DNA from: Escherichia phage vB_EcoM_10C2_SA_NWU
Sequence record: OR062525
Reading direction: 5' to 3' (one strand)
DNA: 64,000 nucleotides
Shown here: in pieces, positions 1 through 64,000 of the stretch
Position numbering within the stretch: the first letter of the stretch is position 1
How the letters are laid out: each line of letters starts with the position of its first letter
The notes under the pieces: generated by a model
The model's database searches: none
What the model was told of the DNA's origin: nothing
The model's input: only the letters and a program-made list of their open reading frames with translations
Translations under genes and position numbers: made by a program

Positions 1-48
1 TTCATTACAGCATCCAACCATCTTGCAGAGTAACTAACAGGAGGGGCT

Positions 49-1188
49 TTGAGTAGAGAATATCCACTTATTGAATCTGTAGATTGTCTTGCTGATCTTC
101 TCGAACCTGACGCTATAGTTTATTATGACTTCGACCAGGTTGCATATCAAGCTGCGGCAAGTTGTGAAAAAAGGACAATTGAGGTAACACACAAAGCCTC
201 CGGACGCAAGAAGATGTTTAAAACACGAACAGAGTTCTGGGGGCGGCAGAAGAACACCGTTGGTGGTTGGTTAAAAGCTGAGAATACCAACCGTGAAGCC
301 GCATGTAAAAAGGCTGGAAAGGAGTTTATTCCGTGGACACGCGAAGATTTCGATGTCTTGGATATCCAAACCCCTGATCCTGTAGAGAACTGCTTACACA
401 CAATTAAGTGTAAAGCTAATGCAGTTCTTAACTATCTAGGTATTCCGGAAGAGCGATGTGTCGGGGTGTTGGGAGGCACAGGTAACTTCAGACTAGATCT
501 TCCAATGCCGGAAAGATACAAAGCCAACCGTAACAATACTCTTCGACCACTGCTGCTTGGAGATGCAAGACAGTATCTACAAAAGCAGTATAATGCTCAA
601 GTGATCAACGGTATCGAGGCTGACGACTGGTTAGCTATCCAGCAATTTGAAGGTTGGAACCACTACCAAAAAACAGGTAAGTTCAACAAGTTTATTATCT
701 CTATTGATAAGGACCAAAGAACACTACCGGGGCTTGTGTTCGATCCCATGCGAAACGATAAGGGAGATTTTGTAAGGGAAACCCCTATGCTGATCGATAA
801 CGGTATGGGGAACATCTTCATGAAGCCCAATGGAGAGGTTGGTGGTTACGGAATGCTGTTCTTCGGATACCAAATGCTGTGTGGTGACTCTGCTGACAAT
901 ATCAAGCCGTATCAAGGACTTATCGGTAAGGGTAAGTTCGGGGATGCCTCAGCATTCTACCTACTGTCTCAGTGCAGCACTCCAAAGGAGATGTGGGTGG
1001 CTATTATTGATCAGTACAAGAAGTGGTTCCCGAAAGGTGTTGTTAAGTATACTGACTTCAATGGTGTTGATCGTAGAATTTCCGTAGGTCAATGGATGAG
1101 TATAATTTTTGACTGTTTGTATATGAAGCGAACATTCAATGATCAAACAAAACTTGTTAACGTTCTTAGAAATGTTGGAGCAATTTGA
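49..1188 (+). CDS. 5'-3' exonuclease / flap endonuclease (FEN, RNase H-like)
   Basis: GIEADDWLA acidic motif (cf. GYEADD of T4 RNase H / T5 D15 / Pol I 5' nuclease) and H3TH-like GDSADNIKPYQGLIGKGKFG; TTG start after GGAGGGG. Confidence 0.7.
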   Translation: MSREYPLIESVDCLADLLEPDAIVYYDFDQVAYQAAASCEKRTIEVTHKASGRKKMFKTRTEFWGRQKNTVGGWLKAENTNREAACKKAGKEFIPWTREDFDVLDIQTPDPVENCLHTIKCKANAVLNYLGIPEERCVGVLGGTGNFRLDLPMPERYKANRNNTLRPLLLGDARQYLQKQYNAQVINGIEADDWLAIQQFEGWNHYQKTGKFNKFIISIDKDQRTLPGLVFDPMRNDKGDFVRETPMLIDNGMGNIFMKPNGEVGGYGMLFFGYQMLCGDSADNIKPYQGLIGKGKFGDASAFYLLSQCSTPKEMWVAIIDQYKKWFPKGVVKYTDFNGVDRRISVGQWMSIIFDCLYMKRTFNDQTKLVNVLRNVGAI

Positions 1189-1520
1189 TGACTAAAAATT
1201 CTGTAGATAATGCAATTATGGAAGCTGTTTTTGAGGATGATCATACAACAGGGACCATTAAAACAAAAAATACATTTATTGTTGCCACAGGTATGTGGCG
1301 GTTGTACGAAGATGACACCATTTCATACATCCTGTACACGGATGATTACGCAGATGACCGTGTATGGTCTGCTGTTTTAAAAGAGGATTGTGAGCTGATT
1401 GAGGGCGAGCGGTTATGCATGTTCACCAGTGTGGAAACAGATGTTAAGCTTTGCTCTCTCGTCCTGTTCAAAGATAAGGCTTATGCTCCTGATGAAGGAG
1501 AGGAGGATGAGGAAGCATGA
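1185..1520 (+). CDS. hypothetical protein, acidic C-terminus
   Basis: ORF overlapping neighbours by 4 nt; no motif recognised. Confidence 0.4.
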   Translation: MMTKNSVDNAIMEAVFEDDHTTGTIKTKNTFIVATGMWRLYEDDTISYILYTDDYADDRVWSAVLKEDCELIEGERLCMFTSVETDVKLCSLVLFKDKAYAPDEGEEDEEA

Positions 1521-2146
1521 GAGAGCGTCTATTATCCATAGACCAGTCGTTGACACACACAGCTTGCGTTGTATGGGACGATGGAAAGCCTGTTCACAAG
1601 GTTGTGTTACGAACTCAAAGCTCATCTGCAAAAGAGAAGAAACCAGGGACGGTTTCTTTTGCAACAGCTGCTGAGCGTATTGACTGGATCTGCAAACAGG
1701 TCAGATATTATATCCACACGCACGGCGTTGACACCGTGGTTATGGAAGGGCTTTCCTTTGGATCACGCGGGGATGCCACACGTGAACTGGCTGGGTTGTT
1801 TTACGGTCTCGAAGTTATGCTTTGGGATGCTTTAGCTGATTGTGAAAATGACGGCCTGTTTAAGGTTCACACAGTGACACCAACAACTGCCAAAAAGTTT
1901 GCTCGTAGTCATCTTCCTGAAGAACTTGCTTTTGAGGAGAAGAAAAAGCTTGACAAAAAGACAGGTAAAGAGCATACTGTGAAGAAACCTGTTACGATGG
2001 ATAAAAAGTTGATGGTTAAGGCCTGCGAAGTATCTGAACCTGGGTTCCTAGACGGGATCAATTTGGTACAAGGTAAGGCCGATCTCGCAGATGCTTATTG
2101 GATAGGTAGGGCGCATCTGGAGGGATTATCGCAAAGCGTAAAATAA
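1517..2146 (+). CDS. RuvC-like Holliday junction resolvase (putative)
   Basis: N-terminal LSIDQSLTHTACVVWD, VVMEGLSFGS acidic motif, C-terminal ADLADAYWIGRAH resemble the RuvC fold catalytic pattern. Confidence 0.45.
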   Translation: MRERLLSIDQSLTHTACVVWDDGKPVHKVVLRTQSSSAKEKKPGTVSFATAAERIDWICKQVRYYIHTHGVDTVVMEGLSFGSRGDATRELAGLFYGLEVMLWDALADCENDGLFKVHTVTPTTAKKFARSHLPEELAFEEKKKLDKKTGKEHTVKKPVTMDKKLMVKACEVSEPGFLDGINLVQGKADLADAYWIGRAHLEGLSQSVK

Positions 2147-2223
2147 GAAAGAAAGCTGTCAAAGCACCCGTTCATAACGGGTGGCTAAAAGATTCTAAGG
2201 ACATAGCCAACTTTCGAAAAGAA

Positions 2224-2703
2224 TTGTCAGAGGAGCAGGATGGTCTTGATCCGATCTTGTGCGAGCCACTTCGTAAGCCTTGTTTAGATCATGATCATCT
2301 GACTGGTCGTTGCAGGGGTGTTTTGTCTCAGTGCACTAATACCTTTGAGGGGTATGTGCTTAAATACTGGATGAAATACTGTAACGAGTATACAGATTGC
2401 AGTTTATCAGAGGCGTTGCGCCGGATGGCTGACTATTTGGAGAAAGACTACAGCGACTTCCCGCTCCACAAAAACTACAGAGATGATATGACAAAGTTCT
2501 TGAGGAGATGCTCTAAAGCTACGATCATTGCACGAGCAGAATCAGATCTCAATCTTGTCATTAATCCAGAGTGCACCAAGCATGAGGCTATTGAGCTCTA
2601 CATGCAGGAGTTTATAAAGAAAACTGAGGAGAGAGATTTCTATGGGGATGAAAAAGGTATTCAATCCTTGCGACTCAGTCCTGATCAGGATGAAATACCG
2701 TAA
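2224..2703 (+). CDS. endonuclease VII-like (T4 gp49 family) recombination endonuclease
   Basis: CLDHDHLTGRCRGVLSQCTN matches the Endo VII DHDH-x-TG-x-x-RG zinc/His-Me finger signature. Confidence 0.7.
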   Translation: MSEEQDGLDPILCEPLRKPCLDHDHLTGRCRGVLSQCTNTFEGYVLKYWMKYCNEYTDCSLSEALRRMADYLEKDYSDFPLHKNYRDDMTKFLRRCSKATIIARAESDLNLVINPECTKHEAIELYMQEFIKKTEERDFYGDEKGIQSLRLSPDQDEIP

Positions 2704-2875
2704 CTGGAAAGGTGTTGTTGCAGATCGCTGCGTTACTGAGCCCAATTTATGGTTTGGCTCTACAGAGTATCATAAAGAAGAGCAGTGGTTGATGCGTGCC
2801 TTCGATGTAGACAAGGGCGAATATCGTGACTTCGCTTTAAAAGACATTCTTCAGTTTTACTAAGGAATCTTAACG

Positions 2876-3859
2876 ATGATGACAAAGTTAACTCTTGAGC
2901 AAATTTTAACACTAAAGCAACAAGGATACACTAATAGACAAATTGCTCGTGAATTTTTAGGCCGTGAGTCACGTGAGAGCTGGATCCGACTACAGCTTAA
3001 ACGTGCACAAGAGAATATGTCAGAAATTGTAGGAGAAGCAACGGAGCGCTTCCTTGAAGAGCACAAAGGTGCTAAAGTTTGGGTGTATGATACAGAGACA
3101 TCCCCAACAAACGGCTGGTTCTTTGGGCACTATAAGACCAACATTCAAACCTGTGGTATTGAAGTTATGCCCTATATGCTAACTTTCGCAGGTAAGTGGT
3201 TAGACAGCCCTAGTGTGGTTGATTGCGCTCTTCCAGATTACAAAATGTGGGATGAGGATATTCACAATGATCTCGAATTGATTCAGGATTTGTGGTATTA
3301 TCTGGATAAATGCGATGTCGCAGTAGCCCACAATTCAGGTTTTGACTGCGGGTGGGCCAACCAACGATTTGCATTTCACGGGTTGCCTCCAACAAGCCCC
3401 TACAAAGATGTTGACACCCTTAAAATGATCAAAAAGGCATTTCGTTTGAATGCAAACACTTTAGAGTATGCATGCAAATACTTCCAACTGGCCCGACAGA
3501 AACTGATTGATCACACATTTGAAATGTGGATCAAGTGTGTCCATGGTGATCTTGAGGCATTTAAACAGATGCGGGAGTATAATGTTGGTGATATCCTGTC
3601 TCTGGAAGGACTGTATTTGCTGGCTCGCCCGTTTGCTAAGCAGCACCCAAACATGTCATTGTACTACCAGGACGAGGAGCCAAAGGTTCGTTGCCCACGC
3701 TGTGGTGGAGAACACCTTCACGAGGAAGAAGCTTTGGCATATACTCAGCTGAGTGCATTTAAAACATACCGCTGTGAAGGTTGTGGATCTGTTGTTCGTG
3801 ATCGTAACAACATCCGTACCCGAGAAGAGATGAAAAACACCCTGATTCAGATAATCTAA
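2876..3859 (+). CDS. DEDD-type 3'-5' exonuclease with C-terminal zinc ribbon
   Basis: Exo I VWVYDTETS, Exo II VAVAHNSGFDCGW, Exo III YNVGD; C-terminal CPRCGG...CEGCG. Confidence 0.5.
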   Translation: MMTKLTLEQILTLKQQGYTNRQIAREFLGRESRESWIRLQLKRAQENMSEIVGEATERFLEEHKGAKVWVYDTETSPTNGWFFGHYKTNIQTCGIEVMPYMLTFAGKWLDSPSVVDCALPDYKMWDEDIHNDLELIQDLWYYLDKCDVAVAHNSGFDCGWANQRFAFHGLPPTSPYKDVDTLKMIKKAFRLNANTLEYACKYFQLARQKLIDHTFEMWIKCVHGDLEAFKQMREYNVGDILSLEGLYLLARPFAKQHPNMSLYYQDEEPKVRCPRCGGEHLHEEEALAYTQLSAFKTYRCEGCGSVVRDRNNIRTREEMKNTLIQII

Positions 3860-3904
3860 CAAGTATAGGGAGGCGCAAGCCTCCCTTTTCCTTTTGGAGG
3901 CACT

Positions 3905-4723
3905 TTGAGTAAGAAAGAGTCCAACGACAAATATTACACAAACCCTGAGTATGCAGAATATCTTGTTGGTAAAGTAAAAGATAAGTATGGGAATTGTGCA
4001 TACGTTGAGCCTTCTGCTGGGAGAGGTTCTTTTTCAAAACTATTTTCAGAGATACTGTCGTACGATTTAGTACCAGATCCTGAATTTGAAGGACCAACAC
4101 CGTGCATTCAGGCAAACTTCTTGGAGGTGCACCCCAAGGCAGATGTCTTCATAGGTAACCCACCGTTTGGTAAGAATTCATCTTTAGCTTGCAAATTCTT
4201 TAACCATTGTGCATCATTGCTAGAGCTTGGCGGGGCTATAGCCTTCATCTTGCCACGGACATTTGAAAAAATATTTTTTTCAAACAAACTTGACATGTCT
4301 ATGCACCTTGTCTACAGCGAAAGGTGCCCTAAGAACTCGTTTTTACTTAATGGCAAACCTTATGACGTGCCATGTGTTTTCCAAATTTGGGAGAAAAAGG
4401 CGTGCAATAGGGATCCTGTAGAGATTGGAGAGAATAAGTTATTTTCTTTTAGCACACCGGATGACTACGACTTCTGTGTAAGACGTGTTGGGTATAACGC
4501 TGGAAAAGTATTGGGTGATGATGATCCAAAATCTGAAGAATCTACATATTTCATAAAATCTTTAGTTGACGGTGTTGACAGAGTGTTTGCTGAATGCTAT
4601 TCTTCTTTTCAAGAAGAGGCAGGTAAGACTGCTGGAATGAAGAGTATAGGCAAGAAAGAACTACAATACATTTTGGAGACCCGGTATGATCAAAAGCATA
4701 GACTTGACCAAAGAACTTACTGA
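3905..4723 (+). CDS. DNA N6-adenine methyltransferase
   Basis: Motif I-like EPSAGRGSF and motif IV IGNPPFGKN; TTG start after GGAGG. Confidence 0.7.
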   Translation: MSKKESNDKYYTNPEYAEYLVGKVKDKYGNCAYVEPSAGRGSFSKLFSEILSYDLVPDPEFEGPTPCIQANFLEVHPKADVFIGNPPFGKNSSLACKFFNHCASLLELGGAIAFILPRTFEKIFFSNKLDMSMHLVYSERCPKNSFLLNGKPYDVPCVFQIWEKKACNRDPVEIGENKLFSFSTPDDYDFCVRRVGYNAGKVLGDDDPKSEESTYFIKSLVDGVDRVFAECYSSFQEEAGKTAGMKSIGKKELQYILETRYDQKHRLDQRTY

Positions 4724-5144
4724 TGCAAAAGCTTTTGGTGAGACAGCGGTACAAAGAGGCCAGGCTATGGGACTGGCACTACCTTTCGTCTTAAAAGAGC
4801 ACTTTACAGATTTTCAACTTATCAAGGGTGATAAGGGAATGCTTATCCTAGAGCATAAGTTGAGTAAGAAACGCTATAAAGTTGTTTTTAATTCTAAAGC
4901 TCCAACAAAACTGGGATTCAGAACTTACAATCTTAACCCATCCTACACTAAGGGTGTTGGAAGAGTAGAACAACAGCATTTCAGTGCTAGAGCTTCTTTA
5001 GCCCCCTTGATGCTAAATTTTTCAGGGGTGGCTTTAGGATACCTTGACAAGAAAAGAGTTCTTCATGTCCGTTTCACAGACTTTGTAACGCTTTTAGCTA
5101 ACAATGAGGTAGATGAAAAGGGACGTGTAAAAACAAACTTCTAA
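4686..5144 (+). CDS. hypothetical protein
   Basis: co-directional ORF, no motif recognised. Confidence 0.4.
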   Translation: MIKSIDLTKELTDAKAFGETAVQRGQAMGLALPFVLKEHFTDFQLIKGDKGMLILEHKLSKKRYKVVFNSKAPTKLGFRTYNLNPSYTKGVGRVEQQHFSARASLAPLMLNFSGVALGYLDKKRVLHVRFTDFVTLLANNEVDEKGRVKTNF

Positions 5145-5159
5145 TAACGCATAGTATGA

Positions 5160-5363
5160 TTGGAGACCGCAATGACACTAAAGTTAACAGTTCCAGACAG
5201 CTTTTCAGAAAACTTTATCCCAGAAATGATGGATAAGATGCGATCATTGCTTGATCAGATTGAAGAGGCTGTTTGGGAAGACGATGCTGTAGTGGCTAAC
5301 GAGCTGGTAGATAAGTGTAAAAGTATTATTGATGCAGTTGAAGAATACCACGGAGGTTTTTGA
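5160..5363 (+). CDS. hypothetical small acidic protein
   Basis: TTG-start ORF, stop overlaps next start. Confidence 0.4.
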   Translation: METAMTLKLTVPDSFSENFIPEMMDKMRSLLDQIEEAVWEDDAVVANELVDKCKSIIDAVEEYHGGF

Positions 5364-5965
5364 TGGATATTATTGTTCTTAACGCCCCACCCAGCAGTGG
5401 TAAGGATCACATTGCAGATCTCTTGTTGGAAGCTATTCCTAACTCACACCATCGTGAGGTTAAGGAGATACTCTTCAGCGTGGCAATTAAGGCAGCTGGT
5501 GTAACCCCTCAACTCTGGAATGCACTCTATGATCGCCGCTACAAAGAAGAACCATGCCCGTTCTTAATGATAGACGGCAAGCATGTTTCTCCGCGAGAAT
5601 GGATGATCCATTGTAGTGAAAATCTGATTAAACCTATCTTTGGTGAAGACGCTTTCGGTAAGGCCGCAGTCGCATCCTTGAAGAAAGATTTCCCTGAAGG
5701 TAAAGGGGTTGTTGTTTACTCCGATGGTGGCTTCAAAGAGGAGCTGGCATGCCTTGGCGAGTACGCATACAGCACAGGTGGCGATCTTCTACTGTTCCGT
5801 ATCCACCGTGCAGGATATGATTGGGGAAATGATTCCAGAACTTACCTTAGCCTAGAGAAGAACGGGATAAAAGGTATCGAGTTTGATGTTGTTAATCCTG
5901 AGGGGTCTCCTTGGGAGTGCGCATCTGAGATTGTGTGCAAGTATATTGATGCTAAAGAGGTCTGA
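5363..5965 (+). CDS. deoxynucleoside monophosphate kinase-like (T4 gp1-like)
   Basis: N-terminal IIVLNAPPSSGKDHIAD P-loop-like motif as in T4 dNMP kinase (SGKD..AD); start taken at ATG 5363. Confidence 0.55.
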   Translation: MDIIVLNAPPSSGKDHIADLLLEAIPNSHHREVKEILFSVAIKAAGVTPQLWNALYDRRYKEEPCPFLMIDGKHVSPREWMIHCSENLIKPIFGEDAFGKAAVASLKKDFPEGKGVVVYSDGGFKEELACLGEYAYSTGGDLLLFRIHRAGYDWGNDSRTYLSLEKNGIKGIEFDVVNPEGSPWECASEIVCKYIDAKEV

Positions 5966-5970
5966 GAACA

Positions 5971-6564
5971 ATGCTGATCGGAATTGATGTAGATTTAACA
6001 CTGGTAGACTCAGGAACAGCATGGTGGGAGTGGCTAGAGCGTTTATATGGTCCAGCCAGTAAGACAGTTGCTAAACCTTCTAACGGACTGATGTATTACG
6101 ATCTGTCAAAGTATTGGCCTGATCGCCCCAAAGAAAACATCATAGGGCCTTTTGATTTCTGGAGTGATCCGTTCCTCTACGACTTTCTTAAGCCTGAAGA
6201 GGGGGCTATTGAGGTTATGAAAGATTTGGTTGCTCGTGGTCACAAGCTTGCATTTATCTCTGTATGCAAGAAAGGTCACCTTGCATCTAAATCAAGGTTC
6301 TTAAAGCGTTGGACCAGCGATTTTATGGATCTTGACGATCACACCCAGGGCCACGGCTTCTATGCCACACATTTCAAAGGAAATGTGGCTGTAGATGTTA
6401 TAATTGACGACAGGCATGAATACCTGAACCAATTCGCTTCACGCCCTGAAGTTATTAAAATCTTAAAAGACACTCCTTATGAGCAATTCGAGGAGTTGAA
6501 GGTCAGTGTTGACTATACCACCAATAGTTGGTATAAAATAGGAAAGTTTTTAGAAGGTATTTGA
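5971..6564 (+). CDS. HAD-superfamily hydrolase, possible 5'(3')-deoxyribonucleotidase
   Basis: N-terminal IGIDVDLTLVD (HAD motif I DxDxT); sits among nucleotide metabolism genes. Confidence 0.45.
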   Translation: MLIGIDVDLTLVDSGTAWWEWLERLYGPASKTVAKPSNGLMYYDLSKYWPDRPKENIIGPFDFWSDPFLYDFLKPEEGAIEVMKDLVARGHKLAFISVCKKGHLASKSRFLKRWTSDFMDLDDHTQGHGFYATHFKGNVAVDVIIDDRHEYLNQFASRPEVIKILKDTPYEQFEELKVSVDYTTNSWYKIGKFLEGI

Positions 6565-6565
6565 A

Positions 6566-6766
6566 ATGGGCAGATGTTCTAAAGGTGGCGATCCTGTAGT
6601 CAGATACGGTGACTGGCTAGAGGTATATGATCTTGGAGGTAAGCTAGTGTATGCCTCCAGGATCACCCAAGACATGTGCTCTGATATGTTTAACAGATAC
6701 CTTGCATTTAAGGCCAACATAAACCCAGACGAAATTTCCAAAATTAAAACAAGGAGAGCTAAATAA
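6566..6766 (+). CDS. hypothetical protein
   Basis: short ORF between HAD and ThyX-like genes. Confidence 0.35.
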   Translation: MGRCSKGGDPVVRYGDWLEVYDLGGKLVYASRITQDMCSDMFNRYLAFKANINPDEISKIKTRRAK

Positions 6767-7749
6767 TGCTAAAACTGTGCACTGCAAAGATTATTGCCGA
6801 CAGCATTTCCGAGAAAGGTAAGCGTATCACCACTTTTGAGCTAGAGTATCCTCGAATTATTCACTCAGAGCTTATGACACATCGAGTGTTCAGCCGAAAC
6901 GCCATGTCTTCTCGTGCAGTTCCTGTCGGTAAGATGCTGCAGCAGATCGTGGAGAATCCGGCAATGCCAGTTCGCTTCGGTGTAAATAAGCGAGGGATGG
7001 AAGATGGTGGGGAACACGATCAAAAGATCCGTGTAGAGTATACCGACATGGAGTTAACTCCTGAAGAGTTTTGGAAAGAAGCTGCAAAAAACGCCGCGTG
7101 GCATGCAGAGAAGTTCGCCCTTGCGGGTTACCATAAGCAGGTATGTAATCGCTTAGTGGAGCCGTTTCAGCGCATGAAAACAGTTGTAACAAGCACCGAG
7201 TGGAATAATTTTTTCCACCTGCGTTGCTGGCACGATGCTGATCCTACGATTCAGATGCTGGCTAATTGTATGTGGGATGCTCTTATGAATAGCACTCCTG
7301 AAACCCTTAAACCGGGTCAATGGCACACCCCATATGTAGAGCACGTTTATTTGGACGGTGAGTTTAACTACGCTGTACGTGACACAGAAGGGAAGCTATG
7401 CATTCTCGATACTAAAGAAGCTCTATCTATTAGTGCTAGTTGCTGTGCACAAGTATCTTATCGAAATATTGACAGCACGTTTGAAAAGGCAGACAGTGTG
7501 GCTAAAAAATTGATTGGCGGGGATCGTATTCATGCAAGCCCTTACGAGCACCAGGCAACACCTATGGATCACGATAACGCAATGGAACGTTTAAACTACT
7601 ACCTGTCTTCATGTGAAATCACACAGGACAGCTGTGTTTGGCAGGAAGGTGTAACCCATCAAGACCGTGATGGTAAATTCTGGTCTGCCAACTTTTGTGG
7701 GTGGGTTCAGCACAGACAGCTGCTTAATAACCACTTCATCAAAGGTTAA
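6766..7749 (+). CDS. thyX: flavin-dependent thymidylate synthase ThyX-like
   Basis: THRVFSRNAMSSRA fits ThyX signature [RT]HR-x7-S-x-R; RBS AAGGAGA; longer than typical ThyX. Confidence 0.45.
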   Translation: MLKLCTAKIIADSISEKGKRITTFELEYPRIIHSELMTHRVFSRNAMSSRAVPVGKMLQQIVENPAMPVRFGVNKRGMEDGGEHDQKIRVEYTDMELTPEEFWKEAAKNAAWHAEKFALAGYHKQVCNRLVEPFQRMKTVVTSTEWNNFFHLRCWHDADPTIQMLANCMWDALMNSTPETLKPGQWHTPYVEHVYLDGEFNYAVRDTEGKLCILDTKEALSISASCCAQVSYRNIDSTFEKADSVAKKLIGGDRIHASPYEHQATPMDHDNAMERLNYYLSSCEITQDSCVWQEGVTHQDRDGKFWSANFCGWVQHRQLLNNHFIKG

Positions 7750-7847
7750 TCCTATCACAGCGATAGGTAACTTTTGTGTTGACTAATAGTATTAGATAAT
7801 CTATAATAATGGCTCACTTTGTTGGTGAGCCAGAAATGGAGACAGAT

Positions 7848-8309
7848 ATGAGTAATGTTATGATTCCTAAAAAGACATTTATTTCAGTTACTTTAGATTT
7901 CCTATCTACTGTTCCCGGATTTAACGTTCGCACACGAAACGGTCTCCGAGCTGCACTCTTCGCCGTAGGGTTTGATTTAAAAAATATTGATGTTCTTCGT
8001 GGAAAAAACGTTCGATGCAAAAATAAGCCAACACATTATAGAAAGGCAGATGTATTTGCTGGTGTCATGCGTGCAGACTTTAGATACCCGCAAATGTATA
8101 ACGGTGTAGATATTTTAGATGTAGATAAAGCACCAGATGAGGCAATGCTTGTTCAAGATCTTCCATATGATATCCCTGTGGAAGATCGTGTTAATGTAAG
8201 AAAGTATACAAAACAATCTGAAAAGGCTGAAGATATTCATATTGTTGATGAACCTTTCAATTTTGAAGATCTGCATCGCCTGGAAAAATTATTCGGTATT
8301 GAAAGCTAA
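7848..8309 (+). CDS. hypothetical protein
   Basis: start moved to internal ATG with GGAG RBS because a TTGACT-N17-TATAAT promoter (7779-7807) overlaps the track start. Confidence 0.4.
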   Translation: MSNVMIPKKTFISVTLDFLSTVPGFNVRTRNGLRAALFAVGFDLKNIDVLRGKNVRCKNKPTHYRKADVFAGVMRADFRYPQMYNGVDILDVDKAPDEAMLVQDLPYDIPVEDRVNVRKYTKQSEKAEDIHIVDEPFNFEDLHRLEKLFGIES

Positions 8310-8319
8310 GGTGGTGAAG

Positions 8320-8550
8320 ATGAGTCATAACTCCAAGTGGAAGGATCTTGGTTTTGCAAGTCGGTCAGAGTATGTTGGTTGGCTTTGGTTCAACGGCCTG
8401 ACAAACGATATTAAAATGTATGATGATGTTTATTATGACGAGTATACAGGTAAAATTATAAATATCTCTGTAGAAGAGGATACCTTTATCCAACAAGATA
8501 CTGATACCTGCCTTGATAAATACGTTGATGAAGTGGAGGAAGCAAATTGA
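8320..8550 (+). CDS. hypothetical acidic protein
   Basis: ATG with AAGGTGG RBS; stop overlaps nrdA start. Confidence 0.4.
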   Translation: MSHNSKWKDLGFASRSEYVGWLWFNGLTNDIKMYDDVYYDEYTGKIINISVEEDTFIQQDTDTCLDKYVDEVEEAN

Positions 8551-10862
8551 TCACCAAGGTAATTAAAAGCAACGGATGTGAAGTAGCATTCGATCCGGAA
8601 CGTTTAAATAAGGCAGCTATTTTCGGTGACGACGGTAACGGCAATTGGTCACATATTGCACTTGATGCATACAAACGGCTGTATGATGGATGCACAACCA
8701 AAGAAGTTAACCAAGCTATTATAGACTCCTGTGTTAGCCGTAAAGACGAAGCACATTCCCGTATGGCTGGTCGTGTTCTTATTGGTCAGATTTATAAAGA
8801 GGCTTTTGGAGGGTTTACAAAGATCCCTTCCTTACCATCATTTTACAATACCATGGTTGAGAAAGGGTATTGGGAGGATATGGGTTATAGCTTTACCGAG
8901 CTAAACACTTTAGACGCTGTTATTGACCACAGTAAAGATCTCGGTTATGGCTATGCAGTCCTTAAACAGTTTCGCGACAAATACGGGATCAAGGATACTC
9001 TTAAAGACACCTTGTTTGAATCTCCCCAGATGATGTTTATGGGGATAGCAATGGCTGTCATGAAGAATATGCCGAAAGAACGTCGTATCAACGATGTTGT
9101 AAAATTATACACTTATCTGTCCGACTTAAAGATCAATGCCCCGACACCGTACTTAAACGGGCTGCGCACAGGTAAGACAGGGTATGCATCTTGTTGTGTA
9201 ATAAAAGCTGACGATACAGCAAAATCTATTGGTGTGGCACGTGAAGTTGCGTACACAATGACGGTTAACCAAGCAGGTATCGGCTACTATTTATCATCAA
9301 GATCTGCAGGCGATGGTGTTCGTGGTAACACTATTAAACACATGGGTAAGATTCCATATTATCGAGGTATTGATGCTGGGGTTAAGGAGAACAGACAACA
9401 ATCACGTGGCGGTTCTGCAACAGTATCATTTCTTGCACTAGACCCGCAGATTGATGAGCTAATCCGTTTGAGAAACCCTATGACTGTTGCTTCAAAAAGA
9501 ATCAACACCATGGACTACTCTATAGGTATTAATAGGTCGTTTATCAACCGTGTGGCTAAGAATTTAGATTGGATGCTTGTTTCTTATAAGCACGCGCCTC
9601 AACTGCATGAAGGTATCTTCACCATGTCTATGGAGGAGTTTGATGCAGAGGTTGATCGTATCGCTAAAGATGATAGTATTCCTAAAACATGGATCCGAGC
9701 TAGAGATCTTGCTGTTGAGCTGATCACGCAGCGTACTGAGGTTGGAAGGCTGTACGTATACTGGACAGACGAGATGAATAGACATACACCTTTTAAAGAT
9801 GTGATCTATTCAAGTAACCTGTGTGCAGAAATAGCCCTCCCGACAAAAGGCTATTCAGATATGCGTAATATCTTCAAGCACGATGTTGATGACGGCGAAG
9901 TTGCATTGTGCTTCCTGTCATCCCTTGTAGCTGGAAGGGTTACTCCAGAAGAGTATGAGGATGTTGCATACTACACGGTGCTTATGATTGACAATGTTAT
10001 GGAAATCATGACATATCCGTATGAAAATATGGAGAGCACTGTTAAAAAACGCAGATCCATCGGGGTTGGCCTTACCAACGTTGCACATTTTATTGCCAGC
10101 CACAAGGTTACTTACGGATCTCCTGAAAGTAAACAGCTTGTTCACGATCTTGCAGAACTTCACAGCTACAGCTTGCATAAGGCAAGTTTACGGTTGGCAA
10201 AAGAGCGTGGTGTCTGCGAGTGGATGCATAAAACAAAATATCCAGAAGGTTGGTTGCCAATCGACACCTATAACAAAGAGGTCGATAGCGTGGTGAAAGA
10301 TCCTTCTCTTAAACAGGATTGGGAAGGGTTACGTAAAGAAATCATTGAAAATGGTGGGCTACGTAATAGCGTTCTTGAAGCATATATGCCTAATGAAAGC
10401 TCTTCGCTGGCAACAAACACCACTAATGGGGTTTATCCTGTCCGTGAGCACATTATCTTTAAAAAATCGCCACAAGGGCAGGTGCTGTTTATCGTTCCTG
10501 ACTATGATGAGTTGAAAGAGTATTACACCTCGGCTTGGGACGTTGATACTAACGACATGATCGATATGTATGCTGTGATTCAAAAATTCACAGGTCAGGC
10601 AATCAGCGCGGATTTATACATAGACTACACCAAGTTGAAAGATGGTAAAATTTCAATGAAGGAGCAGCTAGGGTACCTTATCCGTGCCACTAAATTCGGG
10701 ATGAAGACATGGTATTATTTAAACTCTAGGGTTGGTGCTGGTGACTCCTTGGCAGAGGAACTTAATGCCAAGAAACAGGCTGAAGATGAAACCAGAAAGA
10801 ACTACCCTTTGATTGCAGATAGTTCAGTTGAAGATCCGTATTGCGAAAGCTGTGCACTATAA
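8547..10862 (+). CDS. nrdA: ribonucleotide reductase large subunit (class Ia NrdA)
   Basis: N-terminal ATP-cone; active-site NLCAEIAL; about 770 aa; TTG start after GGAGGA. Confidence 0.85.
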   Translation: MITKVIKSNGCEVAFDPERLNKAAIFGDDGNGNWSHIALDAYKRLYDGCTTKEVNQAIIDSCVSRKDEAHSRMAGRVLIGQIYKEAFGGFTKIPSLPSFYNTMVEKGYWEDMGYSFTELNTLDAVIDHSKDLGYGYAVLKQFRDKYGIKDTLKDTLFESPQMMFMGIAMAVMKNMPKERRINDVVKLYTYLSDLKINAPTPYLNGLRTGKTGYASCCVIKADDTAKSIGVAREVAYTMTVNQAGIGYYLSSRSAGDGVRGNTIKHMGKIPYYRGIDAGVKENRQQSRGGSATVSFLALDPQIDELIRLRNPMTVASKRINTMDYSIGINRSFINRVAKNLDWMLVSYKHAPQLHEGIFTMSMEEFDAEVDRIAKDDSIPKTWIRARDLAVELITQRTEVGRLYVYWTDEMNRHTPFKDVIYSSNLCAEIALPTKGYSDMRNIFKHDVDDGEVALCFLSSLVAGRVTPEEYEDVAYYTVLMIDNVMEIMTYPYENMESTVKKRRSIGVGLTNVAHFIASHKVTYGSPESKQLVHDLAELHSYSLHKASLRLAKERGVCEWMHKTKYPEGWLPIDTYNKEVDSVVKDPSLKQDWEGLRKEIIENGGLRNSVLEAYMPNESSSLATNTTNGVYPVREHIIFKKSPQGQVLFIVPDYDELKEYYTSAWDVDTNDMIDMYAVIQKFTGQAISADLYIDYTKLKDGKISMKEQLGYLIRATKFGMKTWYYLNSRVGAGDSLAEELNAKKQAEDETRKNYPLIADSSVEDPYCESCAL

Positions 10863-10900
10863 TTTTAAAGGGGCTTCGGCCCCATTTTAGAGGTAGAATA

Positions 10901-11989
10901 ATGGCTGTATTTAATGCTGAGAACACCGCTCATAAAACTGGTGACTATCCGCTGTTTCTGGGACAGCAAATGGGTATGTACGACTCTATCAACAAAAAAT
11001 ATCCACAACTGTTCGAACTGTACAAAAAACAAAAAGAACAAGACTGGGCAGAGGATGAAGTGGATTTGTCGCAATCTATTTCAGATTTTGTAACATGCTC
11101 CAAGTCAACTTATGATGTGATGGTGCAGACCTTGATGTGGCAATGGGAGGCTGATAGCGTTGCGGCAAGATCGATCATCTGCCTCTTTTCACCATTCATC
11201 ACTAATAGTGAGCTTTTCACTCTATTGATGAAACAGTCAGAGATTGAAGTTCTTCACGCACTAACTTACTCAGAGATTGTTAGACAATGCCTCCCCAATG
11301 CCCGTGAGATTATAGAAGAGATTCAGGAAAACCAAAACGTTCTGAGCAGATCTGGCGTTATTGTCAAATACATGCAAGAGCTTGAGGTTATTGGTGCAAA
11401 ATACCGACTGGATCCTTCTAGTGTTGAAGAAGATATTGTGCGGAAATGCATTCTTAGAGCGCTTTTTGCACTTTTAGCTCTGGAAAGTATTGAGTTTATT
11501 GCAAGTTTTGCATGCACTTTCGCAGTAGCTGAACAGGGTATTTTTGTTCAGGTGGCACAGCTTGTTCAAAAAATCATGCTTGACGAAATGCTACATTCGA
11601 AAGGTGATTTTGCCATCATTGATATCCTGCTTAACGATCCAGCATGGGAGAAAAGCTTCCTGGAGATAAAAGGGGAGTTAAAAGAGATTCTTGATGAAGT
11701 ACGAACCAAAGAGTACGGTTGGAGCGACTATATTTTCAGCGAAGGAAGAGCGATTATAGGCCTTAACTCACCGTTGCTTAAAGAATGGGTTGACTATAAC
11801 TGCTCACCGATTTATGATTACTACGATATCGACAAAGACTTTGTGCCGCCAACAAAGGACCCGCTACCGTTTATGCAGGTGTGGATGAAACCTTCATTGC
11901 AACAGACGGCGAACCAAGAAATGTCGAACACTGACTACCGAGTCAACACAACTGTTAACGACGCTGAAGAAGAAATTTGGGAGTTTTAA
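10901..11989 (+). CDS. nrdB: ribonucleotide reductase small subunit (NrdB)
   Basis: ferritin-like helices with E..H iron ligands, C-terminal EEIWEF tail; follows nrdA; start at ATG 10901 with GAGGT RBS. Confidence 0.8.
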   Translation: MAVFNAENTAHKTGDYPLFLGQQMGMYDSINKKYPQLFELYKKQKEQDWAEDEVDLSQSISDFVTCSKSTYDVMVQTLMWQWEADSVAARSIICLFSPFITNSELFTLLMKQSEIEVLHALTYSEIVRQCLPNAREIIEEIQENQNVLSRSGVIVKYMQELEVIGAKYRLDPSSVEEDIVRKCILRALFALLALESIEFIASFACTFAVAEQGIFVQVAQLVQKIMLDEMLHSKGDFAIIDILLNDPAWEKSFLEIKGELKEILDEVRTKEYGWSDYIFSEGRAIIGLNSPLLKEWVDYNCSPIYDYYDIDKDFVPPTKDPLPFMQVWMKPSLQQTANQEMSNTDYRVNTTVNDAEEEIWEF

Positions 11990-11992
11990 TAC

Positions 11993-12271
11993 ATGAGCTG
12001 TGAAAAATCTTTTTTCTTTATTATTTACGGTAAAGATAACTGCCCACATTGTGTAAGAGCAAAAGAATTTGCAGTCAGTAAAGGTCTGCCTTTTGTATAT
12101 AAGACACTTGGCGAGGGTTACACAAAAGAAGAGCTTATTGAGAAGTGCAGTCCAATCGTACCCAGAACGTTGCCGCAGATCTTCTTAGAAAGTAATCTTG
12201 AAAGTGCCCATATAGGCGGTGCCGATGATTTCATCTCTTTTGTTAAGAATGGTTTTGGAGAGAAAAAGTGA
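11993..12271 (+). CDS. glutaredoxin/thioredoxin-like protein (NrdC/NrdH-like)
   Basis: CPHC redox motif near N-terminus, about 90 aa, between nrdB and nrdD. Confidence 0.6.
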   Translation: MSCEKSFFFIIYGKDNCPHCVRAKEFAVSKGLPFVYKTLGEGYTKEELIEKCSPIVPRTLPQIFLESNLESAHIGGADDFISFVKNGFGEKK

Positions 12272-13128
12272 AAGTTGTAAAACGGGACGGTAGAGAAGAG
12301 GTCTATAACGGAATTAAGGTGATCAAGGCGGCAGAGTCCGCCTTACTTGAGTCTGGACATACTGAAGAAGAAGCTTACCGGATCGCCTGCGCGGTTAATG
12401 AAGTTGTTGCTAACAATCTACCAACCGACCAGTGCACGATCTCTGTAAAAAATATCCATATCCTTGTTGAAGACGCTCTTATGGATATGGGTTTAAAATG
12501 TGCAGCCAGAGAATACATCCAGTATAGGCAGACAAGAGATAATAACAGAGAGGCAGGTGGAAAACTGCTTGCAGATATTAGTGGCTTCTTGGATCGCACT
12601 TGTGATGAATTTACAAAAGAAAACGCAAATAAGCCTACCAATCATGTACACACTCATCGTGACCTGCTTGCAGGCATCCTTAGCAAACACCTTGCATCAA
12701 CACAGATCCTGCCAGACCGTGTCTCAGAAGAGCACAATAAAGGCTTCATCCATGTGCATGATCTTGACTACTTGATCAGTCCGTTAACAAACTGTTGTTT
12801 GGTAAATTATCCAGATATGTTGGAAAACGGATTCAACATTGGCAACGCCCATGTCAGTAAGCCGAAGTCAATAGGGGTTGCAACAACAATCCTTAGCCAA
12901 ATCTCTAGTGCAGTAGCTAGTGCTCAATATGGAGGTCAGACTATGAGCCATATTGATCATTATCTGGCACAGTATGCTGAGGCTACCTATGAGAAGAATC
13001 TTAAATTTTGCCAGGAGCACTGGTTGCCAGATGCTGAAGGTGTTGCAATGCAGATGACTGATAAAGACGTGTTTGACAGCATGCAGACGTTGCTTTATCA
13101 AATCAACACGTTAACTTCTGTCAACGGT
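12268..13128 (+). CDS. nrdD: anaerobic ribonucleotide reductase NrdD, exon 1
   Basis: ATP-cone-like N-terminus (VKRDGREEVYNGIKVIKAAE); frame ends GGT then TAA at a predicted group I 5' splice site. Confidence 0.7.
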
Positions 13129-13282
13129 TAACAAACTGGCCGTTGTAAAACTCTCCTAACCTCATAAGAGGGGTCGGTAAATCCGGCTAACGGGGAACGC
13201 TAAGGCGAAAGCTATGCCAATCCCGTGACTAGTTCTTACAGGAGTTGGAACGGTTGTAACGACTAACGAAAGGCAGAGATGC

Positions 13283-13311
13283 TTGACAAACATTTCTGAA
13301 CCAAGTAGTGT
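13283..13311 (+). promoter_or_regulatory. sigma70-like promoter for the intron homing endonuclease
   Basis: TTGACA-N17-TAGTGT upstream of GGAGAGG RBS and ATG 13353. Confidence 0.4.
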
Positions 13312-13352
13312 AGGGGTTAGTTGAAATACTAACTTCGAAATGGAGAGGCTCT

Positions 13353-13886
13353 ATGAAAAAGATCATTCTTAATGGTGAAGAATCAAACTATGTGATTGAT
13401 GAGGTTGGAAACGTATACGGAAAACGTGGAATGCTACACCCAATATTGTGGGGAGGTTATGGAAAAGGTAACAAGCATGTTAAACGCCGTTATATGTACT
13501 CTTTCAACCACAAAGGTAAAAAGATTCGAATCCAAACCTCAAGGATTGTTGCCTTGTATTGTTTGCCAGATGTCCCAGAAGACCCTGAAAACTGGGAAGT
13601 GAATCATAAAGATGGCAATACATTGAATGATCATCCGTCTAACCTAGAGTGGGTTTTGCCGGAAGATAATAAGAGACATGCTTTCCGAACAGGACTTTGT
13701 CCAGGCAAGTGCTATAGGAAAGTGCAGGCATACAAAGGGAAAACCTTAGTTGGTGAATATCCTTCACTCTATGCCTGTGCAAAAGCCTTAAATTTGAACG
13801 TAGGTAACGTTCATAGGGCTATCGAAGGAAATGCCGAAGGTAAGCATCTAACAATAAAGGGTTATTATCTTATTGAAGTAGAGTAA
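13353..13886 (+). CDS. HNH homing endonuclease (intron-encoded)
   Basis: EVNHKDGNTLNDHPSNLEWVLPEDNKRH HNH motif; N-terminal NUMOD4-like NYVIDEVGNVY; C-terminal HTH-like. Confidence 0.75.
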   Translation: MKKIILNGEESNYVIDEVGNVYGKRGMLHPILWGGYGKGNKHVKRRYMYSFNHKGKKIRIQTSRIVALYCLPDVPEDPENWEVNHKDGNTLNDHPSNLEWVLPEDNKRHAFRTGLCPGKCYRKVQAYKGKTLVGEYPSLYACAKALNLNVGNVHRAIEGNAEGKHLTIKGYYLIEVE

Positions 13887-13967
13887 GAGATAGTCTGGCC
13901 CTGTGGAAACACAGGGAGGAGACAGCAGACTCCATTCATCACATTAAGTTTAGGACTGGATACCTCG

Positions 13968-15188
13968 GTCTTTGGTAGAATGATTACCAAAAATTACTTG
14001 AAAGTCCACAAAATGGGTCTTGGTGAAGAACGGATCACACCTGTGTTCCCTAAAGTACTGTTCTTCCTAGAAGAGGGTGTCAACATGAACCCCGAGGATC
14101 CTAACTATGATTTGAAACGATTAGCTCTGGAATGCTCTGCAGAGCGGATTTATCCTGACTTTGTTTCTGTTCCACTAAATCGTAAAGTGACAGGCTCGAC
14201 AGATGGTAAAGTAACGAGCATGGGTTGCCGGAGTTTTCTTAGCAAATACAATGACTTGGAAACAGGCGAGGAGAAATACCTTGGCAGATTTAACTTAGGC
14301 GTTGTTAGCCTTAACCTACCAATGATTGCGGCAAAAGCTAAAACGGAAGGTGTTGATTTCTTTGCAGTTCTTGACGAGTACTTGGATCTGGCATACGAGG
14401 CTCACCTTGTAAGGGTTAACCGTCTAAAAGGAACAAAGGCAGGGCAGAACCCCATCATGTGGTGTGAAGGAGCCCTTGCTCGCCTGGATCCTGAAGAGAG
14501 TATTGATAAACTCTTCTATGACGGGTATGCTTCCATAAGTATTGGGTATATTGGTGTGTATGAAACCTGCCAGATTTTAGGCAGAGAGGGAGACAAGTCC
14601 TTAGCTCTTGGGATCCTTCAGCACATGAAAGACGCTTGTGATCGGTACAAAAAAGAAAGTGGTCTGGCATTCAGCTTGTACGGCACTCCTTCAGAGAGCT
14701 TGTGCTATAAGGCTGCAACATGTCTAGATCGTGAATATCCTGAAGTGTTGAAGCACGAGCACGAATACCTTACCAACAGTTTCCACCAGCCCGTGTGGAT
14801 CAATAGCTCACCTTTTGACAAGTGGAAGTATGAGGAAGGTTTTGCTATGATCTCTTCTGGCGGTAACATTGGATACATAGAAACACCTAACCTGAAAAAC
14901 AACCTGGATGCTTTGGAATCCCTTGTCGATTTCGGGTATAAACACATTATGTATTTTGGTATTAACCAACCTGTGGATAAATGTCTTAAGTGCGGATTCT
15001 CTGGTGAGTTCAGTGCAAAAGCTAAAGGCTTTGTATGCCCAGAGTGCGGAAACCATGAAGAGGGAACGATCAGTGTGATTAGACGTGTATCTGGGTATCT
15101 GTCCAGTCCAAACTCCCGACCTTACAACAAAGGTAAGCAAGCGGAAGTTATAGAACGGGTTAAGCACTACGGAAGCTGTGGTTGCTGA
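13968..15188 (+). CDS. nrdD: anaerobic ribonucleotide reductase NrdD, exon 2
   Basis: C-terminal glycyl-radical motif RRVSGYLSS and Cys cluster CLKCG...CPECG; in frame with exon 1 if spliced at 13128/13968. Confidence 0.7.
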   Translation, partial: VFGRMITKNYLKVHKMGLGEERITPVFPKVLFFLEEGVNMNPEDPNYDLKRLALECSAERIYPDFVSVPLNRKVTGSTDGKVTSMGCRSFLSKYNDLETGEEKYLGRFNLGVVSLNLPMIAAKAKTEGVDFFAVLDEYLDLAYEAHLVRVNRLKGTKAGQNPIMWCEGALARLDPEESIDKLFYDGYASISIGYIGVYETCQILGREGDKSLALGILQHMKDACDRYKKESGLAFSLYGTPSESLCYKAATCLDREYPEVLKHEHEYLTNSFHQPVWINSSPFDKWKYEEGFAMISSGGNIGYIETPNLKNNLDALESLVDFGYKHIMYFGINQPVDKCLKCGFSGEFSAKAKGFVCPECGNHEEGTISVIRRVSGYLSSPNSRPYNKGKQAEVIERVKHYGSCGC

Positions 15189-15251
15189 TACTTGACAAAA
15201 GCCACAAGGATGTGGCATATTGTTGTTACACAGTAAACTAGGAGGTGCAGT

Positions 15252-15365
15252 ATGTCGTCAGGTATTTATAAAATTTGCAAGTGTGGTTGTCATTGCAATC
15301 TTCGTTGGTGCAAGGCACTGGATGATTTTATTTGGCATTGTCCTAAATGTGATGCGGAGTACTTA
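15252..15365 (+). CDS. small Cys-rich protein (37 aa)
   Basis: ATG after TAGGAGGTG RBS; MSSGIYKICKCGCHCNLRWCKALDDFIWHCPKCDAEYL; stop overlaps nrdG start; absent from ORF track (too short). Confidence 0.4.
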
Positions 15366-15838
15366 TGAATATTGTCGGATACACAGAAATATCCTACACC
15401 GAAGGGCCAGGTCTCAGGACGGCCTTGTGGGTATCTGGGTGCCCACACGCTTGTCCTGGTTGCTTTAATCAAGCATTTTGGTCCAAAGATAGGGGAAGAG
15501 AATTCACTGAAGAAGATTTGCAGAGAATTTTGTCAGATTTGGACAATGAATCTATATGCGGTATTTCTTTGCTTGGTGGAGAGCCTTTGGCTACGTATAA
15601 TGAGCCCGGTATTATTAAACTTATGAGGAGAATTAAGGAAAAGTTTGGTGACAAGAAAACTATTCTTGTGTATACTGGGTTCACATTTGAGCATATCTCT
15701 AGTGATGTTCTTGAGCTGGCTGATATCATCATTGATGGCAAGTATGTAAAAGATTTACCAACAAAGAAACCATTCCGAGGCAGCGATAACCAAAGAATGT
15801 TTAAAAAGGTAGCAGGCGGTTGGGTTCAGGTTGACTAA
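15365..15838 (+). CDS. nrdG: anaerobic RNR activating enzyme NrdG (radical SAM)
   Basis: CPHACPGCFN cysteine cluster, about 157 aa, directly after nrdD. Confidence 0.8.
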   Translation: MNIVGYTEISYTEGPGLRTALWVSGCPHACPGCFNQAFWSKDRGREFTEEDLQRILSDLDNESICGISLLGGEPLATYNEPGIIKLMRRIKEKFGDKKTILVYTGFTFEHISSDVLELADIIIDGKYVKDLPTKKPFRGSDNQRMFKKVAGGWVQVD

Positions 15839-15842
15839 TCGT

Positions 15843-15872
15843 TGACAAAGCTTTGGTAAGTTGGTTATAATT
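15843..15872 (+). promoter_or_regulatory. sigma70-like promoter
   Basis: TTGACA-N17/18-TATAAT followed by GAGGAGG RBS. Confidence 0.5.
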
Positions 15873-15901
15873 ATCGTAATGAAAGCAGAGGAGGTGCCAA
15901 A

Positions 15902-16015
15902 TGGCTAAAAAAGCCTTGAAGAAGGCGTACAAGAAAGAGATTGCGCTTGAGCTTAAGAAAAAACACAAGCGTGAAAAGAAATATCATGAAGATGAAGAGG
16001 GGGTGCAACAGTGAC
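15902..16015 (+). CDS. small Lys-rich protein (37 aa)
   Basis: strong promoter and RBS upstream; MAKKALKKAYKKEIALELKKKHKREKKYHEDEEGVQQ. Confidence 0.35.
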
Positions 16016-16361
16016 ACAAGAGCGTATTGATTTAGCCAGTAAGTTTGTAGATCTCATTTTGCCACGGTTGGTTACTCAACATGCAGACGCTATTTCTACC
16101 AATCTTGATGGCTTACGCCTAATGCTGAACCGAACAGATGACCCACGTATTCGGGCCGATTTAGAGGCCTCTGCCAACAAACTGGAAAAGTTCTTGCAAG
16201 TAGACACGCAAGAAGCCTTGCACAAGATTATGGTGGAAGGTTTCTCTAAAGAATTCACCGTTAAAGAGCTTAAGGAGCTGATCCGCCAAGAAGAGATGAA
16301 TATCCGAGTTCAGGCTGTTGCAAGCAGCATGGAAGCGGCTATTGAAAAACTGTTGCAGTAA
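16011..16361 (+). CDS. hypothetical protein, predicted helical
   Basis: GTG-start ORF, no motif recognised. Confidence 0.4.
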   Translation: MTQERIDLASKFVDLILPRLVTQHADAISTNLDGLRLMLNRTDDPRIRADLEASANKLEKFLQVDTQEALHKIMVEGFSKEFTVKELKELIRQEEMNIRVQAVASSMEAAIEKLLQ

Positions 16362-16399
16362 AAGTCCTTGACACATCTCAATCTGAAAGGAGTCCCAAC

Positions 16400-17188
16400 A
16401 TGGGTCGAGCTAAAGAAACAAAACGCATGCGTGATGAAGCCAGAGAGGCTCGCAAATCTGATCGCCTGCGTAAGGCTGCTGAGAAATTTGCTGACGAACG
16501 AGAGCACACAGCTCCAGCTCTCCGACCAATGAACAAAAAGCAGCAAAAGTATCTTGATTATCTAGGATCGCGTAAGATTATTATTGTAAACGGTGTGTTT
16601 GGATCCGGTAAGACATTCATGGCATCTGCATATGCAGGTGATCTTTTGCGTAAGAACGAGATTGATAAGATCATTGTTGCACGCCCTTACGTTCAGACAG
16701 GAAAGACTTCAGGGTTTAAACCTGGAAACGCAATGCAGAAACTGTGGCCATATCTCCGAAGCATGATGGACACGATTTGTCGTCGTGTTGGCAAAGGTGC
16801 TTTTGCCGCAATGCTGGGAGATGGTCAGAACAGTCGTATCGAGATCTGTGAAGTTGAAAGCATTCGTGGTCGTAGTTTCGATGAGCGGTGCTTTGTCCTA
16901 ATTGACGAGGCACAGCAAACTAACCCTGAAGAAATGTTGTCAATTATCACAAGGATCTCTGATCAGGCCACACTTGTAATCATGGGTGATAATAGCCAAC
17001 GTGACATTCCTGGTAAGTCTGGGCTTGCATGGGTAACGGATTTCTTTACTCGTCATCCAGATCCTGAGGTTGGGATGATCAGCTTTGATAGCCCAGATGA
17101 TGTTGTTCGTTCTGGATTGGGCCGTCAGATTGCACTCAATCTTATTAAGGATCGTGCAAATCATATTTGGACACCTGTTTCCGAGTAA
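16400..17188 (+). CDS. phoH: PhoH-like ATPase
   Basis: Walker A GVFGSGKTFMA and VLIDEAQQT; PhoH-family length and layout. Confidence 0.8.
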   Translation: MGRAKETKRMRDEAREARKSDRLRKAAEKFADEREHTAPALRPMNKKQQKYLDYLGSRKIIIVNGVFGSGKTFMASAYAGDLLRKNEIDKIIVARPYVQTGKTSGFKPGNAMQKLWPYLRSMMDTICRRVGKGAFAAMLGDGQNSRIEICEVESIRGRSFDERCFVLIDEAQQTNPEEMLSIITRISDQATLVIMGDNSQRDIPGKSGLAWVTDFFTRHPDPEVGMISFDSPDDVVRSGLGRQIALNLIKDRANHIWTPVSE

Positions 17189-17232
17189 TACAAAAGGGTG
17201 GTTATTCCACCCTTAAATATCTAAAACAATTA

Positions 17233-17261
17233 TTGACAAACAGATAAGTTTTAGGTATTAT
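17233..17261 (+). promoter_or_regulatory. sigma70-like promoter
   Basis: TTGACA-N17-TATTAT upstream of AAGGAGAA RBS. Confidence 0.5.
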
Positions 17262-17286
17262 CGAACAAAACAAGGAGAATGACAGT

Positions 17287-17598
17287 ATGGCTACAATACA
17301 AGAGAGACTGAATAAGATATACTGCCTATTTGTCTATAACGGTGAGACAATTTTGGCAAACAAAGGATACAAGAATGTGTGGATTAAGGACAGCGGTGGT
17401 AACATAATCAACTTGGCGCTACTACGTGAGCGAAGACACCGATTCTTCACTGAGTCCCGTGTTATTGAAAGCAACACATTTTACAGAACAGGGGATAAAG
17501 TAATTGTTGACAATGACACGTGGTATGTGGTAGACTGGCAATCGTTGACCTGTGATGCTTCTGACAATTGTAAGTATTCCATGGTAATTGCTAAATAA
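17287..17598 (+). CDS. hypothetical protein
   Basis: ORF with promoter and RBS. Confidence 0.45.
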   Translation: MATIQERLNKIYCLFVYNGETILANKGYKNVWIKDSGGNIINLALLRERRHRFFTESRVIESNTFYRTGDKVIVDNDTWYVVDWQSLTCDASDNCKYSMVIAK

Positions 17599-17659
17599 AG
17601 GCAAATGAGAATCAGGTTTAAATAGATCGCTTTTAACTTTCCAACATTAAGGACCTCAC

Positions 17660-18709
17660 ATGAATTTAACACCTCGCAGCACCATGGTACACGGCATGAA
17701 AGAAAAACAGAACGGCTTCGAACCGATGAGTAATAAAATGTTTGGTATGCCTGGTGGTATTATGGAAACATACAGCTACCCAACGCCAGTTGTTGACCAC
17801 GTGCTTTATATTGACGATCTTGATGATTTGCAGGATCATATGTCCCGTTTACAAACAATTCGTATGGCACAGCCGGAAGAAAGTATCCGTGTAATTGTTA
17901 ACAGCCCTGGTGGTTGCGTCCACATTGCTATGGCGTATTTGCAGGCATTCCGCGAGTCTCAGGCAAGCGTTGTTGTACACGCTGAAGGGATGTGCTGCTC
18001 AGCAGGAACAATCTTATGGCTGGGTTGCAAAGAACGAACTGTGGCTCCGGACACAGAGTTTATGTTCCACTACTATCAAGGTGGCACCTATGGCAACGGT
18101 GTGAACATGAATACTCAGGTCAACTACTGGAAGAAACGTTTTGAACGCCTGATCGAAAAATACTACGGTGGGGTTCTGACAGAAGATGAGATCGCATCCA
18201 TCACGGCTGGTGGAGAAGTGTGGTTGGATGGAGAAGAGCTGGCAGCTCGAACTGGTGCTATCATTCTGGACGATGAAAACATTCAGCGCATTCAGAATGG
18301 GCAGAAACCGAAAAAGCTTTTGGCAAAAAGTGATGAAGAAGGTGTGCTAGGCGAAGCAGGCCTGCCAGAGATTCACCAATGCACATCTCTGGACGAGCTG
18401 GTTCACGCTGTTGAGTCTGCAAAAGCAAATGGTATGAAAGGTGATGTTCACACTGTGTTCCTGAATCTGCAGATGGAGAGTGGTGAGACCGTTAAGATTG
18501 CACTGGGTGAGATTACCTCGGAAGATCTGCAGCGATTCTCTGTGGTAGAGCTTCAGGACATTTTGTCCCAATTGAAAACCACCCTGAACGGAGGTGAAGA
18601 AGTTCAGGTTAAAGATAAGACCCGCAAGCGTCTGGTGGACAATATTATTAAAACAGCAAAAGAGCTCAATGAAAAAATCCTGGGCGCAGGAATTGTCGAA
18701 GAAGCTTAA
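17660..18709 (+). CDS. ClpP-like serine protease (S14 family) with C-terminal extension
   Basis: VNSPGGCVHIAMA, catalytic Ser context GMCCSAGT, His context MFHYYQGG; about 150 aa extra C-terminal. Confidence 0.6.
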   Translation: MNLTPRSTMVHGMKEKQNGFEPMSNKMFGMPGGIMETYSYPTPVVDHVLYIDDLDDLQDHMSRLQTIRMAQPEESIRVIVNSPGGCVHIAMAYLQAFRESQASVVVHAEGMCCSAGTILWLGCKERTVAPDTEFMFHYYQGGTYGNGVNMNTQVNYWKKRFERLIEKYYGGVLTEDEIASITAGGEVWLDGEELAARTGAIILDDENIQRIQNGQKPKKLLAKSDEEGVLGEAGLPEIHQCTSLDELVHAVESAKANGMKGDVHTVFLNLQMESGETVKIALGEITSEDLQRFSVVELQDILSQLKTTLNGGEEVQVKDKTRKRLVDNIIKTAKELNEKILGAGIVEEA

Positions 18710-18721
18710 ACATTAATCTTA

Positions 18722-18745
18722 AAGCCCTCTTCGGAGGGCTTTTAT
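18722..18745 (+). terminator. rho-independent terminator
   Basis: AAGCCCTC-TTCG-GAGGGCTT hairpin followed by TTTAT. Confidence 0.55.
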
Positions 18746-18760
18746 GATCTGGAGATTTGC

Positions 18761-19294
18761 ATGACTTGTGCTAGAAAACCTGACGAACAACGTAACGCCT
18801 ATGATGAATATGTGACACCAGAGTGGTGTGCAGAAGGGTTGTATGACCTCATTCCGTTCCCAGAAGATTGGACCTATTTGGAGCCTTGCAGGAATAGCGC
18901 CTCAGGTGTGTTCTACTCCCGTATGCCGTTAGGATCTGCATGGGGAGAAATCCAAGAAGGTGTTGACTATCTGAATACAGAATACAACCATGTTGACTGT
19001 ATTATCACCAACCCGCCGTACAGCCTGGCTCGTGAGTTTGTGGACAAGGCGTTGAAAGATGCCGACGTAGTTATTATGCTTTTGCGTCTTAATTTTCTGG
19101 AAAGCAAGGCCAGATTTGAATGGTGGCTTGATAATGCCCCTACCACTGTGATCACAATATCTAAGCGTCCATCATTCCAATCGAATGGCAGAACTGACGG
19201 GCAAGCATATGCATATTTTGTGTGGGACAAGAAGAACCGTTTAGACCTACCGCCATTTATGTGGTTGGCACCTCCGGAGGCAGACTTGAAATGA
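18761..19294 (+). CDS. DNA N6-adenine methyltransferase-like (small)
   Basis: IITNPPYSLA (NPPY motif IV); only 177 aa. Confidence 0.5.
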   Translation: MTCARKPDEQRNAYDEYVTPEWCAEGLYDLIPFPEDWTYLEPCRNSASGVFYSRMPLGSAWGEIQEGVDYLNTEYNHVDCIITNPPYSLAREFVDKALKDADVVIMLLRLNFLESKARFEWWLDNAPTTVITISKRPSFQSNGRTDGQAYAYFVWDKKNRLDLPPFMWLAPPEADLK

Positions 19295-19575
19295 AAATGA
19301 GTGCTAAGGACAAGTTGCACCAGTTAGCGCTAAAACGTCCTGTAACTCTCCCTGACGAGCTTAACTCCATTTATGATGCGATTGTAGGGGAGATACAAAA
19401 TAAGGCGTTAGCAGGCTTTCTGGGATGCGGATTTTCGATAAATCTTCCATCACACCTCTCAGACTACTTCCCACACATCGTTGGGGATTTGAGGGCAGGA
19501 GGTCTGCAGGTGGATGTTGTTGGCATCTCCCCGGAGAAAAATAACACAGTTGCCTACTTGACAGTGACCTGGTAG
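19291..19575 (+). CDS. hypothetical protein
   Basis: ATGA overlap with upstream stop. Confidence 0.4.
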   Translation: MKMSAKDKLHQLALKRPVTLPDELNSIYDAIVGEIQNKALAGFLGCGFSINLPSHLSDYFPHIVGDLRAGGLQVDVVGISPEKNNTVAYLTVTW

Positions 19576-19610
19576 TAGTGTATTTTGTTTTCAACAAGAG
19601 GGGGTTATCT

Positions 19611-19850
19611 ATGTATAAGTCATTTTCAATTTACTCAAGACAGGCAAAACACTACACAGAGATTCTGATCACTCAGAAAAAATCTGTGGAAGGTGAGTGG
19701 GAATATCATCATAAAATGTTGCGTCCAGACTGGGTTTTTGATAGGCTTATTGCTATGATCCCTCTTGGAGAAGTATACCCTCTGACAGGTCATAGGGATG
19801 CTTGGGATTTAATTGATTACATAGATTCATTTAAGGAGCCCAGTGTATGA
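19611..19850 (+). CDS. hypothetical protein
   Basis: internal ATG with GAGGGG RBS. Confidence 0.35.
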   Translation: MYKSFSIYSRQAKHYTEILITQKKSVEGEWEYHHKMLRPDWVFDRLIAMIPLGEVYPLTGHRDAWDLIDYIDSFKEPSV

Positions 19851-20245
19851 AGATTGAGATCACTAAAGAAGGTAAGAAAGTGTCTGGAGACTATGCAACA
19901 GTAATTCGAGATGTAATGTTTGAAGCCACCAAGTTCGGCACATCTAAAGTTGGTCAAACTGTTAGTGTGCAAGGCAATATCGCCACAGGGGAGAAGATAA
20001 TCATTGTAATCAAAGGGCAGGATCCTGTGGAAGGAACAGTGGGCCGAGGAGGCTACCTGTGTATTTCTGAAGAACCGCGCATGCTGGTTGCTGATAACCC
20101 CACAGGTAAAAAGCGGGTATGTAACACGGACGAGGTGATGATTATCTATCCAGTCAACCCAGATGATCCGGCAACATGGATTGTGGGAAATGAAATCTTC
20201 TCTTTAGAAGAGTTATCCTTCCCAGCTCCGCGCTCTGTTCAGTAA
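19847..20245 (+). CDS. hypothetical protein (MKIEIT N-terminus)
   Basis: ATGA-coupled ORF. Confidence 0.4.
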   Translation: MKIEITKEGKKVSGDYATVIRDVMFEATKFGTSKVGQTVSVQGNIATGEKIIIVIKGQDPVEGTVGRGGYLCISEEPRMLVADNPTGKKRVCNTDEVMIIYPVNPDDPATWIVGNEIFSLEELSFPAPRSVQ

Positions 20246-20284
20246 TAATTTATCTTACCAGGGACGGTAGAAGTAGGAGGTAGC

Positions 20285-20518
20285 ATGAAAGTTAAATTTC
20301 TTACAGATTTAGGATACCCTTCCTTGGTTGACTGTGTTGGTAAAATTGTGGAAGCAAAACAGCTATCTGCAAACGATAATGTTGTCATGGTTAAGGGAAA
20401 AGATTTATTAGCTGCAGGTGCAGAGTCTGGCAGGATCTCTTCTGACTATACGTATTACCTGTCTTTAAGTAATCTACCAGAACGAGGCGGCAAAGGCCTT
20501 GAAGTTGTGGAGGAGTGA
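20285..20518 (+). CDS. small acidic protein, MKVK-x-L / DLLAAGA paralog family
   Basis: MKVKFL..VGKIVEA..VKGKDLLAAGA...LEVVEE; GGAGG RBS. Confidence 0.5.
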   Translation: MKVKFLTDLGYPSLVDCVGKIVEAKQLSANDNVVMVKGKDLLAAGAESGRISSDYTYYLSLSNLPERGGKGLEVVEE

Positions 20519-21048
20519 CAAGTATGCTTCTGATTAACTGGGAAGACCTCTATGGGGACAAAGACCCTGTTGCGTTTGTTGATCGTAGATGGAGGTACAC
20601 TGAAGAACAACTGGCTGCAAAAAATTTAACTGCAAAACGCAGAAAGATCATCCAGTGCAAATACAAATACGCACAGTTTGCTGCAAAAGTGTCTCCACAA
20701 ATCGAGAGCTTTGTGCTTAAATTGTATGACGAGTACCTCAAATTCAAATTGGATTTTGTACAGGTATACCGTGCACAGGTACGCCCAGATACCAGCATTT
20801 GTAGATGGAAGGTTGTTTGTGACGGTAAAGATTTGCCACTCAGTTTGACAATTGAGCAGCGCTGGGGGTATCATGAGTGCGGTCTGTATGAGACTTGGGA
20901 TGTCATTGTAGATCCTGCTAAGTACCTGAACACAGAGGAGCTGGAATATATCAATAAGGTTATCCTAGATATGTTTTTCAGCTACACCTGTGAAAACTCT
21001 AAGAAAGAACGGGATAATTTTCTTGACACCATCAGTAACCATCTGTAG
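20515..21048 (+). CDS. hypothetical protein
   Basis: co-directional ORF; start GTG 20515 or ATG 20524. Confidence 0.4.
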   Translation: MTSMLLINWEDLYGDKDPVAFVDRRWRYTEEQLAAKNLTAKRRKIIQCKYKYAQFAAKVSPQIESFVLKLYDEYLKFKLDFVQVYRAQVRPDTSICRWKVVCDGKDLPLSLTIEQRWGYHECGLYETWDVIVDPAKYLNTEELEYINKVILDMFFSYTCENSKKERDNFLDTISNHL

Positions 21049-21078
21049 TATACAATTTAACCTACAAAGGGAGGGCTA

Positions 21079-21315
21079 ATGAGTATAAATGTTGTGCTAA
21101 TAGGTTACCTGGTAATAGCCGTTATAACAGCGGTATTCTTGACAGGTGTATGCATCGTGTCTAGACGAAGGGTGAAGTTTGATGATTTTATCACCATCAT
21201 CACTGCTGCACCTTTTTGGCCTATTGTTATCTTCATCGTAATAATGTGCCTAGTTGATTACTACAAGAATATCCGTAAGGAGAAAAAGGAGAGTAGGGAT
21301 GGAGACCGCACCTAA
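21079..21315 (+). CDS. small membrane protein
   Basis: two hydrophobic segments; GGGAGGG RBS. Confidence 0.4.
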   Translation: MSINVVLIGYLVIAVITAVFLTGVCIVSRRRVKFDDFITIITAAPFWPIVIFIVIMCLVDYYKNIRKEKKESRDGDRT

Positions 21316-21534
21316 AACTGTTTATACTGTTCTTAAAGAGATTGCGTTCTACGCAGATCTTAGCCAGGCACCTTTATGGGAAAAGAGCATGTATTTAAAA
21401 TGGTGCGTTAATTTAGGGAGACCTTCCAGTGTTTCAAGCTATGTTTATTGAGATGCTATCTGGGGTATTGTTACTGGTAGCCATCTTAGGTGGTGCAGTT
21501 CTGATGTATAACTATCTTGAAAAAGGAGACAGCA

Positions 21535-21720
21535 ATGGCAAAAAATAAATCTTTAGAGCAGGCTGAAAACCTTCTCCACGAGCTGGTAAAGGAGTGGAAA
21601 GTTGAATACTCGGATTTTAATGCACGAGAGGGTGAAGATTATTGGCCTACGGAGCGCTCAGAGGGCGAATGGTATCAAGATTTTATAGAGTGGTTATATC
21701 AGACGTGTGATGAGGGGTGA
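21535..21720 (+). CDS. hypothetical acidic protein
   Basis: AAGGAG RBS before ATG 21535. Confidence 0.35.
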   Translation: MAKNKSLEQAENLLHELVKEWKVEYSDFNAREGEDYWPTERSEGEWYQDFIEWLYQTCDEG

Positions 21721-22178
21721 CGATGTTTGTTAAATATGTAAAAACGTGCCTCAACAGTCTTGGCAGAGAGCATTGGTACACCTTACTTGAAAAAGGAGAA
21801 ATTTTAACAAAATCTGGAAAGATAACTTTGATACCCTTGGACGATAAAGACCCGTCACTCCTTGTCATAGATGATTACGTTACAGGTGTGTCGTACGAGG
21901 TCTCTGTGGAGAGGTTAATACGCAGAGCTGGCGGCCCTTATGACCGAAGAGAGTATATTTTCGATTCTGTTACAGAGAAGGAAGATCCGTCTCTAATGTT
22001 CAGGATGGTAATCAGGGATATGAAATCATCTATAAATAGGATCGTAAAGGATATTAAGGAGCCTTTTAGGGTAAAAGTTAAGAAGTTTTTTGATTCTAAG
22101 ATTAACATACTTGCCGTTGTGCTAGGCGTAATTCAACTTCTGTTAATTTTGCACTATCTTGAACTGTTATTTAAGTAG
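21717..22178 (+). CDS. hypothetical protein with C-terminal hydrophobic helix
   Basis: ATGA-coupled ORF. Confidence 0.4.
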   Translation: MTMFVKYVKTCLNSLGREHWYTLLEKGEILTKSGKITLIPLDDKDPSLLVIDDYVTGVSYEVSVERLIRRAGGPYDRREYIFDSVTEKEDPSLMFRMVIRDMKSSINRIVKDIKEPFRVKVKKFFDSKINILAVVLGVIQLLLILHYLELLFK

Positions 22179-22238
22179 TGTGCAATAAGGCACAAAGGAT
22201 GTGCCATAACTAAATAAACTAAGAAAGAGGTAGAGAGA

Positions 22239-22586
22239 ATGCCAAAGATTAAATCGATATTAATGTGGGTAGCTGTTGTAGCTTTTGTAGGATACTGGAC
22301 TTGGGAAACTGAATTAAAAGATATCGGATATACCAGTCTTGAGAACAAGGCGTGCATTGGCATAACCGATGCATTCAGGCAAAATGCTATGGATCACGAA
22401 TGTGTTGATGCAGATATAGATGAGAAACTGTCTAAGGACAAAGACTTCTACCACGGGTATGCTTTGCTTGATAGTGGTGACACTGTAGAGTTCTGGTCGT
22501 GGTTCCGTAAAGATGGAACAATAAAAACAGCAGTAAAGATCTCTAACAAAGAGTTAATGCTGTTGCAGCAGAAGGAGGCTCAATGA
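22239..22586 (+). CDS. membrane-anchored hypothetical protein
   Basis: N-terminal hydrophobic segment ILMWVAVVAFVGYW; GAAAGAGG RBS. Confidence 0.4.
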   Translation: MPKIKSILMWVAVVAFVGYWTWETELKDIGYTSLENKACIGITDAFRQNAMDHECVDADIDEKLSKDKDFYHGYALLDSGDTVEFWSWFRKDGTIKTAVKISNKELMLLQQKEAQ

Positions 22587-22870
22587 TCTGGATATCCTAT
22601 GCTGATGGCACCATGCTGTATACTGCAGGTACCAGGTATGAGGTTCAGGAGGACGATAAAAAATTTATCGTAAAAACATTTGACAAGGACGACAACCTTT
22701 TGCTAGAATTGACTTACAAAGTGGGAGAGGTATCCAATATCCAATTGGATTGTGGTCATAAAGATAATCCACTCAAAAAACCTGGAATAGGCAAGGCTTC
22801 AGAAGAACGTTTGTCTCGTATTGCAGAAAGCGTTTCTCCCCAAAAATCTAAGAAGAGGATTAGAAAATGA
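22583..22870 (+). CDS. hypothetical protein
   Basis: ATGA-coupled ORF. Confidence 0.4.
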   Translation: MIWISYADGTMLYTAGTRYEVQEDDKKFIVKTFDKDDNLLLELTYKVGEVSNIQLDCGHKDNPLKKPGIGKASEERLSRIAESVSPQKSKKRIRK

Positions 22871-23067
22871 GTGACAAAATTCTTAAATTTAATACCTACT
22901 ATGAGAATGATTTGAACGATCTGTATTATATAGTGCGTAGCGAAAACCCAAATGTAGTACTGTTTTGCCGAGAACCTTTCAAAAAAGAGGAGATTGAATC
23001 TACCATGGATGTGGATCAGATTTCACACCTACTGCTCCTTGGATCATTAAAAGAGGCGGTATTCTAA
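22867..23067 (+). CDS. hypothetical protein
   Basis: ATGA-coupled ORF. Confidence 0.35.
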   Translation: MSDKILKFNTYYENDLNDLYYIVRSENPNVVLFCREPFKKEEIESTMDVDQISHLLLLGSLKEAVF

Positions 23068-23086
23068 ACCAAGGTAGAGGGTTTTT

Positions 23087-23272
23087 ATGAAGCACTATTG
23101 TCTGTCTGGTAGAATGGGTGCAGATTGTGATTGGGTTTTCTTAAAACTTGTCAGCATTCGAGAGTTCATCCCAGAGGAAGAGCAAGAAAGTGAGCTGATG
23201 TCATGGATCAACCATTACGGTAACACTTTTCGGCATGTTAAGGTGGAAGAGTTGCCAAGCGAGGCTGATTGA
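23087..23272 (+). CDS. hypothetical protein
   Basis: ORF with GAGGG RBS. Confidence 0.35.
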   Translation: MKHYCLSGRMGADCDWVFLKLVSIREFIPEEEQESELMSWINHYGNTFRHVKVEELPSEAD

Positions 23273-23367
23273 CTATGATTGCATCAATATTAACGTTTAT
23301 GGGCGGCGTGGCATTCGGATTCATTGTTTGCCTGTTTATAGTGATTATGTCTATGCGAGGCTGAATT

Positions 23368-23664
23368 ATGAAACTTTTTGAGTGGTTTAAAAAGTTTAAA
23401 TATAAAGCTGTAGCTATCGTGCCATGGTCCATTCAATGGGTGGACGATGAGGGATTACCAATTCCGGGTGATAAAGACACGGGATACTGGATCATGCTTG
23501 AAAACGGGTTTGGAAAGCGAAAATATACGTGCACAAACTCTACTCGATCTGCACTTAATAGAGTGCCTGGTTACAAACTTATGGTTGTGTGGAAAATGTC
23601 AGGCGTGCCTCCGGCTAATGCTCAATTTCTTACTGACAATCCAACCACGGTGGAGGGAGATTGA
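23368..23664 (+). CDS. hypothetical protein
   Basis: co-directional ORF. Confidence 0.4.
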   Translation: MKLFEWFKKFKYKAVAIVPWSIQWVDDEGLPIPGDKDTGYWIMLENGFGKRKYTCTNSTRSALNRVPGYKLMVVWKMSGVPPANAQFLTDNPTTVEGD

Positions 23665-23666
23665 TA

Positions 23667-23948
23667 ATGAAAAAGATTAACAGTGGTGAAGTTGAGTTTA
23701 AACTTGTCGGGAAAGGCACTTACTGGGAAGTTCGTCAAAAGGTATATTTGTTCGGTCTTATTCCCTATTGGTCTAAATTCTACTGGGGAGCTAACGAGTT
23801 GGGAAGATACGCCACCAAATCAATGGCACTTATTGGTATAGCAGAGTACATTGCAGCCAGAGATAGGGTTGGAGACACTTATTACTATACTGCGGACGAT
23901 ATTCGTAACAGTGTTTACGTCCCACAACCACCTGATGGAGACCGTTGA
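23667..23948 (+). CDS. hypothetical protein
   Basis: ATG with GGAGGGAG RBS. Confidence 0.4.
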   Translation: MKKINSGEVEFKLVGKGTYWEVRQKVYLFGLIPYWSKFYWGANELGRYATKSMALIGIAEYIAARDRVGDTYYYTADDIRNSVYVPQPPDGDR

Positions 23949-24172
23949 TGAAAGTTAAAGTTTTAGATTCAAGCTTCTATATTGGTCAGGAGCCTTTAGT
24001 AGGGAAAGTGTTTACTGCTGTCCCTAACGAAGATTATCCTGACCTTTTAAAAATAAAAGGTGCAGATCTTATTGCCGCTGGTGCATCTCAGGACTGCTTT
24101 GACAGTCAGTGGACCTACAACTTTGCCCTAGGTGAGGATGTAGAGATAGTGGAGGACGATCATGAAGGTTAA
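23948..24172 (+). CDS. small acidic protein, MKVK-x-L / DLIAAGA paralog family
   Basis: MKVKVLDSSFYIGQ..GKV..AV..GADLIAAGA..VEIVEDD; closest paralog of next gene. Confidence 0.5.
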   Translation: MKVKVLDSSFYIGQEPLVGKVFTAVPNEDYPDLLKIKGADLIAAGASQDCFDSQWTYNFALGEDVEIVEDDHEG

Positions 24173-24416
24173 AATTCTTGATTCTAACGTCTACTTGGGA
24201 CAATCCTTCCTGAAGGGAAAGGTCGTTCCTGCGGTATACTTTGAAGGGTTGCCGTGGGATGATCCTGTGCGGCAACATCACAGCTATGTAGGCCACAACG
24301 TGGTGTTTATTTTGGGATCAGACCTGATCGCTGCTGGTGCACCGGAATATTATTTCGGGGAAGAGTCATATTATGCCTTTGGGGCAGGGTCAGATGCAGA
24401 TATTGTAGAGCTGTGA
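24162..24416 (+). CDS. small acidic protein, MKVK-x-L / DLIAAGA paralog family
   Basis: MKVKILDSNVYLGQ..GKV..AV..GSDLIAAGA..ADIVEL. Confidence 0.5.
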   Translation: MKVKILDSNVYLGQSFLKGKVVPAVYFEGLPWDDPVRQHHSYVGHNVVFILGSDLIAAGAPEYYFGEESYYAFGAGSDADIVEL

Positions 24417-24428
24417 TAGGTAACCGTT

Positions 24429-24827
24429 GTGAAAAATAAACTATTCAAAGTTACAATGAAAATTCGCGGAGCTTGGAGCGTAAAGCAAGGGCGTATCCCA
24501 GAATTTGAGAAAGACTTCTACGTAGTCTCCACCTCGGAGGAGGCTGCATGCTGGCAGGCTGGCTATGCCTATGCAAGAACCTGGTACGAAGGATACCAGA
24601 CCGGGGGATATGACGGAGAAATTATCAGCAGAGGTGTGGAAGAAATTAATGTGTTGACAAGTGAAAAAGTTTTTGTTATAGTGCATCCAGATTCCAGAGT
24701 GAAGCATTACTGGAACGCCAGAACAAAAACTTGGACACCGTTTGCAGATTCTGCTACGCCACTTTTAAACCAGAAAGCTCTTGACTCTGCCCCAAGTTAT
24801 GGGATTGTTGAAGAAAAGCTAAACTGA
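24429..24827 (+). CDS. hypothetical protein, paralog of 26637..27032
   Basis: shared HPDSRVKHYWNARTKTWTP vs HPHSNIAYYWDVLNNEWTP. Confidence 0.45.
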   Translation: MKNKLFKVTMKIRGAWSVKQGRIPEFEKDFYVVSTSEEAACWQAGYAYARTWYEGYQTGGYDGEIISRGVEEINVLTSEKVFVIVHPDSRVKHYWNARTKTWTPFADSATPLLNQKALDSAPSYGIVEEKLN

Positions 24828-24844
24828 AACAGTGAGGTACTAAC

Positions 24845-25135
24845 ATGATGGATTTAGTTCTGGACACGGATAACACCGGAGAGTTTAAAAAGGATGGTGT
24901 AACAAGCGTTGACCAATCCTTCCCTGCCAAGATTGACTCAAAATGGACCTACAAGTTCGATGGAGAGATCTTCGCAAATGATGAGAAGGTTGTAGATGCT
25001 GCAGCCATTTTGAACGCTCTAGGGTACGACCCTGTGAATTCTTTGATCAAGGATCCTGTTGAGTTTGCAGAGTATGTTCGAAAAATGGCAGATCTTGCTG
25101 TGGATATTTTAAAAACTATCGACGACAAGCTGTAA
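24845..25135 (+). CDS. hypothetical acidic protein
   Basis: GAGG RBS. Confidence 0.4.
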   Translation: MMDLVLDTDNTGEFKKDGVTSVDQSFPAKIDSKWTYKFDGEIFANDEKVVDAAAILNALGYDPVNSLIKDPVEFAEYVRKMADLAVDILKTIDDKL

Positions 25136-25141
25136 AAACTG

Positions 25142-25170
25142 TTGACACAACGCTTCAGATTTAGTATCAT
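25142..25170 (+). promoter_or_regulatory. sigma70-like promoter upstream of hpf homolog
   Basis: TTGACA-N17-TATCAT, then leader hairpin AGAGGG-TTTGGTT-CCCTCT. Confidence 0.45.
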
Positions 25171-25217
25171 TGTTTTCAAAGAGGGTTTGGTTCCCTCTTC
25201 TTTAAAAGGAACACGTT

Positions 25218-25535
25218 ATGCAAATTGAAATCACTGGCAACGTAGAAATCACTGAAGGTATGGTGTCTTTCATTTCCCACAAAATGTCTAAGCTGGAGCG
25301 TTTGCACCCATCTGCCAACTATGCACGTGTGAGTGTAAAAGTTGAAAATGATCACCAGGAAGTTATGGCGTTCATTTTTGACAATTCTGGAAAAGAAGTT
25401 ATTGCCAAGGCTAAAGGCAGTGATGCTTACGAGGCAACTGACCGTATGGTAGATGTTGCAGCACGTCAGCTGGCTAAATGCGGTGGAAAGAAAGGTAAGG
25501 GGAAAGGCAAAGTAAAGATTGACTTTGGAGAATGA
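25218..25535 (+). CDS. hpf: ribosome hibernation promoting factor / RaiA-like protein
   Basis: MQIEITGNVEITEGMVSFISHKMSKLERL...VSVKVEN...DAYEATDRMVDVAARQLAK aligns by eye with my recollection of E. coli Hpf (MQLNITGNNVEITEALREFV...YAAIDGLIDKLARQL); Lys/Gly-rich tail. Confidence 0.65.
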   Translation: MQIEITGNVEITEGMVSFISHKMSKLERLHPSANYARVSVKVENDHQEVMAFIFDNSGKEVIAKAKGSDAYEATDRMVDVAARQLAKCGGKKGKGKGKVKIDFGE

Positions 25536-25672
25536 GGTGCTACAATGGGTGTGATTAAGAAATTAGTCCCAAATGTAGAGATTGCATGCTTTGAAATTAT
25601 GTTTGCAATCGCAGTTGTAGTTAATGTGTTAGGTTACGGCTATTAATATCAAATAATTGAGGAGACCTCTAA

Positions 25673-25942
25673 ATGAAAATTAAATTATTCAAAACCGAGC
25701 TGGCAGACAAAAACTGTGGACTGGTTGAAGGCATGATCGTTGAAGCACAACCAGTAGACTACATGAAGGTAGTTCGTGATGCCTTGGGTGAAGGTTTTGA
25801 TCTGATGGAACCAGCTCTGCGAGAAGATGTTATCGAGATGGCTAAAAAGCACACACCTGAAGGCATGGTGGTGTTTGTTGCACCGGGTAACGGAGAAGAG
25901 TTGATTGTAACCCCTGATGTGTATGAGATTGTAGAAGAGTAA
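25673..25942 (+). CDS. small acidic protein, probable member of MKVK paralog family
   Basis: MKIKLF...LVEGMIVEA...YEIVEE. Confidence 0.4.
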   Translation: MKIKLFKTELADKNCGLVEGMIVEAQPVDYMKVVRDALGEGFDLMEPALREDVIEMAKKHTPEGMVVFVAPGNGEELIVTPDVYEIVEE

Positions 25943-26036
25943 TCCTGCTTGGATTAGCATACTTCCTCAATAAAAAGAAAAGTTTGTAATTATTTGTGGG
26001 AAAGGAATCCCAATCTCTTACCAGAGGTGATACTAT

Positions 26037-26300
26037 ATGATTGTTTATTTTAAAACTTCAGGTGGATACCCTGATTCTCAAAGCTTGATCGGAAAAACGT
26101 GCACAGCATACTCACCTCTTGATGAAGAGGTAGGTGATATTCTACGAAATATGTATCGGATTGACCCCCAAGAAGCTTTTGATCAAAACCTTGTATTTGT
26201 CAAAGGCTCAGACATGAAGTCTTTGGGAGCATTCCCTGAAGCAGATGATGATGCCGTTTATTCGTTCATGACCCCTTTTGAAGCTATGGTTGTTGGGTGA
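26037..26300 (+). CDS. small acidic protein, MKVK paralog family (N-terminally divergent)
   Basis: GYPDSQSLIGK..VFVKGSDMKSLGA shared with 20285 paralog. Confidence 0.45.
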   Translation: MIVYFKTSGGYPDSQSLIGKTCTAYSPLDEEVGDILRNMYRIDPQEAFDQNLVFVKGSDMKSLGAFPEADDDAVYSFMTPFEAMVVG

Positions 26301-26304
26301 TAGT

Positions 26305-26637
26305 ATGAAAGTACGCTTTATTGGTGAAACAATTCCTGTGCATCTCCGGTCGCCTGAAGATTCTGCAGATCTTGCATCTCAGAAGGCGAGAGGTTATGAT
26401 AAGAAAGTAATCTCAACCGATGTAGAACTTGAGGCTACTAGTCTACCTGACCCTGCTGCATTCTTTAATCATTATGGATACTATTTCAGCAATCTGATGA
26501 ATATCGGTGAACTTGTGTTTATTAGTGGTGGAGAAATTGTTAGCAAGCTTGGCGGCGATCCGGATGTCTTTCATGAAACCTGTCCTTTTGCATTTGTGGT
26601 GGGTTCAGATGTGGAAGTTATTGAGGAGGTGCGGTAA
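26305..26637 (+). CDS. small acidic protein, probable member of MKVK paralog family
   Basis: MKVRFIG...FVVGSDVEVIEE. Confidence 0.4.
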   Translation: MKVRFIGETIPVHLRSPEDSADLASQKARGYDKKVISTDVELEATSLPDPAAFFNHYGYYFSNLMNIGELVFISGGEIVSKLGGDPDVFHETCPFAFVVGSDVEVIEEVR

Positions 26638-27032
26638 TGGTAAGCCTATACCGTGTTGAGTATAGCTCAGATACTGTGTACAACGTAAGAAGCAAAGATC
26701 GCAGCGACAGAGTGCAAGAAATGTATGTTCTTGCCGACAGTCCGTTATCTGCAGCGTTCAAGGCAGGGGCTCTTGCATCTCGTTGGAAATTTGAAGGCGG
26801 ATCTTTCTATGAAGAAACCCTTGAAGATTCTGTTGTTATTTCTTCTGTAGAGGTTTCAGATGACTACGAAGGGAAAAAGTTCGTAATGCGGCACCCACAC
26901 AGCAACATTGCGTACTACTGGGATGTTCTGAACAACGAGTGGACCCCAGATCTTCAGAAGGCTACTGTGCTAACACCGTTTTTGGCAGATAAGTTCCCAC
27001 CAGAAGGTAATTTATCCGCACTGTTTCAGTAA
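26637..27032 (+). CDS. hypothetical protein, paralog of 24429..24827
   Basis: shared motifs with 24429 ORF. Confidence 0.45.
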   Translation: MVSLYRVEYSSDTVYNVRSKDRSDRVQEMYVLADSPLSAAFKAGALASRWKFEGGSFYEETLEDSVVISSVEVSDDYEGKKFVMRHPHSNIAYYWDVLNNEWTPDLQKATVLTPFLADKFPPEGNLSALFQ

Positions 27033-27111
27033 TTTTCTTGCACACAGGTGTTGACAACGCCAACCCTGTGTGAAATAATACCTTCATCTTAACAAGACAG
27101 GAGACCGATTG

Positions 27112-27369
27112 ATGAAGATTAAATTGAAAAACCTTGAAACGGCAGAGATTCAGGACGGTGTTGATTTCCGTTCTAAAGATGGTGACATCTTAGAGGTAAA
27201 TATTCCAACCTACGAGCTGATCAAAGGTTTTGGCAACGTCCCAGAGGAAGGTATCGCAGACGTTCTTCTAATGTTAATCGTTAGTGGGACAGTGTTCTTG
27301 GGTGAAGGTGAGAACGCTATTGCAATCCCAAGCCATTTTTATGAAGTAGTTGACGAAGAGGTGCTGTAA
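27112..27369 (+). CDS. small acidic protein (MKIKL N-terminus)
   Basis: GGAGA RBS; ends YEVVDEEVL. Confidence 0.4.
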   Translation: MKIKLKNLETAEIQDGVDFRSKDGDILEVNIPTYELIKGFGNVPEEGIADVLLMLIVSGTVFLGEGENAIAIPSHFYEVVDEEVL

Positions 27370-27720
27370 ATGAAAGTAGAAATTACTGGTTTTGATGTTA
27401 GTGTGGTTCCGGAAGATATTTTAGCTAAACTTCCAGAAGGTTTTGGTAACGGCGTTGTTGTGGATGCTGTTCCTCCTACCAAAGACATTCTGCTGCAGTA
27501 CGGTGTAGCAGAGGAAGATGTCGATAAAGTTCTTACAATGATGGCAATCGATCGTGTTGTCGTTGTTAAAGGTCTCGATAATTTTGAGAGTGATCCCCTG
27601 ATTATTCGTGGAGATGACTACAAAATCATCGATAATGAAGGCCAAGAGTTCTATGAGCCTTGTGCAGAAGATATTCTTAACTTATTACTGGAAGCAGGCA
27701 CCGAAGAGGAGGACGAATAA
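27370..27720 (+). CDS. small acidic protein (MKVEITG N-terminus)
   Basis: ATG overlapping upstream stop. Confidence 0.4.
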   Translation: MKVEITGFDVSVVPEDILAKLPEGFGNGVVVDAVPPTKDILLQYGVAEEDVDKVLTMMAIDRVVVVKGLDNFESDPLIIRGDDYKIIDNEGQEFYEPCAEDILNLLLEAGTEEEDE

Positions 27721-28049
27721 TGAAGATTGACCCGTTACTGAAGGCTCGTGCAGAAAAAGCGTACACCATTAAGTTGACCAACTTGGTTCCTACTTGTCAT
27801 CCGGATGTAGGTTGGCCCGAAGGTTTGGTGGAGGGAACTGTAACAGCTGCATACCTTCCTAACATCAAATACCTCATGGAAATCTTGGAGCTGGATGAGG
27901 AAACGGCAGAAGAGTTTCAGTTGGACATGAAACAAAGTGGGACTCTGGTTATTCACGGGTGGTACAATACTAAAGATGCAGAAGATCCTCTGGTAACTTC
28001 TAATCTGGCATATGAAATCTTAGGACCTTTGAACCTGGAGGAAGACTAA
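27720..28049 (+). CDS. small acidic protein
   Basis: ATGA coupling. Confidence 0.4.
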   Translation: MKIDPLLKARAEKAYTIKLTNLVPTCHPDVGWPEGLVEGTVTAAYLPNIKYLMEILELDEETAEEFQLDMKQSGTLVIHGWYNTKDAEDPLVTSNLAYEILGPLNLEED

Positions 28050-28336
28050 TGAAAGATCTGGTTAAGATTAAGATTAAAGATACCAATGGAGAACTCAGCC
28101 ATTTTGGAATTAATGATGGTGACGAGCTGATCGCACACCTGCCTACCAAGGAGGTTGTAAGCAAAGCAGTTGCCGGAGAAGAAGCTGCAATGCAGGCTGC
28201 AGGTGTGGATGAAAACTATGTAGCTATGTGCATGTGCCGAGATCAGGTTGTTCTGTATAAAGCGTATCGACCAAACGGAGCCACGGAGTGGCTTGTATTC
28301 CGACCCGAAGGATATGAAATCTTAGAGGCACTATGA
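28049..28336 (+). CDS. small acidic protein
   Basis: ATGA coupling; ends YEILEAL. Confidence 0.4.
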   Translation: MKDLVKIKIKDTNGELSHFGINDGDELIAHLPTKEVVSKAVAGEEAAMQAAGVDENYVAMCMCRDQVVLYKAYRPNGATEWLVFRPEGYEILEAL

Positions 28337-28425
28337 TAAATCTTGCCAAGGTTGCAACGGCACTGTTAATTATTTGCTGGTCAGTAACCTTAACACTGTG
28401 TCTTGTATTTCAGTGAGGTGCTTGT

Positions 28426-28689
28426 ATGAACATCCTGATGTGGGTTATAGCAGTGGCGTTTGTTGCATGTTTTTGCTGCTGGGTTGCGGTGAGGATTTCT
28501 GTAGCTACCCTTCGGAAGTTGGGGTTCTCAGAATGGGATATTAATATCCTTTCTTTTCGCAATGAAACAATCTCAGCCGCCCTGCTTTGTAAGAAATTCA
28601 AGTGGGAACCTTGTGAGGTCATGAACTATCTAAGAACAGGTGATATTCCTGAAAGATTTAAAAAAGTTCTTGACGGCAAGGATAAATGA
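28426..28689 (+). CDS. membrane-anchored small protein
   Basis: N-terminal hydrophobic helix ILMWVIAVAFVACFCCWVAV. Confidence 0.4.
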   Translation: MNILMWVIAVAFVACFCCWVAVRISVATLRKLGFSEWDINILSFRNETISAALLCKKFKWEPCEVMNYLRTGDIPERFKKVLDGKDK

Positions 28690-28844
28690 CAGTATAGTGA
28701 CTAACAAGAGGTGAGGAGTGACTGATTTTACTGAAGCTTTAATGATGGCCTTGTCTGTTTTAGCGCTATCGGTGTGTTTTGGGGCGTTATTCACATCTCT
28801 GGTTAAAGTTTTACATACAGTATTATTACCCGAGGAGCGCAGTA

Positions 28845-29096
28845 ATGACGAAGATTGACTTGAATGCTGGCGACCATGTTGTTGTCAAATGCATCGGAGA
28901 TTATCTTGGATTCACAATCGGCAATACTTACGAGGCGGTAGTGGCGAAGGTTTATCATGATAAAGTCCTCAGTCTTGTATTTGACTGCGATGATGATGGG
29001 GATGACCGATACGTCTGTGAGGTGCTGGCACGAGACGATAGTGAAGACCAGAAATTCCTGGTTATTGAACTGAACGGTATTTTTGTAGAACGTTAA
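28845..29096 (+). CDS. hypothetical acidic protein
   Basis: ATG with GAGGAG RBS. Confidence 0.4.
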   Translation: MTKIDLNAGDHVVVKCIGDYLGFTIGNTYEAVVAKVYHDKVLSLVFDCDDDGDDRYVCEVLARDDSEDQKFLVIELNGIFVER

Positions 29097-29124
29097 TTTA
29101 AAACAACATAAGGAGACTCTTACT

Positions 29125-29430
29125 ATGGCTAAATCTAAAGTTGAACTGTTCACCTCTCTTCCTTCTGACACTGCAGAACGTGATCGCCTTCGCAAAACAA
29201 TCGAAGAGCTGGTGGAACTCCAGCTTCAGATTAAAGATCTGAAAGATGCCATCAAGGATATCATTCTTGTTGAGAAGCAGGATCATCTGTATTCTCCTAA
29301 ATTCATCAAATCTTTGGTGGCTACAGAGTTTGATATCCGCTACGAAGCTGAAAAACGTCGCGCTAAGATTGAAGAAGAGGTTGAGCACATGTCTGAGGCA
29401 GACATTCTGTTCAAACGCTCTGTAGAATAA
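29125..29430 (+). CDS. hypothetical coiled-coil protein
   Basis: AAGGAGA RBS; charged helical sequence. Confidence 0.4.
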   Translation: MAKSKVELFTSLPSDTAERDRLRKTIEELVELQLQIKDLKDAIKDIILVEKQDHLYSPKFIKSLVATEFDIRYEAEKRRAKIEEEVEHMSEADILFKRSVE

Positions 29431-29437
29431 TATGGCA

Positions 29438-29462
29438 GAGGGGCTACGGCCCCTCTTTCACT
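29438..29462 (+). terminator. rho-independent terminator / attenuator
   Basis: GAGGGGC-TACG-GCCCCTC hairpin then T-rich tract. Confidence 0.5.
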
Positions 29463-29482
29463 ATTTGCAAAAGGAACCAGCT

Positions 29483-29809
29483 ATGAGAATGCCAATCACT
29501 GTGAAAGAGCTAAATGAACGTGATGCAGGTGGTCTATGGCCTGCACGAAAAATCCGCTGCGTCTATATGAAAGAGAATCTTGAACATCTTGATCAACAGA
29601 TCAAGGTCGGTGATATTTTCGAGGTCTTCTACTCCAATCGTCGCAACTGGGAAACCATTCAGCCTTCTGGTTTTGTTCTTGCCAAACTTGACACTGGAGA
29701 AGTGATTATCCCTGGGTTGGATATTGTCTTCGAAATTATCCAGGAGTGGGATCCGGATAAGATTAGATACGAAGAATTATTCGGTAAAGGTATTATCAAA
29801 CCTGTGTGA
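29483..29809 (+). CDS. hypothetical protein
   Basis: start moved downstream of terminator hairpin to ATG with AAGGA RBS. Confidence 0.4.
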   Translation: MRMPITVKELNERDAGGLWPARKIRCVYMKENLEHLDQQIKVGDIFEVFYSNRRNWETIQPSGFVLAKLDTGEVIIPGLDIVFEIIQEWDPDKIRYEELFGKGIIKPV

Positions 29810-30117
29810 GGTGGATTATGTCTACAAAGGCGGCTAAATACTCCTATATGCCATCAACCTCTGCAGAGGTAGACTTTAGTTTCGATGTATTTCCACTGTT
29901 TGAGGTGGTTCTGGCATACCCTACAATACTATCCACTCCTGAATCACTTGTGCCTGTTAAGTTGCAGAACGCTATGCATTCCATGCACTACAACAATAAA
30001 TGTAGGCACAGATGGTGTCAGGACGAGGAAAAAGATTTGGATAGTTTGAGGGATTTTGACAGTCACCTTTTGACACCTTTCAGCTACTCCAACCTTGATA
30101 AGCCCTCATGGGTATAG
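29806..30117 (+). CDS. hypothetical protein
   Basis: ATGA coupling. Confidence 0.4.
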   Translation: MRWIMSTKAAKYSYMPSTSAEVDFSFDVFPLFEVVLAYPTILSTPESLVPVKLQNAMHSMHYNNKCRHRWCQDEEKDLDSLRDFDSHLLTPFSYSNLDKPSWV

Positions 30118-30142
30118 CAAAATATCAAATTTAAGACACCTA

Positions 30143-30170
30143 GGACGCTCTGTGGCGTCCTTTTCTTTAT
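30143..30170 (+). terminator. rho-independent terminator
   Basis: GGACGC-TCTGTG-GCGTCC hairpin followed by TTTTCTTTAT. Confidence 0.6.
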
Positions 30171-30810
30171 CTGGTGCACGATTGCATACCTTGGACAGAT
30201 AATCTCATTACAGAGCGTTTAAGAGCTTCCTACAAACAACTCCATATTTCGAGCGTAGCGAGAACGCACGTCCGTTTTGACCCAAATCACCATACGCTCG
30301 GATTTTAACCAAACCCTCGCGGCGTTTCTGTTGACACATTGCCGCTCCAGTGATAGTATCCACACATCGTTTGGAGAATATGGGATACACAATGAAAACA
30401 TTGTCAGAGGTTTTGGTGGTGATTCTGATGATCATTACGTCCATAGTGGCTGTTGCCGGAATACTCACGGGTGGAATATGATAAACACACATGCATCTGA
30501 AGAGACATCCAAAGGAGTGACTATATGTCCCTTGGCTGAGCCAGTGAAAGAGGAAAACTTCGATTCTGAAGATTCTCCATCTTCGCTCCAGGTAGATCCT
30601 GAGGCTGATGACCTAACGTGGGAAGACATCGTAGATATCTGGTTCTCTATTATGCCTGAGCACGAAGAGTTCAGGGGTGGTAGACTATGAAGCACCGAGC
30701 CCACACAGGTTCCTCATGCTAAAGCATGGCCTGAAGAGGCAAACGTGCATAATTCCAGTGCATTGGAACATATAAACCCTGTTCACATTCTCATTTCCAG
30801 AGGAGATTTC

Positions 30811-31026
30811 ATGAAGATAGAAATATTTGGTGGAGCTGACAACACTCGTGGCCTGATTTACCTTGAATTCGATGAATCATACCTGCCAGAGGTGTTAAAT
30901 ATAGACTCTGTTGCTGAGGCTTTGGGAGTAAGTCCTAAAGATCTCTACTCTGGTGCTGAGATTGATGGTTGGGAGGAGACCATGAACATTGATTTCAGTG
31001 AAGTAGGTGATGAACCACTGGACTGA
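30811..31026 (+). CDS. small acidic protein (MKIEIFGG N-terminus)
   Basis: GAGGAG RBS before ATG 30811; last + strand gene before noncoding region. Confidence 0.4.
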   Translation: MKIEIFGGADNTRGLIYLEFDESYLPEVLNIDSVAEALGVSPKDLYSGAEIDGWEETMNIDFSEVGDEPLD

Positions 31027-32536
31027 CACACAATTAGCTACCCGGCTAAAGTGCTGGGAGCACCTATAACACATCTTTCAACTAAATTTCCTACCACCAC
31101 AATCACTTACCTCCCACACATGACTGTTTGCTTGTTTAGTGAGCAGTCATGCCTTGACATTCTTGCCTATCCTGATAAAATTAAGTTCTTCTCTTTTCTT
31201 TTACCGAGTAATTCGGGTTTTCTGTTCTCTTCGGTTTGAAGGGGTATGGAGATACACCTGAGTGAACAGGGTGAACAACCGAACCATTGGCTATGGCATT
31301 AGCATGGCGAAGCGGACGGGTGACGAAAGAGGGGCCGGAGGACACCAGTCACTGCCATATGGTATATGGGTGATAACCTGAAGAGTCTGAATAAGTGTTT
31401 AAGTACCAGTCAGAGGAAAAGGTGAATGGTAGCCGAAGGGGGAGGGGGGTTTCTTGTATCTTTAATTTGTATATTATGTATACACTTGTAAACCAATATC
31501 ATCTGAATCTGTTTACCACACAAAGTGGATAGAGACAAATATCACCTATTAAACTTGAATTATTTATAGAAAATACCACAACACCGCTTAAGTCTTTGAT
31601 TTTACACACAAATCCTACAGATATTCACCCTCCATATTTAACATACTTGTAACATATTCCATACTCTACCTGTCTGATCAATTTCCCCAACTACATCCCC
31701 ATATTTTCCCTGTCTGTACTACCCCTGCCCCGCCGGGAGTCCCGTCATATCTGGCTTTCCAGCAAATATCACACCCACAAATATCATTGCCTGAAGAGGG
31801 TTTCATCCCATAATACCTGCCTTACCTGAAGAGCGCTTCATACACCACGTAAATTTTTTAATTGACCTCCCCCTGCCCCGCCGGAGAGGTTGGCTTTTCC
31901 CACACAGACCTGAAGAGTCAGCCAGAAATATCTGAATAGGCCCAATTCTACCACGATTTTGACCTGACCTACAGGGAGGCCCGAAGGGTCTAGCTTTCAG
32001 CTAGAGTCCTTGCAGGACCTACAGGAGCGCTGCCAGGCGGACGGAATGGGAATACTTCTCATTCTTATAACAATTCTCAAATATCGAGGCAGTGAGAGAA
32101 ATTAATAGGCCAGGCCGTTCACACAGTGGCACAACATTTGCAACCTATTTTGTGTGGATGAATGAGAATACCTATCATTGTGAGAACTGTTATCATTACG
32201 GGCAATTTAACATAATACCCATTATGCGCACCACTGGCGATACATACAGGGATTGATAACATGGGTTACTGTTTACGCACATAACAATTATATTTCTTAT
32301 TATTTGTGGGGGATATAGTTAGCAGCCGATAGATTAGATATTGACCTGCGGACTTCTGACCGTCTAGACGTCTAAACGCCCACACAGCAAGGGTTATACA
32401 TACATCACTGAATGTAAACAGGACTGCAAAAATGCTACCATACAAGCTTGTAAATTTTTCATGTAGCACTTGACAAAGAGGAGAAAAACTTGTCTGACAT
32501 AATGGTGACACAATATGACATAATTGACATGCCTGA

Positions 32537-32632
32537 CTGTTTACGCTATTACTATTCACGCTCTTACTGTTTACATGCTTAATGGTTTACATGACCAATA
32601 GTTTACATAGCTAACTATTTACATTGAAATGA
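32537..32632. repeat. tandem array of about 16-bp imperfect direct repeats (core GTTTACAT)
   Basis: GTTTAC/ATTTAC at 32569, 32585, 32601, 32617 with exact 16-bp spacing, plus copy at 32539. Confidence 0.6.
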
Positions 32633-32663
32633 TAAGCCATGACATTCGTTTGCATGAAAACAA

Positions 32664-32693
32664 TTAACAAGTTAACAATTAACAAGTTAATAA
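32664..32693. repeat. tandem 8-bp repeats TTAACAAG/TTAACAAT (about 4 copies)
   Basis: TTAACAAGTTAACAATTAACAAGTTAATAA. Confidence 0.6.
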
Positions 32694-32698
32694 TCTAT

Positions 32699-32850
32699 GA
32701 CATAATATAAAAGCAGGGCAACTATTAGAAGATCTATAGTTGCCTTGCTTGTTATGTCATGATTAACTAAATACAAGGCAACTATGATCTGATTAATAGT
32801 TTGCAGACAAACTATCACGGGGGTGATGGTTACTGCTTTTATATTATGTC
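32699..32850. repeat. perfect 18-bp inverted repeat pair flanking GGCAACTAT palindromic sites
   Basis: GACATAATATAAAAGCAG (32699-32716) and reverse complement CTGCTTTTATATTATGTC (32833-32850); GGCAACTAT/ATAGTTGCC copies between. Confidence 0.6.
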
Positions 32851-33546
32851 GCGACTCCGTCGCGCCATGCCATTCGTTTGCATAGTTGCCTTATTGTTAC
32901 AGGTAAAATAATTACATTATTAATTATTTCTTATCTTTCTCTTAGTCATCTAATGATTCCAGTCAGTATAGTAATGTACAGTAAACATTAGACGACTAAA
33001 GATTTCTCTGTTTATGATAACTCATCGTGATAATTTCGGACTGTTTACGAAAAATGTTGACACCTGAGCTGATTTATGTTATGCAGTTTACACGAATAAT
33101 TATTTTATGCAGGTATTGACTATTCCGTTATTCTGTGGTTGGAATAAATACTTTGCAGGCTATAGAATGGCGTGCGTACGTGAATTCTGAGATCTGGCGG
33201 CTATAGTTATACTCGATTTTTCGCGTAGAACACGCTTTCGATGCTGTGTAAGTGTATGACTTATAAAGATTTTTAGTTGTTGACAAGATATTGGATATGT
33301 GCATCAGGTTAAAATTTGTGCAATAGCGGCATTACGTGCACTTTTGGGAGAGAAAACGGGTAAAAATGGACTTGCTACCACACAATGAAAAATTATGCAA
33401 TAGTTATTTTCCATGTATATTTGTACAGTGTGTGGGATTGATGGCTAGTCAATTATTCCACTTACCAGGCTGGGCCGTTTGTGGTAGGAGAAATACAGAC
33501 AAAAAGAAAGGGGCCTTTTAAAGCCCCTGATAGTTTAGTTAAGAAA

Positions 33547-33966
33547 TTATAATGATTCGTATATTTCATAGATTCGATTTGCCAGGTCGTTACGGTAGCG
33601 GAATTTTTCCTCACGTTTGATCATAAGATCTTTATAGCCGTACTCTTTAAGCACTTCATTAACTTTATGGCGGCATACTTTCATATTATCCTGCGCGTCA
33701 CCAATAAATCTGTTGCTATGGTGCATGGCTTTAATTTCTTCTTCCAGGACCAGGGCAACTATGCGGACCGGATCAAGCTGATAGGCGGTAACATCAATGC
33801 GGCATTGTAAACGGCTTTTTACGTCTGCCACCGGATATACTGCAACCTCTTCCCCGTCAACATTGACAATAATTAGTTTACCATCGATTTCGAATCCTTT
33901 CGCCGCCGGACCGTGACAAAAAGCGTTATCAAAGCTATATGCCGGATTATTAGATTTAATGTTCAT
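33547..33966 (-). CDS. hypothetical protein
   Basis: first gene of - strand array. Confidence 0.45.
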   Translation of the reverse strand: MNIKSNNPAYSFDNAFCHGPAAKGFEIDGKLIIVNVDGEEVAVYPVADVKSRLQCRIDVTAYQLDPVRIVALVLEEEIKAMHHSNRFIGDAQDNMKVCRHKVNEVLKEYGYKDLMIKREEKFRYRNDLANRIYEIYESL

Positions 33967-34109
33967 GGTGTTTTTACCTCTTAGTTAATTTTCTTACAAC
34001 TTCCCTTCAAAAAGAATATAGCAAAACTGCCGATCCTTGTCAACCAAGGATAGCATAATTTTTATGCGATCAAGGGGCTTTATTGCCCCTGACCATGTAA
34101 CTTGTTGTA

Positions 34110-34373
34110 TTATTTGTTGCTCATCCAGTTTTCCCAAGCTGCCTGATAATCTGCCTCACTACGGCGGATCTCTTCTTGTTCTTCAAGTCGGATCTCTTCT
34201 TCCAGGTATCCCAGGATATCGGCTTTTTTGGTCTGGCGTAACATCCAATCATCTTTTTTACGGGTAAAGATCTTATATGCTTTCTCGCAAACCTCTTTTT
34301 TGCTACCTTTTTGGACTTCAAGAACTTTGTAGGCCATGTACTGAACTAGTTTAAGCTGATCAAGACGTTTCAT
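34110..34373 (-). CDS. hypothetical charged protein
   Basis: co-directional ORF. Confidence 0.4.
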   Translation of the reverse strand: MKRLDQLKLVQYMAYKVLEVQKGSKKEVCEKAYKIFTRKKDDWMLRQTKKADILGYLEEEIRLEEQEEIRRSEADYQAAWENWMSNK

Positions 34374-34433
34374 GATGTTTACCTCTTTGTGTGGTTCTGA
34401 TTAGTGGGCCTCCCGGCCCGTGTCATTATCTTA

Positions 34434-34706
34434 TTACTTACGGCGGCAGAATTCAAGCGTTTTTAATTGATAATCTTCCTCAGCCTGGAGTACAACCGCC
34501 TCGATCATTTCGTTGGCATTGTTGAAGCCATACCCTTTAGCGAACTCGTCCGCACCACCTTCGTGATCATGTTCTGCGTTCATCGCTTCCACAAAATGGA
34601 ATTCCAAATTGTTGAGGTAGGGGCTTGATGTGCCGTCTTCTTTTTCGATGAGATCCCAAATAGCATTAAAACGTGATTCGACTTCTTGATTAATCCAGCT
34701 TGACAT
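34434..34706 (-). CDS. hypothetical acidic protein
   Basis: co-directional ORF with upstream GC hairpin. Confidence 0.4.
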   Translation of the reverse strand: MSSWINQEVESRFNAIWDLIEKEDGTSSPYLNNLEFHFVEAMNAEHDHEGGADEFAKGYGFNNANEMIEAVVLQAEEDYQLKTLEFCRRK

Positions 34707-34924
34707 AGTGTTTTCCTCTCTTCTGGTTGTTGTGTGGGCACCTTTGCCCCTTCAAGATAAATGTTACCCCACCCCCTGGCAGATGTCAACGGTTTTTATA
34801 GTTCTTATATGACAGGCAGGCCTGGTGATTGTCTCCCCCTGTTCCCAAGTGCCGCCCGTTTAATAAGAATAGCAAAAGGGGCCGAACAAGTCAACCCCAA
34901 AATCAGTACCAAAACACTTTTTAT

Positions 34925-35236
34925 TTATACGGTCCGGTCATTGGCCTTTGTCCAGGACCTGGCGATCCGTTTCCCAGTCACCTGGAACGGAGACTGCATT
35001 GTGTGTAATGAATCCAGCGTAAGGGAGGACCGTTTACGGCGTATCTTCAGGATCGCCAATGTATTGTCCATCTCACGGCCAGGTCCTGGGCTGTATGGTG
35101 TGCCTCCAGCGTTAAGGTTGATGATCTCATGTATTGAGATCCGGCGTTGTTTTGCTTCCGCATCTTTGAAGATAGCCAGCGGAGGCGCTATGCGTTGCCG
35201 ATACCAATCTAAAACGGTTGGCGTAATAGCGATCAT
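34925..35236 (-). CDS. hypothetical protein
   Basis: ATGA overlap with upstream gene; preferred over antisense + ORF 34761..35285. Confidence 0.35.
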   Translation of the reverse strand: MIAITPTVLDWYRQRIAPPLAIFKDAEAKQRRISIHEIINLNAGGTPYSPGPGREMDNTLAILKIRRKRSSLTLDSLHTMQSPFQVTGKRIARSWTKANDRTV

Positions 35237-35424
35237 ATTTTACCCCCTATGTAGTCCGGTCGGTTTTTCTCTGTCATACGCTTAAGCAATTCTTGCATGT
35301 TGCTTATGGCTTGTAGTGTATCCTCTTCAAGGGATGAATCAAGATAATCAGGATCATTCTTCACCTTGCAATGATTATGATAACGCAGTACCGCCAGTAC
35401 TTTTTTAACTTCTTCCGCTGTCAT
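35233..35424 (-). CDS. hypothetical protein
   Basis: co-directional ORF. Confidence 0.4.
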   Translation of the reverse strand: MTAEEVKKVLAVLRYHNHCKVKNDPDYLDSSLEEDTLQAISNMQELLKRMTEKNRPDYIGGKI

Positions 35425-35569
35425 TATCGCGCCTAAAACAATGAGTTAATATATAACACCAGATCGCTGACTACCAGGACAACATTAATCAGCACATACC
35501 TAACCATAAAGGGAAAGATCGCCAACATTGCCGCCACGATCCCCATGGTAATAATTATCTTTCTCATGG

Positions 35570-35854
35570 TTAACGGTTCACGTAAGTTTTCCCGTTCACG
35601 GTTATGGGCAGATCCTCCAGGTCTGGATCTTCCTTAAGGTCGCGAGCAAGCTCACCGCACCGGATACCCTCGAATCCGTAGTACTCTGTTGTGCCGTCCT
35701 TAAAAGTTTTAGCGGCAAGGCATAAGCGATAAGTAACCCCGATTTGATTGACGGCATGAATATCCGTTAGATTAACCTCTTTTGCCAGCTCTTTAGCCAT
35801 TACAGGCGCATTAAGTCCAACAACCAGGGTAACCACTGCGATCATCTTTTTCAT
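35570..35854 (-). CDS. small secreted/periplasmic protein
   Basis: N-terminal signal-peptide-like MKKMIAVVTLVVGLNAPVMA followed by AKE; two Cys. Confidence 0.45.
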   Translation of the reverse strand: MKKMIAVVTLVVGLNAPVMAKELAKEVNLTDIHAVNQIGVTYRLCLAAKTFKDGTTEYYGFEGIRCGELARDLKEDPDLEDLPITVNGKTYVNR

Positions 35855-35945
35855 TGTGTCTATCCTCTTTCTGCTACGTTTAAGGCGGCGGTAACCGCCT
35901 GTTTATGCTTTGTTGGTTAATTTTCAGGTATCTGTATAAATTAAA

Positions 35946-36161
35946 CTATGCTGTACGCTCAACTATAACAACGGTTTGGGGGATCTCCCCTTCCACCACT
36001 AGTAAGGCCTTTTTCTGCGTGATAGATATCTTTACCCGTTGCAGCGTGGCGGTGAAGTCTTTCATTTCGTCACGCGGTGTTTTAGTGCAGTACCAGATCT
36101 CAGGCTTGCCGATCTGTAAGTTGCGTAAAAATTCCGTTTTGCCTGTTTTGTTAGTGATCAT
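35946..36161 (-). CDS. hypothetical protein
   Basis: co-directional ORF. Confidence 0.35.
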   Translation of the reverse strand: MITNKTGKTEFLRNLQIGKPEIWYCTKTPRDEMKDFTATLQRVKISITQKKALLVVEGEIPQTVVIVERTA

Positions 36162-36352
36162 TTGCCAACCTCACCCGATACCGTTGGAAGACAAGATCAT
36201 ATTAGACATGGTTGCAATCAGGCCAATACCCAGGGCAATAACCAAGATCACTGCATCGATTAATTTCTGTTTCATGGTGTTTATTCTCTTCTGTTAGTAA
36301 CCTTATTCATGGGGCCGCTACCACAGCCCCAGGGTAAGGCAGCTATGTGCTT

Positions 36353-36598
36353 TTAGTGTTTCATTCCAACCATCGCGGCACGGATCGCCGTAGTGCTGTA
36401 CTTGAAGCCGTCCGGGGTCTTATCTTGTCCGGTTAGCTCCAGAAAAAGCATCATATCCCGCGCCGCATCATTACGATTAGCATTGGCGTTAATAAAGCCT
36501 TGGGCCAACCGGTACAATGACTCATCGTTATTAATCCAAAGGCTTACATTCCAATGAGTTTTGTTTTTGTAACCGTTATAACCTTTATTGCTTTTCAT
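36353..36598 (-). CDS. hypothetical protein
   Basis: start placed at internal ATG with AGAGGT RBS. Confidence 0.4.
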   Translation of the reverse strand: MKSNKGYNGYKNKTHWNVSLWINNDESLYRLAQGFINANANRNDAARDMMLFLELTGQDKTPDGFKYSTTAIRAAMVGMKH

Positions 36599-36940
36599 GG
36601 TGTTTACCTCTTCTTTGTTCCAGGTGGCGGACCATTCCACCGCCTTATGTATTATGCTTTGTAAGATGGCTGTTGTCAAACTATTTTAACGATAATCATC
36701 GTACGCTTTATTAACCTGGCGGATATAACATTCAAAAGCCAGATCAATAGATTTATATTCACGGATATACTCACCATAGGAAACCACATACATTTCTATA
36801 GCTTCCTCATATGCGAGGAGAATAGAATCTAAGCCTACGATCTCAGTCTTTGCAATAATAGCCATGATTTTTATCCTCTTTGTAGTTGGTGGGGTTCGTT
36901 GCCCCCTTTGATTTATATATTACAGTCTTATATGGTCATG

Positions 36941-37174
36941 TCAACTATTTTCAAAAAATTTTTCTGCTGTGATATTCTTCCCGGTAGGGTTCGCTACTTT
37001 CAAAATTTTATCATGCACTGGACGCCCAAAAGAATAAGCGCCGTACACAGTAAACCAATAATCGCCGTCAGGTTGTACTATTACTGCCGCATATGGTACG
37101 CCTTTTTCGTTTTTGCTGACAAAATAGATCACGTTGCCATTAATAGCCTCGGCGCGTTTAATTTGTTCCATCAT
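36941..37174 (-). CDS. hypothetical protein
   Basis: co-directional ORF; GC hairpin in leader. Confidence 0.4.
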   Translation of the reverse strand: MMEQIKRAEAINGNVIYFVSKNEKGVPYAAVIVQPDGDYWFTVYGAYSFGRPVHDKILKVANPTGKNITAEKFFENS

Positions 37175-37229
37175 GATGATTTGCCTCTCTTTATTTTCAT
37201 AATTGGGGGCCTTTTCGGCCCCGCCAGGT

Positions 37230-37514
37230 TTATTTATTGATAGCGTGCAGCGGGAAAGCTACGCCAGGTTGATAAATAACCTTTACAACCTCATCAGGAC
37301 AAAAGAAGTTGCAGAACTCACCGCAATAGGCCTCATCCTCTTTCAACTCTTCATCAACATACTCAAAAAAGTAGTCGATGCTTGGATAATCCTGGCCGTG
37401 ATTATAGTCAACCATCGTTAATAATAACTCTTGATCATTCCGTAGGATGTGCATACCCGCTTTTAAGTATTTTGCTTCCATTTCTACTACATCGCCAGCG
37501 GTAACAATAGCCAT
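37230..37514 (-). CDS. hypothetical acidic protein
   Basis: AGGAG RBS; GGGGGAGGCCCCC hairpin in leader. Confidence 0.4.
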   Translation of the reverse strand: MAIVTAGDVVEMEAKYLKAGMHILRNDQELLLTMVDYNHGQDYPSIDYFFEYVDEELKEDEAYCGEFCNFFCPDEVVKVIYQPGVAFPLHAINK

Positions 37515-37647
37515 GATTTTAACTCCTATCTATCTGGTCAACGATTGGGGGCCTCCCCCTCGACAACTCTTATTATCCATATTGTCGGGAATGATGCAAG
37601 TACTTCTTTAAAAATTTTTTAAGCGCCCCGTATGCCGTTGTAACGCC

Positions 37648-37678
37648 AAAATAATAAAGGCCATGCAACCGCATGGCC
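37648..37678 (-). terminator. rho-independent terminator (possibly bidirectional)
   Basis: GGCCATGC-AACC-GCATGGCC hairpin flanked by A-run on one side and T-run on the other. Confidence 0.5.
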
Positions 37679-37716
37679 TTTATGTGATTATATTGCTGCA
37701 GGCCCTGCTAGGGGCC

Positions 37717-38067
37717 TTATTTTGCATTCTTGCCTGTATTGCCGCCACGGTACCAGCGTTTGCGGTGAAAATGGTAATAATCCCCCTCGGCATTAAACAT
37801 CAGATGATTTTCAATAACCAGCTTACGAAGGTGGGCCGGATCTTGTTCCATTCTTGCCAGATTCCGGCGGCTGTTACGTAAGCGTATAAATTCCATATTC
37901 AGGCCGTTGATTGCAGCATGGATGTCAAAGTAACCACCTTTGAGACGTTCACGCATGGCGTTAAGCTCAACACAATATACAGATTTCTCACAAATCAAGG
38001 TATTAGCTAGGGCGCGGACCTGGGCAAGGGGGTTAAGCTCATTGAGGTAATATAGTTTGACTTTCAT
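37717..38067 (-). CDS. hypothetical protein
   Basis: co-directional ORF. Confidence 0.4.
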   Translation of the reverse strand: MKVKLYYLNELNPLAQVRALANTLICEKSVYCVELNAMRERLKGGYFDIHAAINGLNMEFIRLRNSRRNLARMEQDPAHLRKLVIENHLMFNAEGDYYHFHRKRWYRGGNTGKNAK

Positions 38068-38084
38068 AAAATCGCCTGCTGAAA

Positions 38085-38393
38085 TTAGTTTGAGAAAACA
38101 TCGTTCACAATAGCGATCACAATGCCGCCCACCTTGTCACGGTCAACAATGCACAAATCACCATGGATCATGCGGTAGTCTGGATGATCTTTCACAGAAT
38201 AGTCAATAAGTGTTTTCTTGTCGTCCAGCTTCGTAACTTCCATTCTCATAACGATATGAGAATCATCAAAGGCATTATTCCGAAAAGTCATAGCCTGACC
38301 GCCAGGGCACCCGGTGATCTCCACTTCCACACCATCTACGATCTGACCATCAAAGAAATAAAGATTATTAGCCTGGATAAACATGTCTATCAC
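38085..38393 (-). CDS. hypothetical protein
   Basis: co-directional ORF. Confidence 0.4.
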   Translation of the reverse strand: MIDMFIQANNLYFFDGQIVDGVEVEITGCPGGQAMTFRNNAFDDSHIVMRMEVTKLDDKKTLIDYSVKDHPDYRMIHGDLCIVDRDKVGGIVIAIVNDVFSN

Positions 38394-38431
38394 TCCTTGT
38401 TAACTGCGTGGTATTTTAACAGGGTTTAAAT

Positions 38432-38475
38432 TTACTTTATCGATGGCCCTGAAGTCAAGGCCATCTAAAAATAAA
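38432..38475 (-). promoter_or_regulatory. repeated 44-bp intergenic element with GATGGCC-N10-GGCCATC palindrome (copy 1)
   Basis: near-identical to copies at 42146 and 42765; TTGACT in loop on - strand. Confidence 0.5.
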
Positions 38476-38477
38476 TT

Positions 38478-38678
38478 TTACAGGCCTACAATCTCTTTGA
38501 TTCGTTTAACTGCTGCCTCAGCGCCTTGGGGGTAGAAATTATGATAACCAATCACGCGAGTGATACTAATCGCCGTTTGATGATCTTCATAGTCGCCCTT
38601 GAAGATTTCTTGACCGTCAATCAGCACGGCAATTTTTTCTTCTTTTTTGAAGTTAATAACGCGGATATTGTTGCTCAT
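38478..38678 (-). CDS. hypothetical protein
   Basis: co-directional ORF. Confidence 0.4.
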   Translation of the reverse strand: MSNNIRVINFKKEEKIAVLIDGQEIFKGDYEDHQTAISITRVIGYHNFYPQGAEAAVKRIKEIVGL

Positions 38679-39155
38679 TTTGTTTCTCCTTTCTGGTTTT
38701 TGTGGTGGTGGAGATTAGCTCCCCGTTGATTGTTATTATCCACATTCCGGACCGGATTGCAACACCCCGGAAGAAAAATTTTTTAAAAGATAGGCCCCCA
38801 TGATCGGGGGCCGCTCTTAGTTACTTACAGCGATAAAGTACATCCCTACGCCTAACAATATTTCAAGGGCGATAATCTCAAGCCATACCATAACACGGCG
38901 CACCTTATCAGCGCATGGCTTATCCTTGGTTGTCATCGTCTCCCCCTTCCCTCCTGTTAGTAGTGACGTGGTTTACAATGGCCCCCAGGAGTCCTATCAC
39001 CACGCACACCACAAGAAAAATTATCTCCGCTGTTGTTCGATCCATTGTTATAAAATTCCTCAAGATCAGGCCTGAAAATAAAGCGTTCGTTATTGAATCC
39101 GTCACGCCAGGCGGCTGGCTTCAAATCTTCACTAAAGGGATTAATTAACGTGGCG

Positions 39156-39527
39156 TTATTTAAACGGCTGGTCCACATATTTTCTATTCCTCTCAAATAG
39201 GCGATCCGCTTCAGTTAAACATATCTCATGGGCTTGGTCTCTGGTTTTAGCCTCATCAAAAACCTGTTGTGCCAGGCTGCAGCGTAGGGAGACTGGAAGA
39301 TCACTATAATAGGCGTTGACAAACGTTTGTGCGTCATACAGGTCGGAAAACACTTTACCCTTTCTATTATCGCCCTTGTCAACAATTGCAAGGATAACCA
39401 ATACAATAGTTGCAACCACTCCCAGGAAAATAGATATAACAAACCATAGAAAAGCGGATCTACCTATCTTGCCAGCGATCCAGGCGTTGAACAAGGCAAC
39501 TACTACAGCCAAAATAATAAATTCCAT
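39156..39527 (-). CDS. small membrane protein (two predicted TM helices)
   Basis: internal ATG with AAGAGGT RBS; MEFIILAVVVALFNAWIAG and FLWFVISIFLGVVATIVLVILAIV. Confidence 0.45.
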   Translation of the reverse strand: MEFIILAVVVALFNAWIAGKIGRSAFLWFVISIFLGVVATIVLVILAIVDKGDNRKGKVFSDLYDAQTFVNAYYSDLPVSLRCSLAQQVFDEAKTRDQAHEICLTEADRLFERNRKYVDQPFK

Positions 39528-39591
39528 TCTATGTACCTCTTTTGCAGTTCTGTTTAACAATAAGGCGGCAAATATGCCGCCTGTTACCTGA

Positions 39592-39972
39592 TTAAAAATT
39601 ATCGCCGTAAATCTTTCCGCTTTCTGCCCACACCACCACGCGGGGCATGTTATCCCATACATCTTGTTTTAGATTTAACGCGTGCAATTCTTCGGTGGTG
39701 CTCATACCAGGCACGGGCTGATTGTATACTGCAAAACGACCACCTGCATAATCATAGGCCAGAGTTAAATCACACTGAATCATCTTTTTGATCATGGCGT
39801 TAAGCATAGCGTTAGCCGCATACTGGTCACGTTTTAAAGGCAACTCTTTGATTAGTTTGCGATAGTTTTCAATGTGATCGCACACTGTTTCACGTGGAAG
39901 ATCTTTCATATCTTCACGGAATGTAACCAGGTTAAACATAACGGTGTCAATAGCTTTAGTAGTGTTTTTCAT
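39592..39972 (-). CDS. hypothetical protein
   Basis: co-directional ORF. Confidence 0.4.
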   Translation of the reverse strand: MKNTTKAIDTVMFNLVTFREDMKDLPRETVCDHIENYRKLIKELPLKRDQYAANAMLNAMIKKMIQCDLTLAYDYAGGRFAVYNQPVPGMSTTEELHALNLKQDVWDNMPRVVVWAESGKIYGDNF

Positions 39973-40060
39973 AATGTTTACCTCTTTGTTTTGTGTGGGG
40001 CAAACGTCTTGCCCCTTGAGTTTTAATATAGCAGGTTTTTAGGTTATTGCAACACTTTAT

Positions 40061-40684
40061 TTATGAAAAAGTCATCTCACCGTGTTCATCGACATCAAAC
40101 CGCCAATCATTGGCCTCGATAAGGCCGATCAAGTTTTCGGCGGTGAATTGTTCAAGATAGGCCTCCTCCAGGTCTACGTAAACCTTGCGGGATAACTCCC
40201 GTACCGTCTCGGTGATCAGCTCTTCCAGATCTTCCACTTTGTTTTCTTGTTTGGTGGTCAGGTCTAGCCATGTAGTATCGATGTATCCGTTTACAGTGTT
40301 TTCGTGACTATAGCGGCTATATGGATCACGCTCAACACTTGCGGATAACTCGCCATCGTGCATTGTGCCGAACAAGTGACGAATTGAGCGGAATTTAGTC
40401 AGAGACTTGACTTTACGCAAGAATTTTTCTAAATCCACGTTTTCCGCACTGATTGACGCGCCGTCACCCTGGCACCAAAAGCCTGACCAATGTACATCGG
40501 TATCTTCAAGGCCGTACTCTGGAAAAACATATTCTTTATAGTACTCAATTACACTTTCTGCAAAAAAGTTATCCCCGCTGTGTTCTTCTCTTTCGCGGAC
40601 CATTTCCACGGCTTTTTCTTTTTGTTCGTCGGTCAGCACGTCGAAAGCTAAATTGTAACCTGTGGTAATGTTAACGGTGGTCAT
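40061..40684 (-). CDS. hypothetical acidic protein (207 aa)
   Basis: ORF with consensus promoter, leader hairpin and AGGAGAAAA RBS. Confidence 0.5.
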   Translation of the reverse strand: MTTVNITTGYNLAFDVLTDEQKEKAVEMVREREEHSGDNFFAESVIEYYKEYVFPEYGLEDTDVHWSGFWCQGDGASISAENVDLEKFLRKVKSLTKFRSIRHLFGTMHDGELSASVERDPYSRYSHENTVNGYIDTTWLDLTTKQENKVEDLEELITETVRELSRKVYVDLEEAYLEQFTAENLIGLIEANDWRFDVDEHGEMTFS

Positions 40685-40712
40685 GATATTTTCTCCTGTT
40701 TTCTTTGTTAGT

Positions 40713-40731
40713 GGCGGGAAGTTTTCCCGCC
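40713..40731 (-). promoter_or_regulatory. conserved 5' leader hairpin GGCGGGA..TCCCGCC (copy 1)
   Basis: inverted repeat between promoter and RBS; same hairpin at 42558 and 43226. Confidence 0.5.
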
Positions 40732-40741
40732 TGTGTTTTTA

Positions 40742-40770
40742 ATTATACTTATTGAGATTTACTTGTCAAC
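40742..40770 (-). promoter_or_regulatory. consensus sigma70-like promoter
   Basis: TTGACA-N17-TATAAT on - strand. Confidence 0.6.
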
Positions 40771-41019
40771 ACTATTTTTTAAATTATTGTGGCGCAAAAT
40801 GTTTAAAATCTCTTCAACGTCATCAACACGGCGGCAATTTTTAAACGCTACCAATTGCCCCATGATTTTAATCACTGGGCGGCCTTGCCAGTGCCCCTGG
40901 AGAAAGCGCGCCTTGACTTTATCGGTGGAACTATCACGCCACCAAACGGCCTTGTTATTGCAGTAGTAAAAATTATTCAGGACAATATCAACTTTATCAA
41001 AATTTTTTAATTTACGCAT
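40759..41019 (-). CDS. hypothetical protein
   Basis: co-directional ORF. Confidence 0.4.
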   Translation of the reverse strand: MRKLKNFDKVDIVLNNFYYCNNKAVWWRDSSTDKVKARFLQGHWQGRPVIKIMGQLVAFKNCRRVDDVEEILNILRHNNLKNSVDK

Positions 41020-41239
41020 GGCGTTTACTCCTTACTTCTCGCTTTGATGTGATTAGTATATCTAGAATATTTTAGATGTCAACAATATTTTTAACGCTTT
41101 AAAACAGCCTTTGACGATGTTTTCAGGTTAAGAAATGGGATTGCATGGGTAGGGGGCTTTTAGGGCGTTGTGGGGCCAACCAGGGCGCTATTCGTAGGGT
41201 AGAAATAAAAAGCCCCGCACGATGGCGGGGCGTTGGTTG

Positions 41240-41461
41240 TTAGTTGCCTTTGTGGCGGTATCGTTCCGCCTGCCGTTCACGTTCCAAAAGGAGGCCCGGC
41301 AATTTACGATCATAATGATTCCGCCAGATCTTCCCAAATCTTTTTGGCTTATTCAGTTTATTGTTACGCTGGCGGCGTTCCGGCAGCTCTTCGGAATCAT
41401 GAGATCGCTTTACAATTTTCTCAAAATTAATCTTCATATATTCCCCCCTTGCTAACTTCAA
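41240..41461 (-). CDS. small basic protein
   Basis: Arg/Lys-rich ORF. Confidence 0.35.
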   Translation of the reverse strand: MKLARGEYMKINFEKIVKRSHDSEELPERRQRNNKLNKPKRFGKIWRNHYDRKLPGLLLERERQAERYRHKGN

Positions 41462-41780
41462 TATTGGCCTGAATAGCCCGGATACGGCGCTTTATAACTT
41501 CCTGATCTGTGTGATCGTATCCCCAAAAGTCCACAATTTTTGCGCCCCCTGCCTCCAAGCGGTATAGTGTTTCCTGCATCTTGTAAGCCGGGATCGGTCG
41601 CGGTGTTACTTGGTCACCTTCTTTATTTTTATACTTTATAATATAATCTTCGTTATCGTTGAATGTCCAAAATGGATATTCTGCAAGGGCGGTACTTCCT
41701 CTTTCCTTTTTATCCTGGATCTTGTTTACAATTAAAGCTGTAGCAATAGCGCCAATAATAAAACTAGCCCCGCTGATCAT
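41427..41780 (-). CDS. membrane-anchored hypothetical protein
   Basis: N-terminal hydrophobic segment ASFIIGAIATALIV. Confidence 0.4.
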   Translation of the reverse strand: MISGASFIIGAIATALIVNKIQDKKERGSTALAEYPFWTFNDNEDYIIKYKNKEGDQVTPRPIPAYKMQETLYRLEAGGAKIVDFWGYDHTDQEVIKRRIRAIQANIEVSKGGIYED

Positions 41781-41855
41781 GTACTTTCTCCTTTCATGGT
41801 GTTAATAAACTATCTTTATAGATGGCCCTGCCACTAGGGCCACCGAAAAAACAGC

Positions 41856-42101
41856 TTATTTGACAATACCGACAAAACAGATCCCACCTTCCCCAACATA
41901 GGCGATGTCGGTCACCTTATAATTGGTTAAGATCTGCTTATTTAGTTCATTAATAAAATCGGTCATCGCGTTGGTGTAGTTGTCTTCCATGTCTAGGGAA
42001 TAATCCCAAGTGTAAACCTTTTTACGTCCGAAGCCTTTTACCATGATACGGGCGCTTTTGGTGTTGGTAGGGGCGTAATATTTAGTGATTAGTGCTGCCA
42101 T
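41856..42101 (-). CDS. hypothetical protein
   Basis: co-directional ORF; AGGAG RBS. Confidence 0.4.
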   Translation of the reverse strand: MAALITKYYAPTNTKSARIMVKGFGRKKVYTWDYSLDMEDNYTNAMTDFINELNKQILTNYKVTDIAYVGEGGICFVGIVK

Positions 42102-42145
42102 GGTTTTAACTCCTATGCATTAGTTCAGTGTTAACAGTATAAAGT

Positions 42146-42190
42146 TTACTTTATTGATGGCCCTGGAGTCAAGGCCATCTAAAAATAATC
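42146..42190 (-). promoter_or_regulatory. repeated 44-bp palindromic intergenic element (copy 2)
   Basis: TTTACTTTATTGATGGCCCTGGAGTCAAGGCCATCTAAAAATAA. Confidence 0.5.
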
Positions 42191-42532
42191 TTACTCGTTT
42201 TCTTCCAGCTCCGCAAGCTCTTCTTTTGCTTCTTCCAACTCTGTCTGTAATTCCTGGTATTCTTCATCGTCCTCAATATCCAGGCTGTCGATGTAGTCGC
42301 TAAATCCGCAGCGGTAAGCGATAGGATCTAGCTCCTTGAGGATACGCGACGGAAGAAAAGAAATGTTTCCGATCATAATTTCGCCGTAGATCTCGTCTAA
42401 CCATTCATCATAGTTTTCGTCGTACTTGTCCTCGTCGATTTCAAAGTTATCGATCTTATTCTCAAGGTCTGCGATCTGTTTTTTCAGGGCAGCGATCTGA
42501 ATAGCTTTTTCTGCGGCGGTCATAGTGGTCAT
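42191..42532 (-). CDS. hypothetical acidic coiled-coil protein
   Basis: ORF with promoter (TTGACA-N16-TATACT at 42583-42610), leader hairpin and RBS. Confidence 0.45.
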   Translation of the reverse strand: MTTMTAAEKAIQIAALKKQIADLENKIDNFEIDEDKYDENYDEWLDEIYGEIMIGNISFLPSRILKELDPIAYRCGFSDYIDSLDIEDDEEYQELQTELEEAKEELAELEENE

Positions 42533-42764
42533 GGTGTTTTCTCCTTTTGTGTGTTCTGGGAAGTTTTCCCGTTGATGTGTTTAGTATACCGATCTAAGTT
42601 AGCTTGTCAATTAAAAGTTTAAGAAAAATTTTGCGACACCGTTGGCGCTACCCATCAACATTTGCGCCAGGATATAACCAATGATGCAAACGATAATAGT
42701 TACCTTTGTGTGCTGGCGTGTAGTGCTCATCTTCAAGCCTCCTTTTAGCTTAACTAGGATTAGT

Positions 42765-42809
42765 TTACTTTATTGATGGCCCTGGAGTCAAGGCCATCTA
42801 AAAATAAAC
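42765..42809 (-). promoter_or_regulatory. repeated 44-bp palindromic intergenic element (copy 3)
   Basis: identical core to copy 2. Confidence 0.5.
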
Positions 42810-43205
42810 TTAGTAAGTTTTCAGTACTTTCCCATCCAGTCTGTCAAGCTGGATCTCGATAGCTGCAGAAAACCTATTATAAACCACATCGCCCAGGGAG
42901 TCCAGCCAATCTATGACGTTATACACCTGCTCTTTATTCTTGCAAGTCCGGATCCGTTTCATTACGTAAGACGGATCAATATTAGTGCTCCCGTTGTTGT
43001 GGTCATGCGCCTGGCCTGCTGCACTGGTTATAGATTTTACAACCACCTGAAAGGGCTTTAAGGTGCCTTTTGCGTTCATCTCACGCGCTTTTGCGGCGCG
43101 GTTGTTATATGTTACACAACGGCGGCAAATGTTGACCAAATGCATATCAATAATTTTTTCATCGTTTGCCAGTTCGTTCATGATGCGGCGTACGTTCTTA
43201 TTCAT
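42810..43205 (-). CDS. hypothetical protein
   Basis: ORF preceded by conserved leader hairpin. Confidence 0.45.
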   Translation of the reverse strand: MNKNVRRIMNELANDEKIIDMHLVNICRRCVTYNNRAAKAREMNAKGTLKPFQVVVKSITSAAGQAHDHNNGSTNIDPSYVMKRIRTCKNKEQVYNVIDWLDSLGDVVYNRFSAAIEIQLDRLDGKVLKTY

Positions 43206-43295
43206 GATCTTTTTTCCTTTGTGTTGGCGGGAAACATTCCCGCCTTTTGTGTCTAGTTTACTTTAATTTTGCAGCGTGTCAATAATTTTTTTTTT

Positions 43296-43694
43296 TTATT
43301 CGTGGGCGCATGTCACAATGTGCTTTTTATACCCCAGGTGGGCAGCAAGTGCTGACAAAAACTCATCTTCATAGATCCAGCCGTTGGCAGTGATCCCCAT
43401 AGCATTTAACGCGCTTTCAAGTGCTGCATTGGCCTTATCATAACCGTGACCGCTCGCCTTGCCACCAGTATAACCGTACTTATTATTCTTGTTGTCGTGT
43501 ATCCAAAAAACGCAGTAGTTAGTGTTACCGCTGGCGGCGGCATAGTACCGGATCTCCGCTACTTCGTGCAAATTATTATCATCGTCTAGGCCCACCAGAT
43601 TATAAGCCTTGTAAAATCCACGATCACGGCGGCAGTTCTTGACATCAGAAAAAGAAAAGTCCGCATTATCAAAATTAAAGGTAGTGGTTTTCAT
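43296..43694 (-). CDS. hypothetical protein
   Basis: co-directional ORF. Confidence 0.4.
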   Translation of the reverse strand: MKTTTFNFDNADFSFSDVKNCRRDRGFYKAYNLVGLDDDNNLHEVAEIRYYAAASGNTNYCVFWIHDNKNNKYGYTGGKASGHGYDKANAALESALNAMGITANGWIYEDEFLSALAAHLGYKKHIVTCAHE

Positions 43695-43757
43695 GATTTT
43701 ATCCTCTTAGTGTCTTTTGCGATTTCAGTATATTTTGTGTCAGACCATATGTCAATA

Positions 43758-43955
43758 TTATTTTTTATTAAACCAGTGGTTGATCTGACCTTTTGTCAGG
43801 GCGCAACGGTTAAGCTGTTGCAGGGTATAGCTATGACCGCGACGAAATTTATAAAGGCCTTGCCCGTTGTTGATGGTTACATCCACCCGGCAAATCACTT
43901 GATTGGTGACCACCTGGCGAGTGTTGCGACGTACTTTAATTCCGTAGGCGTTCAT
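43758..43955 (-). CDS. hypothetical protein
   Basis: co-directional ORF. Confidence 0.35.
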   Translation of the reverse strand: MNAYGIKVRRNTRQVVTNQVICRVDVTINNGQGLYKFRRGHSYTLQQLNRCALTKGQINHWFNKK

Positions 43956-44033
43956 GATTTTTTATCCTCTCTGTTAATTGGTGTGGTGTTGTTCACCTTG
44001 CGAGGATAAGAATAACAAGAACTGTCCGAGCTG

Positions 44034-44216
44034 TCAACCATTAGTTAAAATTATTTTTGGGTAGAATTCTCCAGCCGCCGCCCCTGCCAGGTTAACCATC
44101 ATTTTTTCGTACTCTTCTTTATGTTCCAACGCTCCCGCCATAGCCTTTTCAACCAGGGCGATAGCCTCAGCGTCATTAATAGCTACATTTTCCAGGGGGA
44201 TCATATTACCTTCCAT
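44034..44216 (-). CDS. hypothetical protein
   Basis: co-directional ORF. Confidence 0.35.
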   Translation of the reverse strand: MEGNMIPLENVAINDAEAIALVEKAMAGALEHKEEYEKMMVNLAGAAAGEFYPKIILTNG

Positions 44217-44410
44217 TTTTGTACCTCCTCTTCAATTGTTACCTATCCTATAGCATAGGCCCACCAGGTTTGCAAGCCTTCATTATCTCCTACCTGGTCA
44301 GTTAGGCCCTGCCAGGCTGGCCCCGCCAGGTTGCAGCGGTCAGCGCATCAGGTTAGAATTTTTTTTTTTTGAAAAGTGTTGACAGCGGCCCCGCCAGGTG
44401 GCACAATATA

Positions 44411-44650
44411 CCTATCGAAAGGACGGCAGGCACCGGTGACGGGGGAGACAACCACCGGGGATGGGCGCTGCATAAAATGAGAACGGTTATCATTATCATT
44501 TAAAAATTTATGCAAAAAATCCTTGCTTTCTTTGTCCTGTGTGATACTATAATAACAAGCCGGGGCAACAGGGGCCGGGAGACAATCACCGGGCCTGCCC
44601 GTTATTCTGCAAACGAGAATGATTATCATTCAAAATTCTAAATGAGAACT
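44411..44650. repeat. two tandem homologous units of about 95 bp (candidate small RNAs or protein-binding modules)
   Basis: GGGAGACAA[CT]CACCGGG and GAGAA-N-TTATCATT shared by unit 44411-44510 and unit 44555-44650. Confidence 0.5.
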
Positions 44651-45235
44651 CCTCGCATTTAATAAATTTAATTAGCATGCTAATTACCCTCCGTAACAAT
44701 TTCCTATAAAACAGTATCCCATAAAATATTCCCATATAGAAATTTTAAAAATCCATTTCTGAAAACGAAAAATCGATTTCGTCCCCAAAAATTTCAGGTC
44801 GAGATCCGGAACGATTTCCAGAAAATCCGATTCAGAAAACGAAAAACAGATCGAGTACTGAGAAATTTATCGAGAAAAATTTTCAGAAAATCCAAGCCAT
44901 GAAATGAAAAGTAGATCGAGTACTTGGAAAGCTGCACCGCAACTTCAAGATAGTGGTTAGATTGTTACCATAGAAGGTTAAGGGCAAGTGGAGGAAGTTC
45001 TAGTAGAGGGAGGTTAGCATGTGCGGGAAATCTATAATGGTGGCCTGGAATATGGTGCAAACGATAGGATGAGTTATTCAGCTTGTCGCGCCTACTCTGA
45101 AAAATCCATTTTAGTTTTCGATCCATTTTCTGATTTTCTAAGAATTTTAAAATATCCAGCCCGGTGAAATATCAAAAGGAGGAAATCCATTTTAGAAATC
45201 CCCCTTACACTTGATATGCCAGGAATTTTCAAGTA

Positions 45236-45565
45236 TCAGCTGTCTTTGTTTTTAGGTTTGTACATGCGTAGAGGTATGGTCTTTGTAACATTCCATTTCC
45301 TCAATCCTTCCCAGCTCCAGTTGTGGGCGTGGTATCCGGTTATGCATGCACTACTGGAGTGATCGTAAGCATAAGAGAACGCTAAGCGCACCAGGTGGGG
45401 CCAGTCCTTCCATGGTTGTGGACCGTAAGCTTTTCTCCAACACCGACACAAACTAAATGTCTCAAGGATAGGAAGGATAACAAACCCATACACTGTCACC
45501 AAAATAGTCAGTGCAATGATTGTCAGGAACACATACCCTGCAGTTGAAATGATGATCTCTGTCAT
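45236..45565 (-). CDS. membrane protein (hypothetical)
   Basis: N-terminal hydrophobic stretch IIISTAGYVFLTIIALTILVTVYGFVILPIL. Confidence 0.4.
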   Translation of the reverse strand: MTEIIISTAGYVFLTIIALTILVTVYGFVILPILETFSLCRCWRKAYGPQPWKDWPHLVRLAFSYAYDHSSSACITGYHAHNWSWEGLRKWNVTKTIPLRMYKPKNKDS

Positions 45566-45765
45566 TTGTCGTCCCCTTTCTTACGGATATAAATGTGAGA
45601 ACCTGCCTGTATATAAATTTCTCGACCATCTTCTGCGAAGATGTGGAATACACGGTCACCTTCGTACTCAATACGAGATATCTTCATAATGGTCTTTCCA
45701 CCTGGGATACGGATCTCGTCCCCCACAGCGATGTTCCATGCAGATTTAAGCTTAAACATCTGCAC
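45562..45765 (-). CDS. hypothetical protein
   Basis: ATGA-coupled ORF. Confidence 0.4.
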   Translation of the reverse strand: MQMFKLKSAWNIAVGDEIRIPGGKTIMKISRIEYEGDRVFHIFAEDGREIYIQAGSHIYIRKKGDDK

Positions 45766-45997
45766 CCTCCTTTGGGAACTTGAACTCTGGCATAGCCATA
45801 TACGCTACAACAGGGTTGTGATCAAAGTAGAACTGACCGTTAATTATCCCGGTTTTACTCACATAGTTACCAGATCCTGCAAGAACAACCTCGCAAGCTC
45901 CGAAATCTACATTGCCATCCTCATCAGCCATGGCTACGATATACTTTCCTAGAGGCATGTTTTTAACGCCGTCTACAAATGTCCACCCTTTGTTCAT
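45752..45997 (-). CDS. hypothetical protein
   Basis: co-directional ORF. Confidence 0.4.
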   Translation of the reverse strand: MNKGWTFVDGVKNMPLGKYIVAMADEDGNVDFGACEVVLAGSGNYVSKTGIINGQFYFDHNPVVAYMAMPEFKFPKEGADV

Positions 45998-46017
45998 ACT
46001 TTATCTCCTGCACTTTC

Positions 46018-46350
46018 TTAAGGTAACCAGTAAACAATCTCGCCTTTCAGCTTCATGTCGTTTCCAACATAAATTTCCCAGCCATCCATCTTAGCACTTG
46101 CAGGCCCAAAGTCAACCGCACCCCTTACCTCTTTCCAGGCTCTGTAGTCAGGTTGCCAGATATAGAATCCACCTTCTTTGTCCCATGCTCCGTACACTAC
46201 GTTTAACAGGTTTCCCATTGCAACAATGGTGGGCCGTGGGAATAATACATCTACAGATGCGCCACAATTTCTGGTATCTTTTAAGTTGCAATCCCAAAAG
46301 ATGTCTGCCAGTGTGGCGGCGATAGCTTTACGTCTTTCCAATGTTACCAT
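46018..46350 (-). CDS. hypothetical protein
   Basis: co-directional ORF. Confidence 0.4.
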   Translation of the reverse strand: MVTLERRKAIAATLADIFWDCNLKDTRNCGASVDVLFPRPTIVAMGNLLNVVYGAWDKEGGFYIWQPDYRAWKEVRGAVDFGPASAKMDGWEIYVGNDMKLKGEIVYWLP

Positions 46351-46360
46351 GGCACGATAC

Positions 46361-46552
46361 TCACTTGTTGTTAATAAGTTCTAAAACTTTCTGTCTTACT
46401 TTGTCAAGGTCTGTTGATTCAAAAACTGTACGATATCCCCAACTTTGCCCATAGGAGTGACTGCAATCCCCGTAGCACCATTGCTCAATTTGATAGTATT
46501 CAAGGAACGGGTGCTGTCTAACTATGATACCATCCCGGTTAAAAATTACCAT
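46361..46552 (-). CDS. hypothetical protein
   Basis: co-directional ORF. Confidence 0.35.
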   Translation of the reverse strand: MVIFNRDGIIVRQHPFLEYYQIEQWCYGDCSHSYGQSWGYRTVFESTDLDKVRQKVLELINNK

Positions 46553-46615
46553 AATACATCGCTCTCTGTTAGTTTATGTGTATACTATACACTGCAGTTT
46601 TCAGATGTCAACCTC

Positions 46616-46867
46616 TTATAGATTGCTCCAGTACAATCGGCATTTACATTTTGGGCAATGAGGTTCTTTTATGTAATAACCGTCAGTCTTTGGAACACTT
46701 TTTGGTGCAGTTTTAAGATTGTACCGAGTAAAACACCGGAAGCAGGTTACCTCTCCGACCTGTTGATCGTTGATCCACTCGCCAGAGTAAAGCTCTTTCT
46801 TGTTTCTCATAATTCTCTCCCCAATCCTCTGCAATCTTCTACCAGAATCTCCAGCCAGAAAGCACAA
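46616..46867 (-). CDS. small zinc-ribbon protein
   Basis: CFRCF...CPKCKC cysteine pairs. Confidence 0.4.
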   Translation of the reverse strand: MCFLAGDSGRRLQRIGERIMRNKKELYSGEWINDQQVGEVTCFRCFTRYNLKTAPKSVPKTDGYYIKEPHCPKCKCRLYWSNL

Positions 46868-47063
46868 GGGAACACTTTAAGGATTGAATCTTTACTCGGT
46901 TCGGAAGTTATTTTTCCGTAGGGCAGGTAGAAATACCCTCCTGCAGATTCGAACACGGCCCCTTCGGTCGTATCTATCACAGCCAGAATTAAGATTTTAG
47001 TCTCCATAGTGGTGCTCCCTCTCTCAATCGTTGTGGTGACTATACCATCTCAAAAGTCAGCTG

Positions 47064-47621
47064 TCAACACTCTTTGTACTCCACCACGATAATATCTATA
47101 TCAAAAGTGGCGAGGTTAATAACGTCCTCTACGTGCTCCCACTTCAAACCGCCTATGCCGCATCCGATCTTAGGGATGTAGAATGGTAAAGTCGATCCAC
47201 TGAATACCTCATTGACTAGCTCAAAGCCTTTCAGGATTGAGAAATATTCAGCATTAGGTCCTGGGTAGAACTGAGTATACAGATTGATTCCGTAGACAAT
47301 ACCTCTCGGAGATAAGTGCTCCCATCGGGAGAACGCACCCAGTTTACTTAGGCAACCGTGTCTGGTCTCTTTGTCAGCTGCCAATGCTTGAGGGAACTCA
47401 CGGGCAATCTGTTTTGCTATCCCCTTGCCCATTGTGTGGAAGCAGTTACAACCGTGGATCAGGTGACCAGCACCGCTCTTAAAAAGGGAGATTAAATCTC
47501 CCTCTACAGTATCAATAATCACGGTATGCCAGCTCCTCTTCCGCAATTTCAAAAAACTCATCCCAACCTTGTGGCATATTTGAGTTGCCGAAGTGGCTTT
47601 CATAGTAAAGGTTCTCACCAC
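47064..47621 (-). CDS. macro domain protein, TARG1/OARD1 (DarG-type) ADP-ribosyl hydrolase-like
   Basis: GDLISLFKSGAGHLIHGCNCFHTMGKGIAKQIAREFP ... YIPKIGCGIGGLKWEHVEDVI ... IDIIVVEY aligns by eye with TARG1-type macro motifs as I recall them; true start probably internal (about 47561). Confidence 0.55.
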   Translation of the reverse strand: MVRTFTMKATSATQICHKVGMSFLKLRKRSWHTVIIDTVEGDLISLFKSGAGHLIHGCNCFHTMGKGIAKQIAREFPQALAADKETRHGCLSKLGAFSRWEHLSPRGIVYGINLYTQFYPGPNAEYFSILKGFELVNEVFSGSTLPFYIPKIGCGIGGLKWEHVEDVINLATFDIDIIVVEYKEC

Positions 47622-47937
47622 TTGGGAGATAGAAATCTGTTACCTCGTAGAATCCACAATCGTCGCACTCGCCTTCTTCAAACTTGGCCTCAACCTTAAT
47701 ACCGAGGAAGGTGAAAAGTTTATGAATATCTTCAGTTTCGAACTCCCAGTGAATGTTGTTTTCCGCATCGGTGTAGAACTGGATCAGCAGACCATTGTCC
47801 AGTTTACCAAAATACTCTGTGAAGTAACTTCCTTCCCAGAAATCTCTATGACAAATAATATCCATGCGTTTGCCCATAATAATGGTGTGAGCGTTTTGGG
47901 CATCGTCGCGAATCAGTTTTGGCATTTCATAGATCAT
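47512..47937 (-). CDS. hypothetical acidic protein
   Basis: co-directional ORF. Confidence 0.4.
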   Translation of the reverse strand: MIYEMPKLIRDDAQNAHTIIMGKRMDIICHRDFWEGSYFTEYFGKLDNGLLIQFYTDAENNIHWEFETEDIHKLFTFLGIKVEAKFEEGECDDCGFYEVTDFYLPSGENLYYESHFGNSNMPQGWDEFFEIAEEELAYRDY

Positions 47938-48005
47938 CTTAGTTCTCCGGGTTCAACAGGTGGTGGTGCTACAGGAAGATCATAAAACATGGCGATCACA
48001 TTCTC

Positions 48006-48203
48006 TTACGCAGGGATTGCTTCAAACAGGCCGTTATCGATACCATCCTTCAAGTAAAGATTATACTCTATGTCAGTATCTGTGTAAAGGGCAGCATCTA
48101 GCATTCTATCTGTTAGTCCATCCATTGGGTGGAGAAACCACCACCCACGCCAGTCAAAGTAACAACCTGGGGCATCTTCTCTCACACGGATTCGATAAAT
48201 CAT
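48006..48203 (-). CDS. hypothetical protein
   Basis: co-directional ORF. Confidence 0.35.
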   Translation of the reverse strand: MIYRIRVREDAPGCYFDWRGWWFLHPMDGLTDRMLDAALYTDTDIEYNLYLKDGIDNGLFEAIPA

Positions 48204-48299
48204 GGGCAGTGGCCTCCTGTTAGTTACACATCCCAGTTTTCTTCGTTCATCACATCCTCCAGCTCAACAAGGTTATAATTGCACACCTTACAACCTGTG

Positions 48300-48716
48300 T
48301 CAACAGAAAACTTCAACAAATTCTTCCACAGTTTTAATGTCGTGGGAAAAAGGTTTGCGGCTATAACGGGCAATAGCACTGTCAACCACCGCCCGGTACT
48401 CCAAATCTTCAGAATATTTCATGAAGCATTGCAACGTCTCCGGACAGATAGCCAGATAGCTCCACCACCCCTCTTCAGATTGGTAGTCAAATCCCATACT
48501 CTCTAGCCACGAAGCGTATACACCTGCACCCTCAAGCCAGTGAGTATTTTCATCAAGGAACTTGTTAACAGTCATGTGAGCTTCTAAGCACTTGTCCAGC
48601 TCTTTTCCGTTAACCAGCCACGCACTAACTGTGGCGCATCCAAGGTCTACAGATTGAGTTGACAGGTTGTATTGGTCATAGTTCTCAGGTTTAACAATGA
48701 TATCTTCTAATGTCAT
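48300..48716 (-). CDS. hypothetical acidic protein
   Basis: co-directional ORF. Confidence 0.4.
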   Translation of the reverse strand: MTLEDIIVKPENYDQYNLSTQSVDLGCATVSAWLVNGKELDKCLEAHMTVNKFLDENTHWLEGAGVYASWLESMGFDYQSEEGWWSYLAICPETLQCFMKYSEDLEYRAVVDSAIARYSRKPFSHDIKTVEEFVEVFC

Positions 48717-48735
48717 TTTTCAGATCTCCTTATAC

Positions 48736-48763
48736 AAAAATGCCCTACCCTTTCGGGCAGGGC
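48736..48763 (-). terminator. rho-independent terminator
   Basis: GCCCTGCCC-GAAA-GGGTAGGGC hairpin followed by TTTTT on - strand. Confidence 0.55.
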
Positions 48764-48778
48764 TATGTTAGTTAGGTG

Positions 48779-49402
48779 CTAAAAGTATTCATAGAGGTAT
48801 CCATCTGGGGCTGGAATTTTTTCATGAATGTAGTAATCAACACATATTCCGGTTTCTCTTCTACAAGAATTGTGGGATACCCATTCTTTAAGAACGTTTC
48901 CATTCATGTCCAGCCTCCTTACATTTTTACACCGTCTACCGCTGGTGCTTCTATGCAACAGAATATCCTCTGTCTGCTTGTCTTTATTTTCTCCCCAAGT
49001 CGTTAAACGGATATTATCAAAAGAGTACCCTTTGAAATCATCTATCCTGTCACAAGAAGGCTTTTTCCTTTTGTCGTACCCGCTGGCTACCCACTGATCA
49101 TACAACTCTTTGTAACCGTTTAGGTATAGCCACTCCTTAAACTCTTTTTTGGTGTAAGTCGGAGGCTGGTGACCTCTTTGCTTGCTGTTGCACTTTTGAG
49201 TCTTGTACAGCACGCGTATTACACCTTTTTCTGAAGAGTCGTTGGAAAATTGGTCAGCCTCTCTGCTGGCCTTCTTACAACACTCTTTGCACTTATTAAG
49301 ATGACCGTCAGACATCTTTGGGTGTTTGTAGAACTCGGAGAGGTCTCTCACCTCTCCGCACTTGATGCACCTCTTACAATGCGTGGATTCTACTTTTGCC
49401 AT
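48779..49402 (-). CDS. Cys-rich zinc-finger protein, possible freestanding HNH-type endonuclease
   Basis: N-terminal HCKRCIKCGEV...DGHLNKCKECC; start overlaps 3' end of SSB-like gene; own terminator; family not resolved. Confidence 0.3.
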   Translation of the reverse strand: MAKVESTHCKRCIKCGEVRDLSEFYKHPKMSDGHLNKCKECCKKASREADQFSNDSSEKGVIRVLYKTQKCNSKQRGHQPPTYTKKEFKEWLYLNGYKELYDQWVASGYDKRKKPSCDRIDDFKGYSFDNIRLTTWGENKDKQTEDILLHRSTSGRRCKNVRRLDMNGNVLKEWVSHNSCRRETGICVDYYIHEKIPAPDGYLYEYF

Positions 49403-50645
49403 ATTGCAAACCTACCGGAGCGAAAGGTATGTCATCACAGAAGTCATACTGCGCCGGATTCTGATCCATCGGGTCGTCTTCCCCATCATTTACAGGAGGA
49501 GCGTCTACAGTGTTTTGCTGTGGAGCTGCTTCCTGTTTGGCAGCCTGAGGTTCTTGATGGTCAGTTGACCCAGCACCGTTCTTGATCCAATCGTACAACG
49601 GCTCAGCCAGATTAGTCAAGACATCTTTTGCTTCTGCAGTAATTGCCGCTGCAAAATCATCAACTTTCGTTTTCTTGTCAATACGGCGACAAGCGTTCAA
49701 CACCGCATTACCGACACTGGCACCTACTTCATCTTCAGTTCGGTTGGTGGCTTGAGCATACTCTTTCTTAAGCTCGATGGTGACTACGTGCAGTGTTTTA
49801 GCCACGCCTAGTGGGTCGTCTACCTTAAACCCACGATCCAGGATGATCTGCAACGCATTGATGCTATGCCCCGTCTCCACACCAATAGGGTCGTAAGAGG
49901 ATTTACGCTTGCCACCAGGGCCTTGAGTGCCGTTCTCTGCCTTAGGTGGGTAGGCTTTGAAACCACTGATAATGTTTCCGGTGTCTTTGTCCACAATGGC
50001 TGCAACACGACCACCTACCACCAGGTCTTTAAGCTGCTCATCAGTTACAACCATAGCACCTTCGCCAATCTTGTGGTCATTTACAGTAACCACGTTGCCA
50101 ACAATCTGAGTCACATCACCATAGATGCGTAAAACGTCCTGATTGGCATTCTGCTGAGGTTTCTGCTTCTGGCCTTGTGATTGTGCACCTTGTTGCTGTT
50201 TTTGCTGCTGAGTCGCTGCTGGAGCCTCTCCTGCGCCCAGCTTAACCATCTTAGCCAGTGAGCCTTTGTAATAGGTCTTACCGTTATGCTCGTTTGCCTT
50301 CAAAGGGATATTTACGATCCATCCTGGCGTTACGGTTTCCCACTTGTCATCAATTTTAACAGAGACAGAGTCTTGATGACCCGGTTTAAGCAGCTTATCG
50401 CCCATACTGATCCAAACTTCTTCACCACCTTGAAGTAGGTTATCAGAGGAATCCAGTTCAGAAATCAGTAAAGAGATGGTGTGGCTGGACTCAATTTTCT
50501 TACCTTGCCACACAGTGGTTTTAATACCTGTTGTAGGATCAGCACCTTTGATAGGCTTGATGCTGACGCGTTTAATCATGCCGTGAGCCAGTAAAACAGT
50601 TTCACGCGGATTCATCGGGTTAGCGAATTGTTGAATAACGCTCAT
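49374..50645 (-). CDS. single-stranded DNA-binding protein-like with acidic DDIPF tip motif
   Basis: Gln-rich linkers and near-C-terminal YDFCDDIPF resembling what I recall as the bacterial SSB tip (MDFDDDIPF); adjacent to replication genes. Confidence 0.45.
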   Translation of the reverse strand: MSVIQQFANPMNPRETVLLAHGMIKRVSIKPIKGADPTTGIKTTVWQGKKIESSHTISLLISELDSSDNLLQGGEEVWISMGDKLLKPGHQDSVSVKIDDKWETVTPGWIVNIPLKANEHNGKTYYKGSLAKMVKLGAGEAPAATQQQKQQQGAQSQGQKQKPQQNANQDVLRIYGDVTQIVGNVVTVNDHKIGEGAMVVTDEQLKDLVVGGRVAAIVDKDTGNIISGFKAYPPKAENGTQGPGGKRKSSYDPIGVETGHSINALQIILDRGFKVDDPLGVAKTLHVVTIELKKEYAQATNRTEDEVGASVGNAVLNACRRIDKKTKVDDFAAAITAEAKDVLTNLAEPLYDWIKNGAGSTDHQEPQAAKQEAAPQQNTVDAPPVNDGEDDPMDQNPAQYDFCDDIPFAPVGLQYGKSRIHAL

Positions 50646-51010
50646 TCTTTGTCTCCTTGTTCTTCGTTAGTGTTTGCCGTGTGTGCAAACCCTGCTTGAA
50701 TTAATTTGTCCTGAACTTGAGCCAACAGGCCCATTGCAAAACTTGTGGTCCCAGAGAGGGCCATCAGCATATCTCGTTGTTGAGCTACCCAACCTAAGGC
50801 ATAGTCCAAACGACGATATTTTTCTTCTTCACGCAGAGCCTGGAATAATTGTTCAGCCTCTGGCTGTTGTGTAAGCTCCTGAAGTCTTCCCATGAAAGAA
50901 GAAAGCACTAGCAGAAGAGACACTTGATCTTTACTTAACCCTAAGAAAAATTCTTGAGGTTGTTCTTGCTCGTTCATCGCAACCGACGCTTGATCGTTCA
51001 TTTGTTCCAT
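50642..51010 (-). CDS. hypothetical acidic protein
   Basis: ATGA-coupled to SSB-like gene. Confidence 0.4.
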   Translation of the reverse strand: MEQMNDQASVAMNEQEQPQEFFLGLSKDQVSLLLVLSSFMGRLQELTQQPEAEQLFQALREEEKYRRLDYALGWVAQQRDMLMALSGTTSFAMGLLAQVQDKLIQAGFAHTANTNEEQGDKE

Positions 51011-51093
51011 TATGGAATCTCCGATTTTATTTGAACAACATAGAAGGAGACACTATTTTAGCATCCCCTTCTGTAAATTACAATAGGTATTTG

Positions 51094-51339
51094 TTAGCCA
51101 ATCACTTCGAAAGTTCCCCAATTCCCGTCCAGCAGGCAGGTGATCGGATCCCCATCGTCGTCAAAGATTTCAAAGTTTTCAGCATCTAGGATGTGGCCCT
51201 CGAACACAATACTTTCGTCGCCACCACCAGAGATAACAGCATATTCCTTGCCTTGAGTCAAGTTTTGACACCCTTTGCCACCAAAACCTACTTCAACACA
51301 ACGTACTTTCTGTCCTGCGCGAGCAACTGCTTCAGTCAT
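51094..51339 (-). CDS. hypothetical protein (DDDGDPITC motif family)
   Basis: shares Asp-Gly-Asp...Cys motif with 52038 and 52362 ORFs. Confidence 0.4.
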   Translation of the reverse strand: MTEAVARAGQKVRCVEVGFGGKGCQNLTQGKEYAVISGGGDESIVFEGHILDAENFEIFDDDGDPITCLLDGNWGTFEVIG

Positions 51340-51356
51340 CTTAAGGTCTCCTGATA

Positions 51357-51677
51357 TTAATCGTCAAGTTCAAAATAGATTTTAACAGCTTCATCAAAGA
51401 TTGGAATCCCGATGTTGTTGATAAGCTGCCAAACTACCATATCTTTACCTGGGTCTGGGAGAATGTCAACCTTTCTCCATGCGCTGTATATCCAGTTTGG
51501 ACCACCTTCTGCACTAACTGGCAGATTTTCACCAGCCTCCTGCAGATACTTATACAGCAAAAGATATTCTGGATACTCTAGAACACTGTCCTCTGTAGTA
51601 TATAGCAGTTCACGGTATACTTTTAAGAACCCTGCTGGGGTGATGTTTTCAGTCTTCATTTGCTGCTTCTCCTGCAT
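51357..51677 (-). CDS. hypothetical protein
   Basis: co-directional ORF. Confidence 0.4.
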   Translation of the reverse strand: MQEKQQMKTENITPAGFLKVYRELLYTTEDSVLEYPEYLLLYKYLQEAGENLPVSAEGGPNWIYSAWRKVDILPDPGKDMVVWQLINNIGIPIFDEAVKIYFELDD

Positions 51678-52041
51678 TCATCAGATCTGCCATAGCGTCA
51701 CCCACGAAGAGAACAACCACATCGTTGACCGCGTCAGCATCATCTTTGTTGACGTTGCTGAATTTAGGACACACAGCAATAATCATATAGACACCGTTAC
51801 CAACCTGAACTGTCCGTGTGGTGCACATCATGGCTGTATTTGTACCTTCTTTGAAAGCGAATCCTTGAAGACGCTCCTCCAAAGTGTTACCGGTAGATTT
51901 CAGAAGCGCCAGCTCGTCCAAGGCATAGATGATATCTCCGGAAGTTAGTGTTGCCTTGCCATCAGACACCATAATCACTCCATCAGCACCGTCAAGCTTA
52001 GAGGCTTCAAAGATATCGATATCCCAAATATTTTTCATCAC
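51649..52041 (-). CDS. hypothetical protein
   Basis: co-directional ORF. Confidence 0.4.
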   Translation of the reverse strand: MMKNIWDIDIFEASKLDGADGVIMVSDGKATLTSGDIIYALDELALLKSTGNTLEERLQGFAFKEGTNTAMMCTTRTVQVGNGVYMIIAVCPKFSNVNKDDADAVNDVVVLFVGDAMADLMNAGEAANED

Positions 52042-52358
52042 GCTTCCTCGTCGTCTAAGGAGTTGAAGATTTCACCGAAATATTCTAAGACTTCTAGCTC
52101 TCGTGTGGTGCAGAAAACACAGTCACCGTTGTCATCCTCGATAACGGCCTCTTTACCCAGCACATCTACTTCAAGTTTATCGTTCAACAGGACAGCCCCT
52201 GTGTAAACTTTGTCGGCTGTGCAGTCCCGAAAAGCAGAGTCTTTCTCCAGATAGTCTGGCTTAACCTTGGCTTTAATTCGTTGATATTGTTTGGTCATTG
52301 CTGTGGTCCCCTTTCGTTTTGATAGGGCCATTATATTAGGCCCCATCACTGTTGTCAA
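52038..52358 (-). CDS. hypothetical protein, paralog of 52362..52616
   Basis: shared KPDYLEKDSAFRDCT / KPECVANDRAFKDCT and DDNGDCVFCT / DDEGDSVWCT. Confidence 0.45.
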   Translation of the reverse strand: MTTVMGPNIMALSKRKGTTAMTKQYQRIKAKVKPDYLEKDSAFRDCTADKVYTGAVLLNDKLEVDVLGKEAVIEDDNGDCVFCTTRELEVLEYFGEIFNSLDDEEA

Positions 52359-52361
52359 GTA

Positions 52362-52616
52362 TTAATGTTCAGGTTTTACAAAAACTACTTCATTAACAGT
52401 GCACCAGACAGAGTCTCCTTCATCATCTTTAAAGGTAAGGCACTGTGCTGAGTTTTCCAGCTCATCAATCTCTTCTTGTGATAAAGGGGCCCCTTCTTCC
52501 AGAAGGGCTTTTACCAAAGGGTTCTCACAAAACTCTGCTTCATAAGTAGCGCCAAGTGTGCAATCTTTAAAAGCTCGGTCGTTTGCAACGCATTCTGGTT
52601 TCAACATGATTTTCAT
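52362..52616 (-). CDS. hypothetical protein, paralog of 52038..52358
   Basis: see paralog motifs. Confidence 0.45.
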   Translation of the reverse strand: MKIMLKPECVANDRAFKDCTLGATYEAEFCENPLVKALLEEGAPLSQEEIDELENSAQCLTFKDDEGDSVWCTVNEVVFVKPEH

Positions 52617-52692
52617 CTTAGAGGTCTCCTTAATTATTTAACAATCAATACTCTGTTTGTGAGGAGTATCTTACATCTAACCTTACTTCTTG

Positions 52693-53091
52693 TCAACGAC
52701 TATTTTCAATCAGCCACACAGGGTCTAGGTAAATTTGTTGGCGTGTTGCCCAATGACAAACTTCATTGTACATCTGAATCTCTTTGTCCGTCAGTTCACG
52801 AATAGGCTCATCTATACCCTCATTTTTGTGGTAATCCCAGTCGGCATCGATCTCCCACAACCACGACTTGTTGTCACCACGCTTACGCACACAGAAGTCA
52901 CCGGGACGGCCTGCCAATGCATTTAAGAACTCGTTCTCCGCTCGCTCCTGAAGAATACTAAGGAGCAAAACGTTGGAGCATGACCGTAAAATATGCTTCA
53001 GCTCACAATCATCAATCTCAACTTCAATACGTTGTTTGACTGTGTGGGTACCTTTTACTAACATCCTGCCTCCTCTAAACGAACTCTGCAA
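52693..53091 (-). CDS. hypothetical protein
   Basis: co-directional ORF. Confidence 0.4.
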   Translation of the reverse strand: MQSSFRGGRMLVKGTHTVKQRIEVEIDDCELKHILRSCSNVLLLSILQERAENEFLNALAGRPGDFCVRKRGDNKSWLWEIDADWDYHKNEGIDEPIRELTDKEIQMYNEVCHWATRQQIYLDPVWLIENSR

Positions 53092-53269
53092 GAGTTGTGT
53101 TGTTCACTGCACCGCAGTAAATGGAGTATCCCAGCCCATTAGAGTGCAGAAACCACGGCGTGCCGAAATTATCTTTCACGTAGACATCGCCGTTGTTTGT
53201 AAAGGGCCAATATTCTTCACCAAGGGTAAAATACCTATTCATACCTTCAGCAAGATACTTTACTTTCAT
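53075..53269 (-). CDS. small protein, tandem paralog set (W[FY]L..NG motif)
   Basis: KDNFGTPWFLHSNGLGYSIY similar to next two ORFs. Confidence 0.4.
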   Translation of the reverse strand: MKVKYLAEGMNRYFTLGEEYWPFTNNGDVYVKDNFGTPWFLHSNGLGYSIYCGAVNNTTLAEFV

Positions 53270-53493
53270 AGGTCCTCTTCAACAACTACAAACTTGGCAA
53301 GCAAAGTGGTTCCGTAGATATGATACTCACCGTTTGCCAGGTGAGAGATATACCAGTCAACCCCTTCCTCGTCTTTAATCATTTTGTTTGCACGAGCTTT
53401 ATCGTAATAAACCTCGTAGGTCTTTCCTTCTTTAAAGAATGACATGTCTGTCATCTTTTCTTCTACAAAGGTGGCTTTAACCAAAGTCGTCAT
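53266..53493 (-). CDS. small protein, tandem paralog set
   Basis: KDEEGVDWYISHLANGEYHIY. Confidence 0.4.
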   Translation of the reverse strand: MTTLVKATFVEEKMTDMSFFKEGKTYEVYYDKARANKMIKDEEGVDWYISHLANGEYHIYGTTLLAKFVVVEEDL

Positions 53494-53864
53494 TGATCGG
53501 TCTCCTTCTTGTTAAGTCTGAATACTGCAATAATAGCATTCCCAAGGTGCAGTGTCAAGTCATTTCCAAGATACCACAGCATCCCACGGTCATCTTTAAT
53601 GAAAGGGTAACAATCTGGTGCCTTCCAGACATTGTACACTTTCCCAACCTGAAAGAAATCAGGCCCTGTTGGGATTTTGGTGCCAGGCCACACTTGAGAT
53701 ACCTGAACACACTCCACCTGCATAATAACAGGGATAGTCATGGATGTAAATGTTTTTGTTGGTTCTACTACCATAAAAGTCTCCTCTTTGCTCAACAACA
53801 CTTCCATGTGTTGATAGTTTACATTAGTGACAATCACCCCAATTACGACCACACAGGTATTCAC
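53490..53864 (-). CDS. small protein, tandem paralog set
   Basis: KDDRGMLWYLGNDLTLHLG. Confidence 0.4.
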   Translation of the reverse strand: MNTCVVVIGVIVTNVNYQHMEVLLSKEETFMVVEPTKTFTSMTIPVIMQVECVQVSQVWPGTKIPTGPDFFQVGKVYNVWKAPDCYPFIKDDRGMLWYLGNDLTLHLGNAIIAVFRLNKKETDQ

Positions 53865-54180
53865 CTGTGATCTGGAACGGGACGCCCATCATTTTAGAAG
53901 CTTGCCAGAAGCAATGCACCACCATTTCACCCACAGGGCTCCAGATAAGTTCAAGCTTTCCGTCATCGTTCAGGATAGGATCGTACACCGTGTTTCCGTC
54001 TCTGTCAACCACTTCGTTTCCGTCCTCATCCTTGCGTGCCTTTTTGTACTTATGACCGTCGAACACATGAAGTTTGGCCTCCTGCTCTGCCTTAAATGCT
54101 TCCAGTTCTTCGATTGTGTCGAAGGTGTACACAGTCTTATACTTCGGTGTGTCAGGGACTTGAAGTTGGTACTCATCCAA
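53824..54180 (-). CDS. hypothetical protein
   Basis: co-directional ORF. Confidence 0.4.
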   Translation of the reverse strand: MDEYQLQVPDTPKYKTVYTFDTIEELEAFKAEQEAKLHVFDGHKYKKARKDEDGNEVVDRDGNTVYDPILNDDGKLELIWSPVGEMVVHCFWQASKMMGVPFQITGEYLCGRNWGDCH

Positions 54181-54447
54181 TAGTTCAGGTAGGTCGTTAA
54201 GCTACCCCGCACCATTACGTGCATAGCCATACGTTTTCACGTAGGATCGGACCATCTCATATTCCTATGATAAGCAACCACAGGAATCCTCCCATTTAGA
54301 CCGCACTTGCTGGTCTACTTCCTTTCGGAATGGCCTCTGAGCGTTCGCTCTTTTGAGCGCTTCGTTGCGGATTACCTTGCCATAAGGTTTAGGCTTCCCG
54401 CAGTTAAAGAGGTTATTCGACATAGATTACTCTATGAAGCCACAATG

Positions 54448-56877
54448 TTATTTATGGTAATAAATAATACGACGAACACCTTCATCGTACCACCCACGCT
54501 TCACCATCTGGTGGTGCATGAGTATTCCAACTAAGTCACACAACGATGCACCGCCATTTTGTTGGTATGCATTAAGTAAAGAGTGTTTAGATCGGGTCCA
54601 GATAGCATGACCATCAAAAGAGTAGATAAACTTCTTACCTGTTGCTTCCCAGAATTTCTCCAGATCCTCTTTGCGCCCCTTAAGACCTGGGTTGGCATCC
54701 CAGAGTGCATCGATTACCCTTTGTCCCAACTCTGGGGAGATGTCCAGCATATCTGCAACTTTATCTTTTTGTGCCCCGTACATAACCCCATACGTGATAG
54801 GTTTACCGTCGTTACGGGACACCTCTCTGCCTGCCACTTTTGTATATGCCTCAGCATTGTTTTGGTGTGCGTCTCCGTTACTTACAACATCATAATACAA
54901 GCCGTTGTCGAACTCAAAGGCACCCCAAGCCCCGATAAGCTGCTCTAAGTTGGACCCGTCAATACCGATCTCAAAGTATCCCGGAGGAACACCCCACAGA
55001 CTACGCATCTCTTTACCCATAACCACTTTAGGAGATGGTTTAGGCATGTTTGCACAAATACTGTGTTTCTGTCTGGAAGTGTTTGTTAATCCAGAGCTTT
55101 TAGCAGGAAGCTTATGGTCAATCTTCAAACGTGGGTGATTAAGAAGACCAGTATCAACCTTATCCTCCTTGATTGGATCAAGGACCGATCTGCGGTTTCG
55201 CAATGATAACCACAAGACGATATCTTTAGCCATCTCTCCGTTCAATTTTTCAAGATTTGGGCATAGGTGTCCAAACGTATCTTTCAGTTGCGGAGAAGTA
55301 ATAAGTGCCCTGGCTTTTCTACGTATTTTCCCGAATACTTCCTTTTTAATCCTTTCGGAGTTAGGAAAGCTTCGGAACTTGTGCACGGTTGTCTGGAACT
55401 TAGCATCAGTTTTGTTCCAGAAGTTGATAATTAGGTCACAATACTCTGACTCCAAAAGCTCGTCCATATATGCATATACTCGTGCATCAACATCTGCATC
55501 AGGTAAAGCTTTCTTCTTGCTGTCTTTAGTTACATCTTTAGTTCTCCACATTGTTGGTAACCATCCGGCCCCGATAAGGTATCTTTTGATATCATCCTGA
55601 TTACTTATCTTCATAGGAACACGGCAGTCTGGCATTCTCTTCTGCCGCAAATCCTGCATTGCTTGCCGCATCAGGTTTTCTGGAAGAGGTTGTGGTTTAG
55701 CAGACCCTTGCAAGTAGCCACGTAAAAACTCAGGCATCATTTCTGGGTCACTGCACCCCATTTCAATACACCACTTAGCGCCAATTTTGCTAACATCCCC
55801 AGATGTTGTAAATGCCCGTTTTGGAGGCTCTTTGAACTCAAGGGCTTCCATATCAACAGGGTAACCAAGCTTATCTTTTAACCACTTCCAGCCGTTGTTT
55901 GAAATCGTACCATCCTGGTTAAAAGGTTTCTCTGGGAATTTCGGTCTTTGTGATTGAGACAGCTCTTTTAGCGGCAACTGAGGCTCCACACGATCCGCGA
56001 TCTCTTTCATCCAAGCATCACAACGATCTCTGAGCGCCAACGCACCATCTATGTCGAAATATACCCCTTGTCGGGCCTGCAATTCCATTAAAAAATGTTG
56101 CAGCATCCCTCTACGTAGTGCATTTTTCCAGTTAATCTTTTTAAAGCCGTGTGGTTTCTCTTTCTCTGGATCATACATAAAGTTCTGCATGTCAGATTTA
56201 CCATAAAACACACCTTTAGCCTCTGCTGTCAGTTCCTTCCATAGAAGTTCTTGAATGATAACGTCTTCAAATACACGATCAACATACTTCCACAGAGGTA
56301 AATTTCTCCAGTCATCAATTTTAACCTTCTGGTTTCCTAAAGCGTACCCCCACGCCATTAGGCCATGAGGACCTACCTGCTGCATACGTTTTGTAACAGG
56401 ATTGTATACAGAATCAGGGCATCCTTTAGGTAACGGTCTGTCGGGCCATAGTATACGACTCATTGGCAGAGTGTCGAACAGGTTCACCTGATGATTATTG
56501 ATTGTCCCCATACACTTGGGATCACGGAACATATCAAAATGAATACCAGACAGCTTCTCCATCAAGATAAAGTCATAACTAAAACAGTTGTGACAACTTA
56601 ATGATGTGGGTGACCAATCGGAGTTCCCGGTTAACCACCATTCAAGCTGGCTGAAATCCGCAATACGGACAGAGCAGCTAGGATAGATATCTTGCTTTGC
56701 CAGCATAAATTGTTTTGCTTTTTCAACCTCCTCTTCACTGTAATGAGATCTATCATTGATAGGCAAAAACAACATAAAATTATTTTTATTCAACTCTTTA
56801 AACAGGCCACAATGGTAGTAAAGATCTTCCTCGTCCAGAAGACCTGAGGCCTCAAAGTCAAAATTCCACATACTCAT
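54448..56877 (-). CDS. family A DNA polymerase with N-terminal 3'-5' exonuclease domain
   Basis: Exo I FDFEASG, Exo II HNCFSYDF; motif A-like GIDGSNLEQL, motif B-like RNDGKPITYGVMYG, motif C variant WYDEG; AAGGAGAA RBS. Confidence 0.6.
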   Translation of the reverse strand: MSMWNFDFEASGLLDEEDLYYHCGLFKELNKNNFMLFLPINDRSHYSEEEVEKAKQFMLAKQDIYPSCSVRIADFSQLEWWLTGNSDWSPTSLSCHNCFSYDFILMEKLSGIHFDMFRDPKCMGTINNHQVNLFDTLPMSRILWPDRPLPKGCPDSVYNPVTKRMQQVGPHGLMAWGYALGNQKVKIDDWRNLPLWKYVDRVFEDVIIQELLWKELTAEAKGVFYGKSDMQNFMYDPEKEKPHGFKKINWKNALRRGMLQHFLMELQARQGVYFDIDGALALRDRCDAWMKEIADRVEPQLPLKELSQSQRPKFPEKPFNQDGTISNNGWKWLKDKLGYPVDMEALEFKEPPKRAFTTSGDVSKIGAKWCIEMGCSDPEMMPEFLRGYLQGSAKPQPLPENLMRQAMQDLRQKRMPDCRVPMKISNQDDIKRYLIGAGWLPTMWRTKDVTKDSKKKALPDADVDARVYAYMDELLESEYCDLIINFWNKTDAKFQTTVHKFRSFPNSERIKKEVFGKIRRKARALITSPQLKDTFGHLCPNLEKLNGEMAKDIVLWLSLRNRRSVLDPIKEDKVDTGLLNHPRLKIDHKLPAKSSGLTNTSRQKHSICANMPKPSPKVVMGKEMRSLWGVPPGYFEIGIDGSNLEQLIGAWGAFEFDNGLYYDVVSNGDAHQNNAEAYTKVAGREVSRNDGKPITYGVMYGAQKDKVADMLDISPELGQRVIDALWDANPGLKGRKEDLEKFWEATGKKFIYSFDGHAIWTRSKHSLLNAYQQNGGASLCDLVGILMHHQMVKRGWYDEGVRRIIYYHK

Positions 56878-56939
56878 AGTATAAACGTTCTCCTTAAAGG
56901 GGAGGCGGTTGTACTACCCCTCCCACTCTTTGTTAAACA

Positions 56940-59018
56940 TTAAAAAGGCGTTTCATCATCCTCAAAACCAGGGACTGGGTCAGAGGATGGATCATCATAC
57001 GGAAGGTCTTCTTGTGTGTCAACAGGCTTAACAGTAGGAGTTACAACCTTATCAGCCACAACCTTGCCCATAGGTGTTTCTACAACTGCATGCTCCTGAT
57101 CCTCAAACATAGCCTGAGGTCTCCAAACAACCTCCCCACCTTCTCCATCTGTAAACATTTGCATTTCTTTGTCCCAGTACCAATTACTGGCATCATGAAA
57201 CTTACCTGTATGTGGGTCCATAACCAAAGTGTCTGCAATACCCAATGTTTTTGCTGGACGGTTTTTAAGACCTACTAAACGGACACGCCCACGAGAACGA
57301 TCCACCATTTCTTCGGCCTCGACACCTATGACTACCCAACTCAACTGTTCAAGCCCAGCCGATCCTCGCAAATTCTCTTTTCGCACAGGATACCAGAAAG
57401 GTAACGGGTTACCATCCTTGTCTTTAGGAGGCACAATCTCTGTACGTTTGAGGTGAGCGATCACCAAGATAAACACGTTAAACTGCTTACAAAACGCAGC
57501 CAGTTGGGTCATAGCCATGTCCAGCTCTTTTCGCTCATCCTTAACATTAAGCCCCGAAATTACCATGGACAAGTGATCCAGCACAATATAACGACAATGG
57601 TACAGGCAAACCATTTGCTTAAGCTTGGTAATCAACTCGTCCACCGGAATAGACCCGAAATGTTTGAACACTTTGATTTTTCCAGCTTTTGCCCATGATT
57701 GGTGAATCTCTGCGTGTTCTTGATCAGTTAAAAACTGGCTAGGATCTTCAACAAACTCTTTAACATCAAACCCTAACTGGTTTGCATACAAGGAGTTAAT
57801 TGCTTCCTCTGGGTCCTCCTCAAGATGAATCATGCATAGACGATCATCCTCTTCGTAATCATCAGCTTTTGGACATGTCGGGTCCATTAGGTATCTTGCA
57901 ATACAGTGTTCCAGTTTTTTAGCTACAGTTGTTTTACCGCCTCCTGATGGACCTGTAAGCATTACGAGTGTCCCTTTGTGCAAGCCTTTTAGCATTTTTT
58001 GCAGTTTTGGGAACTCTGCGCTGATATCTACCCCGTTGGAAGTCTTTTTCCGCAAAGACTCGATAGAGAAGTCTTCTAAATCCGACACAGCATCAGGCAC
58101 ATATTTAACAGGGTGCCGGAACATGTTGACAATATCTTCCAGCTTTTTAGCCTTCAGCATGTCACGGATATCTTTTACCCCGTCAGGGTCATTTACTTCA
58201 CCAGGGTATTCTACGTGGTAAACGTTATCAGCCATCAAAAATGCTGCGATATTGTGCGTGGCCTCAACACCTTTAATGACGTGTTTTTGCTTCTCTACCT
58301 CGTTAGCTGCATCGTTATCCATTGCCAGCACAACTGTTCCATAGCTACGGATAAACTTCTCATTGTTTGCAAAAGTATCTACTGCGTTTGCACATCCACA
58401 GTTAATTCCAACAAAAGGCAGGCAGGGTTTTCCTGCCAGATCACCACCGTTGATAACTGCGTCGATCCCGTCCTGGACCTCTTTAGCCCACTGCTTCACC
58501 TTTGCCGGGGCTTTAGCGTTGGTGAGAATCCCTTTTACTTGTATCTGATATGCAGCCTGCCATGCTGCAATAACATCACCTTCTCCCTCACAAACGTTAA
58601 TCTGCTTACGGTTGTTGGAAGATGCACACAGCTTTTGACCAAACATCTGGGAGTTGGCCTTTACGATGCCAACAACGGAGAAGTGGCCCCTTTGTTCTTT
58701 AGGAATAGTCCAGTCACGCTTTTTGAAACCGGACAGATTTCCGTAGCGGTCGTAATATGGGAAATATGTTGCAGTGACTGTCACACCGTCTTCTTGTGAC
58801 AATGCTGATCGCACACCAAAATATTGTGCAGCCATCAGACCGATATTTTGTTGTGGGACAGGGACAATTTTAGTATTTTCTAAAACAGTCTCTACAGTTT
58901 CAACCTCTTTTTCATCACGATAGTCTCGTTTCACACTTCCCCCACTTTTATACTTAGTTGCTTTCGGGTTTGGCTCACCGAAACGGTTGTATGCAGATGC
59001 CATAAATTTACTTCCCAT
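56940..59018 (-). CDS. primase-helicase (TOPRIM primase fused to DnaB/gp4-like helicase)
   Basis: TOPRIM motifs CEGEGDVIAA and LAMDNDAANE; Walker A MLTGPSGGGKTT; Walker B IVLDHLSMV; AAGGAG RBS. Confidence 0.7.
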   Translation of the reverse strand: MGSKFMASAYNRFGEPNPKATKYKSGGSVKRDYRDEKEVETVETVLENTKIVPVPQQNIGLMAAQYFGVRSALSQEDGVTVTATYFPYYDRYGNLSGFKKRDWTIPKEQRGHFSVVGIVKANSQMFGQKLCASSNNRKQINVCEGEGDVIAAWQAAYQIQVKGILTNAKAPAKVKQWAKEVQDGIDAVINGGDLAGKPCLPFVGINCGCANAVDTFANNEKFIRSYGTVVLAMDNDAANEVEKQKHVIKGVEATHNIAAFLMADNVYHVEYPGEVNDPDGVKDIRDMLKAKKLEDIVNMFRHPVKYVPDAVSDLEDFSIESLRKKTSNGVDISAEFPKLQKMLKGLHKGTLVMLTGPSGGGKTTVAKKLEHCIARYLMDPTCPKADDYEEDDRLCMIHLEEDPEEAINSLYANQLGFDVKEFVEDPSQFLTDQEHAEIHQSWAKAGKIKVFKHFGSIPVDELITKLKQMVCLYHCRYIVLDHLSMVISGLNVKDERKELDMAMTQLAAFCKQFNVFILVIAHLKRTEIVPPKDKDGNPLPFWYPVRKENLRGSAGLEQLSWVVIGVEAEEMVDRSRGRVRLVGLKNRPAKTLGIADTLVMDPHTGKFHDASNWYWDKEMQMFTDGEGGEVVWRPQAMFEDQEHAVVETPMGKVVADKVVTPTVKPVDTQEDLPYDDPSSDPVPGFEDDETPF

Positions 59019-59772
59019 TAATTCTGCTCCTTACTACAGGCTCGTTTGCTAAGAATACGGCTTTTGCCCAGCCACGTGGCGTGAGGCTTCGGATCATCTT
59101 CGTTCTTGCACTCTTTCCACCCAGCTTGGCGTGTTGCATGGAATACCCGCTAACCGCGTCAACTATTTGCGGGACAGGTTTTGTGGCCGGGATTATAAAT
59201 CCATTGCCTATCCAGCCGCAAGTTATTTTTGGATAGGCATCACGTGGAGCTATAAATTCAGGAAACCAGGGGTTTACATCATCCTCCGGTAAATACCCAC
59301 CATAATCCGAAGGATGAAAACGGTAATCAGGTTTTCGCCACAGTGTGGACATAACCCCTACAGGATTCTCTACATGCCACGGGCAATCGTAAATCTCTCC
59401 CAACTCTTCCGCAACCCGAGCATCCTTTACAGCATTAATTTGGATCAAAGGATCCTTAGCCAGCTTTTTCTTAAAATGTGCAGCACCTGATACCGCTAAA
59501 TGCGTGCACGGAGGAAATGCAAGAATAAAGTCTGGAGCTGGATACATGCAAAAAGTTTCCTGAGGGAACCATGGGTCAATCCAATAATCCACATAGTGAA
59601 TGTTAGGATGATCGGTTATCACCTCTGCATAACTGCCGTGGTCAGCACCTTCTGCATTAAAGCACAGGCACAGGTACCCAGCTTTTGCCCAGTCAATAAC
59701 TGCACCACCAGACCCGTCAAATAGACTCCACACAACACCTTTGTGGTAGTGTTCTTTGTAGATGAATTTCAA
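59008..59772 (-). CDS. DNA (cytosine-5)-methyltransferase-like protein (small)
   Basis: motif I FDGSGG, motif IV-like FPPCT, motif VI VENPVG; start moved to in-frame TTG after GGAGA because the track start lies inside the upstream terminator stem. Confidence 0.5.
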   Translation of the reverse strand: MKFIYKEHYHKGVVWSLFDGSGGAVIDWAKAGYLCLCFNAEGADHGSYAEVITDHPNIHYVDYWIDPWFPQETFCMYPAPDFILAFPPCTHLAVSGAAHFKKKLAKDPLIQINAVKDARVAEELGEIYDCPWHVENPVGVMSTLWRKPDYRFHPSDYGGYLPEDDVNPWFPEFIAPRDAYPKITCGWIGNGFIIPATKPVPQIVDAVSGYSMQHAKLGGKSARTKMIRSLTPRGWAKAVFLANEPVVRSRINGK

Positions 59773-59790
59773 TTTGCTGTCTCCTAATGC

Positions 59791-59817
59791 AAAAAGCCCC
59801 ACCCTTTCGGGCAGGGC
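59791..59817 (-). terminator. rho-independent terminator
   Basis: GCCCTGCCC-GAAA-GGGTGGGGC hairpin with G.U pairs followed by TTTTT on - strand; near-duplicate of terminator at 48736. Confidence 0.55.
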
Positions 59818-59823
59818 CTAGTG

Positions 59824-60306
59824 TTAAACCCGGATACCTATTGTATACTCGGTGGATACCAATGTCAAATCTAAATTTAAAATTTCTTGCATCTCATAAT
59901 ATGCGTCCAGGGTTAGGTACATTTCCCCATCCTTTTCTACATACTTGTCCAAGTGCTTGAGGCATTTCGGATAACTATCAAGTGCAGCTTTCAGGCACTC
60001 AAACTCTGTGCTGTTGATGAATCCTTCCATCTTGGCTACCCGTTCTGGGGTAATGATAGCACTGTAGTGAGATTTAGCTTCCTGAATGCAATGGGTCCAA
60101 GCATCAACCTTCTCTTCGAAAAGTCCAAAGAACTTCTTTTTGGTGAGCTTCAGATTCTTTAAGTGCTTAAGCACTCGGTTGCCGATTACAGCCACATCAC
60201 GAAACTTAAGAATCACTTTGTCGATATCCTCGCGACCTATTTTCACAAAACAGGCCTTACACATTTCAGGGGAGGAATAACCAACTTTCCACATAAAATC
60301 TGACAT
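59824..60306 (-). CDS. hypothetical protein
   Basis: co-directional ORF. Confidence 0.45.
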   Translation of the reverse strand: MSDFMWKVGYSSPEMCKACFVKIGREDIDKVILKFRDVAVIGNRVLKHLKNLKLTKKKFFGLFEEKVDAWTHCIQEAKSHYSAIITPERVAKMEGFINSTEFECLKAALDSYPKCLKHLDKYVEKDGEMYLTLDAYYEMQEILNLDLTLVSTEYTIGIRV

Positions 60307-60318
60307 ACCACCTTCTCC

Positions 60319-60714
60319 TTATTCCTTAAAAGCTATGATATCATAGGAACTTGCAGATGATTCTGGTGAAGAATGACTCCAGTCCAGGTCATCAGAATAG
60401 TCAGCGTACTGTGCGCCACTACGCAGTTTGTATTTTACCCACTTACCTGGTGCAGGGTTTTCACCACCTTCCCATACTTCCCAGCCTTCTGGCAGGCCGT
60501 CCTGAGCGTAGTCATCCACCTCACTAATGATCTTAGGGTTTGGCACCAAGATCCCCGCAGGCTCTTCCTTCCGGATAAGTGTCCACACAGCGTATGTGTC
60601 TGAGCAGGCGCATGATAGCAAAGTATATCCACTATTCAGAACTTCTGCAAGCTCTTTTTCAGCATCTTCCAATTTGGTTAAGTGGTATTGGATAATCTTC
60701 ACACCTGTAATCAT
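60319..60714 (-). CDS. hypothetical protein
   Basis: co-directional ORF. Confidence 0.4.
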   Translation of the reverse strand: MITGVKIIQYHLTKLEDAEKELAEVLNSGYTLLSCACSDTYAVWTLIRKEEPAGILVPNPKIISEVDDYAQDGLPEGWEVWEGGENPAPGKWVKYKLRSGAQYADYSDDLDWSHSSPESSASSYDIIAFKE

Positions 60715-61016
60715 CAGAAACCTCCCACTTCTTCAGCAAATGCAGCTGCTGTCGTCGCTGCATCCAGATAGGACTCTAGTTCACGGGCTGCACGTTTGTA
60801 AATTGAGTGGCGCATATCGTTTGGCAGTTGGTGGAAGTCCACCTCTTCACCGTTGTGGTAAACACGCACATCGGTAATTTGTCTAAACCCGTAATAGTCA
60901 ACATCAGAGTCACGGCACTCCGAGTCTGGCAACTGGACAACTGCCTGAGCTTCCACAGTAAACATATCGTCAAGTTCGAAATCGATTTCAAAAGTGTATG
61001 GTTTATAACGTTTCAT
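60714..61016 (-). CDS. hypothetical acidic protein
   Basis: co-directional ORF. Confidence 0.4.
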   Translation of the reverse strand: MKRYKPYTFEIDFELDDMFTVEAQAVVQLPDSECRDSDVDYYGFRQITDVRVYHNGEEVDFHQLPNDMRHSIYKRAARELESYLDAATTAAAFAEEVGGF

Positions 61017-61076
61017 CGTTTAGTGCTTCCTTAGTTTTTGTGGGGAGGAGTGCCTCCCCTTTATACTCACATCTTA

Positions 61077-61418
61077 CTACTCAAGGTCTTCAGAGTCAAG
61101 CTCAAAAAGAATCAAACTGTGCATGCCTGCAGAGAGATCAACACACCCTGCAACAATAAGGGTTTGATAGTAAGGTTCAGCACCCTCAATGTCTTCGTTA
61201 AAATCCACAACAAGGTAGTCACCTTTGTTAAAGGTGTATTTGTCCGATGTAAACGCAAAACCTGCCCAGTCCCCTACTGCAGGATCTTTATCAGTCACCT
61301 TGGTTAGCAGTAGATCTTTTTCACGAGATCTTTTAGTAAAATCGTGAATCACAACATCCTTCTCTTCAGGAGTTGGATTGCCGCACACGTAGTTAACGAT
61401 ATTTCTCCACAAACTCAT
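61077..61418 (-). CDS. hypothetical protein
   Basis: ATGA-coupled to helicase gene. Confidence 0.4.
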   Translation of the reverse strand: MSLWRNIVNYVCGNPTPEEKDVVIHDFTKRSREKDLLLTKVTDKDPAVGDWAGFAFTSDKYTFNKGDYLVVDFNEDIEGAEPYYQTLIVAGCVDLSAGMHSLILFELDSEDLE

Positions 61419-62785
61419 ACGTCCCCCTCTTCTGCTCTGGTTTCAAAATCTTTCCTGACAATTCTGTCTAAGTCAGGGAATGTTGTATTGTAAAACTCTA
61501 CGACTCGCGGGTCAACAATAATGTCAACCTCTCTTAGTGGACGCAACAAGTTTATTCCTTGTATTGTCTTAACTCTACTCAAAGCGACATACGTCATCCC
61601 AGGAGAGAAAGCTCCGTTCTTTCCAAGGTCTAGGTTGTAACAATCTAGTGTAAGTCCTTGACTTTTATGAGATGTTACAGCGTACCCAGATTTCAGAGGA
61701 AGTTGCTTGTATGACCCAATCACTACCCTCTCTATAAACTTCTCCATCTTCCTTTCTGCAATGTTGTATCTCTGGGATGGCTTATACTCGTTATTCTCCC
61801 ACAACCTCTGCTCTATGTCAACCTGTGTTCCATCTTCAAGCTCTACCACCACCGCCTTGTTCTTAAATTTAACAATTGTAGCACGTGTTCCGTTAACATA
61901 ATAAGGTACTTTGTGCGTCGGGTCAACATCGTTGGCGGTTATCATAACTTTCATGCCAATTTTCAACTTCATCTCCTGCTCAACTGGCAGGGTGGAGGGA
62001 AACTTACCCTTCATTTCACCAGTGTATACCTTCTCTGGGGCGTTGATGGCATCATAGAACCTTCTGTTCACTTCCTCTGCTTGTTTGTTGGTGGCGCAAA
62101 TTGTGAGAGCGTCTGTTGGTACACCTCCTTTGTAACAGCGAGCATTAAGTTCTGCTACAACCTCTTTTATGCGACGACCCTCACGAACACAGTTGAGCAT
62201 TGTAGTAAATCGAATAGACTCCTGTCGGAACTGATCTATTAGGGCTATGTTGTGGAGGTCAAGCTCTTTCCAAGATTCGGTATAGCAACACAGGTCCGTA
62301 TGGTAGAAGTTGAAGTAGGCTTCCTTCTCCATAGAAGAGACAACAGGAGGTGCCTGGTAAAAATCGCCAAACAATATGACCTGTATGCCTCCGAAAGGTT
62401 TGTCATTTTTTCGAAGGAAGCGGAGTTTCCTATCCATCTCTATAAACTTATCAGCACGGATCATAGAGATTTCATCGATAATTAGGATGGTAAATGCCTT
62501 GCTTTTCAAAGGCTTTGCTGTTTTTGCCCTTATTGCGGTCCAGTCTGACTCCATGCTCACACCTGCTGCAAGATCGAAGGTTCGGTGTGCTGTTGCTCCA
62601 TTAACGTTTAAAGCGGCTACCCCTGTCGGGGCAACCGTTATGCAAGAGTCTCCATACATCGACTGGATCATGTTGATGAGATACGTCTTCCCACAACCTG
62701 CAGGTCCTGAAACGAAGACATTCTCACCGCTCATGATTGCAACGAGGGCAGCATCTGTGCCTACATCATACTGCCCTTTTTCCAT
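61415..62785 (-). CDS. Dda/RecD/Pif1-like SF1 DNA helicase
   Basis: Walker A VSGPAGCGKTY, Walker B ILIIDEISMI, C-terminal VTSHKSQGLT motif. Confidence 0.7.
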   Translation of the reverse strand: MEKGQYDVGTDAALVAIMSGENVFVSGPAGCGKTYLINMIQSMYGDSCITVAPTGVAALNVNGATAHRTFDLAAGVSMESDWTAIRAKTAKPLKSKAFTILIIDEISMIRADKFIEMDRKLRFLRKNDKPFGGIQVILFGDFYQAPPVVSSMEKEAYFNFYHTDLCCYTESWKELDLHNIALIDQFRQESIRFTTMLNCVREGRRIKEVVAELNARCYKGGVPTDALTICATNKQAEEVNRRFYDAINAPEKVYTGEMKGKFPSTLPVEQEMKLKIGMKVMITANDVDPTHKVPYYVNGTRATIVKFKNKAVVVELEDGTQVDIEQRLWENNEYKPSQRYNIAERKMEKFIERVVIGSYKQLPLKSGYAVTSHKSQGLTLDCYNLDLGKNGAFSPGMTYVALSRVKTIQGINLLRPLREVDIIVDPRVVEFYNTTFPDLDRIVRKDFETRAEEGDV

Positions 62786-63990
62786 TACGCCTCCTCGTAA
62801 AGAATGTCGATAGTGTTACCGTCACGATCAACTACATATTCAATAGGGTCTCCATCTTTGCGTGCTTCCGGAGCTACCACAATCTCATAGCGGCATGCAC
62901 GGCACTTGGCGCTATTGTGTTGGTATGGCACACTAACCACATCTGCAGGGTCAACCATGACAGTCATTACAGTGCCGTAGCTCTTTGCATACTCTTTGCT
63001 GGCGCAGTGTAAGCCATAGGAGCACGCAGCTTCCGGATCATCCTCTACAAAGTTACGAGGCATGGATACAAAAGCACCCTGGTATTGTGGAACTTTACCA
63101 CTGTGCCAATCCACCCACTTGCTGCCGTTAAACTGAACCCCTTTGTAGCAAATGATTCGACCATCTTCTGCAATCTGGATATCGTTGGCCTGCATAAAAT
63201 CGTAGAGCATGTTTACAGATTTTGCAGAAGGATTGCGTAGCAGGCGAACGAGGAATTTCACATAGCGGTCATCCAGCGTTCCGTCTGCATAATCTTTCTC
63301 AATTTTCTTTGCAATGGTGGATCGCATCTCTACACCGTAGTAGTAGAGCTTACCATCTTTCATGATCAGGTTGTCTGCAAGTGTGGTGAACTCATTCTTG
63401 CGTTCCAGCCAGACAAGGATTTCACCAATTGCCTCATCATATTCCTGAACAGAGATATGGTCGAAGACTTTCTGGTAAACTTCCTCACTTTCGCTGCGGC
63501 GAATTTCAAAAATGCCTTCGTTGCAGGTGATCTGGAGGAGTTCCCCACAAATAACTACCAAAGGCTCGATGCTTCGAGTCTGTTGCTGAGACACACTGCT
63601 CACCACCTCCAGCACCGGATCTTTGACTTCTACTAAAGGTTCTTCTGACTTGATTGCTACCCCAGTGAACCCCACACCGTGAACAACACACAGGGGGTAT
63701 ACCACGCCCCAACGTTTAACGGAACCTTCGCCTAAATCTAAGATCATAGCGTACTTACCGTTATCTTCCAGACCGTATCGAAATAAACGGGCCTCTTCGC
63801 GGGTTTCAAAATCCTCACGGGTGTAGCAGACGCTGTCACGGTCAGGATCGAACAACTCTGGGGCACCAACTGCCAGTGTCCAGGTTGTGTCGCCTTTCTC
63901 AATGGCACATGTGAAACCCTTCTTCTCAAGTTCTGCACGGCGGTCTCGTGCTTCTTTACGGGTTTTGAAATGTTCGTAGATGAAAATCAT
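62785..63990 (-). CDS. hypothetical protein (401 aa)
   Basis: long ORF heading the replication gene array; no motif recognised. Confidence 0.45.
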   Translation of the reverse strand: MIFIYEHFKTRKEARDRRAELEKKGFTCAIEKGDTTWTLAVGAPELFDPDRDSVCYTREDFETREEARLFRYGLEDNGKYAMILDLGEGSVKRWGVVYPLCVVHGVGFTGVAIKSEEPLVEVKDPVLEVVSSVSQQQTRSIEPLVVICGELLQITCNEGIFEIRRSESEEVYQKVFDHISVQEYDEAIGEILVWLERKNEFTTLADNLIMKDGKLYYYGVEMRSTIAKKIEKDYADGTLDDRYVKFLVRLLRNPSAKSVNMLYDFMQANDIQIAEDGRIICYKGVQFNGSKWVDWHSGKVPQYQGAFVSMPRNFVEDDPEAACSYGLHCASKEYAKSYGTVMTVMVDPADVVSVPYQHNSAKCRACRYEIVVAPEARKDGDPIEYVVDRDGNTIDILYEEA

Positions 63991-64000
63991 CTTGGTCTCC

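What the first reader, a model, noticed from the sequence alone, without database searches (positions are those of the whole stretch)
12268..15188. nrdD split by a group I intron carrying an HNH homing endonuclease
The anaerobic RNR gene is in two pieces: the N-terminal ORF ends at 13128-13131 (GGT then TAA) and the glycyl-radical/zinc-ribbon part resumes about 840 nt later in a frame that stays open from 13887. In between lie a P1-like pairing (exon CAACGGU with downstream GCCGUUG, U.G at the splice site), core-like segments (CUAACGGGGAACG, AAUCCCGUG) resembling what I recall of the T4 sunY/td introns, and a freestanding HNH endonuclease ORF with its own promoter and RBS. Self-splicing introns in nrdD are known from T4-like phages; the exact 3' splice site (13967 vs 13958) is not resolved here.
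Basis: partly seen in the sequence, partly recalled or inferred. Interest (0 to 1): 0.55.

Follow-up and report, generated by a model that had tools for sequence, protein, structure and literature searches.

The report
Self-splicing intron with endonuclease in phage nrdD
The anaerobic ribonucleotide reductase gene of this rV5-like E. coli phage is interrupted by a 797-base mobile group I intron that carries its own DNA-cutting enzyme; this is an ordinary kind of phage element, and the same splice junction is already annotated in sister phages.

Summary
The finding is real and its main interpretation is right. The window is an rV5-like Vequintavirus, 100% identical to phage vB_EcoM_12A_SA_NWU.

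- **Boundaries:** nrdD exon 1 is 12268-13128, the intron is 13129-13925 (797 nt), and exon 2 is 13926-15188.
- **Junction:** it is fixed by intronless relatives (rV5 and others) and by Pfam NRDD colinearity (profile positions 1-154, then 155-562). The same junction reproduces the RefSeq protein of the BASEL phage WalterGehring exactly.
- **RNA fold:** it is a group I, IA2-like fold. It has P1 with U13128·G13139, P3-P9, P7.1/P7.2 and ωG13925. The fold is supported by compensatory changes across six variants, four of them from diverged phages.
- **Rfam:** RF00028 gives only 31 bits against a gathering score of 50.
- **Endonuclease:** the 177-aa I-HmuI-like HNH gene fills the P8 loop. Its ribosome-binding site is the P3 3' strand and its AUG lies in P8.
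- **Mobility:** about 27 of 120 relatives carry this form, 14 carry an ORF-less form and the rest are intronless. The intron's non-coding parts are nearly identical in phages whose distal exon 2 differs by 7-10%, which points to recent homing.
- **Relation to T4:** it is not the T4 nrdD intron. The site is 32 nt away and the endonuclease family differs.

Splicing and cleavage are inferred, not shown. Ordinary; low interest.

The parts
12268..13128 (+). nrdD exon 1 (GTG start; ATP-cone plus the N-terminal part of NrdD; ends ...SVNG, codon GGU)
   Evidence: Pfam ATP-cone E 1.8e-14; NRDD profile 1-154 ends at residue 287. Colinear with rV5 gp108.
13129..13925 (+). Group I intron, 797 nt, IA2-like
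   Evidence: Exactly the stretch missing from intronless rV5, typing phage 14, naam and MiataMamis. Rfam RF00028 31.4 bits. Structure covariation.
13926..15188 (+). nrdD exon 2 (starts CAG ACU = QTPF...; glycyl-radical domain and Zn ribbon; stop at 15186-15188)
   Evidence: Pfam NRDD 155-562 and Gly_radical. The spliced product is 707 aa with a single terminal stop.
13122..13145 (+). P1: exon CAACGGU (13122-13128) pairs with the internal guide GCCGUUG (13139-13145); U13128·G13139 at the 5' splice site
   Evidence: Sequence. The outermost pair is C-G, U·G, U-A or A-U in different variants; the U·G is kept in 6 of 6.
13129..13131 (+). UAA in the exon-1 frame, formed by the first three intron bases; it stops ribosomes at the splice site
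   Evidence: Conserved in all variants.
13151..13156 (+). P3 5' strand, CUCUCC
   Evidence: Pairs with 13342-13347. The ORF-less variant has CUCUGC/GCAGGG. Other family members have different complementary pairs after GAAA.
13160..13188 (+). Two extra hairpins between the P3 5' strand and J3/4: CCUC-AUAA-GAGG (13160-13171) and GGUCGG-UAAAU-CCGGCU (13172-13188)
   Evidence: Covariation in 42 distinct related phage introns. All 5 and all 7 pairs of the two helices show changes on both sides.
13190..13251 (+). P4-P5-P6 domain: P4 ACGGGG/UCCCGU (13190-13195 / 13221-13226), P5 and P5a with a GAAA loop, P6 13232-13239 / 13244-13251
   Evidence: Rfam partial hit 13190-13266. Covariation.
13261..13265 (+). 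P7 5' strand, GACUA (guanosine-binding helix)
   Evidence: Pairs with UAGUC 13891-13895. Invariant in 6 of 6 variants. Aligned to the Rfam consensus ...GACUA / ...AUAGUC.
13272..13302 (+). P7.1 hairpin. Its loop holds TTGACA (13283-13288). A TAGTGT hexamer follows 17 nt later at 13306-13311, a possible internal promoter for the endonuclease.
   Evidence: 7 of 10 pairs change on both sides while the loop TTGACA is kept in four diverged ORF-containing variants and is absent from the ORF-less variant. Not called by the promoter scan.
13313..13336 (+). P7.2 hairpin, GGGGUUAGU-UGAAAU-ACUAACUUC
   Evidence: 6 of 9 pairs change on both sides.
13342..13347 (+). P3 3' strand, GGAGAG, which is also the Shine-Dalgarno sequence of the HNH gene
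13348..13353 (+). P8 5' strand, GCUCUA; its last base is the A of the HNH start codon
   Evidence: Pairs with UAGAGU 13879-13884. The variants read ACUCUA/UAGAGU, AACUUA/UAAGUU, AAUCUA/UAGAUU, AAUUUA/UAAAUU and AACAAU/GUUGUU.
13353..13886 (+). HNH homing endonuclease gene (177 aa), I-HmuI-like, occupying the P8 loop
   Evidence: Pfam HNH_3. PHROG 59 E 1.5e-26. PDB 1U3E (I-HmuI) E 2.7e-4 for the single sequence and 5e-11 for the profile, colinear over residues 8-160. N84, H85, N97, N106 and H109 are invariant.
13879..13884 (+). P8 3' strand, UAGAGU; it overlaps the last codon and the first base of the HNH stop codon (13884-13886)
13891..13895 (+). P7 3' strand, UAGUC, preceded by J8/7 AAGAGA
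13899..13916 (+). P9 hairpin, CCCUGUG-GAAA-CACAGGG
   Evidence: Rfam alignment. 4 of 7 pairs change on both sides.
13925..13925 (+). Terminal intron guanosine (ωG) at the 3' splice site
   Evidence: G precedes the junction in all six variants.

Best explanation
A mobile group I (IA2-like) intron of 797 nt interrupts nrdD between Gly287 (GGU) and Gln288 (CAG), inside the conserved NGQTPF motif.

Inferred splicing mechanism:
1. On the pre-mRNA, ribosomes stop at the UAA formed by the first three intron bases.
2. The intron folds: P1 with U13128·G13139, then P3-P9 with P7.1 and P7.2.
3. A free guanosine bound in P7 attacks the 5' splice site.
4. The freed U13128 3'-OH attacks after ωG13925. The joined exons encode a 707-aa NrdD.

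Endonuclease. The P8 loop holds a 177-aa I-HmuI-like HNH endonuclease. By analogy with I-HmuI, it probably nicks intronless nrdD alleles of co-infecting phages. Recombinational repair would then copy the intron in (homing).

Coupling of expression to folding. The ribosome-binding site of the endonuclease is the 3' strand of P3, and its AUG lies in P8. In a folded ribozyme both are sequestered. A conserved TTGACA-N17-TAnnnT in and just after the P7.1 loop may start a shorter transcript that lacks the P3 5' strand and so frees the ribosome-binding site. This resembles the control described for T4 I-TevI.

What is shown and what is inferred:
- Shown here: the boundaries, the fold with covariation, the endonuclease family and the patchy distribution.
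- Inferred: catalysis, nicking, promoter use and the translational coupling.
For: **Junction**
- A 163-nt exon1+exon2 query matches more than 200 phage records in one piece at >=80% coverage.
- MAFFT against rV5 gives a single 797-nt gap.
- Pfam NRDD is contiguous across the junction.
- Splicing phage WalterGehring at the same junction gives exactly QXV85697.1 / YP_011997805.1.

**The gene is functional**
- Window against rV5: 110 nucleotide differences, 91 of them at third codon positions, and 14 of 707 residues changed.

**Fold**
- Rfam RF00028 gives 31.4 bits in the window (E 6e-6 locally, 3.8e-4 window-wide).
- The 257-nt ORF-less variant gives 29.8 bits over the full model.
- On six variants, 92.6% of cells pair against 35-49% when partners are slid. 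25 of 79 pairs change on both sides, and 0 of 500 shuffles reach the observed score.
- The 5'-half model finds 54 related introns: 93.5% paired and 26 of 30 pairs covarying.

**Endonuclease**
-.

**Mobility**
- 27 ORF-containing, 14 ORF-less and roughly 79 intronless alleles among 120 relatives.
- Among ORF-containing Vequintaviruses the intron's non-coding parts show 0-4 differences in 263 nt, while distal exon 2 differs by 7-10%.
- The same intron plus a homologous HNH (52-65% identity) sits at the same site in diverged phages.
Against: - Rfam's group I model does not reach its gathering score here (31.4 against 50), whereas the T4 nrdD intron scores 105.
- No RNA or biochemical data exist for this intron: splicing, cleavage and promoter use are all inferred.
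- The fold departs from the canonical IA2 layout by two hairpins between P3 and J3/4.
- The promoter scan did not call the internal promoter, because its -10 matches only 3 of 6 positions.
- No clear co-conversion tract is visible beyond the bases next to the junction.
- The covariation structure was derived from one of the aligned sequences, and the set is small (6 rows).
Confidence: 0.9

Rival explanations
1. The insertion does not splice. nrdD is expressed as two polypeptides that assemble after translation, as described for Aeromonas phage Aeh1 nrdA split by mobE.
For: GenBank records of the identical phage and several relatives annotate two separate NrdD CDSs. The Aeh1 precedent is cited in PMC7344957 and PMC3653736.
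Against: The insert has a complete group I fold with covariation, U·G at the 5' site and ωG at the 3' site. Without splicing, exon 2 has no in-frame start before 13980, so residues 288-305, including QTPF, would be lost. The excision is exact to the base relative to intronless alleles.
Confidence: 0.03
2. nrdD is a decaying pseudogene disrupted by an inactive intron remnant.
For: The Rfam score is below threshold.
Against: Both exons are under strong purifying selection: 91 of 110 differences from rV5 are at third codon positions. The intron core is nearly invariant in about 27 phages, and its helices are kept by compensatory changes in diverged phages. The HNH ORF is intact in all of them.
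Confidence: 0.03
3. The intron splices, but the HNH protein is no longer, or never was, the agent that moves it into this site. It may be inactive, cut elsewhere, or serve another role. The patchy distribution would then come from ordinary recombination.
For: No cleavage data exist. An ORF-less intron persists at the same site in 14 phages. No extended co-conversion tract is seen.
Against: The catalytic His and Asn residues are invariant across homologues of 32-87% identity, and the ORFs are full length. Four of the five more distant homologues whose contigs were read (P0031, P0032, P0036, P0037) sit within nrdD. For three of them (P0031, P0032, P0037) the flanks show the same NG|Q site. The intron is far less diverged than its exons.
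Confidence: 0.15

Closest known systems
Phage T4 nrdD (sunY) group I intron with I-TevII
   Same: A self-splicing group IA intron with a homing endonuclease, in the same gene and the same conserved stretch (…NTL..S.NGQTPF…). An in-frame stop lies close to the 5' splice site (PMC2988022).
   Different: - The T4 site is 32 nt upstream, after the first base of the Tyr codon aligned to window Tyr277, at 13096|13097 in window coordinates.
- I-TevII is GIY-YIG, not HNH.
- The T4 ORF follows the catalytic core instead of sitting in P8.
- T4 lacks the two extra hairpins and does not match the 5'-half model R1.
- T4 scores 105 bits in Rfam against 31 here.
Bacillus phage SPO1 DNA polymerase intron with I-HmuI (and I-HmuII, I-BasI)
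   Same: A phage group I intron that encodes an I-HmuI-type HNH enzyme. The window protein aligns colinearly with I-HmuI (PDB 1U3E) over its whole length, profile E 5e-11. This family consists of nicking endonucleases (PMC3428280).
   Different: The host gene is DNA polymerase, not nrdD, and the host phage is different. About 25% identity by eye in the 1U3E alignment. Nicking is not shown for the window protein.
Phage T4 td intron with I-TevI
   Same: The P4 strands and junctions (ACGGGGAAC … CAAUCCCGUG) occur in loci whose sequence matches the td intron as I recall it (not checked against the T4 record). P7.1 and P7.2 are joined by a GUA-containing linker. Endonuclease translation is controlled by RNA structure plus an internal promoter (PMC2988022).
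   Different: - In td, as I recall it, P2 precedes P3 and nothing lies between P3 and J3/4.
- In td, as I recall it, the ORF is in the P6 region, not in P8.
- The enzyme is GIY-YIG.
- The host gene differs.
The same intron as annotated in BASEL Vequintaviruses (WalterGehring, MaxBurger, EmilHeitz)
   Same: Same site, 99% identical intron and the same spliced protein junction. The authors state that intron boundaries were set by comparative genomics (PMC8594841).
   Different: This is annotation only. The searched library holds no structure, splicing or endonuclease data for it. The record identical to the window (OR062528) annotates two NrdD fragments and hypothetical proteins.

Membership tests
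Group I intron | P1 helix between the end of the 5' exon and an internal guide sequence, with a U·G pair at the splice site | tested here: met
   CAACGGU/GCCGUUG with U13128·G13139. The U·G is kept in 6 of 6 variants, and the outermost pair covaries.
Group I intron | Terminal guanosine (ωG) immediately before the 3' splice site | tested here: met
   G13925. G is present in all six variants.
Group I intron | Conserved core helices P3-P9 in the canonical order, supported by covariation | tested here: met
   92.6% of cells paired against 35-49% when slid. 25 of 79 pairs change on both sides. The 5' half was tested on 42 distinct relatives. Caveat: the structure was derived from the window sequence.
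Group I intron | Rfam RF00028 score at or above the gathering threshold (50 bits) | tested here: not met
   31.4 bits in the window and 29.8 bits for the ORF-less variant. Only 1 of 13 related 'two-hairpin' intron loci passes, so the model is insensitive to this architecture.
Group I intron | Removal restores an uninterrupted host gene, colinear with intronless alleles | tested here: met
Group I intron | Guanosine-dependent self-splicing | not testable with these tools
   Needs in-vitro transcription with GTP, or RT-PCR from infected cells.
Subgroup IA2 | P7.1 and P7.2 between P7 and the P3 3' strand, joined by a GUA-containing linker (criterion as stated in PMC3428280) | tested here: met
   P7.1 is 13272-13302, the linker is AAGUAGUGUA and P7.2 is 13313-13336. 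Both helices covary.
Subgroup IA2 | P3 5' strand directly followed by J3/4 and P4, as I recall for td, Twort and T4 nrdD | tested here: not met
   Two hairpins (13160-13188) lie between them. T4 introns do not match this model.
HNH homing endonuclease, I-HmuI type | HNH (ββα-Me) motif with the catalytic His and the Asn residues | tested here: met
   Pfam HNH_3, 29.3 bits against a 24.8 cut-off. N84, H85, N97, N106 and H109 are invariant in 8 homologues.
HNH homing endonuclease, I-HmuI type | Full-length colinear similarity to I-HmuI, including the C-terminal DNA-binding modules | tested here: met
   PDB 1U3E: E 2.7e-4 for the single sequence and 5e-11 for the profile, residues 8-160 against 8-159. 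The Pfam I-HmuI_NUMOD-like hit is below its cut-off (18.4 against 27).
HNH homing endonuclease, I-HmuI type | Site-specific nicking or cutting of the intronless allele | not testable with these tools
   Needs purified protein and intronless rV5 nrdD DNA.
HNH homing endonuclease, I-HmuI type | Patchy presence among close relatives, with the element less diverged than its flanks | tested here: met
Orthologue of the T4 nrdD (sunY) intron | Same insertion site, same endonuclease and the same core layout | tested here: not met
   The site is 32 nt away. I-TevII is GIY-YIG. There is no R1 match in T4.
Class III ribonucleotide reductase NrdD (host gene) | ATP-cone, NRDD core, glycyl-radical domain and C-terminal Zn ribbon, with the NrdG activase next to it | tested here: met
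   Pfam hits on both exons, and NrdG (Fer4_12 / Radical_SAM) at 15365-15838.

The most novel reading that the evidence does not exclude
The intron may represent a widespread but poorly catalogued architectural class of IA2-like phage introns. In this class two covarying hairpins are inserted between the P3 5' strand and J3/4. About half of 60 distinct IMG/VR introns that share this P4 have the layout, and Rfam's gathering threshold misses 12 of 13 such loci.

The class would couple endonuclease expression to ribozyme folding. The Shine-Dalgarno sequence is the P3 3' strand, the AUG lies in P8 and the stop codon lies at the end of P8. A conserved σ70-like promoter in the P7.1 loop would make a transcript that cannot form P3.

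I could not establish whether this layout has already been described.
Probability: 0.25. Interest if true: 0.4.

Novelty: already known. Interest (0 to 1): 0.2.

Why it matters
- **Annotation.** The record identical to this window, and many relatives, list nrdD as two fragments plus a hypothetical protein. The correct product is one 707-aa enzyme, made by joining 12268..13128 to 13926..15188.
- **Method.** A gathering-threshold Rfam scan misses this intron and most of its structural relatives. Counts of phage introns made that way are therefore underestimates.
- **Biology.** This is one more case of homing elements crowding into conserved motifs of ribonucleotide reductase genes. At least four distinct sites are now seen in phage nrdD.
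- **A usable natural series.** Intronless, ORF-less and ORF-containing alleles all exist in cultivable E. coli phages, including the BASEL collection, and could be used to study homing.

None of this changes what is known about how such elements work.

Tried and rejected
1. **First P3 assignment, rejected.** I first paired the 3' strand of the second hairpin (AUCCGGC) with GCCGAAGGU at about 13834 inside the ORF, which placed the ORF between P7.2 and P3'. The hairpin halves covary with each other. CUCUCC/GGAGAG has compensatory support in the ORF-less variant and in other family members.
2. **Off-by-three error.** I first took the ORF-less intron as L002 2365-2621. The correct range is 2362-2618, because the annotated CDS includes the TAA.
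3. **Wrong gene for the second intron.** I assumed from the rV5 paper that the Rfam-positive intron at 54228-54463 was the terminase intron. Pfam shows it lies in the DNA polymerase gene.
4. **MAFFT of four diverged introns (A1).** It misaligned the 3' half, so I did not use it for a model.
5. **Unanchored search for P3 partners with G·U allowed.** It did not beat shuffled controls (6.2 against 5.9 bp). Anchoring on the GAAA motif helped but is not a rigorous statistic.
6. **Full-length covariance model.** I did not attempt it because of the calibration time limit and the P3/P7 pseudoknot. Only the 5' half was modelled.
7. **Literature.** I found no paper in the library that describes this intron, or a hairpin insertion between P3 and P4. 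PMC421625 (I-HmuI homing) is not held.
8. **Co-conversion.** No clear gradient appears beyond position -1 (T against G) and position +3 (G against A).
9. **Structure prediction of the HNH protein.** I skipped it because the profile match to I-HmuI was already clear.


Full report
**What the window is.** Region 12268-15188 is 100% identical to Escherichia phage vB_EcoM_12A_SA_NWU and 94-97% identical to FFH2, FV3, slur16 and several BASEL phages. All of these are rV5-like Vequintaviruses. The local gene order is nrdA, nrdB, glutaredoxin, nrdD, a 38-aa Cys-rich ORF, nrdG and phoH.

**Checking the observation.**
- The first ORF (12268-13131) ends GGT then TAA.
- It carries an ATP-cone and positions 1-154 of the Pfam NRDD profile. 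The match ends at its last residue.
- The frame that is open from 13887 carries NRDD positions 155-562 starting at its residue 13, plus the glycyl-radical domain.
- Between them lies a 177-aa ORF (13353-13886) with an HNH_3 domain.
- The P1-like pairing and the two 'core-like' strings are present at the stated places.

**Fixing the junction.**
- I joined the last 79 nt before 13129 to the first 84 nt from 13926. This 163-nt query matches rV5 and many other phages in one piece (204 records at >=80% coverage).
- MAFFT against rV5 nrdD gives a single 797-nt gap.
- Group I rules (U before the 5' site, G before the 3' site) place the intron at 13129-13925. Exon 1 ends GGU (Gly287) and exon 2 starts CAG (Gln288), which restores NGQTPF.
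- The spliced product is 707 aa with one terminal stop.
- The same junction applied to phage WalterGehring reproduces its deposited protein QXV85697.1 / YP_011997805.1 exactly.
- The BASEL paper states that intron boundaries were set by comparative genomics (PMC8594841).

**Is it a group I intron?**
- *Rfam at gathering threshold.* It reports only a different intron, at 54228-54463 on the minus strand.
- *Rfam in E-value mode.* The nrdD region gives 31.4 bits. The alignment is a hybrid: its 3' part (J8/7, P7, P9) is real and its 5' part falls inside the ORF. A second hit of 11.3 bits covers P4-P6. Window-wide, E is 3.8e-4, and this is the only sub-threshold hit in the window.
- *ORF-less variant.* Fourteen relatives, for example bov10K2, carry a 257-nt ORF-less intron at the same site. 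It aligns to the whole Rfam model, from P1 at the splice site to P9, at 29.8 bits.
- *Calibration.* The proven T4 nrdD intron scores 105 bits.

**The fold, built by hand.** The elements are:
- P1: 13122-13128 with 13139-13145.
- P3: CUCUCC 13151-13156 with GGAGAG 13342-13347.
- Two extra hairpins: 13160-13188.
- P4-P6: 13190-13251.
- P7: GACUA 13261-13265 with UAGUC 13891-13895.
- P7.1: 13272-13302.
- P7.2: 13313-13336.
- P8: GCUCUA 13348-13353 with UAGAGU 13879-13884.
- P9: 13899-13916.
- ωG: 13925.

**Independent support from diverged phages.** Homologues of the HNH protein (52-65% identity) led to more diverged phages (NrdD 54-85% identical). They carry the same intron at the same NG|Q site. 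On six variants:
- 92.6% of cells form standard pairs, against 35-49% when the partners are slid.
- 25 of 79 pairs change on both sides.
- No shuffle out of 500 reaches the observed covariation score.
- P8 reads GCUCUA/UAGAGU, ACUCUA/UAGAGU, AACUUA/UAAGUU, AAUCUA/UAGAUU and AAUUUA/UAAAUU. A sixth contig has AACAAU/GUUGUU.
- Caveats: the set is small, and the structure was derived from the window sequence.

**An architectural peculiarity.**
- Two hairpins lie between the P3 5' strand and the J3/4-P4 segment.
- A pattern search for this P4 in IMG/VR found 82 loci. About half of the 60 distinct sequences have this layout. The rest have P3 directly upstream of J3/4, as I recall for td.
- A covariance model of the 5' half found 54 matches. 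In 42 distinct sequences, every pair of both hairpins changes on both sides. That alignment was fitted to the model, and P4 was fixed by the search pattern.
- The T4 td, nrdB and nrdD introns do not match this model.
- Rfam's gathering threshold detects only 1 of 13 such loci.
- Together with the ORF in P8, this explains the low Rfam score. I could not find out whether the layout has been described before.

**The endonuclease.**
- The ORF matches PHROG 59, HNH endonuclease.
- It aligns colinearly with I-HmuI, the nicking enzyme of the SPO1 DNA polymerase intron (PDB 1U3E). E is 2.7e-4 for the single sequence and 5e-11 for a profile of eight homologues.
- N84, H85, N97, N106 and H109 are invariant.
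- The ORF exactly fills the P8 loop. The Shine-Dalgarno sequence GGAGAG is the P3 3' strand, the A of the AUG is the last base of the P8 5' strand, and the U of the stop codon is the last base of the P8 3' strand.
- A folded ribozyme would therefore hide the translation start. This is an inference.
- The P7.1 loop holds TTGACA, followed after 17 nt by TAGTGT. The promoter scan did not call it.
- However, TTGACA with 17-18 nt spacing to TAnnnT is kept in four diverged ORF-containing variants whose P7.1 stems covary. The ORF-less variant has a minimal P7.1 without it.
- A transcript that starts there would lack the P3 5' strand and leave the ribosome-binding site free. This parallels the control described for T4 I-TevI (PMC2988022).

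**Mobility.**
- Of 120 related records, 27 carry the ORF-containing intron, 14 carry the ORF-less one and the rest lack an intron at this site.
- Among ORF-containing Vequintaviruses, the intron's non-coding parts differ at 0-4 of 263 positions and the HNH gene is 96.6-99.1% identical. Distal exon 2 is only 90-93% identical.
- Intronless alleles read GGG|CAA, ORF-containing ones read GGT|CAG and ORF-less ones read GGT|CAA.
- This pattern fits recent lateral spread by homing. Cleavage itself is untested.

**The host gene is functional.** Against rV5 there are 110 nucleotide differences. 91 are at third codon positions, and only 14 amino acids change.

**Comparison with what is known.**
- T4 nrdD also has a group IA intron, with I-TevII (PMC2988022). 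Its splice site aligns to 13096|13097 in window coordinates, 32 nt upstream and in codon phase 1.
- Its enzyme is GIY-YIG and its core lacks the two hairpins. The two introns are analogous occupants of one conserved stretch, not orthologues.
- The enzyme's closest characterised relative is I-HmuI.
- Relatives show further nrdD sites. One follows the window-equivalent of 14225 (SMG|CRSF) in phita32, JEP1, C2 and L018. Another lies near residue 165 in L095 and L096.

**Verdict.** This is a bona fide but ordinary phage group I intron with an HNH homing endonuclease. Its junction is already annotated in sister genomes.

Noticed in passing
window 54178-54453, minus strand: A second, ORF-less group I intron (276 nt; Rfam RF00028 64.7 bits) lies in the family A DNA polymerase gene. 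Exon 1 ends ...YYH (CAT at 54454) and exon 2 starts DE (GAT GAG at 54177), which restores a YYH|DEY sequence that I recognise from memory as the polymerase HDE motif. An in-frame TAA follows two codons into the intron. The joined exons match phage JeffSchatz in one piece, so that phage is intronless here, while rV5 itself carries the intron.
   Followed up: partly
L003 3459-4220 (phage phita32); window-equivalent position 14225|14226: Some relatives (phita32, JEP1, 'Campylobacter phage C2') carry a second nrdD intron of 762 nt, with a td-like 5' layout and a 169-aa ORF. It is inserted at SMG|CRSF. IMG/VR contig L018 has ORF-less versions of both nrdD introns. L020, L066 and L081 carry an intron from the same P4-pattern search; in L066 and L081 the NrdD match is interrupted near that position in much more distant nrdD genes.
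   Followed up: partly
L095 2074-2392 and L096 1454-2406: Diverged relatives have yet another interruption of nrdD near residue 165 (HVHD|LDY). In L096 it holds a 206-aa HNH ORF. Counting the T4 site, phage nrdD genes therefore show at least four distinct insertion sites.
   Followed up: no
window 13160-13188; loci L007-L088: About half of 60 distinct IMG/VR phage introns that share this P4 have two covarying hairpins between the P3 5' strand and J3/4. Rfam's gathering threshold detects only 1 of 13 such loci, and the T4 introns lack the feature.
   Followed up: partly
window 13029-13128 compared with 12268-12828: Identity is mosaic around the intron. The first 560 nt of exon 1 are 96.6-99.8% identical to relatives (>=97.9% in all but FV3). 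The last 100 nt differ by about 6-12% from almost all of them, whether or not they carry the intron, and share some bases with bov10K2 and MiataMamis. Distal exon 2 is about 7-13% diverged. This suggests recombination patches next to the intron.
   Followed up: no
window 15192-15369: Between nrdD and nrdG lie a promoter-like TTGACA-N18-CATATT overlapping a GC-rich hairpin (15201-15216) and a 38-aa ORF (15253-15369) with CxC and CxxC motifs that is annotated as hypothetical in relatives. It has no Pfam hit.
   Followed up: no
GenBank records MG0656xx: About 20 records named 'Campylobacter phage' are 94-99% identical to these E. coli rV5-like phages across nrdD. The host labels look doubtful.
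   Followed up: no

What the first reader, a model, noticed from the sequence alone, without database searches (positions are those of the whole stretch)
19847..28336. Expanded family of small acidic paralogs (MKVK-x-L ... DLIAAGA ... E-I/V-V-E-E)
At least five ORFs (20285, 23948, 24162, 26037, 26305) share clear sequence blocks (MKVK[VIF]L, GK[VI]V.AV, [GS][AK]DL[IL]AAGA, acidic [EV][IV][VI]E[ED] tail), and several more (19847, 25673, 27112, 27370, 28049) look like diverged members. A second pair (24429 and 26637) shares HP[DH]S...YW...[TE]WTP. Paralog blooms of this kind in phage early regions often mark loci under diversifying selection, but the function is unknown.
Basis: seen in the sequence. 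Interest (0 to 1): 0.5.

Follow-up and report, generated by a model that had tools for sequence, protein, structure and literature searches.

The report
Three small-protein paralog families in rV5-like phage
An rV5-like E. coli phage carries twelve small genes of unknown function that fall into three repeated families, two of them predicted to be tiny acidic SH3-like barrels; they are real, conserved, non-essential accessory genes rather than a rapidly diversifying locus.

Summary
The window is a Vequintavirus (100% identical to phage vB_EcoM_12A_SA_NWU; 96% to rV5).

The five "clear" ORFs (20285, 23948, 24162, 26037, 26305) are one family, here called A. It corresponds to phrog_5009 and relatives and has no Pfam entry.

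Four of the five "diverged" ORFs (25673, 27112, 27370, 28049), plus the unlisted 27720, form a separate family B. Leave-one-out HMMs support it. It shows no sequence link to A. ORF 19847 belongs to neither.

The pair 24429/26637 is real (family C).

AlphaFold models of one A member (pLDDT 93) and one B member (pLDDT 88) are both five-stranded SH3-like barrels. Paralog-specific insertions of 0-50 residues sit between strands 2 and 3.

The shared acidic "tail" is the last barrel strand, and in six tightly packed genes its codons also form the next gene's Shine-Dalgarno.

Across eight genomes dN/dS is 0.02-0.16. The array is present in 114 of 121 Vequintavirus records. This is purifying selection, not gene-wide diversifying selection.

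One viable phage (Bas59) lacks 23948, 24162 and 24429.

Best guess, inferred only: early-expressed acidic protein-binding modules that modulate host or phage proteins. Interest is modest.

The parts
20285..20518 (+). Family A member 1 (77 aa, pI 5.1). Its closest relatives outside the genus are 75-aa proteins of E. coli lambdoid prophages.
   Evidence: phrog_5009 E=7e-36. z=17.5 to 23948. phmmer E=2e-16 to 8e-14 to L012, L002-L004 and L013, which lie between the Q antiterminator and the holin. dN/dS 0.12.
23948..24172 (+). Family A member 2 (74 aa, pI 4.05). This is the A member that was modelled.
24162..24416 (+). Family A member 3 (84 aa). It has a 10-residue insertion in the strand 2-3 loop and overlaps 23948 by 11 nt.
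   Evidence: 50% identical to 23948, z=22.7. phrog_5009 E=5e-32. Natural chimeras P0014 and P0017 join the 23948 N-terminus to the 24162 C-terminus. dN/dS 0.16.
26037..26300 (+). Family A member 4 (87 aa, pI 4.1), diverged, with an insertion of about 22 residues in the strand 2-3 loop.
   Evidence: phrog_13920, plus phrog_5009 at E=1.2e-4. Leave-out HMM E=6e-4. hhalign 78-93% to 20285, 23948 and 24162; only 6% to 26305. dN/dS 0.08.
26305..26637 (+). Family A member 5 (110 aa), diverged, with an insertion of about 50 residues in the strand 2-3 loop. Its stop overlaps the start of 26637.
   Evidence: z=8-9 to 23948 and 24162. Leave-out HMM E=8e-4. hhalign 96% to 24162. Alignment. dN/dS 0.06.
25673..25942 (+). 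Family B member 1 (89 aa, pI 4.4).
   Evidence: A leave-out HMM recovers it at E=5e-4, first noise at E=3.1. dN/dS 0.02. P0077 is a natural in-frame deletion within the insert.
27112..27369 (+). Family B member 2 (85 aa, pI 4.2). This is the B member that was modelled.
27370..27720 (+). Family B member 3 (116 aa, net charge -21, acidic C-terminal extension).
   Evidence: Leave-out HMM E=7e-10. z=6.0 to 28049 and 4.9 to 27112. pI 4.05.
27720..28049 (+). Family B member 4 (109 aa).
   Evidence: Leave-out HMM E=2e-3, first noise at E=2.8. z=4.2 to 27370. Aligns with the family pattern.
28049..28336 (+). Family B member 5 (95 aa).
   Evidence: Leave-out HMM E=1e-5. Split into two CDSs in the rV5 record. 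P0045 is a natural in-frame deletion within the insert.
24429..24827 (+). Family C member 1 (132 aa from GTG; some records annotate an ATG start at 24456). It starts 12 nt after A member 24162.
   Evidence: phrog_7379 E=3e-73. z=16.9 to 26637. Found only in Vequintavirus. dN/dS 0.07.
26637..27032 (+). Family C member 2 (131 aa). Its start overlaps the stop of A member 26305.
   Evidence: phrog_7379 E=2e-66. 27% identical to 24429 over the full length, including HPxS..YW..WTP. dN/dS 0.02.
25142..25170 (+). Sigma-70-like promoter (11 of 12 consensus positions) upstream of the HPF/RaiA gene and of 25673-27032.
   Evidence: It corresponds to the annotated rV5 promoter P144.
27051..27079 (+). Sigma-70-like promoter (11 of 12, extended -10) upstream of the four tandem B genes 27112-28336.
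   Evidence: It corresponds to the annotated rV5 promoter P150.

Best explanation
The locus holds three paralog families of small cytoplasmic proteins in a genus-specific accessory gene block of a Vequintavirus.

Families A and B (five genes each) are predicted to be acidic, single-domain SH3-like beta-barrels. Members differ mainly by what is inserted between strands 2 and 3: nothing, a short loop, or a helical hairpin.

Family C (two genes of about 131 aa) follows an A member directly in both cases. This fits an old duplication of a block [A][A][C]: 23948-24162-24429 and 26037-26305-26637.

Shown:
- the paralogy of each family;
- the predicted fold;
- purifying selection;
- conservation across the genus;
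- dispensability of one block in a viable isolate;
- translational coupling.

Inferred mechanism. The genes are transcribed by host RNA polymerase from sigma-70 promoters before late genes. Each barrel acts as a small protein-binding module that binds and modulates a different host (or phage) protein, for host take-over or counter-defence. The conserved GxDLIAAGA helix of family A and the variable strand 2-3 insert would supply the interaction surface.

My confidence is about 0.85 for the structural and evolutionary description. It is about 0.4 for 'protein-binding modulators of host or phage proteins', and within that about 0.2 for counter-defence specifically.
For: Paralogy.

Insert position: alignments read against the DSSP strings.

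Real, constrained genes: dN/dS 0.02-0.16.

Acidic: pI 4.05-5.05, net charge -2 to -21. This argues against nucleic-acid binding.

Accessory status:
- Families A, B and C are absent from the syntenic regions of Seunavirus and Mydovirus, although the flanking genes are conserved.
- Bas59 (EduardKellenberger) is a viable isolate that lacks window 20921-24741.

Family A as a mobile phage module:
- 90 clusters at 50% identity in 1.84 billion representatives. 66 of the 82 newly found representatives are small (<=95 aa), with median pI 4.5.
- Copies in lambdoid prophages between the Q antiterminator and the holin, the classic moron position.
- Tandem-repeat proteins and fusions, including a fusion to DUF3310.
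- DUF3310 is the SaV-like early phage protein that is toxic to L. lactis and E. coli and was proposed to shut down host functions (PMC8306868).
- Metagenomic copies sit among early and replication genes.

Promoters.
Against: No experiment or characterised homolog exists. There are no Pfam, PDB-sequence or annotated BFVD matches, and all PHROGs involved are 'unknown function'.

Expression timing is inferred from promoter consensus only.

Within-genus conservation is high, so there is no arms-race signature of the kind often seen for counter-defence genes.

Variability is not significantly concentrated in the insert loops: odds ratio 1.2, p=0.18.

Both structures are predictions. The B model used an alignment of the five paralog groups.
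Confidence: 0.45

Rival explanations
1. One superfamily. Families A and B descend from a single ancestral small barrel gene. They have diverged beyond sequence recognition, giving a ten-member repertoire built on one scaffold.
Against: There is no significant sequence signal: z median 0.16, p=0.14, hhalign 4%. A's hallmark GxDLIAAGA...YxF is absent from B. SH3-like barrels are among the commonest small folds, so convergence is plausible. The shared C-terminal Glu-rich motif is partly explained by embedded Shine-Dalgarno sequences. The two models could not be superposed directly with the tools available.
Confidence: 0.4
2. Two-component modules. An A member works together with the family C protein encoded directly downstream (24162 with 24429, 26305 with 26637), for example as partner, chaperone or neutraliser. 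The duplicated unit would then be a functional pair.
For: The A-then-C adjacency occurs twice, with a 12-nt gap and an ATGA-type overlap. The Shine-Dalgarno of 26637 lies inside the last codons of 26305. Divergence is similar for the C pair (27% identity) and for A members across the two blocks (27-29% identity). The natural Bas59 deletion removes A and C together.
Against: Family C exists only in Vequintavirus, whereas family A occurs widely without it. Adjacency could simply be inherited from one segmental duplication. No interaction prediction could be run.
Confidence: 0.15
3. Nucleic-acid or ribosome-binding barrels of the KOW/Sm/OapB/L24 type. They would act on translation alongside the neighbouring phage HPF/RaiA gene.
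Confidence: 0.08
4. DNA-mimic anti-restriction or anti-nuclease proteins (working like Ocr, ArdA or Gp5.9), especially the very acidic B members.
For: They are small, strongly acidic and probably early expressed. 27370 has net charge -21.
Against: Vequintavirinae are reported as exceptionally susceptible to restriction-modification systems and seemingly without effective protection (PMC8594841). The predicted compact barrel is unlike the known elongated helical mimics. There is no sequence similarity to any of them.
Confidence: 0.06
5. Minor virion or assembly proteins.
For: A neighbouring gene product (rV5 gp133, window 21723-22178) was a predominant protein in virion mass spectrometry (PMC3606486). 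SH3-like barrels occur in phage structural proteins.
Against: None of the twelve gene products is named in the rV5 proteomics text, and the gp-number searches for a subset of them (gp127, 140, 141, 147, 148, 151) found nothing in the text or the supplements held. The genes lie in the replication and accessory transcription unit, far from the morphogenesis genes. One block is dispensable.
Confidence: 0.05

Closest known systems
PHROG families phrog_5009 (with 13367, 7345, 8603, 20482, 15322, 9595), phrog_13920 and phrog_13661; phrog_11868, 12359, 12155, 12457 and 12794; phrog_7379
   Same: These are the database clusters that already contain these proteins. 20285, 23948 and 24162 match phrog_5009 at E<=5e-32. 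64 of 65 small metagenomic relatives also match it.
   Different: All are labelled 'unknown function'. PHROGs splits family A into three clusters and family B into five. The links shown here (26037 and 26305 to A; the five B members to each other) are not recorded there.
SH3-like small beta-barrels (SH3 domains, PsaE, KOW domains of Spt5/NusG/L24, OapB)
Small acidic early proteins of lytic phages that bind and inhibit host proteins (for example T7 Gp2, T7 Gp5.9, T4 AsiA, anti-CRISPR and other anti-defence proteins). The examples are recalled from general knowledge, not tested here.
   Same: Size of 70-120 aa, acidity, placement in accessory gene blocks behind host-type promoters, dispensability in the laboratory, patchy distribution and horizontal transfer between unrelated phages.
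   Different: There is no sequence or specific structural similarity to any characterised example. No target is known. Orthologs are under ordinary purifying selection.
SaV-like / DUF3310 early phage proteins (PF11753)
   Same: They are linked by association. One metagenomic family A relative (P0145) is fused to a DUF3310 domain (E=3e-20). Another relative has a DUF3310 gene about 0.8 kb downstream. SaV is an early, host-toxic protein (PMC8306868).
   Different: No protein in this window contains DUF3310. The link is a single fusion plus one neighbourhood.

Membership tests
phrog_5009 (PHROGs v4, unknown function) | Significant match to the family profile HMM over its full length (74 positions) | tested here: met
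   20285 E=7e-36, 23948 E=1e-38, 24162 E=5e-32, all full length. 26037 matches only weakly (E=1.2e-4, profile positions 1-58). 26305 has no hit at E<=0.1 and is linked to the family only by my own HMMs.
SH3-like barrel fold (structural class) | Five antiparallel strands forming a small, partly open barrel | tested here: met
Canonical SH3 domain (Pfam SH3_1, SH3_2, SH3_9 and bacterial SH3_3-type) | Match to a Pfam SH3 model, including the conserved aromatic peptide-binding residues | tested here: not met
   No Pfam family at E<=1 for any A or B member, and none among 65 relatives.
KOW domain (NusG/Spt5/L24) | KOW sequence motif (Pfam PF00467) and a basic nucleic-acid or ribosome-binding surface | tested here: not met
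   No Pfam match. pI 4.05-5.05.
DNA-mimic anti-restriction proteins (Ocr/ArdA type) | Confers protection of the phage against restriction-modification systems | not testable with these tools
   Indirect evidence is against it. Vequintavirinae are described as exceptionally susceptible to RM systems (PMC8594841).
DNA-mimic anti-restriction proteins (Ocr/ArdA type) | Sequence or fold similarity to Ocr or ArdA | tested here: not met
   No Pfam or PDB-sequence hits. The predicted fold is a compact beta-barrel.
SaV-like / DUF3310 (PF11753) | Match to PF11753 | tested here: not met
   No window protein matches. Only the metagenomic fusion protein P0145 does.
   dN/dS is 0.02-0.16 for all twelve genes. 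The array covers >=80% of the query in 114 of 121 records. Exceptions are rare: the Bas59 deletion, V18 truncations and a few chimeras. Site models were not run.

The most novel reading that the evidence does not exclude
Families A and B together form a phage-encoded repertoire of ten binders built on one minimal SH3-like scaffold. Specificity would be diversified by cassette-like insertions in a single loop, with each member neutralising a different host factor or defence protein. Family A would be a widespread, still unnamed, mobile 'binder' domain of phages. That would explain its tandem repeats, its fusions (for example to SaV-like DUF3310) and its copies in prophage moron sites.
Probability: 0.12. 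Interest if true: 0.65.

Novelty: new member of a known kind. Interest (0 to 1): 0.33.

Why it matters
rV5-like phages are among the E. coli phages most often isolated and are used in biocontrol and therapy cocktails. Most of their accessory genes are blank.

This analysis turns twelve 'hypothetical proteins' into three defined families. Two of them have a confident predicted fold. It also identifies a natural deletion strain (Bas59) and clear candidates for interaction screens.

Family A is a Pfam-less domain found in about 90 clusters (at 50% identity) of phage proteins. Defining it would improve annotation well beyond this genus.

If the barrels prove to be a loop-diversified binder set against host factors, they would be a compact model for how phages expand a scaffold. 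Nothing found here shows that yet.

Tried and rejected
1. One ten-member family was rejected at sequence level. A against B gives no signal, and an A-family HMM finds no B member in the window.
2. 19847 as a member was rejected.
3. The acidic tail as a family signature was down-weighted. It is a window-wide property of tightly packed genes and coincides with embedded Shine-Dalgarno sequences.
4. Gene-wide diversifying selection was rejected.
5. Excess variability in the insert loops among orthologs was not significant overall: OR 1.2, p=0.18. It is higher only in some A members.
6. Pfam, PDB sequences and BFVD gave no functional lead.
7. The search for related loci with the A alignment failed because no conserved 7-10-column stretch exists.
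8. tblastn with a family consensus against isolated phages found only one record. Single-member tblastn found the family outside Vequintavirus only in mEp013, MagusPhagus and two Vibrio phages.
9. Literature searches found no description of these paralogs, no Vequintavirus transcriptome and no functional data. One search was mis-specified and useless.
10. Other Vequintavirinae genera (Seunavirus, Mydovirus) were examined for orthologs. None of A, B or C is present, although the flanks are syntenic.
11. Family B and C homolog searches over 5.8 billion proteins returned only Vequintavirus sequences.


Full report
**Source and setting**

Window 19800-28400 is 100% identical to Escherichia phage vB_EcoM_12A_SA_NWU (OR062528) and 96% identical to phage rV5. 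121 Vequintavirus records match, 114 of them over at least 80% of the stretch.

All genes here lie on the + strand. They belong to the transcription unit that rV5's authors define as genes 82-163. It runs through nucleotide metabolism, PhoH, a ClpP-like protease and a methyltransferase into a long run of small ORFs. In every record inspected the twelve genes of interest are 'hypothetical protein'.

**Checking the observation**

I translated 30 + strand genes from 19.5-29.8 kb. I scored all 435 pairs by Smith-Waterman against 300 composition-preserving shuffles.

| Pair | z |
|---|---|
| 23948~24162 | 22.7 |
| 20285~23948 | 17.5 |
| 24429~26637 | 16.9 |
| 23948~26305 | 8.9 |
| 24162~26305 | 7.9 |
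| 20285~24162 | 7.5 |
| 20285~26037 | 6.2 (borderline) |

Further support for family A:
- PHROGs puts 20285, 23948 and 24162 in phrog_5009. 26037 touches it at E=1.2e-4.
- An HMM built without 26037, 26305 and their orthologs finds both, at E=6e-4 and 8e-4 among 1903 ORFs. Noise starts at E=2.7.
- hhalign between ortholog alignments gives 78-99.8% for eight of the ten A pairs. The other two (20285~26305 and 26037~26305) reach only 6-7% and are connected through 23948/24162.

So the five 'clear' ORFs are one family (A).

**The 'diverged' ORFs**

25673, 27112, 27370, 27720 and 28049 show only weak pairwise similarity, but it is consistent.
- All ten within-group z-scores are positive (1.4-6.0, median 3.2). 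The background median is -0.1. Mann-Whitney p=3e-7.
- Leave-one-subfamily-out HMMs are decisive. Each left-out member is the best non-training hit among 474 window ORFs (E=5e-4, 1.4e-5, 7e-10, 2e-3, 1e-5), with the first unrelated ORF at E>=0.67.

This is a second family (B). It has no sequence link to A: p=0.14 and hhalign 4% over 28 N-terminal columns.

ORF 19847 matches neither family. The pair 24429/26637 (family C) is 27% identical over the full length, and both members are in phrog_7379.

**The acidic tail**

In family A the E-[IV]-V-E motif is the last barrel strand, and it is conserved in distant relatives.

The C-terminal Glu-rich codons of 20285, 23948, 26305, 27112, 27370 and 27720 also spell GAGG/GGAGG exactly where the next gene needs a Shine-Dalgarno (20285 from inspection of the sequence). 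Window-wide, genes that end within 8 nt of the next start have twice as many Glu in their last six residues (1.23 against 0.60, p=4e-4). The tail is therefore poor evidence of common descent.

**Fold**

| Model | pLDDT | Strands | Helices |
|---|---|---|---|
| 23948 (A), 37-sequence alignment, | 93 | 2-5, 21-23, 33-37, 56-61, 65-69 | 38-43, carrying the conserved DLIAAGA |
| 27112 (B), 44-sequence alignment, | 88 | 2-5, 26-28, 61-63, 70-72, 77-79 | 34-40 and 45-58, between strands 2 and 3 |

Inside family A, the paralog-specific insertions fall in the same strand 2-3 loop:
- about 10 residues in 24162;
- about 22 in 26037;
- about 50 in 26305.

Natural in-frame deletions in B orthologs (P0077, P0045) fall within the B insert region as I delimited it.

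The shared fold and shared insertion site make a common origin of A and B possible. I put it at about 0.4. They do not prove it.

**Distribution**

*Family A.*
- A word-indexed search found 41 clusters at 90% identity.
- A full HMMER scan of 1.84 billion representatives found 90 clusters at E<=1e-3.
- Among the 82 newly found representatives, 66 are small stand-alone proteins of up to 95 aa, mostly 63-80 aa, with median pI 4.5.
- Some are two- or three-fold tandem repeats.
- Some are fusions, including one to DUF3310 and several to a Cys-rich tail.
- No Pfam model covers the domain.
- 64 of 65 relatives match phrog_5009.
- 20285-like copies sit in E. coli lambdoid prophages and in phages mEp013 and MagusPhagus, inside the array of small genes between the Q antiterminator and the holin. 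They occur in 13 of 5426 complete E. coli genomes.
- Metagenomic copies lie among phage early and replication genes. Two lie directly upstream of an HTH_3 gene.

*Families B and C.* Both occur only in Vequintavirus.

*Sister genera.* The syntenic regions of Seunavirus and Mydovirus keep the flanking genes but lack all three families.

**Selection and copy number**

Pooled Nei-Gojobori dN/dS over eight genomes is 0.02-0.16 for the twelve genes. That lies within the range of their neighbours. All reading frames are intact except 28049 in the rV5 record. These are constrained, functional genes, and gene-wide diversifying selection is not supported.

Copy-number change is rare but real:
- Chimeras fuse the 23948 N-terminus to the 24162 C-terminus (P0014, P0017).
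- V18 has truncated 26037 and 26305. Sequencing error is possible.
- BASEL phage EduardKellenberger (Bas59) lacks window 20921-24741. That removes 23948, 24162 and most of 24429. This block is therefore dispensable on E. coli K-12.

**Organisation**

The gene order is:
1. 23948 (A), 24162 (A), 24429 (C), a 96-aa acidic ORF;
2. promoter, HPF/RaiA, a 33-aa hydrophobic ORF, 25673 (B), 26037 (A), 26305 (A), 26637 (C);
3. promoter, then 27112, 27370, 27720 and 28049 (all B).

Gaps within runs are -11 to +12 nt. The repeated order A-A-C, together with similar divergence of the C pair (27% identity) and the cross-block A members (27-29%), suggests an old segmental duplication. This is inference.

The near-consensus sigma-70 promoters at 25142-25170 and 27051-27079 match rV5's annotated P144 and P150.

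**Mechanism**

No homolog has been studied. I commit to the following reading.

These are small acidic protein-binding barrels, expressed from host-type promoters. Each modulates a host or phage protein during take-over. The variable insert, and in family A the conserved helix, form the interface.

Support is circumstantial:
- the acidity argues against nucleic-acid binding;
- the genes are accessory and dispensable;
- family A moves between unrelated phages and occupies moron sites;
- one relative is fused to, and another neighbours, a SaV-like DUF3310 domain. SaV is an early host-toxic protein (PMC8306868).

A DNA-mimic anti-restriction role is unlikely. Vequintavirinae are described as exceptionally sensitive to restriction systems (PMC8594841). 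A structural role is unlikely given the genes' location and their absence from the reported virion proteome.

**Novelty and verdict**

The sequences are already clustered in PHROGs without function. What is added here:
- the correct family structure, including the new links of 26037 and 26305 to A and of the five B members to each other;
- the predicted fold and the insertion site;
- the Shine-Dalgarno explanation for the tails;
- the selection regime;
- the natural deletion;
- the breadth of family A.

This is an ordinary kind of feature, a paralog expansion of small accessory phage genes, with uncharacterised members. Interest is modest.

Noticed in passing
window 25218-25535 (+): A phage-encoded ribosome hibernation factor (HPF/RaiA) homolog lies in the middle of the paralog block (Pfam PF02482, E=2e-12). 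It has its own near-consensus sigma-70 promoter. In the source record OR062528 it is annotated 'ATP-dependent protease La Type I', which looks like a mis-annotation.
   Followed up: partly
window 52038-52358 (-) and 52362-52616 (-): This is another tandem pair of small paralogous genes (106 and 84 aa) on the opposite strand, with Smith-Waterman z=12.9. They are unrelated in sequence to families A, B and C. The shorter one has an MKIMLK start and a central acidic stretch that is reminiscent of family B.
   Followed up: partly
L026 (Escherichia phage EduardKellenberger, Bas59), junction at locus ~6100; corresponds to window 20921-24741: A natural 3.8-kb deletion in a viable BASEL phage removes about 14 small genes, including two A members and one C member. 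It offers a ready-made comparison strain.
   Followed up: partly
window 20285-28336, 3' ends of tightly packed genes: Glu-rich C-termini coincide with the Shine-Dalgarno of the next gene. Across the window, genes with <=8 nt to the next start have 38% with >=2 Glu in the last six residues, against 10% for the others.
   Followed up: yes
P0092 (metagenomic, 98 aa) versus window 27720-28049: This is a chimeric protein. An unrelated 47-residue N-terminus (MKNYKVIKEF...) is joined at 'DEETAEEF' to the C-terminal half of B member 27720. A precomputed Pfam hit (PF24132) is attached to it.
   Followed up: no
L006 3990-4775 and L011 402-982: In two unrelated metagenomic phage contigs, a family A protein with an acidic C-terminal extension (107-108 aa) sits immediately upstream of an HTH_3 (Cro/CI-type) gene, with overlapping stop and start. 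L006 also has a second A member directly upstream.
   Followed up: partly
phage records MG0656xx ('Campylobacter phage ...', 18 records): Eighteen records labelled Campylobacter phage are 93-96% identical to this E. coli Vequintavirus locus. Several are flagged UNVERIFIED, so host labels in that set look unreliable.
   Followed up: no
window 21723-22178 (+): This is the ortholog of rV5 gp133, a predominant protein in virion mass spectrometry (PMC3606486). It is annotated 'HNH homing endonuclease' in OR062528 and 'virion structural protein' in rV5 and FV3. The annotations are inconsistent.
   Followed up: no
window 30142-30161 (+) and about 30.1 kb: A strong terminator-like hairpin (8 pairs plus a T-run) coincides with the point where GC skew changes sign and coding switches to the - strand. 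This marks the end of the rightward transcription unit that holds the paralog block.
   Followed up: no
window 25545-25646 (+): A 33-aa hydrophobic ORF (MGVIKKLVPNVEIACFEIMFAIAVVVNVLGYGY) follows HPF directly. It has its own GAGG Shine-Dalgarno and is annotated in rV5, FV3 and others. It may be a small membrane peptide.
   Followed up: no

What the first reader, a model, noticed from the sequence alone, without database searches (positions are those of the whole stretch)
25142..25535. Phage-encoded ribosome hibernation factor (HPF/RaiA) homolog
The 105-aa product aligns by eye along most of its length with my recollection of bacterial Hpf (MQIEITGNVEITEG... vs MQLNITGNNVEITEA...; KVEN...; DAYEATDRMVDVAARQLAK vs DMYAAIDGLIDKLARQL). 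It has its own promoter and a leader hairpin. A hibernation factor in a lytic phage suggests control of host ribosome pools or 100S dimers during infection.
Basis: partly seen in the sequence, partly recalled or inferred. Interest (0 to 1): 0.6.

Follow-up and report, generated by a model that had tools for sequence, protein, structure and literature searches.

The report
Known phage ribosome-hibernation-factor homolog
The gene is a genuine but divergent copy of the bacterial ribosome hibernation factor HPF, carried by rV5-like coliphages; it has been annotated since 2008 and was tested once in 2019, so the finding is correct but not new, and what the protein does during infection is still unknown.

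Summary
ORF 25218-25535 (+) encodes a 105-aa protein that passes the curated cut-offs of Pfam PF02482 (48.3 bits against 23.7) and TIGR00741. It is 43% identical to E. coli HPF and 25% identical to RaiA. [quoted passage not shown] A near-consensus sigma-70 promoter (25142-25170) and a 7-bp leader hairpin (25179-25199) are present, but the hairpin has no significant covariation support and is missing from a divergent ortholog.

The window is an rV5-like Vequintavirus, and the protein is identical to rV5 gp139. That gene is already annotated as sigma-54 modulation protein, RaiA or HPF. Mizuno et al. 2019 expressed it in E. coli and found it in the extract but not on high-salt-washed 70S/100S ribosomes, with no change in 100S.

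New details from this work:
- Purifying selection is strong (dN/dS about 0.05).
- There is no close cellular donor.
- 8 of 22 HPF ribosome-contact residues are retained, including R83, K87 and K91. K80, T53 and H55 are lost.
- The lineage has its own invariant Lys/Gly-rich 16-aa tail.

The most likely role is an early-expressed factor that occupies the decoding channel of vacant host ribosomes; this is inferred, not shown. Novelty: already known. Interest: low to moderate.

The parts
25142..25170 (+). Sigma-70-type promoter: TTGACA (25142-25147), 17-nt spacer, TATCAT (25165-25170). Predicted transcription start near 25177.
   Evidence: Consensus scan gives 11 of 12 matches. Annotated as promoter P144 in rV5 record NC_011041. 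The -35 hexamer and spacing are invariant in 10 Vequintavirus relatives, and TTGACA is retained in the divergent lineage L002. Activity is not tested.
25179..25199 (+). 5'-proximal leader hairpin: 7-bp stem AAGAGGG/CCCTCTT with a 7-nt loop, starting 2-3 nt after the predicted transcription start.
   Evidence: Folds at -9.9 to -11.1 kcal/mol and is unusual against random windows (2.4%). 95% of cells pair across 9 distinct relatives, but there is only one compensatory change and three uncompensated ones, so covariation is not significant. Absent in L002. A role as a 5' mRNA stabiliser is inference only.
25206..25210 (+). Shine-Dalgarno-like AAGGA, 7 nt upstream of the ATG.
   Evidence: Read directly from the sequence. 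Invariant in the 10 aligned relatives.
25218..25484 (+). Residues 1-89 of the coding sequence: the HPF/YfiA (Ribosomal_S30AE) core domain, beta1 2-7, alpha1 13-29, beta2 33-42, beta3 47-55, beta4 60-67, alpha2 70-89.
   Evidence: Pfam PF02482 matches residues 3-88. AF2 pLDDT is mostly above 90. Foldseek hits to HPF structures have rmsd 1.0-1.4 A. 43% identity to E. coli HPF.
25485..25535 (+). Residues 90-105 plus the stop codon: lineage-specific, predicted-disordered Lys/Gly-rich tail GKKGKGKGKVKIDFGE (net charge +4).
   Evidence: pLDDT below 50. Nearly invariant in 10 Vequintavirus relatives, varying only V/I at residue 99 and GE/WD at the end. None of 106 parsed family representatives has a tail with K+G of 50% or more. 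The 64%-identical ortholog P0004 has a different but also basic tail with an aromatic and acidic end.

Best explanation
The gene encodes rV5 gp139, a true but divergent member of the HPF/YfiA ribosome-hibernation family. Its core is of the short-HPF type. It is transcribed by host sigma-70 RNA polymerase from its own near-consensus promoter in the phage's early-gene region. The most likely mechanism is that the folded core docks in the channel between head and body of the host 30S subunit, over the A and P sites of vacant ribosomes. It would do so through the retained alpha2 basic track (R83, K87, K91) and K26, E44, N57, E60 and D75, with the flexible polycationic tail adding rRNA affinity along the mRNA path. 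This would park and protect ribosomes that are idle in starved hosts or that become free as host mRNA disappears, keeping a reusable pool for phage translation. Shown here: family membership, fold, promoter sequence, purifying selection, and the pattern of retained and lost contact residues. Inferred: early timing, ribosome binding, the role of the tail, and the benefit to the phage.
For: - Profile hits lie above curated cut-offs.
- The best PDB sequence matches are E. coli HPF. Identity is 43% to HPF against 25% to RaiA.
- The AF2 model has the HPF topology, and its top 35 PDB fold matches are all ribosome-bound hibernation factors.
- Of 22 HPF residues reported to contact the ribosome (bioRxiv 10.1101/2025.10.07.680626), 8 are identical, including 3 of the 4 basic residues shared by HPF and YfiA. 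E. coli HPF and YfiA share only those 4 contact residues and still bind the same site.
- dN/dS is about 0.05 across 10 Vequintavirus relatives, with dS up to 0.58.
- The gene sits at the same syntenic position in 117 Vequintavirus records and in a divergent uncultivated lineage.
- The promoter matches 11 of 12 consensus positions, and all 11 of the best promoter-like sites in 20-32 kb are on the + strand, as expected for host-polymerase-dependent early genes.
Against: - In the only experiment, Mizuno et al. 2019 found rV5 HPF expressed from pBAD24 in crude extract but not in 70S/100S fractions, and 100S levels did not change (PMC6375957). The authors themselves list stringent salt washes and growth phase as possible causes.
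- Several contact residues are replaced: Y30L, R33S, T53F, H55F, K80V, K89G, K93G, H95G.
- Contact positions are no better conserved between rV5 and the 64%-identical ortholog than the protein as a whole (my count).
- No transcriptome or proteome timing data for this gene were found.
Confidence: 0.6

Rival explanations
1. RaiA-like antagonist of dimerisation. The core binds the HPF site, but the extended basic tail runs toward the RMF site as the YfiA tail does. It would displace or exclude host RMF/HPF and keep ribosomes as recyclable 70S rather than 100S. The phage could then translate in starved, stationary or defence-arrested hosts. This is essentially the competition idea proposed by Mizuno et al.
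For: The tail is 10 residues longer than that of E. coli HPF. It begins at a Gly-Gly helix break at 89-90 and is invariant in the genus. The YfiA tail is reported to progress toward the RMF site, while the short HPF tail does so less clearly. Mizuno et al. proposed that viral HPF may compete with cellular homologs to prevent dimers. RMF was reported to rise during DRT2-mediated defence (review PMC13434031).
Against: The tail shares no sequence with the RaiA tail. The RaiA equivalog model scores only 17.6 bits against a cut-off of 158. No change in the small 100S fraction was seen on expression, although cells were probably not in stationary phase. A factor sitting over the A and P sites still blocks translation until it is removed.
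Confidence: 0.2
2. Repurposed fold. The HPF-type (dsRBD-like) domain has lost ribosome binding and now binds another RNA or a small ligand, or sequesters a host factor. An example would be an anti-defence sponge such as phage SPO1 Acb4, whose fold resembles HPF.
For: No ribosome association was detected. K80, T53, H55 and Y30 are lost. Acb4, a nucleotide sponge, is reported to resemble V. cholerae HPF 4HEI structurally (PMC11722364). The gene lies among small early genes of unknown function.
Against: Similarity to HPF is at the sequence level (43%), not only the fold level. The hallmark D69-x-Y71-x-x-x-D75 and R83-Q84-L85 motifs and the K87/K91 basic track are retained. All strong fold matches are ribosome-bound factors. 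The negative ribosome result used high-salt washing.
Confidence: 0.17
3. Neutral passenger: a host-derived gene picked up by chance and no longer useful to the phage.
For: Mizuno et al. saw no effect on expression in E. coli.
Against: dN/dS is about 0.05 with many synonymous changes. The gene is present in all 117 matching Vequintavirus records and in a 64%-identical lineage at the same position. It has its own conserved promoter. No close cellular donor exists: the best non-phage representative scores 60 bits, against 202 bits within the phage family, so the gene has been in phages for a long time.
Confidence: 0.02

Closest known systems
Escherichia phage rV5 gp139 (ORF144; YP_002003641 / ABI79209), described as viral HPF by Mizuno et al. 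2019
   Same: The protein is 100% identical over all 105 aa. It has the same neighbours and the same annotated promoter, P144. This is the same gene in a sister isolate; the window is 100% identical over 2.3 kb to phage vB_EcoM_12A_SA_NWU.
   Different: Nothing of substance. The closest record mislabels the gene as 'ATP-dependent protease La Type I'.
E. coli short HPF (YhbH; PDB 2rql, 4v8h, 6h4n)
   Same: 43% identity over residues 1-87. [quoted passage not shown] Ribosome-contact residues K26, E44, N57, E60, D75, R83, K87 and K91 are retained.
   Different: It scores 55.8 bits against the HPF equivalog model, whose cut-off is 125. It lacks Y30, R33, T53, H55, K80, K89, K93 and H95. It carries a 16-aa Lys/Gly tail in place of KDKLKQH. 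It is driven by a sigma-70 promoter in a phage early region, whereas the cellular gene is in the rpoN operon (own knowledge). It was not detected on washed ribosomes and had no effect on 100S.
E. coli RaiA / YfiA / protein Y (PDB 1n3g, 4v8i)
   Same: Same fold. Both have a C-terminal extension beyond helix alpha2, basic first and then acidic at the very end.
   Different: Only 25% identity. 17.6 bits against a cut-off of 158. The tail sequences are unrelated, and the phage tail is about 7 residues shorter.
HPF-family proteins of other phages (Cronobacter phage GAP32, Escherichia phage PBECO4, Xanthomonas phage XaC1; PHROG 8990)
   Same: They are phage-encoded members of the Ribosomal_S30AE family with the same fold. 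GAP32 is listed with rV5 in Mizuno et al. 2019.
   Different: Only 21-25% identical in structural alignment. They fall in a separate PHROG: the rV5 protein scores 235.9 bits to phrog_12469 and 29.3 bits to phrog_8990. They are carried by jumbo phages of about 350 kb, so they were probably acquired independently.
Long HPF of Firmicutes, Thermus and others (PDB 5njt, 5ngm, 6gzx)
   Same: The N-terminal domain has the same fold.
   Different: The phage protein has no C-terminal dimerisation domain. It is 105 aa in total, and its tail is predicted to be disordered.

Membership tests
HPF/YfiA ribosome-hibernation family (Pfam PF02482 Ribosomal_S30AE; TIGR00741) | Profile match above the curated threshold over the whole domain | tested here: met
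   PF02482 scores 48.3 bits against 23.7, covering residues 3-88 and profile positions 1-83 of 88. TIGR00741 scores 45.9 bits against 40.9.
HPF/YfiA ribosome-hibernation family (Pfam PF02482 Ribosomal_S30AE; TIGR00741) | [quoted passage not shown] | tested here: met
   The AF2 model has pLDDT 84.6 and elements E2-7, H13-29, E33-42, E47-55, E60-67, H70-89. The top 35 Foldseek PDB hits are all family members, with TM up to 0.93 and rmsd 1.0 A.
HPF/YfiA ribosome-hibernation family (Pfam PF02482 Ribosomal_S30AE; TIGR00741) | Basic track on helix alpha2 (K80, R83, K87, K91) that contacts 16S rRNA in both HPF and YfiA | tested here: inconclusive
   Three of four are retained (R83, K87, K91). K80 is Val in the window protein and Thr in the 64% ortholog.
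HPF/YfiA ribosome-hibernation family (Pfam PF02482 Ribosomal_S30AE; TIGR00741) | Binds the 30S decoding channel of non-translating ribosomes | not testable with these tools
   The one published test was negative after high-salt washing (PMC6375957). No structural or low-salt binding data were found.
Gammaproteobacterial short HPF (NCBIfam NF007780 / PRK10470 equivalog) | Score at or above the equivalog cut-off | tested here: not met
   55.8 bits against a cut-off of 125. This is still the best-scoring NCBIfam model.
Gammaproteobacterial short HPF (NCBIfam NF007780 / PRK10470 equivalog) | About 95 aa, ending shortly after helix alpha2 with the basic K89/K91/K93/H95 contacts | tested here: not met
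   The protein is 105 aa. Residues 89-95 are G G K K G K G, followed by 10 more residues.
Gammaproteobacterial short HPF (NCBIfam NF007780 / PRK10470 equivalog) | Works with RMF to convert ribosomes to 100S dimers | not testable with these tools
   Mizuno et al. saw no discernible effect on 100S. This was not examined in stationary phase or in hpf/raiA/rmf mutants.
RaiA / YfiA / protein Y (NCBIfam NF007654 / PRK10324 equivalog) | Score at or above the equivalog cut-off | tested here: not met
   17.6 bits against a cut-off of 158. 25% identity to E. coli RaiA.
RaiA / YfiA / protein Y (NCBIfam NF007654 / PRK10324 equivalog) | C-terminal tail that reaches the RMF site and prevents 100S formation | tested here: inconclusive
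   A 16-aa tail exists and is conserved. Its sequence is unrelated to the RaiA tail, and its path on the ribosome cannot be modelled here.
Long HPF | C-terminal dimerisation domain after a linker | tested here: not met
   There is no second Pfam domain, the protein ends at residue 105, and the tail is disordered.

The most novel reading that the evidence does not exclude
The invariant Lys/Gly-rich tail turns an HPF-type core into a phage-specific anti-hibernation factor. It would occupy the HPF site but exclude host RMF, as RaiA does. Ribosomes in starved gut hosts, or in cells driven into RMF-dependent dormancy by a defence system, would then stay as recyclable 70S that the phage can reuse. 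The published negative result would be explained by high-salt washing and exponential-phase cells.
Probability: 0.15. Interest if true: 0.6.

Novelty: already known. Interest (0 to 1): 0.25.

Why it matters
If gp139 does bind ribosomes, it is a case of a virulent phage manipulating the idle-ribosome pool of its host. That bears on how phages infect the slow-growing or starved bacteria that dominate in the gut, and on the design of therapeutic phages, since rV5-like phages are common therapy candidates. That question is already posed in the literature for this very protein and remains open after one inconclusive experiment. What this analysis adds is modest: the gene is under strong constraint, it is not a recent host capture, part of the canonical contact surface has changed, and a unique conserved tail is the obvious target for mutagenesis.

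Tried and rejected
- Leader hairpin as a conserved regulatory element. Covariation across 10 relatives is not significant, with one compensated and three uncompensated changes and 210 of 500 shuffles doing as well. The hairpin is absent in lineage L002. It is kept as a real but unproven feature.
- Hairpin as an intrinsic terminator. It is not called by the scan, and only CTTT follows the stem.
- A recent cellular donor. Exhaustive HMMER found nothing above 60 bits outside the phage family. The named nearest clusters are gammaproteobacterial (Thorsellia, OM182), but distant.
- The 'Salmonella' hit in the phage collection is a bacterial contig, AGRM01000002, not a phage.
- P0128, a 1160-aa protein with 8 matched stretches, is a repetitive PPC-domain protein. 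The match is spurious.
- K/G-rich tails in other family members: none among 106 parsed representatives.
- Later functional work on phage HPF. Ten literature searches found nothing beyond Mizuno 2019 and annotation-level mentions. The Azotobacter phage TayeBlu 'hibernation factor' refers to the unrelated Balon family.
- Polikanov et al. 2012 could not be read under the PMC id I recalled for it. Contact residues were taken from a 2025 preprint instead.
- The Acb4-like sponge idea rests only on a fold resemblance reported in the literature. It is kept as a low-probability rival.
- tRNA genes or Rfam elements near the gene: none found.

Full report
**What is there**

- Upstream lies TTGACA-17 nt-TATCAT at 25142-25170, 11 of 12 matches to the sigma-70 consensus.
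- A transcript starting about 7 nt after the -10 hexamer (about 25177) would begin with a 7-bp hairpin, AAGAGGG-TTTGGTT-CCCTCTT, at 25179-25199.
- An AAGGA Shine-Dalgarno sequence follows, 7 nt before the ATG.

**Is it more than chance?**

The protein match is far beyond chance.

- Pfam PF02482 (Ribosomal_S30AE) gives E = 1.8e-12 and 48.3 bits against a gathering score of 23.7, covering residues 3-88.
- TIGR00741 (HPF/YfiA family) gives 45.9 bits against a cut-off of 40.9.
- The best solved-structure relatives by sequence are E. coli HPF entries 2rql, 4v8h and 6h4n, with E of 5e-12 to 2.5e-11 over residues 1-89 of both proteins.
- Pairwise identity is 43% to E. coli HPF and 25% to E. coli RaiA.
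- An AlphaFold2 model built on 26 aligned sequences has pLDDT 84.6 and pTM 0.75. Its elements are beta1 2-7, alpha1 13-29, beta2 33-42, beta3 47-55, beta4 60-67 and alpha2 70-89, and residues 90-105 are disordered.
- The 35 best Foldseek matches in the PDB are all HPF, YfiA or pY proteins. The top ones are V. cholerae HPF (rmsd 1.0 A) and E. coli HPF (rmsd 1.1-1.4 A).

**Where it comes from, and what is already known**

The 2.3 kb around the gene is 100% identical to Escherichia phage vB_EcoM_12A_SA_NWU and 97-98% identical to about a hundred other rV5-like phages of the genus Vequintavirus. The protein is 100% identical to rV5 gp139 (ORF144).

In the public records the gene is annotated variously as 'sigma 54 modulation factor', 'ribosome-associated translation inhibitor RaiA', 'hpf' or 'ribosome hibernation factor'. 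The rV5 reference record also annotates the promoter (P144) at the position found here.

Mizuno et al. 2019 (PMC6375957) listed rV5 HPF among virus-encoded ribosomal proteins and tested it.

- Expressed from pBAD24 in E. coli, it was detected by mass spectrometry in crude extract but not in sucrose-gradient 70S/100S fractions prepared under high-stringency salt. [quoted passage not shown]
- The authors named growth phase, genuine loss of binding, and dissociation during salt washes as possible reasons.
- They speculated that viral HPF might compete with cellular homologs to prevent dimer formation.

Mathieu et al. 2020 (PMC6969025) again noted hpf in their five rV5-like isolates 'as already described'. 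Ten literature searches found no later functional work. The finding is correct but already known.

**What I could add**

1. The gene is maintained by selection. Across ten Vequintavirus relatives chosen to span 91-100% DNA identity, synonymous divergence from the window gene reaches dS = 0.58, while dN stays at or below 0.025. The median pairwise dN/dS is 0.048.

2. It is not a recent host capture.
 - An exhaustive HMMER scan of 1.84 billion cluster representatives found one representative for the phage family (202 bits). The next best protein scored only 60 bits.
 - Identity to Enterobacterales HPF is 36-41% in the multiple alignment.
 - The nearest named clusters are gammaproteobacterial. 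That agrees with the placement in Mizuno et al., but not with their reading of a relatively recent transfer.
 - A second lineage is 64% identical (P0004). It sits at the same syntenic position in uncultivated rV5-like contigs of up to 137 kb.

3. Distribution is narrow. Among 50,697 phage records, HPF homologs are essentially confined to 117 Vequintavirus genomes. The exceptions are a jumbo Xanthomonas phage, a few short fragments and one bacterial contig. BFVD adds the jumbo phages GAP32 and PBECO4 at 24-25% identity.

4. The ribosome-contact surface is only partly conserved. I used the contact list for E. hormaechei and E. coli HPF from a 2025 cryo-EM preprint (10.1101/2025.10.07.680626).
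 - The phage protein keeps K26, E44, N57, E60, D75, R83, K87 and K91. E60 is aligned by phmmer and BLASTP, while MAFFT shifts the loop gap.
 - Q29R, H62I and T86A are mild changes.
 - Y30 (Leu), R33 (Ser), T53 (Phe), H55 (Phe), K80 (Val), K89, K93 and H95 (all Gly) are lost.
 - According to the same preprint, E. coli HPF and YfiA share only four contact residues (K80, R83, K87, K91) and still bind the same site. The phage protein's eight matches to HPF, including three of those four, are therefore compatible with ribosome binding but do not prove it.

5. The C-terminus is unique. After a Gly-Gly break at 89-90 comes KKGKGKGKVKIDFGE, which is predicted to be disordered.
 - It is nearly invariant within the genus.
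 - Its composition is not matched in any of 106 family representatives examined.
 - The P0004 lineage has a different tail, KSKGIDKRTAKWDY, which is also basic with an aromatic and acidic end.

**Promoter and hairpin**

The promoter hexamers and spacing are conserved in all ten relatives, and TTGACA is retained in the divergent lineage. All eleven promoter-like sites with at least 10 of 12 matches in 20-32 kb lie on the + strand, the strand of the many small genes there. This is the pattern expected for early genes read by host polymerase. The timing itself is inferred, because no transcriptome was found.

The hairpin is real. It is the strongest 5'-proximal structure among the window's 14 TTGACA promoters, and only 2.4% of random 30-nt windows fold as well. 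The support for it as a selected structure is weak, however.

- The z-score against shuffles is -0.13.
- One relative (phiWec189) has a compensated G-C to A-T change, while three others carry the same G-to-A change uncompensated.
- The covariation measures are matched by 210 of 500 shuffles.
- The lineage with the 64% ortholog has no hairpin at all.
- It is not terminator-like.

A role as a 5'-terminal stabiliser of the mRNA is the most economical guess, and it remains only a guess.

**Mechanism**

I commit to the following as most likely (about 0.6). gp139 is made early from P144. Its core binds the decoding channel of vacant host 30S/70S as HPF does, and the polycationic tail adds affinity along the mRNA path. 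The effect would be to park and protect idle ribosomes for later phage use. Hibernation factors are reported to shield ribosomes from RNases (abstract of PMC8406268, seen).

Three rivals remain.

- A RaiA-like variant (about 0.2), in which the tail excludes RMF and prevents or reverses 100S formation.
- A repurposed fold with a non-ribosomal target (about 0.17). This is prompted by the negative ribosome result, the lost contacts, and the published fold resemblance between HPF and the phage sponge Acb4.
- A neutral passenger gene (about 0.02), which the selection data contradict.

From my own knowledge, not checked here, RMF, HPF and YfiA are loosely bound factors that high-salt washing tends to strip off. 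If so, the 2019 negative result is weak evidence against binding.

**Family placement**

The protein is a member of the HPF/YfiA family: profile and fold were tested and met. It is not an equivalog of gammaproteobacterial HPF (55.8 bits against 125, a different C-terminus) or of RaiA (17.6 bits against 158). It lacks the dimerisation domain of long HPF. It is best described as a phage-specific branch of the short-HPF type, and PHROGs places it in its own family (phrog_12469, 235.9 bits), apart from other phage S30AE proteins (phrog_8990, 29.3 bits).

**Verdict**

- Observation: confirmed.
- Interpretation as an HPF homolog: supported.
- Functional suggestion: untested, and the one published experiment did not support it.
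- Novelty: already known.
- Interest: 0.25. The biological question is a fair one, but it has been on record for this exact protein since 2019. What is new here is limited to the selection, divergence, contact-residue and tail observations.

Noticed in passing
window 54228-54463 (-): A group I catalytic intron (Rfam RF00028) scores 64.7 bits against a gathering score of 50, with a full-length model match. I did not determine which gene it interrupts.
   Followed up: no
window 25545-25646 (+): A 33-aa hydrophobic ORF (rV5 gp140, MGVIKKLVPNVEIACFEIMFAIAVVVNVLGYGY) starts 10 nt after the HPF stop codon and has its own GAGG ribosome-binding site. It is conserved across the genus and annotated once as a putative membrane protein. 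It is absent from the divergent lineage L002. It is probably co-transcribed with the HPF gene.
   Followed up: partly
window 25519-25546 (+): A second promoter-like site, TTGACT-16 nt-TACAAT with an extended TG and 10 of 12 matches, overlaps the last codons of the HPF gene. Its -10 hexamer runs into the ATG of the 33-aa ORF. Its significance is unknown.
   Followed up: no
window 20285-27032 (+): Paralogous small ORFs flank the HPF gene. ORFs 20285-20518, 23945-24172, 24162-24416 and 26278-26637 are 30-42% identical. ORFs 24429-24827 and 26637-27032 are 27.7% identical over 119 aa (E = 6e-8). This points to local duplications in the early region. None has a known function.
   Followed up: partly
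public records OR062528, OR062530, MT884008-11 (matches to window 25218-25535): These records, which include the two closest to the window (OR062528, OR062530), label the HPF homolog 'ATP-dependent protease La Type I'. That is a misannotation.
   Followed up: yes
L007, L012 and 16 other records: Eighteen 'UNVERIFIED: Campylobacter phage' records with host given as C. jejuni are Vequintavirus genomes 94-100% identical to coliphage rV5 in this region. The host label looks doubtful.
   Followed up: no
L011 (E. coli O157 typing phage 4) and L010 (phage slur16): Typing phage 4 has a GTG start codon and a D69N change in the conserved D-x-Y motif. slur16 has an extra Asn that restores the cellular 'GNNVEIT' spacing, giving 106 aa.
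   Followed up: no
L002-L004 (Logan assemblies ERR6997038, ERR4623478, SRR25571739): An uncultivated rV5-like lineage on contigs of up to about 137 kb carries a 64%-identical HPF homolog at the syntenic position. It has the promoter but neither the leader hairpin nor the 33-aa ORF. It has no DNA-level match in the phage record collection.
   Followed up: partly
window 20000-32000: All 11 sigma-70-like sites with at least 10 of 12 consensus matches are on the + strand. In total 39 sites were found against 26.1 +/- 4.9 expected from shuffles. This is consistent with a host-polymerase-dependent early-gene block. No tRNA genes occur anywhere in the window.
   Followed up: partly
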